21,307 nt of DNA from Planctomycetota bacterium (GTDB taxonomy: Bacteria; Planctomycetota; SZUA-567; H5-PLA8), in assembly GCA_045863855.1 (NCBI GenBank), contig BTVV01000106.1, positions 1 through 21,307 on the forward strand, given 5' to 3'. Under the pieces are notes generated by a model. That model ran no database searches, was not told where the DNA came from, and saw only the letters and a program-made list of their open reading frames with translations. Of this stretch, positions 1 to 21,307 are shown piece by piece. How positions within the stretch are numbered: the stretch's first letter is position 1; every line of letters starts with the position of its first letter. Position numbers and translations under genes: made by a program.

Positions 1-2
1 CT

Positions 3-74
3 TGTGTTGCAAAGGTGATCGCCGCCTTCAAGCAAGCGCTGGCCCCAGCAGGACATGAGCCCAAGTCGTTTTGA
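3..74 (+). CDS. Probable 3' end of a gene entering from the left edge (CVAKVIAAFKQALAPAGHEPKSF*)
   Basis: Open frame from base 3 to TGA at 72-74 with host-like codons (gtg atc gcc gcc ttc aag). Too short to assign a product. Confidence 0.4.
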   Translation, partial: CVAKVIAAFKQALAPAGHEPKSF

Positions 75-248
75 TGGCGGGCGGCTCCATGGCCATTCGA
101 ATCCATTTCGGATTTCGGTAAACCCTGCCGGGCTTCATGCGCACCAACTGTTGCCGAAGATTCCGAACTCGAATGCCTCGTGTTTAATTCTTTTGAAAAT
201 TGCACCAACAATTCCATGCTCCGACTGTCGGGCATGCACGTTGTGGGC

Positions 249-285
249 TATACTGTGTGCGGTACGGGGCACGCATAGCGAAGGA
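249..285 (+). promoter_or_regulatory. Candidate sigma70 -10 box (TATACT, 249-254) and RBS (AAGGA, 281-285) for the gene starting at 296
   Basis: Near-consensus -10 hexamer downstream of an AT-rich tract (181-213). No convincing -35. Confidence 0.4.
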
Positions 286-295
286 CGGAACGGCC

Positions 296-1546
296 ATGGC
301 GTCGAACGTGTGTTCACGGTGCGGAGATGAGTTGCCCGAGATTCCAGGAGGCGGGCACGGCTGGGTTAAATGCCAGATCTGCGGGGAAACCGTGGAGATT
401 GGCGCGGACAAGCCGTATCAAGTGCCCACCAGCTTCAATCTAAAGGCCAACGACAGCGACGTGAAGCCGCAAGGCGGATTGCGCGAAGTCGCCCGTCCAC
501 GCTCCGTCCGTTCCCTAAGACCTCAGCCTCCGATTTCCCCTTCGCCCACACCTTCCGACATGCCCGCGCTGCCGAAGGATCTCGACAAAGCGCTGGCCAC
601 GTACGCGCTGGGGCTTTTCCGCGTGCGCGGCTGGCCGTGCCAGGAATTACCGGGCTACAAAGCGTTCGTGGTGCGGGCCCGCATCTCGCATCCCGAAAGC
701 GGCAACACCGACGTCTGCAACGTGACCATCTCGGCCGCCCGCGGCGTCCTGACGCTCGAGACCGTCGTCCGCAATCTGCCTCCCCCGCCCTGGCACACGC
801 TGCGCGAGACGCTTAACGCGCTGAATATCGCTTCCGGCGGCTCGCTCTTCCTGATGCGCGAATGCGGCATCGTCGTGCGCTACCGCCTGCTGCCGCAGAC
901 CTCCCCCGAAGGCCGCTTCAACGTCGATCATATCCTCGCGGCGCTGATGCAGATGAACCACGATCGCCGGCTCGCCTTGCAGGTCCTCTTCATGGCCAGC
1001 CAGTGGTCGGTCTTCGACGGCGCGGCGGTGCGCAAGACGTTCGCCCAGCCGGTCGCGCGGCCGCAGCAGGTCGAACAGCGCTACGTCCAGGATCTGGCCG
1101 GCTTCGCGGGCTACTACGCATTCCCGAAGGGCGGAGAGCTGGGCCTCAATAAGGAACTCTGCGCGCCTTCCGACTGTCCGGTAAACCTCAAGCTCGACCG
1201 CGGCATGCTGCGCGCATGGACGACGCTGAATACCGACCTCATCAGCCGGCTGAGCGGCGAGCGCTGGGGCTTCGTGCGCCAGATGATGCGCAGCCTCTCG
1301 CGCCCCGGCCTGCGCATGACCCACAATCAGCGCACGCGGATGATCGAACATCTCAACGGGATCAACGACACCAGCGCGCTGTTGCGCTACGTCTGGCAGG
1401 AAGAGCAGCTCCGCGCGGTCGCGACCTATAACTTCTTCGGCCAGGACATGACCGTCGAGAACTTCCAGACCATCGTGGACGCGCTCTTCCGCCGCACGCG
1501 CAGCGGACCCGGGCATACCACGCTCTGCTTAAGGCAAGCGGTATAG
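296..1546 (+). CDS. Hypothetical protein: N-terminal zinc ribbon, Pro/Ser-rich linker, two YbjN/CesT-like (T3SS-chaperone fold) domains
   Basis: CSRC..x16..CQIC motif directly after the ATG at 296 (preferred over the ORF-track start 200 because of the RBS and -10). Two repeats of a 'L-N-x-[LI]-N' helix (LRETLNALN, MIEHLNGIN) flanked by beta-like segments. Strong GC3 bias. Confidence 0.7.
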   Translation: MASNVCSRCGDELPEIPGGGHGWVKCQICGETVEIGADKPYQVPTSFNLKANDSDVKPQGGLREVARPRSVRSLRPQPPISPSPTPSDMPALPKDLDKALATYALGLFRVRGWPCQELPGYKAFVVRARISHPESGNTDVCNVTISAARGVLTLETVVRNLPPPPWHTLRETLNALNIASGGSLFLMRECGIVVRYRLLPQTSPEGRFNVDHILAALMQMNHDRRLALQVLFMASQWSVFDGAAVRKTFAQPVARPQQVEQRYVQDLAGFAGYYAFPKGGELGLNKELCAPSDCPVNLKLDRGMLRAWTTLNTDLISRLSGERWGFVRQMMRSLSRPGLRMTHNQRTRMIEHLNGINDTSALLRYVWQEEQLRAVATYNFFGQDMTVENFQTIVDALFRRTRSGPGHTTLCLRQAV

Positions 1547-1559
1547 GATAACGCAGGCG

Positions 1560-2459
1560 TCAGGGCGCGGGCGGAGCGAGCTTGGTCTCGATCGCTCCCA
1601 GATCGAAAAGCTTGTCTTCCGACACCGACACGGCGGCGCTTACGTGCTCGATCTTGCCTTCCGACCAGACCGCCACGAAGTAAGAGGCGTCGGCCACCGT
1701 GTCGAACGAGAAGCGCCCTTCGGCGTCGCTCTGCACAGACGGCTGATGTTCGAGCATCTTGTTGAACTGATCTTCCCCGCGCTCGCGGAAACGCAGGTAA
1801 TTGGCGTGCCCCAAGGTCACCTTGACGCCTGACCACGGCTTGCCGCCCGCGGCAAGAATCTGGCCTTTGACCGTTGAGCCTTTGCGGGCTTGCAGCTTCA
1901 CCGTCGATTCGCCCACCTTCAGTTCGAACATCGAAAGGCTTTGAGCGATCGGTAAAAAGCCGGGCGCTTGGCAGCGCGCATGCACGTGATAGCGGCCGGG
2001 TTCGAGATCCGCGAACTTCGCCACGCCTTGCGCGTCGGTCTGCGCCTGCAGATTCTGGCGCTGGCCTTGCGCGCGCCCGGAATCGCTTTGCTGCACCAGC
2101 ATTAGAGTTACGGGTTTCTCGCCCATCGGCGCGCCGGCCGGATCCAGCACCTCGACGCGCAACGACGAGCGGTTGATCGCGCGCAGCAACGTCATCGCCG
2201 CGTGCGCCACCTGCGGATCGTCGCCCTGAGCCGCGGCTTCCAACTGAGTTCGCGCCTGTCCGCCCAAGCCGCGGAGAGTTTCCATCGCCTTGGCGCGTTC
2301 GTCGAAATCCGTAGCGCCCAGTTGGCGCACCCACTCCTTTAAGGAAGGCTCGCCCGCCGCCGGAGCCGCCACCTCGCCGCCGCAAGCGGAACCCACGGCC
2401 ACACATAAGGCCATGCCAAGGATGGATTTATTGAAAACCGAGCGACCCAAGTCCGACAT
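1560..2459 (-). CDS. Exported protein with N-terminal HEAT-like helical module and tandem carboxypeptidase-regulatory-like (prealbumin-like beta-sandwich) domains
   Basis: Signal-like N-terminus (SILGMALCVAVGSACGGE). HEAT-like WVRQLGATDFDERAKAMETL..DDPQV. Repeated motifs AQTDAQGVAKFADLEPGRY and VQSDAEGRFSFDTVADASY. Start placed at ATG 2459 rather than 2567, which would overlap the upstream gene. Confidence 0.75.
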   Translation of the reverse strand: MSDLGRSVFNKSILGMALCVAVGSACGGEVAAPAAGEPSLKEWVRQLGATDFDERAKAMETLRGLGGQARTQLEAAAQGDDPQVAHAAMTLLRAINRSSLRVEVLDPAGAPMGEKPVTLMLVQQSDSGRAQGQRQNLQAQTDAQGVAKFADLEPGRYHVHARCQAPGFLPIAQSLSMFELKVGESTVKLQARKGSTVKGQILAAGGKPWSGVKVTLGHANYLRFRERGEDQFNKMLEHQPSVQSDAEGRFSFDTVADASYFVAVWSEGKIEHVSAAVSVSEDKLFDLGAIETKLAPPAP

Positions 2460-2550
2460 GCCGTACGTTGCCCCCAACGTCACGCACTTCGTGCTCGCGC
2501 CTCGCCGCGCGACTGAAAATCCCTTGGTGAACCACTTAGTCGCGGTCAGG

Positions 2551-3597
2551 TCACCCTTTTCCATCAATTTTTTGAGGGCTCACTTGCCAGCGCTCCAGAG
2601 ACTTGCGGCCCAGCACCCTCGCCGCGTTCGTGAAGACCGGATCCGGGTAGCCCCACGCACGCTTGATTGCCACATCGCGCGCCAGAAAACTCCAAATCGT
2701 GTTGATTGCGCGGGCCTGCGAGAAGCCCAGCTTGCGCAGCGACCAGAGCGCGTTTGGCGGCACCGGATAATCGCTGCCGTGAATCAGCTTCGGCAGCACG
2801 CCTTCCTCGCGCAAGAAGTAGCGCAGCCAGCGCGATCGCCCCGGCGTGGTGAACGCCGATGTGTCGCCGTAGCAGTTGGGATACTCGCGTGCAAGCCGAA
2901 TGAACTCGCGCGTCCAATTCCCGTCGAAGATGCCGCTGCGCGTCCCGCAATGCGCCATCACGACGGTCACGCCGCGATCCAGCGCCGGGCGCAGCATCGC
3001 CGGATCGCCCAGTTCGGGCCGAATCACGCTCACCGTATGCTCCCCGCCGGTGTGGGAAATCAGCGGCAGCCCGTGCTTCACGAGCAGATCGTAGAGCGGT
3101 ACGCAGCGCTTATCCCGCGGATCCATGGCCTGGCTGTTGGGCAGCCATTTCAACGCCACCGCGCCGCGCTCGATCCAGCGCTCCAGTTCCTCCACGGCAT
3201 CTTTGCGATACGGATGAATGCTGCACGCCGGCAGCATTCGCCCGCGCAGTTCGGAGCGCTCGCAGACCGCGAACGCGTATTCGTTCGGAACGTACAGCTC
3301 CTGCCCGGTCGCGGCCGGCGAGCCGTCCTCGGCGTAGATGCGTTCGTGCGCGAATACAACGGCGCCATGCAGCAGCTTCCGCTCCGCCGCCTCCGCCAGA
3401 TCCTTGTCGAGCCGTTCGAGGTACGCTTGGTCCAGCCGCTCGTGCTTATGCGCGTCGTAGATTTCCAGCTTCCAGCGCATCAGCTTGTAGAGCAGCGAAT
3501 GAAATTTACGCTCGGCAATGAAGCAGCCCGTTCCGCCGTGCCCCAAGCCGGCAAGGTGGGTGTGAATATCCAGCACCGGCAGCGCGGAATCGCTCAT
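2551..3597 (-). CDS. Amidohydrolase family protein (Amidohydro_2, metal-dependent TIM barrel)
   Basis: DIHTH (HxH) metal motif, SIHPY, LKWLP, SHTGGE, MAHCG, GDTS and HGSDYP motifs in the expected order. Confidence 0.92.
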   Translation of the reverse strand: MSDSALPVLDIHTHLAGLGHGGTGCFIAERKFHSLLYKLMRWKLEIYDAHKHERLDQAYLERLDKDLAEAAERKLLHGAVVFAHERIYAEDGSPAATGQELYVPNEYAFAVCERSELRGRMLPACSIHPYRKDAVEELERWIERGAVALKWLPNSQAMDPRDKRCVPLYDLLVKHGLPLISHTGGEHTVSVIRPELGDPAMLRPALDRGVTVVMAHCGTRSGIFDGNWTREFIRLAREYPNCYGDTSAFTTPGRSRWLRYFLREEGVLPKLIHGSDYPVPPNALWSLRKLGFSQARAINTIWSFLARDVAIKRAWGYPDPVFTNAARVLGRKSLERWQVSPQKIDGKG

Positions 3598-3610
3598 GCG
3601 GGAGGAAGTC

Positions 3611-5467
3611 TTAGCTCAATTCGCAAGCGTCTTCCAGCACGTCTAACTCGATCTCAGTCCACGGCAGCCCTTCGCGCCGCACGCGCTGCGTTTTCGCGGC
3701 CTTCCCGTTCACGTTCAGCGTGCCCCCGCCCAGCACCTGCAGTGTCGCGCCGGGCAGCGCCAACGGCGCCCGTAGACTCACTGAGCCATCCGCGTACCGC
3801 GCTCCCGCTTCCACGCACGCGCGCCGCGCGCGCTCAAGCGCGTTCAACTCCCGCGCGGTGACCCAGCGCAGCCCCTTCTTCTTTCCGTACGCCACCGCAT
3901 CCAGAAGACTTTCGGCCACGCCTTCTTTGCCGAAATGAGCCGGATGAAAGAGCAGATGGCAAACCCCATTCCAACGCCGCGCGCGGTCGACGAACAGACG
4001 CCCCCACGCCGGCGGCGCGGTGACGGCCAGATCTTGCGACTGGAACGCCTGCTCCAGCACATCGATGCGCCGGCCGCGGACGTCGTACAGGAAATGCGGG
4101 TGGCACGAACCGAACGGATAGCCGATCGTGCCGCGCTTGCTCGGGCCTTTGCTCTGATCGATCCGCACGCCCTGGTGCGCGCACCATTCGAGAAACTCCA
4201 GCCCGTCCTCCCAGCGCGTATAGTGGTTCTTGTTCGTGACCAGCGGTTCCATGCCGGTCAAGCCCGCCGCTTCCAGCAACCAGCGAAACTGAAAGTCGAA
4301 GTTGGGGCTGCCCCAGCGCCGGAACGGTTCGTGCGGGCCGCCCATGGCATCGTAATGCAGCGCGATCTCGTGCCCGAAATCCTTCAGCTTCGCGTAAAAC
4401 GCCGCATCGTAGCCGGGATGGATCGTGCACCAACTCGAACGGATATCCGCGCGCCGCATCACTTCGAAAAGCGTCTCGGCCAGAGCCGGATCGTTCCCGT
4501 CGGTATCGTGCGAGCAATGGGCGACGGCCTCCAGGCCGTCGGGGTGGTACCAGAGCCGCGGCAGGCGCACGCCGGTTCGCAGCGCCGCATGGCCAATGGC
4601 GCGGATCAGGATCTGCGCGAGCGCATCGGCGACGGGCTGGTCGAAGATCGGCCAAGCGCCGGGCCCGGGCTTCTTCGCCCGCTTGCCCTTCGTATCCAGG
4701 ACGCGCCGGTCGCGGAGAAAATCGAGCACCATCCCGTCTTCGGCTTTGAGCAACCCGTCGCACAACGGCGCGCTCCCGTCGGGCGCGGAAGGCGCGTCGT
4801 AAGCCACCGGCCGGCCCGTGCGGATGTACGCGGCGGAGCCCGGTAAATCGGCGGCGACGAACAGCGCCAGGCCCTTGCCGCGTCCCGCGCGCCGTTCGCT
4901 CAACGCCGCCAGCGCGCGGGGCTGCCCGTCCAAGCCCGTGACACTCGCCAGCGTCTCCGTGCCACGCCGCGCGCGCACCGCCTGCCCGCCGAACACATGC
5001 AACGGCACATCCTCAAGACCCGCCAGCACAGGATGCCGTTGGGCTTTGATGCGCAGCCAGCCTTCGCCCAGGGTTTCCCAAGGACTCATCCCGAAGCCCG
5101 GCGCGGCGTAGGAGGCATTCGGTACGGGATCCAGCCCGAACAGGTCCCACAGTCCGTCGAGCACCCCCGGCCCGCTTTGGCCCGTGGAGGCCCCCGCGCC
5201 GCCCAACCCCACCACCGCGCCGCCTCGTTCGACGAAAGCCGCCAGCGGCGCGCTTAACGCCGCACCTTGCTCGGCCGATACACGACCGGCAAGCACCACG
5301 ATTTGAGGCACCTTCTCGTCCAAGGTTTCCGCGAGCAGCGCCGGCAGCGTCTCGTGCACGAAGAAACCCGCGTGATCGAGCAATTCGCGCAGCACGCCCC
5401 ATGCGTAAGGCGAAGAAGTAGGATCGATGGCCAAGGTGAGGCGACCAAGCGGTGAGTTGGCCGGCAT
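3611..5467 (-). CDS. Two-domain protein: class I glutamine-amidotransferase-like (beta-galactosidase trimerisation-like) domain plus NodB/polysaccharide-deacetylase-like domain
   Basis: N-half: IVVLAG..LAAFVERGGAVVGLG..GRGKG. C-half: SHDTD, GHEIALHYD, NKNHY, IGYPFG, LLFHP and LRWVT, typical of the CE4/GH57-like (beta/alpha)7 fold. GGAGG RBS upstream. Confidence 0.75.
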   Translation of the reverse strand: MPANSPLGRLTLAIDPTSSPYAWGVLRELLDHAGFFVHETLPALLAETLDEKVPQIVVLAGRVSAEQGAALSAPLAAFVERGGAVVGLGGAGASTGQSGPGVLDGLWDLFGLDPVPNASYAAPGFGMSPWETLGEGWLRIKAQRHPVLAGLEDVPLHVFGGQAVRARRGTETLASVTGLDGQPRALAALSERRAGRGKGLALFVAADLPGSAAYIRTGRPVAYDAPSAPDGSAPLCDGLLKAEDGMVLDFLRDRRVLDTKGKRAKKPGPGAWPIFDQPVADALAQILIRAIGHAALRTGVRLPRLWYHPDGLEAVAHCSHDTDGNDPALAETLFEVMRRADIRSSWCTIHPGYDAAFYAKLKDFGHEIALHYDAMGGPHEPFRRWGSPNFDFQFRWLLEAAGLTGMEPLVTNKNHYTRWEDGLEFLEWCAHQGVRIDQSKGPSKRGTIGYPFGSCHPHFLYDVRGRRIDVLEQAFQSQDLAVTAPPAWGRLFVDRARRWNGVCHLLFHPAHFGKEGVAESLLDAVAYGKKKGLRWVTARELNALERARRACVEAGARYADGSVSLRAPLALPGATLQVLGGGTLNVNGKAAKTQRVRREGLPWTEIELDVLEDACELS

Positions 5468-5543
5468 GCGTAAGCCCTCCGAGGCAGGTTACGCAGCAGG
5501 CTAGATCAACGGGACAGGCTTGGCGAGCGGGGAAAGGAATGCC

Positions 5544-6902
5544 TCAGTCCTTCAGCAGCGGCAAGTACCGGTAGTACACCTCCAAGCAAAGCGCATTCAA
5601 ACTCGACGCGAAGCCCACGCCGCAGCCGGACCACCGTCCCACCTTCCCGGCGTCGGCTCTACCTTGTTCGGAACACAGGCTGCCCTTCAGCTTCTCGTTC
5701 CATGCCTTCCACAAATCGCCGCCTTGCTGGAACAGGACCAGCGTGCCCATCCAATTCGTAAGTTCGTCGCTCTCCGCCTGACCGGTCGTGGGACCGGCGA
5801 AGTCCGCAAGCGCGGCTTCCGCGTAGGGCAGCAGTTCTTCCTTCTTCGAGCCCATGAACTGGCGCGCCAAGCAGGCCATGAAGCTGGCTTGAGTTGAGGG
5901 CTTTCCGCCGGGAACCCAGGCATAGCGCCTGGACTCATTGTGCTCCACGGCATCGAGGAATCGAATCGCGCCTTCAAACGCTTCAGGCTTCACGGCGAGG
6001 CCCGCCACTTTGGCCGACTTGAGGTGCATGACAAAAAGCGTCGTCGTAAAGAGGTCCGGCTGACCCGCAAGCGGAACGCGGCTGAATCCGAAGGGTTGGC
6101 CGTCCTTCACGACTAGATGCCCAGCCAGCGCGTAATCCACCGCACGCTGCGCGGCCATCTTGGTCTCCGGGATGCGTCCCATCCCCGAGGCTTCCGCCAG
6201 CGCCAGGCCGGCCAGCGCGTGCGAGACCCCGTCCACCTGCGTCCAACCGGGCATCCGCACCGCGCCGTCGTCGCGCTGCCGCGCGATCAGCCAGCCCACG
6301 CTCGTGCGCACGACCAGTTTGTACGCGCCCACCCTCTCGGTATGCCCGCTGCCCAAGTACGAGAGCAACGTAAGCGCCGTCAGATCCACGTCGGCCGGCC
6401 GTTCGGCGCCCAGCCGCATCGCATCCCAATGGCCGTCCGAATCCTGCAAGCCTTGCAAGTCGGCGAATCCGAAATCCGTGGCATTAAAGATGACCGACGG
6501 CCCACCGGGCTTGGACACCTGGCCCTCGGCTTCGTTGCGCAGGACGGCGCCAAGCAGCGGACCCGTAAGTCGGCCGGATTCCAAGTTCTTAGGCCAATGC
6601 GCGTGAACCGCCTCCACGTACGCCGCTTCCGCCTGCTTCAAGGTCAGGATCCGATCGATGCGCCGGCAACGCTGGCGCACCTCCGGGTCTTCGTGGCTCA
6701 GTGCGGCCCGTGCGGCCGCCTGCGCCTGCTCGCCTCGGTTCCCGAGTTCCGTTTCCGCGGCCTCGCGCACCTCGAACGCATCGTCCGAAAGCTGCCGGAT
6801 CAACGTCTCCAAGCTCGGCTTTTCAGGAGCGGAGCCCTCCCCGGCCCCAATACACACGCAAGCCCAAACGAAACAGGAACCAACCCAAGCGAATCGGAGC
6901 AC
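5544..6902 (-). CDS. Secreted prenyltransferase/squalene-oxidase-repeat (alpha/alpha barrel) protein with N-terminal HEAT-like module
   Basis: GTG start, signal peptide ending CIGAGE. QW-like motifs LQDSDGHW and WLIARQRDDG. LKSAKVAGL and the C-terminal LCLEVYYRYLP are characteristic of the planctomycete family. No DXDD cyclase motif seen. Confidence 0.85.
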   Translation of the reverse strand: MLRFAWVGSCFVWACVCIGAGEGSAPEKPSLETLIRQLSDDAFEVREAAETELGNRGEQAQAAARAALSHEDPEVRQRCRRIDRILTLKQAEAAYVEAVHAHWPKNLESGRLTGPLLGAVLRNEAEGQVSKPGGPSVIFNATDFGFADLQGLQDSDGHWDAMRLGAERPADVDLTALTLLSYLGSGHTERVGAYKLVVRTSVGWLIARQRDDGAVRMPGWTQVDGVSHALAGLALAEASGMGRIPETKMAAQRAVDYALAGHLVVKDGQPFGFSRVPLAGQPDLFTTTLFVMHLKSAKVAGLAVKPEAFEGAIRFLDAVEHNESRRYAWVPGGKPSTQASFMACLARQFMGSKKEELLPYAEAALADFAGPTTGQAESDELTNWMGTLVLFQQGGDLWKAWNEKLKGSLCSEQGRADAGKVGRWSGCGVGFASSLNALCLEVYYRYLPLLKD

Positions 6903-6982
6903 GAGTGCTTCCCTCGAACCCGGAGACGAACCCTAATGCGCATGAACGCAGGAGCAGCCTGAAAGTTCTATAAAATAGGCTG

Positions 6983-7582
6983 CTATTTTGACTGCGCGCA
7001 CCCGTAGTGCATCCGCGCCAGGGGCGGTAGGCCGGCCACCAACTGGCCCTCGGCGGCGCGTAATGTTTCCAAGCGCGACGTGGCTCGAGCTTCCCCGTAT
7101 TGCCCGACCGCCAAGTCCACAAAGAGCACATAATGATTCACTTCGCTGGCGTAGAGATCTTCGTAAAACCCGGACAGCGCTTGGCCTTTCAGTTCGTCCG
7201 CCAGCAATCGGAAGCGTTCGGCGCTGCGTGCTTCGATCAGGCTGCAAACGAGCAGCATATCGAGAAAGTTTCCATTCCCTTCCTGCGCCGCAGCTTTGCG
7301 CAGACCTTGCACGTACGCGCTGCCGCCCTTCGGAGCCGCCGGCCACGGATAGCGTGCCCGGATTTCGCGCTCGACTTGCCGCGCATGTTCCATCTCTTCG
7401 TTGGCCAGATCGGTCATCAACTTCTTAAGCGCTGGAACTTTCGAGCCGTGCACCCGTAACGTCCGGTGCGCCATCGCCGCGGCTTTCAGTTCGCAGAAAT
7501 AATGATCGAGCAAGAGGGCCGCCGGATCGGCGAGCACCTGCTGCGCCCACGCGGGCGGGGTCTGATAATGCAGTCCAAGCAC
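6983..7582 (-). CDS. miaE: tRNA-(ms2io6A37) hydroxylase MiaE (ferritin-like di-iron)
   Basis: TPPAW..LLLDHYFCELKAA, EEMEH, LIEARSAERF and LYASEVNHY match MiaE signature motifs. GTG start. Confidence 0.92.
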   Translation of the reverse strand: MLGLHYQTPPAWAQQVLADPAALLLDHYFCELKAAAMAHRTLRVHGSKVPALKKLMTDLANEEMEHARQVEREIRARYPWPAAPKGGSAYVQGLRKAAAQEGNGNFLDMLLVCSLIEARSAERFRLLADELKGQALSGFYEDLYASEVNHYVLFVDLAVGQYGEARATSRLETLRAAEGQLVAGLPPLARMHYGCAQSK

Positions 7583-7596
7583 CCGCGTATGATGCG

Positions 7597-7620
7597 CGCT
7601 TGCCGCCTAGGCGGCAAGCG
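7597..7620. promoter_or_regulatory. Perfect 24 bp palindrome CGCTTGCCGCCTAGGCGGCAAGCG in the miaE/alaC divergent region, overlapping the candidate miaE -35
   Basis: Directly readable self-complementary sequence. On the minus strand TTGCCG (7617-7612), 17 bp, CATCAT (7594-7589). Function inferred. Confidence 0.6.
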
Positions 7621-7713
7621 AAGAGGAGTGCACAATCCCCCGCCCTTCCTGGCAGCGTTCGGCCTCACCCGTTAGGATGTGCGCGGGTTGAGCCAACGAA
7701 CGGAATCGATGCC

Positions 7714-8949
7714 ATGTCTACGCCAAACCAGCCCACGGGGCTGCCCAACGGTTTTCCCGATCCCAACGCGCGGCGCATGAGCCTGCTGCCGCCGTATTTG
7801 CTGGGACGGATCAACGCCTACAACGACGAACTGCGCGCCCAAGGCGTCGACGTGATCGACCTCGGCATGGGCAATCCCGTCGACCCGATCCAGGCCGAAG
7901 TGCTCGAAACGATGCGTGCATCGCTCGGCGAGGTGCCCAACCATCGCTACAGCCAGGCCAAGGGGATTCTGCCGCTCAAACAGGCCTTCGCGCGACACTA
8001 CGCGCGGCATTTCAAGGTCGAGTTGGATCCCAAAGAGGAGATCATCGCGACCATCGGCAGCAAGGAAGCCTTCAGCCACTTGATGCTGGGGATGCTGGGA
8101 CCCGGCGATTCGTGCGTGGTGCCGACCCCGGCCTTCACGATCCACATGTACGCGCCGCAGATCGCCGGAGCCAGCGTAATTGGCGTGTACATGAAGGAAG
8201 AGCAGCCTGGGCCGCAGTTGCTCGCGGACATCAAATACGCGCTCGAAACCGTCCGCCCGCGCCCGAAGCTCCTGATTCTGAACTTCCCGCATAACCCCAC
8301 CGCGCGGACGGTGGACTTGGGCTTTTACGAAGAGGCCGTGGCGCTGGGCAAGCACTTCGGCGTCTGGGTGCTCAACGATTTCGCCTACGGCCACTCGTGC
8401 TTCGACGGCTACCAGGCGCCCAGCATCCTGCAGGTCAAAGGCGCGAAGGATATCGCGGTCGAAACCTTCACCATGTCCAAGCCCTACAACATGGCCGGCT
8501 GGCGCGTGGGCTTCCTGGCCGGCTCGCGCCATCTCGTCGATATCCTGGCGCGGATCAAGGGCTACTTCGATTACGGCATCTTTCAGTGCATCCAACTTTC
8601 CGCGGTCACGGCGCTCGATGGCGGCGATACGCTCATCAAGCAGCAGTCGCTGCTTTACGAGAAGCGCCGTGACGCGTTGCTCGAAGGCCTCAAAAAGGCC
8701 GGCTGGAAGAAGACGATCAAAAATCGCGGCACCATGTTCAGTTGGCAGCCGCTGCCCGACCATCCGAAAGTGAAGGGCATGAACTCGGTGGACTTCTGCT
8801 TCACGCTCGCCCGGGAGACCGGCGTCAGCTTCACGCCGGGCGGCGGGTTCGGTCCCGAAGGCGACAGCCACCTGCGCATGGCGCTGGTGGCGCCCGAAGC
8901 GCGTATCGCCGAAGCCTGTGCGCGCATCGGAAAATTTTTGCAGGCTTGA
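7714..8949 (+). CDS. alaC: PLP-dependent aminotransferase class I/II, AlaC (YfdZ)-like
   Basis: IDLGMGNP, TIGSKE, NFPHNPT, DFAY, SKPYNMAGWRVGF (PLP lysine) and LARIKGYFDYG closely follow AlaC. Substrate (Ala versus LL-DAP) not provable from sequence. Start set at ATG 7714 (7777 is an alternative). Confidence 0.9.
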   Translation: MSTPNQPTGLPNGFPDPNARRMSLLPPYLLGRINAYNDELRAQGVDVIDLGMGNPVDPIQAEVLETMRASLGEVPNHRYSQAKGILPLKQAFARHYARHFKVELDPKEEIIATIGSKEAFSHLMLGMLGPGDSCVVPTPAFTIHMYAPQIAGASVIGVYMKEEQPGPQLLADIKYALETVRPRPKLLILNFPHNPTARTVDLGFYEEAVALGKHFGVWVLNDFAYGHSCFDGYQAPSILQVKGAKDIAVETFTMSKPYNMAGWRVGFLAGSRHLVDILARIKGYFDYGIFQCIQLSAVTALDGGDTLIKQQSLLYEKRRDALLEGLKKAGWKKTIKNRGTMFSWQPLPDHPKVKGMNSVDFCFTLARETGVSFTPGGGFGPEGDSHLRMALVAPEARIAEACARIGKFLQA

Positions 8950-8982
8950 AGAACGCCGCGAGCGACCCAGAATAACCGCGCC

Positions 8983-9813
8983 ATGAACGATACCGAAAAG
9001 CCCCAGCCCATGCCCGAAGACGCGGCCGCCGAATCCGGCGCCGATGCGGCGGAGGCCGCGCCGCCGCCGAAACCCAAGCGCCGACGGAACAAGAAACTCG
9101 ACTTGAGCCACTCGCGGCTCGCCGAAGATGCCGAAACCGCCCCGGTTACGGCCGAACCACAGCCGGAGCAAGCGCGGCAAGCCCCCGCCGAAGAGACCCA
9201 GGCAACCGAAGCCGCTGCGCCGGCCGCCGAAGAGGAGCACGAGCCCGTCGAGGGCGACGCGGAGTCGGATGCCGAGCCGGAACCTGAGATCGATCTCGTC
9301 GCGCTTCAGCGCACGCTCGAAGCGCTGCTCTTTTCGGCAGATCACGCGCTGAGCACGCGCGAACTGGGCCGCGCGGCAGGCGTCAAAGTCGTGACCGTCC
9401 GTAAAGCGATGCGCGAACTCGGCTTGCGCTACGACGTCGAACAGCGCGCATGGATGCTTTCCGAAGTCGCCGGCGGCTGGCAGCTCGTCACGCGCCCCGA
9501 TTTTCATCCGGCGATCCAGAAGCTCCGCGCCAGCCGTTCGCAACGCAAGCTGACCCAAGCCGCGCTCGAAACCCTGGCCCTCATCGCCTACAGCAAAGAG
9601 CCGATCGGACGGTCCGAGATCGAAGGCGTGCGCGGCGTAGAAGCCGGTGCGGTCCTGCGCCAGCTCCTCGACCGCAAGCTGATCAAAATCGCCGGCCGCG
9701 GCACGGGCCTCGGCCAGCCGCTCCTCTACGCCGTCTCCAACGAATTCCTCGAGCATTTCGGATTGAAATCGGCCGCCGAATTGCCGCGCAGCGGCGAACT
9801 CAAAGGCATGTAG
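8983..9813 (+). CDS. scpB: SMC-Scp complex subunit ScpB with long acidic N-terminal extension
   Basis: LEALLFSA, EVAGGWQLVTRP, LTQAALETLALIAY, RSEIEGVRGV and PLLY..FLEHFGL..ELP motifs. Confidence 0.95.
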   Translation: MNDTEKPQPMPEDAAAESGADAAEAAPPPKPKRRRNKKLDLSHSRLAEDAETAPVTAEPQPEQARQAPAEETQATEAAAPAAEEEHEPVEGDAESDAEPEPEIDLVALQRTLEALLFSADHALSTRELGRAAGVKVVTVRKAMRELGLRYDVEQRAWMLSEVAGGWQLVTRPDFHPAIQKLRASRSQRKLTQAALETLALIAYSKEPIGRSEIEGVRGVEAGAVLRQLLDRKLIKIAGRGTGLGQPLLYAVSNEFLEHFGLKSAAELPRSGELKGM

Positions 9814-9847
9814 CTTCATTCGCCGATGGCAAGCTAAGGAGCGGTAC

Positions 9848-10678
9848 ATGGCGCGCGTAACGGTACGGATGATAGGCGCGATCGCCGGTCTGCTATTGGC
9901 CGCGGGCTGCAGCAAGCCCGACGCCACGCCGCCCAAGACGCCTCCCATTCCGGTGGCCGTGCCCACGCCCACCGAACCCGCCCCGGTGAAAGCCGCCGAA
10001 TTCGCCAACCCCAAGCCCGACCTCTGTCCCGTCAGCGGCGACCCCATCGACCCGCAAGTAACCTTCGAAGCCGGCGGCAAGAAGTACGCGTTCTGCTGCG
10101 AGCATTGCATGGAAGATTTCAAAGCCGAACCGGCCAAATATCTTCCCGCGGCCGGCGCACCGCCCGCCAAGCCCGCGGAATCCCCGCCCGCCGCCCCTGC
10201 CGATTGGTCCGCGCTGGAGTTCGGCAAGAAGACCAAACACTCCGTCGCCATGCCCCAGACCTGGAAAAGCGAAGAACGCGCCAACAACCTGCGCCTCTGC
10301 CAAGTCCGCGTCCCGAAGTCCGAAGGCGACGCCGACGATGCCGAACTGGTCGTCTTCTCCTTCCCGGCCGCCGGCGGCGTGGAAGGCAACCTCAAGCGCT
10401 GGGCCGGACAGTTCGGCGGCGAAGACGCGCTGCGCGGGCGCAAGGACGATCTGCCCACGGCCGGCGGCCAGAAGGCCAGCATCGTCGAATACGAAGGCAC
10501 CTACACCGGCATGAATCCGCAGGCCGAAGGCACGCTCGCGCCGAAAGCGGAATACAAGATGTTGATCGGCGTGATCCACGCCGAGGACGCGCAATACTAT
10601 TTGAAGCTCGTCGGCCCGCAGCAAACCATCGACGCGCAAGCCGACGCCTTCTACAAAATGATTCAGTCCTTCAAATAA
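9848..10678 (+). CDS. Lipoprotein with YHS/TRASH-type metal-binding domain and C-terminal PsbP/Mog1-like domain of unknown function
   Basis: AAGGA RBS, lipobox LAAG-C21, Pro-rich linkers, CPVSG..YAFCCEHC..F..EPAKY, and C-terminal GGVEGNLKRWAGQF..YLKLVGP. Confidence 0.82.
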   Translation: MARVTVRMIGAIAGLLLAAGCSKPDATPPKTPPIPVAVPTPTEPAPVKAAEFANPKPDLCPVSGDPIDPQVTFEAGGKKYAFCCEHCMEDFKAEPAKYLPAAGAPPAKPAESPPAAPADWSALEFGKKTKHSVAMPQTWKSEERANNLRLCQVRVPKSEGDADDAELVVFSFPAAGGVEGNLKRWAGQFGGEDALRGRKDDLPTAGGQKASIVEYEGTYTGMNPQAEGTLAPKAEYKMLIGVIHAEDAQYYLKLVGPQQTIDAQADAFYKMIQSFK

Positions 10679-10681
10679 TCC

Positions 10682-12310
10682 CTATTCCGCGCGCATCCTG
10701 CTCAACGCAGGCGCGATCAGCGACTCCAGCGGCGCGTGCTCGTCGGTCAGCACGCAAACCCCCGGCCGCCGCTTAAGCTCCGCCATTTCTTCCTTCGGAA
10801 TCAACGAACCGTGCATCGGGCCCGTATGCCCGCGCTTCCAGTCGAAGGTCGGCATCGGCGCGCGCCGCGCAACCAAGATAAAGTTGTTCATGCCCTGGGG
10901 CGGGCCGGAGCGTTCCGCAGAGAAAACATACACGTACGGAAACACCTGCTCCAGCGTCGCCACGAAAGCGCCCACCACGCGCCCGCTTTGCCAATCGTCG
11001 ATCACGTTCACCACATAGGAACCGCTGTCCGTCAGGTGTGCCGAAAGCTCCCGCACGAACTCCACCGTAGCCAACTGGTAGGGCATCGAGAACGAGCTGT
11101 ACGCGTCGCCGTAAATCAGTTCGAAGCGCCGCTCGGGCTCGAACTCGGCCACGGCGTTGCGCGCATCCAGCGCCACCGTGCGAATCGCCGTATCGCGCGG
11201 CAATCCCAGCGCCGCGTGGTTCGCTTCCGTCACGCCGGGGTCGATCTCGGCGACGAGCACCTCCGCGCCCGGCCAGCGCCGCAGCACCCAGCGCGGAAAC
11301 GTATAGCTCCCGCCTCCGATCACGAAAACCTTCGGCACTTCTCCCGCCGGCGTCGCGCGCTCCGCCGCGTCGCGCGTCACCCGCTCGAAGGGCATGAACA
11401 AGTACTCCACATCGTCCACGTCCAGCCAGCCGTGTTCGAGCCACTCGATTTGAAGAATCCGGATCGTGCGCCGCTTTCCGTCGCGCTCGAACACCCGTTC
11501 GTAGACCATCACGTGCTGGTACGGACTGTCGGTCTCGAAGAGCAGCCCCGGTTCGGCTTGCAGCCCCAGCGATCGCGCGGCCGGCTCCAGAGGCGGCAGG
11601 CGGCCGCGTGAAGCCAGCAGGAGCGCCACCAGCGCCGCGATCCAACCCGCGTGCAGCGCGCGCCACGGTCCCAGCGCCAGGCCGCCCAAGGCCAGCACCA
11701 GCGCCACGCCCAGCACCACCTGCGTCGAGCCCAGCCACGGCACGAGCCAGAAGCCCGTCGCCAGCGTCCCCACAATGCTCCCCGCCGTGCCCCACGCGTA
11801 CACCGATCCCAGCGCCGTCCCGGTGCGCGTCGCGCCGGACACCGCCCACTTCGCCGCGCCCGGCGAGATCAGCCCCAGCAGCACCGCCGGCCATAGGAAG
11901 ATCGCCAGCACCGTCGTGAAGATCCGCGCCGGCCACGGCCAGCCGCTCAACCAGCCGTACGAGACGAAGCCGCGATTCAATAGCAGCGTCAGCACGCTCG
12001 CGGCGCTCGCTGCCAGAAACAGCCAGCCCAGCGTCGCACGCGGCTCGCGGCGATCGGCCAGCCGCCCGCCCAGCGCATTGCCCAGCGTCAACCCCGCGAG
12101 CATCACGCCGATCACGGACGTCCACGTGTAAAGCGAATTGCCCAGATGCCGCGCGATCAGCCGCGCCGCGACCAACTCCAAGATCATCAGACTGGCGGAA
12201 CTGACGAAGACCAGCAGTTGGGGCGTAAATCGAAATCGCTCGGGAGACGCCGGTTCGGTGGGATTCACGCCGCGTTTCTTACCCAAAGCCGCGACTCGGC
12301 GCAAGATCAA
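10682..12310 (-). CDS. Fused membrane (MFS-like) / spermidine-synthase-like SAM-dependent protein
   Basis: About seven hydrophobic segments with MILELVAARLIARHLGNSLYTW and VYAWGTAGSIVG, then DSPYQHV, VIGGGSY, EIDP, GDAYS and LTDEHAP. Start uncertain (TTG 12310 or GTG 12268). Confidence 0.9.
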   Translation of the reverse strand: MILRRVAALGKKRGVNPTEPASPERFRFTPQLLVFVSSASLMILELVAARLIARHLGNSLYTWTSVIGVMLAGLTLGNALGGRLADRREPRATLGWLFLAASAASVLTLLLNRGFVSYGWLSGWPWPARIFTTVLAIFLWPAVLLGLISPGAAKWAVSGATRTGTALGSVYAWGTAGSIVGTLATGFWLVPWLGSTQVVLGVALVLALGGLALGPWRALHAGWIAALVALLLASRGRLPPLEPAARSLGLQAEPGLLFETDSPYQHVMVYERVFERDGKRRTIRILQIEWLEHGWLDVDDVEYLFMPFERVTRDAAERATPAGEVPKVFVIGGGSYTFPRWVLRRWPGAEVLVAEIDPGVTEANHAALGLPRDTAIRTVALDARNAVAEFEPERRFELIYGDAYSSFSMPYQLATVEFVRELSAHLTDSGSYVVNVIDDWQSGRVVGAFVATLEQVFPYVYVFSAERSGPPQGMNNFILVARRAPMPTFDWKRGHTGPMHGSLIPKEEMAELKRRPGVCVLTDEHAPLESLIAPALSRMRAE

Positions 12311-12315
12311 GCGGC

Positions 12316-13356
12316 CTACTCTTCCTCTTCCACCGCCGGCTTTTCCGTCTTCTTCGCGCCTTCCGGCTTCGCGCCGCCGGCCAACGGATCCAGCGGGTTC
12401 GCCGCCACCGCCGCCGCGCCGGCTTCCTCGACCACCAATTCCAGCCGCGTCGTGCCACGGCGCTTATCGGCGCCCGTGCACGTCGCCGTGAACTTGTAGC
12501 GCCCGGCCTTCGTGCCCGTGCCGCTCAATTCGCCTTCCTTCGAGAGCGTGAAGCCCTCCGGCAAACCCTGCGCTTCGTACGTCAGCGGACGCGCGCCGCC
12601 GCGCGCACTCAGCTTCTGCGTAAACGCCTGGCCCACCCGGGCCGCGTTCAGCGACTCCGTAACCCAGACCGGCTCCAGCTTCAGCGGCAGGCCGTACGGC
12701 TTGAGCTTGCCGCCCGGGACCATGCCTTTGCCGCGTGGAATCTGCGCGTTCCAGCCCAGCACCAGTTGCGGAGCGTCCCCGCCTTTCTCTTTGCTGCGCA
12801 CGCGTACTTGCGCTTCGCTGCCCGGCTCGAGCATCAGGACAAGCCCGTAGTTCGGGCGCTGCTTCATCGCCCACGCCTGCGCCAGCGGCGTCACGTCGAA
12901 CTCCAGCCACCAGCCCGCCTCGCCGCCCATGTCCGTCGTCACGTTGCAGCCGGCCACCGCGATCGGATCCCAATCCCCGCCGTTGTTCACCCACTGGTCG
13001 TCTTCGAGACACAGATCCCAGCTCGCGAACTTCTGGCTCCAGGCGCGCGCCAGCGCGTGGCAGCGGATCGTCTCGGTGCTCTTCGGCCGGCCGATGTTCC
13101 ACGCCTTGATCCGCAGCAACGCCTGAGTCGGCGCTCGCTTCACTTGCTCGAGATCGAACTTCAAGAGCGCGCGGAACTGCCGCCCGTCCGCGCCGCCGTA
13201 AATCTGAAACTCGTCGCGTTCACCGCGGCCGCCCGGCCGGCCCGTCGCGTCGGGCGTCAGATACGTATCGTCGGTGGGCGTCAGCGTCAGCGGGTCCGTC
13301 TGAGCCCACACACCGGCCTGAATCCATACCAACACCCAAAGCCACATCGATCGCAT
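12316..13356 (-). CDS. Secreted protein with DNRLRE/CBM96-like domain and putative Ig-like (He_PIG-type) domain
   Basis: GGAG RBS before ATG 13356, signal peptide (..AGVWAQ), PTDDTYL, RALLKFDL, FDVTPLAQAW..NYGLVL..SKE..PQLV, then GGARPLTY..GLPEGFTLS..G.LSGT..GRY.F. Confidence 0.82.
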   Translation of the reverse strand: MRSMWLWVLVWIQAGVWAQTDPLTLTPTDDTYLTPDATGRPGGRGERDEFQIYGGADGRQFRALLKFDLEQVKRAPTQALLRIKAWNIGRPKSTETIRCHALARAWSQKFASWDLCLEDDQWVNNGGDWDPIAVAGCNVTTDMGGEAGWWLEFDVTPLAQAWAMKQRPNYGLVLMLEPGSEAQVRVRSKEKGGDAPQLVLGWNAQIPRGKGMVPGGKLKPYGLPLKLEPVWVTESLNAARVGQAFTQKLSARGGARPLTYEAQGLPEGFTLSKEGELSGTGTKAGRYKFTATCTGADKRRGTTRLELVVEEAGAAAVAANPLDPLAGGAKPEGAKKTEKPAVEEEE

Positions 13357-13459
13357 CGCTTGCTCCCCGGCATAGTGCTGCCCCGGCGCAGGATACCCCA
13401 AAAGAGTGGTCTATACCACCTGGAAGTGCTTCTGAATCCACGCCTAATAGGGACCCAAT

Positions 13460-13490
13460 AAAAAAGGGCTTCCCGCTTGGCGAGAAGCCC
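13460..13490 (-). terminator. Intrinsic terminator downstream of the cNMP-binding gene
   Basis: Minus strand GGGCUUCUCGC-CAA-GCGGGAAGCCC followed by U6. The 11 bp stem has one G-U pair that works only on the minus strand. Confidence 0.88.
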
Positions 13491-13518
13491 CTTTATGAGC
13501 TTACAGAGATGGATCCGC

Positions 13519-14025
13519 TTAGCGCTTCTTCAACAACGCCGCCTTCTTCCGAGCCACGCGACCCGTCAACTCGGCGATCTTGCGGTCGGCTTCCACCAGC
13601 CGTTCGGCCAGGATCCGCGCGAGGTTCACCGTGATCTGCATCGCGATCGGGTCCTGCGTCTCCAACTTCTTCCGGTACACGTCGCTGGGCAGGACGCCGA
13701 CAATGACGGGCGTAGCCGCGCGGACGGCGGCGATGCGCGGAGCGTTATTCAGCAGCGCGATCTCCCCGAAGAAGTCCGGCGCATCCAGTTCCGCCAGCCG
13801 GAAATGCCCCTTCGACGAACTCTTGATCACGCCCACCTTGCCGCGGCAAAGCATGTACAACCCGTCCGCCTCTTGGCCTTCGCGGAAAAGCAACTGCTGC
13901 TCGGGGTAATCCCGACGCTGCAACCAGGTCATCAATTCGTCCACCTGGGCCTTCGAAAGCCCCTGGAAAATGTTCACCTTCGGCACGGTCTGCTTGAGCA
14001 TCGGCGTTTCGCCTGCGACGGACAT
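13519..14025 (-). CDS. Stand-alone cyclic-nucleotide-binding domain protein
   Basis: GGAGGT RBS before ATG 14025. LFREGQEADGLYML..GKV and phosphate-binding cassette FFGEIALLNNAPRIAAVRA. Ends after the C-helix with no HTH. Confidence 0.92.
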   Translation of the reverse strand: MSVAGETPMLKQTVPKVNIFQGLSKAQVDELMTWLQRRDYPEQQLLFREGQEADGLYMLCRGKVGVIKSSSKGHFRLAELDAPDFFGEIALLNNAPRIAAVRAATPVIVGVLPSDVYRKKLETQDPIAMQITVNLARILAERLVEADRKIAELTGRVARKKAALLKKR

Positions 14026-14196
14026 GTCAGCACCTCCCCATGAGCCCGTATGTCTGGATCTGCCACTCTTTGATGTGTAAATGCGTATGTAGCCTAGCGC
14101 CGACCGAGAATTACCCAAGAGCAGAAGCGGCCCTCGAACGCCTATCGCAAAGCCCGGCATGGCCGCTATGCTGAACGGACCACCGAGTACGCCTAC

Positions 14197-15426
14197 ATGG
14201 ATCCCGTCGTTCTCATCGTCTTCGGCATCGTATACTTGGGCATGCTTGCCGGCCGGTTGCCGTTCCTGGCCATCGACCGCACCGGCGTGGCGGTCCTGGG
14301 CGCCATTGCGCTGCTGGCCAGCGGGCGGCTGAACCTCAAGGAAGTCTGGGACGCGCAAGATGTCCCGACGCTCGCGCTGCTGCTGGGATTCATGGTCCTC
14401 AGCGCACAGCTTCGCCTAGGCGGCTTTTATTCACGCGTGACGCAGCGCATCGCCGGTGCGCAGGTCTCACCGGTCCGGCTCCTGGGTCTCGTTATCGCCG
14501 TCGCGGGCATTCTCTCGGCGCTGCTGGCCAACGACATCGTCTGCTTGGCCATGGCCCCGCTGCTGGCCCACGGTTGCTGGCGGCGTGGACTCGATCCCAT
14601 CCCGTTCCTGCTCGCGCTCGCCTGCGCCTCCAACGTGGGCTCCGCAGCGACCCTGATCGGCAATCCGCAAAACATGCTCATCGGCCAAGCCCTCGCCCTC
14701 GACTTCGCCGGGTACGCAAAGACGGCCCTCGTCCCCAGCGTCCTGGGTTTAGGGCTCACCTGGGGCCTGCTGGGGTGGCTCTACCGCGAGCGCTGGGAGC
14801 TACCCGCCAGCGCGGCGACGAGCGAGCCGCCCGATGCCGAAACGCCTGATTTTAACGCGTGGCAGACGTCCAAGGGGCTGGCGCTCGTGGTCTTGACGGT
14901 CGCCGCGTTTCTCTTCTCCGACTGGCCTCGCGAAGTCCTGGCCTTGGCTGCCGCCGGGATCTGCCTCGCCAGCCGGCGCATGGCCACGCGCCCGATGCTG
15001 GGACTCGTCGACTGGCATCTGCTGCTGCTCTTTATGGGCCTTTTCGTCGTCAACCACGCGCTCCAGGCCAGTGGCGCGCTCGATACGGCGATTCGATCCG
15101 TACGCGAATCCGGCATCGATCCGGCGCACCCCGGCTGGCTCTTCGGCGTGACTGTGGCGCTCTCGAACCTCGTCAGCAACGTGCCCGCCGTGATGCTCCT
15201 GCTGCCCGTGGCGACGCACGAACAAGCCGGACCGATCCTCGCACTCGCCAGCACCTTGGCGGGCAACCTGATTCTGGTGGGCAGCATCGCGAATCTGATC
15301 GTCGCCGAACAGGCCGGGATGCTGGGCTTGAAGATCGATTGGAAGACCCACGCGCGGGTCGGCGTGCCCGTCACGCTGAGCACGCTGGCCGTGGCCGCGG
15401 GATGGCTGTGGCTAACCGCCGGCTGA
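14197..15426 (+). CDS. Ion-transporter superfamily permease (ArsB/NhaD/CitMHS, YbiR-like anion transporter)
   Basis: Very hydrophobic, about 11-12 TM. Motifs IDRTG, LSALLAND, ASNVGSAATLIGNPQN, SNLVSNVPA and STLAGNLILVGSIANLIV. Confidence 0.92.
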   Translation: MDPVVLIVFGIVYLGMLAGRLPFLAIDRTGVAVLGAIALLASGRLNLKEVWDAQDVPTLALLLGFMVLSAQLRLGGFYSRVTQRIAGAQVSPVRLLGLVIAVAGILSALLANDIVCLAMAPLLAHGCWRRGLDPIPFLLALACASNVGSAATLIGNPQNMLIGQALALDFAGYAKTALVPSVLGLGLTWGLLGWLYRERWELPASAATSEPPDAETPDFNAWQTSKGLALVVLTVAAFLFSDWPREVLALAAAGICLASRRMATRPMLGLVDWHLLLLFMGLFVVNHALQASGALDTAIRSVRESGIDPAHPGWLFGVTVALSNLVSNVPAVMLLLPVATHEQAGPILALASTLAGNLILVGSIANLIVAEQAGMLGLKIDWKTHARVGVPVTLSTLAVAAGWLWLTAG

Positions 15427-16200
15427 CGCCGCGCGCACCAAAGCTTCGAAGAGTGCACGCTGCCGCGCATCCTCGGGCATGCGTTCGGGATGCCATTGCA
15501 CGCCCAGCACGAAGCGATTTCCGCGCGCGAAAGCCGCGCCGCTCGCCGGCTCGATGGCTTCAATCACCCCGTCGGGCGCCCACGCCGTCGCCCGCAAGCC
15601 GTCCCCCACTCGCTCCGGCTTCACCGCCTGATGATGGAAGCTGTTGGAGGCCACATCGCCGCCGTCCGCCGCCTGCAGCGTGCGCGCCAGCAGCGAATCG
15701 GCCTCGACCTTCAATGCGTGCCGGTAGTGGTAGCCCGCCTCTCCCGGGCGCTGATCCCGCGCATGCGGCAACGTGCCGTCCGCAACCCACTCGCTTTTCA
15801 AATCCTGGACCAGCGCGCCGCCGCGCGCCAGGCTAATCAACTGGCAGCCGCCGCAAACGCCCAGCACCGGCAGCGCCGTCGCGTCCAGCACGCGCCGCGC
15901 CAGCGCCAGATCGAAGCGGTCGCGCCGCGCATCCATCAGTTCTTCCGCACGCTGCACGCGGCCCGCGTAATGCCGCGGATCGTAGTCCGGGCCTCCGATG
16001 AAGCAGAATCCGTCCAGCGGCTCAAGCGCCGCCTCCAGCAAATCTTCCGACTCCAGCGGCGGGATCACCAGCGGAATGCCGCCGGCACGCACGACCGCGT
16101 CCACGTAGGCCAAGCCCACCGTCATCGCGCCCTTGGCCACGCTGCCGCCGTTGGAAACCGAAGCATTCAAACCGATTACGGGTCGTGAAGTGCGGGACAT
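15412..16200 (-). CDS. Peptidase C26 / gamma-glutamyl-gamma-aminobutyrate hydrolase (PuuD-like) glutamine amidotransferase
   Basis: RPVIG, AGGIP, GGPDYDP, LGVCGGCQ (catalytic Cys), NSFHHQAV and GVQWHPE (His-Glu). GGAGG upstream of ATG 16200. Confidence 0.93.
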   Translation of the reverse strand: MSRTSRPVIGLNASVSNGGSVAKGAMTVGLAYVDAVVRAGGIPLVIPPLESEDLLEAALEPLDGFCFIGGPDYDPRHYAGRVQRAEELMDARRDRFDLALARRVLDATALPVLGVCGGCQLISLARGGALVQDLKSEWVADGTLPHARDQRPGEAGYHYRHALKVEADSLLARTLQAADGGDVASNSFHHQAVKPERVGDGLRATAWAPDGVIEAIEPASGAAFARGNRFVLGVQWHPERMPEDARQRALFEALVRAASAGG

Positions 16201-16231
16201 GGACCGGGAATCCTCCACACGCGGACAGGGT

Positions 16232-16296
16232 AAAACGAAAAGGGTACTTCGCGGGAGCGGGCCGCGCTAGGCGACGCACTCCGGCAAAATACCCTT
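16232..16296 (-). terminator. Long G-U-containing hairpin with U-rich tail between the small ORF and the PuuD-like gene (terminator or attenuator)
   Basis: Minus-strand pairing AAGGGUA/UACCCUU, UUUU/GAAG, GCCGGAGUG/CGCUCCCGC and GUCGC/GCGGC, followed by UUCGUUUU. Confidence 0.6.
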
Positions 16297-16316
16297 CCCC
16301 CCACGCTCGAAAGGGT

Positions 16317-16511
16317 TCAGGCTTGCTGGTTAATCAGCGTCTCGAACTCGACCAGACGGCGACGCAACGCCGCCAATTCCACACCCAGCATTTCCAGGTT
16401 GTGCGCCACGCGGCGCAAGCCGCGCGCCGTGGGCAGGGCCTCATCGGACGGCGCGGACGGCTTACGACCTTCGATCACGCGCAACGTCACCTTCGATCGG
16501 CGTTCCGACAT
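16317..16511 (-). CDS. Small (64 aa) hypothetical protein with C-terminal coiled coil
   Basis: GGGAGG RBS before ATG 16511, host-like codons, fills the gap in a minus-strand run. Heptad pattern LRRVAHNLEMLGVELAALRRRLVEFE. Confidence 0.65.
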   Translation of the reverse strand: MSERRSKVTLRVIEGRKPSAPSDEALPTARGLRRVAHNLEMLGVELAALRRRLVEFETLINQQA

Positions 16512-16555
16512 CCGCAGCCCTCCCGCAAAGCGCGCGAACGGCCGGGGCGATCGGC

Positions 16556-17533
16556 TCACTCCATCGGCCAGCGTCCGCCCATGCGCCGCAACGCTTCTAG
16601 GAAGTCATCGGCTGGCGGAGCCGTGAAGCACAGTCTTTTCCCCGAGACCGGGTGCTCGAACTCCAAGCGCCAGGCGTGCAAGGCGTGCCGCGATAGCTCT
16701 AATTCGGGACAAACGCGCTCGCGGCCGTACACCAGATCGGCCAGGATCGGGAAGCCGGCCTTCGCCAGATGCACGCGAATCTGGTGCGTCCGCCCCGTCT
16801 TGGGCTTGGCCAAAATCAGCGCCGCCGGCGCGCCGGCGCGCTCGAGCTTCTGCAGCGTTTCGAAAGCCGTGAGCGCCGCGCGCCCTTCCTCGGGCCCGCG
16901 CAGCACCGCCATTTCCTTCCGCCGCGTCGGATGCCGCCCGATCCGGCCCTCGCACACGAATTCCGGCTTGAGCGGGTGCCCGTGCGTCAGCGCGAGGTAG
17001 CGCTTCTCGACGCTCCGCGCCATGAACTGTTCTTGCAGGGCCTGATGCGCCGCGTCGTGCTTGGCGGCGACGATCGCGCCGCTCGTTTCGCGGTCCAGCC
17101 GGTGCACGATGCCCGGACGGATCGATCCGTTGATTCCGCTCAAATCGGAGCAATGCGCCAAAAGCGCGTTCACCAGCGTCCCCGTCGCATGCCCCGCGCT
17201 GGGATGCGTGACCATGCCGGCGGGCTTGTTGATTACGATCAGATCGGCGTCTTCGTAGAGCACGTCCAGGGGGATCGCTTCGGGGCGCGCCTCGATCGCT
17301 TCCGGCTCGGGCAGTTCGAGTTCCACACGCTCGCCGCCCTTCACCTTCTTGTTGGGTTTCGCTTCGCGGCCGTCGAAGAGAATATCGCCGCTCTTGAGGA
17401 GCTTGGCCAGGAACGAGCGCGAAAGGTCGGGCCACAACGCCACCAGCGCCACGTCAAGCCGCTGCCCCGCCGCGTCGGGCGGCAAGGCGGCTTCGCGTAT
17501 TCGAGCATCGCCTTCAGGCGCCGATTCGCTCAT
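16556..17533 (-). CDS. rluD: RluA-family 23S rRNA pseudouridine synthase with S4 domain (RluD-like)
   Basis: GQRLD..SRS S4 domain, LYEDADLIVINKPAGMVTHP, RPGIVHRLDRETSG (catalytic Asp), TGRTHQIRVH and ALHA. Confidence 0.93.
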   Translation of the reverse strand: MSESAPEGDARIREAALPPDAAGQRLDVALVALWPDLSRSFLAKLLKSGDILFDGREAKPNKKVKGGERVELELPEPEAIEARPEAIPLDVLYEDADLIVINKPAGMVTHPSAGHATGTLVNALLAHCSDLSGINGSIRPGIVHRLDRETSGAIVAAKHDAAHQALQEQFMARSVEKRYLALTHGHPLKPEFVCEGRIGRHPTRRKEMAVLRGPEEGRAALTAFETLQKLERAGAPAALILAKPKTGRTHQIRVHLAKAGFPILADLVYGRERVCPELELSRHALHAWRLEFEHPVSGKRLCFTAPPADDFLEALRRMGGRWPME

Positions 17534-17566
17534 GCGGCCATGCTACCGCACGCGCGCGGTTGTCGA

Positions 17567-19099
17567 TCACGCTTTCGGCTTGGCCTCCCACGCCACGAGC
17601 GGCTCGCCCCAGGGCAATTGCCGCGCGATGTCGCGGTCGTCCTGCAAGTCCCGCGGATCCTCGCTGCGCACGCACCACTCGAAGAGCTGTGCGCGGAACG
17701 CCCCGCACTCCGCTTGCCGCGCCGGTTCCCGCGCCAAGTTCCGCCGCTCGCCCGGATCGGCCTCCAGATCGTACAGCTCCTCCTCTCCGCGCTTAAACCA
17801 GATGTACTTGCGCGTCGGCGTGCGCACCATCTTGACGTGATCGCCCGGCACGTTGAACGGCGCGCTGTGGCGCAACGGGTGCCCGGGCTCGTCGCGGGAG
17901 CGCCTCCACTCCGAAATGAACGCGGGAAAGTCCGAATACGGATTCTCGAACAACGGCGGACAGATTTCGGCGTGAACCTCGTCGCGGTGGCGGTCGGTGG
18001 CGCCTTCCAGCAGCGCGTCGAGCGACAGGCCCTGCACGCCCTTAGGCACCGTGGCGCCCGCGTAATGGCAGATCGTCGGATGCAGGTCGATCTGCTCCGC
18101 CAGCGCATGGCGCACCGCGCCGGCGGGCAGCACACCGGGGTAACGCAACACGCACGGGATATTCAGCAGGCAGTCGTACAGCACCAGATCCTTCTTCACC
18201 ATCCCGTGGTCGGCGCGGAAATCGCCGTGATCGGACACGTAGATAACAAGCGTATTTTCGCGCATACCCAATTCATCAAGCTTCGACAATATCTTCCCGA
18301 TTTGCTCATCAACAAGGGTGATCATGGCGGAATAAACGGCCATATAGCGGCGTAAATCCGATTCGCTCGCCGCGTCCATCAACTGAGCCTCACGCTTGAC
18401 GGACATCCGCGAGGACTTTCCATTCACCTCATGTCCGCGGGTGGGTCCAACTAAACTCTTGTCTAGAGGTAACTTATCCTCTGGGTACAGCCCGGATAAC
18501 CGACGCGGCGCGGTATGCGGCGCATGCGGATCCTGGAAACTTACCCACAGGAAAAACGGATCGTCCTGTTTTGCAAACACATCCAGAGCGTCTAATCCCG
18601 CCTGGCCGATCTTATAAGTACTGGAGTGCTTTTCCGGCAGGTCGTGAAACCGCGCACCGGCCCAGGACCCCTTGTGATACATGTCTTCCCGAATGGCCTT
18701 CAGATGCGCTTCCCACTCCGGGGTTCCACCGCTTTTAAGGTCCGCTCTACAGATATCCAGCGGCTCCAAATCGCGCGGATAGAACATGTGGTTCTTTCCG
18801 ACCAAACCAGTCTTATATCCACGATCCTTGAGTATCCGGAAGAGATGTGGCTCGCCTGGACCGATGTTGGAGTTGTTTTCACGTACGCGATGGCTATGCG
18901 GATAGCGGCCCGTGACGAAGTTGCTCCGGCTGGGCACGCAGACCGGCGACTGCGCGAACATACGCCTTAAGCTAACCCCTTCCGCCGCAAGATGATCCAG
19001 CGACGGCGTGTGCATCCAAGGCGTCACCGCGCCAAGCGCGTCGGCGCGGTGCTGGTCGGACATGATCCAGAGGATGTTCGGGCGATCGGTGCGAGCCAT
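17567..19099 (-). CDS. Cys-type formylglycine-dependent sulfatase (S1 family), no signal peptide
   Basis: RPNILWIMSDQHR, CVPSR..TGRY, GKNH, DPHAP, SDHGD and LYDLEADPGE. AGGAGG RBS. Confidence 0.95.
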   Translation of the reverse strand: MARTDRPNILWIMSDQHRADALGAVTPWMHTPSLDHLAAEGVSLRRMFAQSPVCVPSRSNFVTGRYPHSHRVRENNSNIGPGEPHLFRILKDRGYKTGLVGKNHMFYPRDLEPLDICRADLKSGGTPEWEAHLKAIREDMYHKGSWAGARFHDLPEKHSSTYKIGQAGLDALDVFAKQDDPFFLWVSFQDPHAPHTAPRRLSGLYPEDKLPLDKSLVGPTRGHEVNGKSSRMSVKREAQLMDAASESDLRRYMAVYSAMITLVDEQIGKILSKLDELGMRENTLVIYVSDHGDFRADHGMVKKDLVLYDCLLNIPCVLRYPGVLPAGAVRHALAEQIDLHPTICHYAGATVPKGVQGLSLDALLEGATDRHRDEVHAEICPPLFENPYSDFPAFISEWRRSRDEPGHPLRHSAPFNVPGDHVKMVRTPTRKYIWFKRGEEELYDLEADPGERRNLAREPARQAECGAFRAQLFEWCVRSEDPRDLQDDRDIARQLPWGEPLVAWEAKPKA

Positions 19100-19129
19100 G
19101 GCGCGAGGCCTCCTTTACGAGGCCTGCAT

Positions 19130-19151
19130 TTTACATGCAATCCTATGTAAA
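19130..19151. promoter_or_regulatory. Interrupted palindrome TTTACAT-N8-ATGTAAA upstream of the sulfatase, candidate operator overlapping a minus-strand TAAAAT -10
   Basis: Arms at 19130-19136 and 19145-19151 are exact reverse complements in an AT-rich spacer. Confidence 0.5.
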
Positions 19152-19197
19152 CCATTAGGCTATATGCGCATAAGCATGGAAAATTACAGCAAACAAC

Positions 19198-20013
19198 TCA
19201 GGGATTCGCAGGCGCGGGAGCTGCGGCGCGGCGCGGCGGGGCTTTGCCGTCGGGAAGCGCGATGCCGGGGGAATCGAGGAGGCTTTGGAGGTACTTGGCT
19301 TGGGAGCGCCAGCTCTGGCGGTCGAATTGGCTGTCGCTGCTCGATTGCAAAGCCTTTGATATCCAGCGCTTAGCTTCTTCGCGGGCGGAGGAGGCGTCTT
19401 CGTTTTTGGCTTCGAGCGCGCGGGCTTGATACCAGTAGGTGCGGCCAAGCTGGTAGCAGAGTTTGGGGAAGAGGAAGTGCTGCTCGTACTCTGTAACTGC
19501 TTGCTTGAACGTAGTTTGCGCGGCTTCGGTGGAACCGGCCTGCTCTTGTGCAAGTCCGAGTCCTTCGGCGGCCAAGGCGCCAAATATAACATGCGTGCGG
19601 AACTCTTTGTGCGCGAGCTCGAAGACTTTCGTCGCGCGGTCGAGGCTGGCGGAGCGTTCGGAGGGCGGCCGCTCGGGGCGCAGCGCGTCTTCAAAGTGAA
19701 TCTGGGCCAGGAGTAGCATCACGTACGGATGCGCTTCGGTGCCGCGGACGTCGTCCCAGGTCTTCTCGAGCGCTTCGACGCGCTCGCGGCCGGTCTCTTT
19801 GTCCTTGAGCGCCACGAATACGGCGTCCCAGGAATCCCGGGCCGAGCGCAGGCGTCTATCTTCCATCTTGCGAACGACTAACAGCGACGCGACGGAGATG
19901 ACCAGCAGCGCAATCAGGCCGATCACGACGAACGGCATCAGCGCGGTGATCGCTTCGAACTTCGTCCCGGCGCCGGTGGCGCTGTCGGGCGTGGCGGTGT
20001 CGGATACGGCCAT
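19198..20013 (-). CDS. Single-pass membrane-anchored tetratricopeptide-repeat protein (YfgM-like)
   Basis: AGGAG RBS, one N-terminal TM (FVVIGLIALLVISVASLLVV), TPR-like helices (LLLAQIHF, AAEGLGLAQEQAG..AA..F, YQLGRTY..A..W). Confidence 0.78.
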   Translation of the reverse strand: MAVSDTATPDSATGAGTKFEAITALMPFVVIGLIALLVISVASLLVVRKMEDRRLRSARDSWDAVFVALKDKETGRERVEALEKTWDDVRGTEAHPYVMLLLAQIHFEDALRPERPPSERSASLDRATKVFELAHKEFRTHVIFGALAAEGLGLAQEQAGSTEAAQTTFKQAVTEYEQHFLFPKLCYQLGRTYWYQARALEAKNEDASSAREEAKRWISKALQSSSDSQFDRQSWRSQAKYLQSLLDSPGIALPDGKAPPRRAAAPAPANP

Positions 20014-20102
20014 ACTGGCTTTAACTCCTGATTACGCAAAGGCTAAAAGCAATCCCGTGCACCGTGCGGTCACGGCGCTTTCCCGAGCTATACGGGCCTC
20101 AC

Positions 20103-20131
20103 AGGTTACGAAACTCCTCGCTCCGCGTCAA
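20103..20131 (-). promoter_or_regulatory. sigma70-type promoter TTGACG-17bp-TAACCT for the TPR gene
   Basis: -35 at 20131-20126, -10 at 20108-20103, exact 17 bp spacing. Confidence 0.62.
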
Positions 20132-20165
20132 CGGCAGCTTGCATAATCTTTGACGCGCAAGCGGA

Positions 20166-20195
20166 TTGGCGGCGGAGGAAGAATCCGGGTATAGT
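20166..20195 (+). promoter_or_regulatory. sigma70-type promoter TTGGCG-18bp-TATAGT for the second sulfatase
   Basis: -35 at 20166-20171, -10 at 20190-20195. GGAGGT RBS at 20227-20232. Confidence 0.55.
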
Positions 20196-20241
20196 TCTAT
20201 CGTAACCTGTCAAAAGACCCCTGCCCGGAGGTACCGCACGC

Positions 20242-21306
20242 GTGCCGCAGAAGCGACCGAACATACTCTTGATTACATCCGATCAGCAACATTGGGATAC
20301 GTTAGGGGTTACAAATTCGAGGATCCGAACGCCGAACCTCGACCGCTTGGCGCGGGAGGGGACGCGGTTCGGGCGCTCGTATTGCTCCAATCCGCTCTGC
20401 TCGCCTTCTCGAAGTTCCATCATCACCGGGCTTTATCCGTCGTCCCACGGCTGCTGGACGATCGGGGTGAAGCTGCCCGAAGACGTGCCGACGGTGGGGC
20501 AAGTCTTTCAGCAGCATGGATATGGAACAACGCTCGTGGGCAAGGCGCACTTCCAGCCACTGGCGTCGCGGGCGGGGAGCCATTCGATCGAATGCCAGCC
20601 GCTTTTACGTAACTTGGACTTCTGGCAAGACTTCCACGGTCCGTGGTACGGCTTCCAGCACGTCGAGACGGCGCGGATGCACGGCGACGAGTCGCACGCG
20701 GGGCAGCATTACGCTATCTGGATGGAGGAACAGGGGTTACACCATTGGCGCGACTACTTTAACCCGTGGCCGCACACGCAGGAGATGAAGCGGCGGCACG
20801 GCGCTTGGGATCTTCCAGAGGCTTACCACTACACGACTTGGACGGCCGAGCGGACGATCGCGAACATCGAACGGCACGCCGGGAACGAGGAGCCGTTCTT
20901 CTTGTGGTCGAGCTTCCACGATCCGCATCCTCCGTATGTCGTTTCGCAGCCTTGGGATACAATGTACAAGCCGGAGCATATGGAGCCGGGCCGGCTGGCC
21001 GCGGGGGAGCTGGAGCGCTGGCCGCCGCACTTCCAGAAGACCCAGGAAGCGCGTCCGGATTACGCGGCGTGGCAGGAGTCCGGATACGGTAACCATGGAT
21101 TCCATAGTCATTTACACGATGAGGCGAGTTTGCGGAAGAACGTCGCGATCTACTACGGGATGATTAGTTTCATGGATCGGCAGATCGGGCGGATCCTGGA
21201 GAGCCTGGACCGGCTGGGGATCGCGGAGAACACGCTCGTGATGTTCAGCACGGATCACGGGCATTTCCTTGGCCAGCATGGACTTACGGCGAAGGGGGCG
21301 TTCCAT
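20242..21306 (+). CDS. Cys-type sulfatase (S1 family), truncated by the right edge and absent from the supplied ORF track
   Basis: Hand translation from GTG 20242: PQKRPNILLITSDQQHWDTLG..RTPNLDRLA..NPLCSPSRSSIITGLYP..GKAHF..SFHDPHPPY..STDHGHFLGQHGL..KG. The frame is still open at the end of the window. Confidence 0.95.
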   Translation, partial: MPQKRPNILLITSDQQHWDTLGVTNSRIRTPNLDRLAREGTRFGRSYCSNPLCSPSRSSIITGLYPSSHGCWTIGVKLPEDVPTVGQVFQQHGYGTTLVGKAHFQPLASRAGSHSIECQPLLRNLDFWQDFHGPWYGFQHVETARMHGDESHAGQHYAIWMEEQGLHHWRDYFNPWPHTQEMKRRHGAWDLPEAYHYTTWTAERTIANIERHAGNEEPFFLWSSFHDPHPPYVVSQPWDTMYKPEHMEPGRLAAGELERWPPHFQKTQEARPDYAAWQESGYGNHGFHSHLHDEASLRKNVAIYYGMISFMDRQIGRILESLDRLGIAENTLVMFSTDHGHFLGQHGLTAKGAFH

Positions 21307-21307
21307 T

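What the first reader, a model, noticed from the sequence alone, without database searches (positions are those of the whole stretch)
17567..21307. Strand-asymmetry polarity flips at about 18.2-19.2 kb, apparently inside or next to an intact gene
Seen: left of about 18.2 kb, + strand genes prefer C-ending codons (gcc, ggc, cgc, gtc) and - strand genes G-ending ones (e.g. gag cgg cgg..gcg cgg in the sulfatase 3' part). Right of about 19 kb this reverses: the - strand TPR gene and the first sulfatase codons are C-ending (cgc ccc..tcc gcc agc ctc gac), and the + strand sulfatase is G-ending (gag cgg acg..gcg). Hand counts on the + strand: minus-strand genes 11641-11700 G17/C29 versus 19621-19680 G29/C16; plus-strand genes 10321-10380 G20/C23 versus 21181-21240 G25/C16. 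Some right-hand lines are near balanced. Known: a C-rich to G-rich switch is the usual polarity of a replication origin. No dnaA is in the window, and an inversion breakpoint would not leave the gene intact. Inference: an unlinked oriC, or a site from which some other strand-asymmetric process (repair, loading, secondary initiation) acts bidirectionally.
Basis: partly seen in the sequence, partly recalled or inferred. Interest (0 to 1): 0.72.

Follow-up and report, generated by a model that had tools for sequence, protein, structure and literature searches.

The report
Bacterial chromosome with ~90 origin-like switches
The strand-composition flip in this window is real, but it is one of roughly ninety along the chromosome of an uncultured Planctomycetota bacterium, forming a saw-tooth pattern like the one multi-origin human chromosomes show, which suggests this bacterium starts DNA replication at many fixed sites instead of one.

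Summary
The flip is real. On the + strand, four-fold codon positions go from G1094/C1757 left of 19.1 kb to G182/C71 right of it, for genes on both strands. The breakpoint lies at 19021-19242. A relative at ~93% identity is colinear across the window and stays G-rich for ~60 kb beyond it, so this is neither misassembly nor a recent inversion. It is not the genome's single oriC: it is the 6th largest of 88 abrupt C-to-G steps, against 37 G-to-C steps, joined by slow declines. Two more genomes of the family show this saw-tooth; a class relative shows two ordinary replichores. Repeat orientation follows local polarity (124 of 144), dnaA is unlinked from dnaN, and parS sites are scattered. No shared motif or initiator was found. 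Best reading: replication starts at dozens of stable sites about 80 kb apart (0.55). Main rival: repair or nick-primed synthesis from hot spots on top of one origin. All evidence is compositional; fork direction was not measured.

The parts
1..19020 (.). C-rich arm left of the step (on the best reading, replicated mostly by leftward forks)
   Evidence: 17 of 17 called genes have negative four-fold skew on either strand; G1094/C1757
17567..19099 (-). Intact 510-aa sulfatase gene whose 5' end overlaps the breakpoint interval
   Evidence: Pfam Sulfatase E 1.6e-46; colinear in G002
18241..19099 (.). A+T-shifted patch inside the sulfatase; skew still negative
   Evidence: Four-fold G+C 0.69 vs 0.95 in the 3' part; 0.74 vs 0.94 in G002
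19021..19242 (.). Interval of the C-to-G step (putative initiation site); amplitude 1.72 units, 6th of 88
   Evidence: Change-point fit; rank; one contig of an independent study spans 18919-20139 with 9 differences and no gap
19100..19197 (.). 98-base spacer with short imperfect repeats; no DnaA box, parS, genome-repeat copy, tRNA or Rfam match
19198..20013 (-). 271-aa membrane-anchored TPR-like protein gene, G-rich on the + strand
   Evidence: G86/C41; weak TPR_8 hit below cut-off; match in 15 of 16 other family genomes
20242..21306 (+). Second sulfatase, cut by the contig end, strongly G-rich
   Evidence: G96/C30, four-fold G+C 0.80; the G001 orthologue, which lacks this sustained step, has skew 0.02 and G+C 0.96

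Best explanation
The flip is one of about 90 preferred sites, roughly every 80 kb, where chromosome replication starts stochastically in this family. Forks leave each site both ways and meet neighbouring forks at variable places. Average fork direction therefore jumps at each site and declines gradually between sites, and strand-biased substitution has written that profile into codon third positions. SHOWN: the saw-tooth, its up/down asymmetry, its independence of gene strand, the orientation of repeats, unlinked dnaA/dnaN and scattered parS. INFERRED: that polarity equals fork direction and that up-steps are initiation sites. GUESSED: initiation is largely DnaA-box-independent, by PriA-type helicase loading at D-/R-loops or easily opened A+T-shifted patches. 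A weak residual main origin may remain at parB-parS.
For: Up-steps outnumber down-steps 88:37, 32:8 and 12:1 at thresholds 0.8, 1.2 and 1.5 (p 6e-6, 2e-4, 3e-3). Codon-shuffled tracks give 3-5 up and 1-6 down. Outward polarity decays 0.61, 0.61, 0.60, 0.47, 0.26, -0.09, -0.23 from 0 to 70 kb. 17 of 88 up-step intervals lie wholly inside a called gene. The pattern recurs in G002, G001 and G005, while G025 gives two replichores with the same method. Repeat copies follow local polarity in 124 of 144 cases (null mean 88, maximum 106), not flanking-gene direction; in G025, 8 of 8 Y1 transposase genes follow its replichores. Genes are co-oriented in 839 of 1469 cases. dnaA and dnaN are adjacent in 0 of 15 family genomes vs 11 of 19 others of the class. 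Human skew N-domains of this shape matched measured fork direction (PMC4729899, passages).
Against: No direct replication data. No universal motif, DnaA-box cluster, shared gene family or Orc1/Cdc6 at the steps. dnaA, dnaB, dnaE, mutS, priA and rnhA are all present. tRNA genes are not co-oriented (17 of 46) and gene co-orientation is weaker than in G025 (57% vs 69%). 37 sharp down-steps exist. Repeats concentrate in polar zones (46% vs 22%) and four-fold G+C rises with polarity (0.85 to 0.91), which a simple mix of two fork directions does not predict. G002 C1 keeps a weak megabase-scale bias (17 of 23 windows negative left of parB; post hoc p 0.035). Step positions are not conserved in G001 (orthologue skew rho -0.07, n 136).
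Confidence: 0.55

Rival explanations
1. One ordinary origin replicates the chromosome, and a second, site-anchored process writes the saw-tooth. Candidates are recurrent nick- or break-primed repair synthesis (for example from HUH/Y1 nicks at hairpin repeats), local run-off over-replication, or strand-specific recombination tracts that fade over 20-60 kb.
For: Non-coding repeats are enriched at up-steps (30 of 129 vs 6.6 expected) and in polar zones. G+C rises with polarity, and changes toward G double without a rise in C>T. 46 of 88 steps look one-sided. A Y1 transposase match lies at a G000 step (C13) and at G001's largest step. The residual megabase bias and intact dnaA.
Against: Local amplitude (about 0.5) far exceeds the residual global bias (about 0.1), so ordinary replication would have to leave almost no trace, unlike in G025. 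Many repeat copies sit where there is no step, and this window's step has no repeat copy. It does not explain unlinked dnaA/dnaN.
Confidence: 0.27
2. A single-origin chromosome scrambled by many old inversions, translocations and islands, with partial amelioration.
For: Gene order differs between G000 and G002 in places. 37 sharp down-steps exist. Low-G+C islands lie at or near several steps. Islands near skew switches are reported (PMC3148964, part 1 of 4).
Against: Inversions should make up- and down-steps alike; simulated inversions added 6-12 up and 17-26 down. 17 of 88 steps lie inside genes. G001's largest step lies between genes whose G000 orthologues are adjacent. The window is colinear with G002. 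Smooth 50-100 kb gradients are not expected.
Confidence: 0.1
3. This spacer is the chromosome's single oriC, unlinked from dnaA.
For: Correct polarity, a local A+T shift, and a large step.
Against: 87 other up-steps, five of them larger. Polarity reverses within ~70 kb on the right and ~35 kb on the left in G002. No DnaA box or parS in the window.
Confidence: 0.03

Closest known systems
Skew N-domains of mammalian chromosomes (PMC4729899, passages read)
   Same: Abrupt upward skew jumps with near-linear decline between them; co-oriented genes near the jumps.
   Different: Here in a bacterium, about 50-110 kb long instead of 0.5-3 Mb, steps often under 1 kb wide, no Orc1/Cdc6 match; fork direction not measured.
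DnaA-independent multi-site replication of Synechocystis PCC 6803, Nostoc PCC 7120 and related cyanobacteria (PMC7198777, passages read)
   Same: Bacterium, dnaA retained, dnaA and dnaN separated, no V-shaped skew.
   Different: Their profiles are described as irregular; here there are strong, position-stable steps shared by genomes ~7% apart. I did not run the codon-level analysis on cyanobacteria, so a hidden saw-tooth there is not excluded.
Putative double bacterial origins (PMC4403523, part 1 of 2 read)
   Same: Extra origins argued from strand asymmetry.
   Different: Two sites with DnaA-box clusters next to replication genes; here about 90 sites without them.
Canonical DnaA-oriC with two replichores (class relative G025)
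   Same: Polarity of each single step; standard replisome genes.
   Different: One up-switch per chromosome, dnaA next to dnaN, parS next to dnaA in G027, G030 and G038.
oriK/stable DNA replication of E. coli rnhA mutants (recalled, not read)
   Same: Several DnaA-independent start sites.
   Different: RNase HI is present here.

Membership tests
Canonical DnaA-oriC | One C-to-G switch per chromosome | tested here: not met
   88 up-steps in G000; signs alternate along G002 C1 and C2
Canonical DnaA-oriC | Cluster of DnaA boxes at the switch | tested here: not met
   No relaxed box in C106 among 98 genome-wide; 4 of 88 steps near a box vs 1.75 expected, p 0.095. Box consensus recalled from E. coli; a divergent box is not excluded.
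Canonical DnaA-oriC | dnaA, dnaN or parS beside the switch | tested here: not met
   dnaA on C24, dnaN on C20, no parS in the window at up to 4 mismatches
Skew N-domains | Excess of upward over downward jumps | tested here: met
   88:37, 32:8, 12:1
Skew N-domains | Gradual decline between jumps, independent of gene strand | tested here: met
   184 of 305 adjacent 8-kb pairs decline
Skew N-domains | Measured fork direction matches skew | not testable with these tools
   Only assembled contigs were offered; repeat orientation is an indirect proxy
Archaeal/eukaryotic multi-origin system | Orc1/Cdc6 initiator | tested here: not met
   Cdc6_C found in 0 of 5 genomes, rings in 3 of 14 controls; G000 is 94% complete. 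MCM not searched.
Cyanobacterial DnaA-independent replication | dnaA separated from dnaN and no V-shaped skew | tested here: met
   0 of 15 family genomes adjacent
Cyanobacterial DnaA-independent replication | dnaA dispensable, flat read depth, polyploidy | not testable with these tools
   Uncultured; no raw reads offered
oriK stable DNA replication | Loss of RNase HI | tested here: not met
   RNase_H E 7.7e-47 in G000; 15 of 16 other family genomes

The most novel reading that the evidence does not exclude
A whole bacterial family has replaced the single-origin programme with about 90 stable, stochastically firing origins per chromosome, without Orc1/Cdc6 and without DnaA-box clusters. The origins turn over between species, and partition sites have been spread round the chromosome by a mobile element. 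This window holds one of the strongest origins.
Probability: 0.45. Interest if true: 0.95.

Novelty: categorically new. Interest (0 to 1): 0.82.

Why it matters
Whether any bacterium naturally uses many fixed origins on one chromosome is a stated open question (PMC4403523); the known exceptions are cyanobacteria with irregular skew (PMC7198777). This family gives about 90 predicted start sites, many mapped to under 1 kb, and a full predicted fork-direction profile that one Okazaki-fragment experiment on an enrichment could confirm or kill. Even the main rival, a site-anchored process strong enough to override replication skew genome-wide, was not found in the searches made. In practice, skew-based checks of assembly and peak-to-trough growth estimates would mislead for these genomes.

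Tried and rejected
Universal motif at steps: 6-9-mer enrichment in 85 step regions gave nothing beyond repeat-derived words, and palindromic dyads gave only hairpin repeats and parS. A+T-rich patches as a general cause: weak; patches at G+C 0.45-0.50 give 9 of 43 up and 0 down, most show no step. Divergent promoters: no enrichment. tRNA or integration sites: 4 of 88 vs 1.5 expected. Shared flanking genes: 22 proteins at 10 of the 88 steps gave unrelated Pfam families; Rfam on those 10 loci gave one tRNA. Chi/KOPS-like polar words: no outstanding 6- or 8-mer. Cytosine deamination as the driver: C>T does not rise with polarity (assumes reversibility, no outgroup). parS as the cause: absent from the window; a large step at 1 of 3 G001 clusters and unclear at the one G002 site. 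Read depth: only contigs were available, so depth is uninformative. A metagenome scan for more orthologous loci gave one 1-kb contig. How G002's contigs join was not examined, so the residual-origin idea stays open. Earlier findings: none returned.
Full report
Setting. The window is the whole contig C106 of G000 (6.93 Mb, 287 contigs, 93.9% complete, 1.5% contaminated). The nearest titled record to a window protein (97% identity, L018) is a Planctomycetota MAG. No gene finder was installed, so I called genes with a self-trained k-mer model (5312 genes, 85% coding). Polarity was scored at synonymous positions on the + strand, corrected for codon family.

Observation. Four-fold skew is negative in 17 of 17 genes left of 19.1 kb and positive in 2 of 2 to the right; pooled G1094/C1757 vs G182/C71, p 5e-25, significant for each gene strand alone. 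The breakpoint interval is 19021-19242. At 18.24 kb the skew does not flip; four-fold G+C falls from 0.95 to 0.69 inside the intact sulfatase, and likewise in G002 (0.94 to 0.74). The G001 orthologues of the two right-hand genes have G+C 0.92 and 0.96 and skew 0.09 and 0.02, against 0.86/0.80 and strongly positive skew here, so the footprint is written into native genes. G001 shows only a short local step at that place (-0.26 to 0.05).

Not an artefact. G002 aligns over all 21,307 bases at 92.8% identity and stays G-rich for ~60 kb right of the flip before declining to negative. One contig of an independent study spans 18919-20139 without a gap.

One of many. Long G000 contigs show abrupt rises and slow declines on genes of both strands. 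Up-steps outnumber down-steps 88:37, 57:22, 32:8 and 12:1 at rising thresholds. Codon-shuffled tracks give 3-5 up and 1-6 down; random inversions added to the real track raise down-steps more than up-steps. The window's step ranks 6th of 88; 42 steps change sign and 46 look one-sided; outward polarity falls from 0.61 to -0.23 over 70 kb. 17 of 88 intervals lie wholly inside genes, fewer than the 33 expected at random but not explained by inversion. In 400 kb of G002 I read five large steps by eye, 44-110 kb apart. Samples along G002 alternate in sign: 8 of 25 positive on C1, 7 of 13 on C2. The dnaA locus shows only a modest, spread-out rise. G001 (same genus, 400 kb) and G005 (same family, 346 kb) show the saw-tooth too, but orthologue skew is uncorrelated with G000 (rho -0.07, n 136; 0.17, n 67). 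G025 (same class, one contig) is the control: 10 spaced windows give two replichores switching near its dnaA-dnaN pair, and 49 of 50 contiguous 4-kb bins are positive. Only these 5 of the 41 genomes were profiled.

Independent signs of fork direction. In 13 non-coding repeat families (one copy per 10 kb, |polarity| > 0.2), 124 of 144 copies take the orientation predicted by codon polarity (null mean 88, maximum 106 in 20,000). Agreement with flanking genes is near chance (76 of 120, 73 of 126). Two large families are balanced in G and C and one is C-rich on the G-rich strand, so this is not composition alone. IS200/IS605 elements insert on the lagging-strand template and are oriented by replication (PMC5027513, passages), and 8 of 8 Y1 transposase matches in G025 follow its replichores. 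That these repeats move the same way is my inference; the few Y1 matches in scored regions of the family are mixed (G002 C1:654 kb and G001 C3:1247 kb disagree with the others). Genes are co-oriented in 839 of 1469 cases, tRNAs in only 17 of 46.

Architecture. dnaA and dnaN are within 5 kb in 0 of 15 family genomes (G009 and G013 left out for lack of a match; some are fragmented) and in 11 of 19 genomes G020-G040 that have both. parS lies within 1.2 kb of dnaA in G027, G030 and G038, was not matched in G025 or G029, and is scattered in G000, G001 and G002, but also in G032. In G000, 6 of 6 scorable parS loci (of 12) have a positive step, mean 0.84, but three of them are where the motif was first noticed. 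In G001, 1 of 3 clusters marks a large step. The window has no parS. dnaA, dnaB, dnaE, priA, mutS, rnhA and parB are present; Cdc6_C was found in 0 of 5 genomes.

What marks a step. Nothing universal: no k-mer, DnaA-box cluster, RNA family or gene family. On average G+C dips to 0.625 from about 0.64, and non-coding repeats are enriched (30 of 129 vs 6.6 expected), though this step has none.

Substitutions. Between G000 and G002, on the G-rich strand, A>G, C>G and T>G roughly double with polarity while C>T does not rise; four-fold G+C climbs from 0.85 to 0.91 and divergence falls from 0.17 to 0.12 (reversibility assumed, no outgroup). Deamination is therefore not the main driver. Lower G+C and higher divergence near termini are reported for ordinary bacteria (recalled), which fits the best reading, but the result fits the main rival as well.

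Mechanism. Most likely, replication initiates stochastically at about 90 stable sites, this being one, with variable termination between them (0.55). The initiator is unknown; PriA-type loading at loops or easily opened patches is a guess. Rivals: hot-spot-anchored repair, nick-primed or run-off synthesis over a single origin (0.27); rearrangement mosaic (0.10); unique oriC here (0.03). A weak main origin near parB may persist (17 of 23 windows negative to its left, post hoc).

Literature. Human N-domains have this shape and matched Okazaki-fragment data (PMC4729899, passages). Some cyanobacteria replicate from multiple sites with irregular skew and separated dnaA and dnaN (PMC7198777, passages). 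Multiple bacterial origins are posed as an open question, with a warning that skew minima can mislead (PMC4403523, part 1 of 2). A survey of ~7000 genomes describes normal, flat, noisy and misassembled patterns (PMC7111523, passages). Islands cluster at skew switches (PMC3148964, part 1 of 4). parS near oriC: search listing and abstract starts only. Eight searches listed no report of such a saw-tooth in a bacterium. The library lacks most subscription papers, and I read no supplements; the per-genome skew tables of PMC7111523 and the figures of PMC7198777 could bear on novelty.

Verdict. A real step, one element of a family-wide saw-tooth that works like eukaryotic N-domains but fails the membership tests for DnaA-oriC, Orc1/Cdc6 and oriK systems. 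Interest 0.82; the replication reading awaits a direct measurement.

Noticed in passing
G001 (16 clusters on C1-C3); G002 (10 places); G000 (12 places): parS palindromes are scattered genome-wide. G001 uses a variant, 33 copies, 3 beside parB. 6 of its 10 weak Y1-transposase matches lie within 5 kb of a cluster, and one G002 match lies 1 kb from a parS, suggesting a mobile element that carries host parS.
   Followed up: partly
G032 (another family of the class): 13 parS sites on at least 5 contigs although dnaA and dnaN are adjacent; scattered parS is not exclusive to this family. Skew not examined.
   Followed up: no
G000 C2:9-11 kb; G002 C1:2.67-2.73 Mb: dnaN, parB-parS and dnaB remain within ~60 kb while dnaA is 0.5 Mb away. 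The strongest negative polarity lies just left of parB; possible relic of the main origin.
   Followed up: partly
G000 genome-wide: Sulfatase genes are over-represented next to up-steps: 7 of 21 motif-selected vs 89 of 1641 size-matched genes; 7 of 43-50 by BLAST family. Post hoc, and two are the window's own.
   Followed up: partly
window 3638-3968: One contig of run X5 carries a dense tract of over 20 differences in an otherwise near-identical strain, resembling a recombined segment.
   Followed up: no
G002 C2:1127712-1131473: A 41% G+C long ORF, possibly foreign, sits 3.5 kb right of the step, close to where contig C106 ends; low-G+C inserts also lie at the ~1014 kb step.
   Followed up: no
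G000 C9:92174: A dif-like spaced inverted repeat (consensus recalled), one of three hits of the pattern; not at a down-step.
   Followed up: no
window 8983-9813 and 6983-7582: scpB with no scpA or smc called in the window, and a miaE homologue.
   Followed up: no
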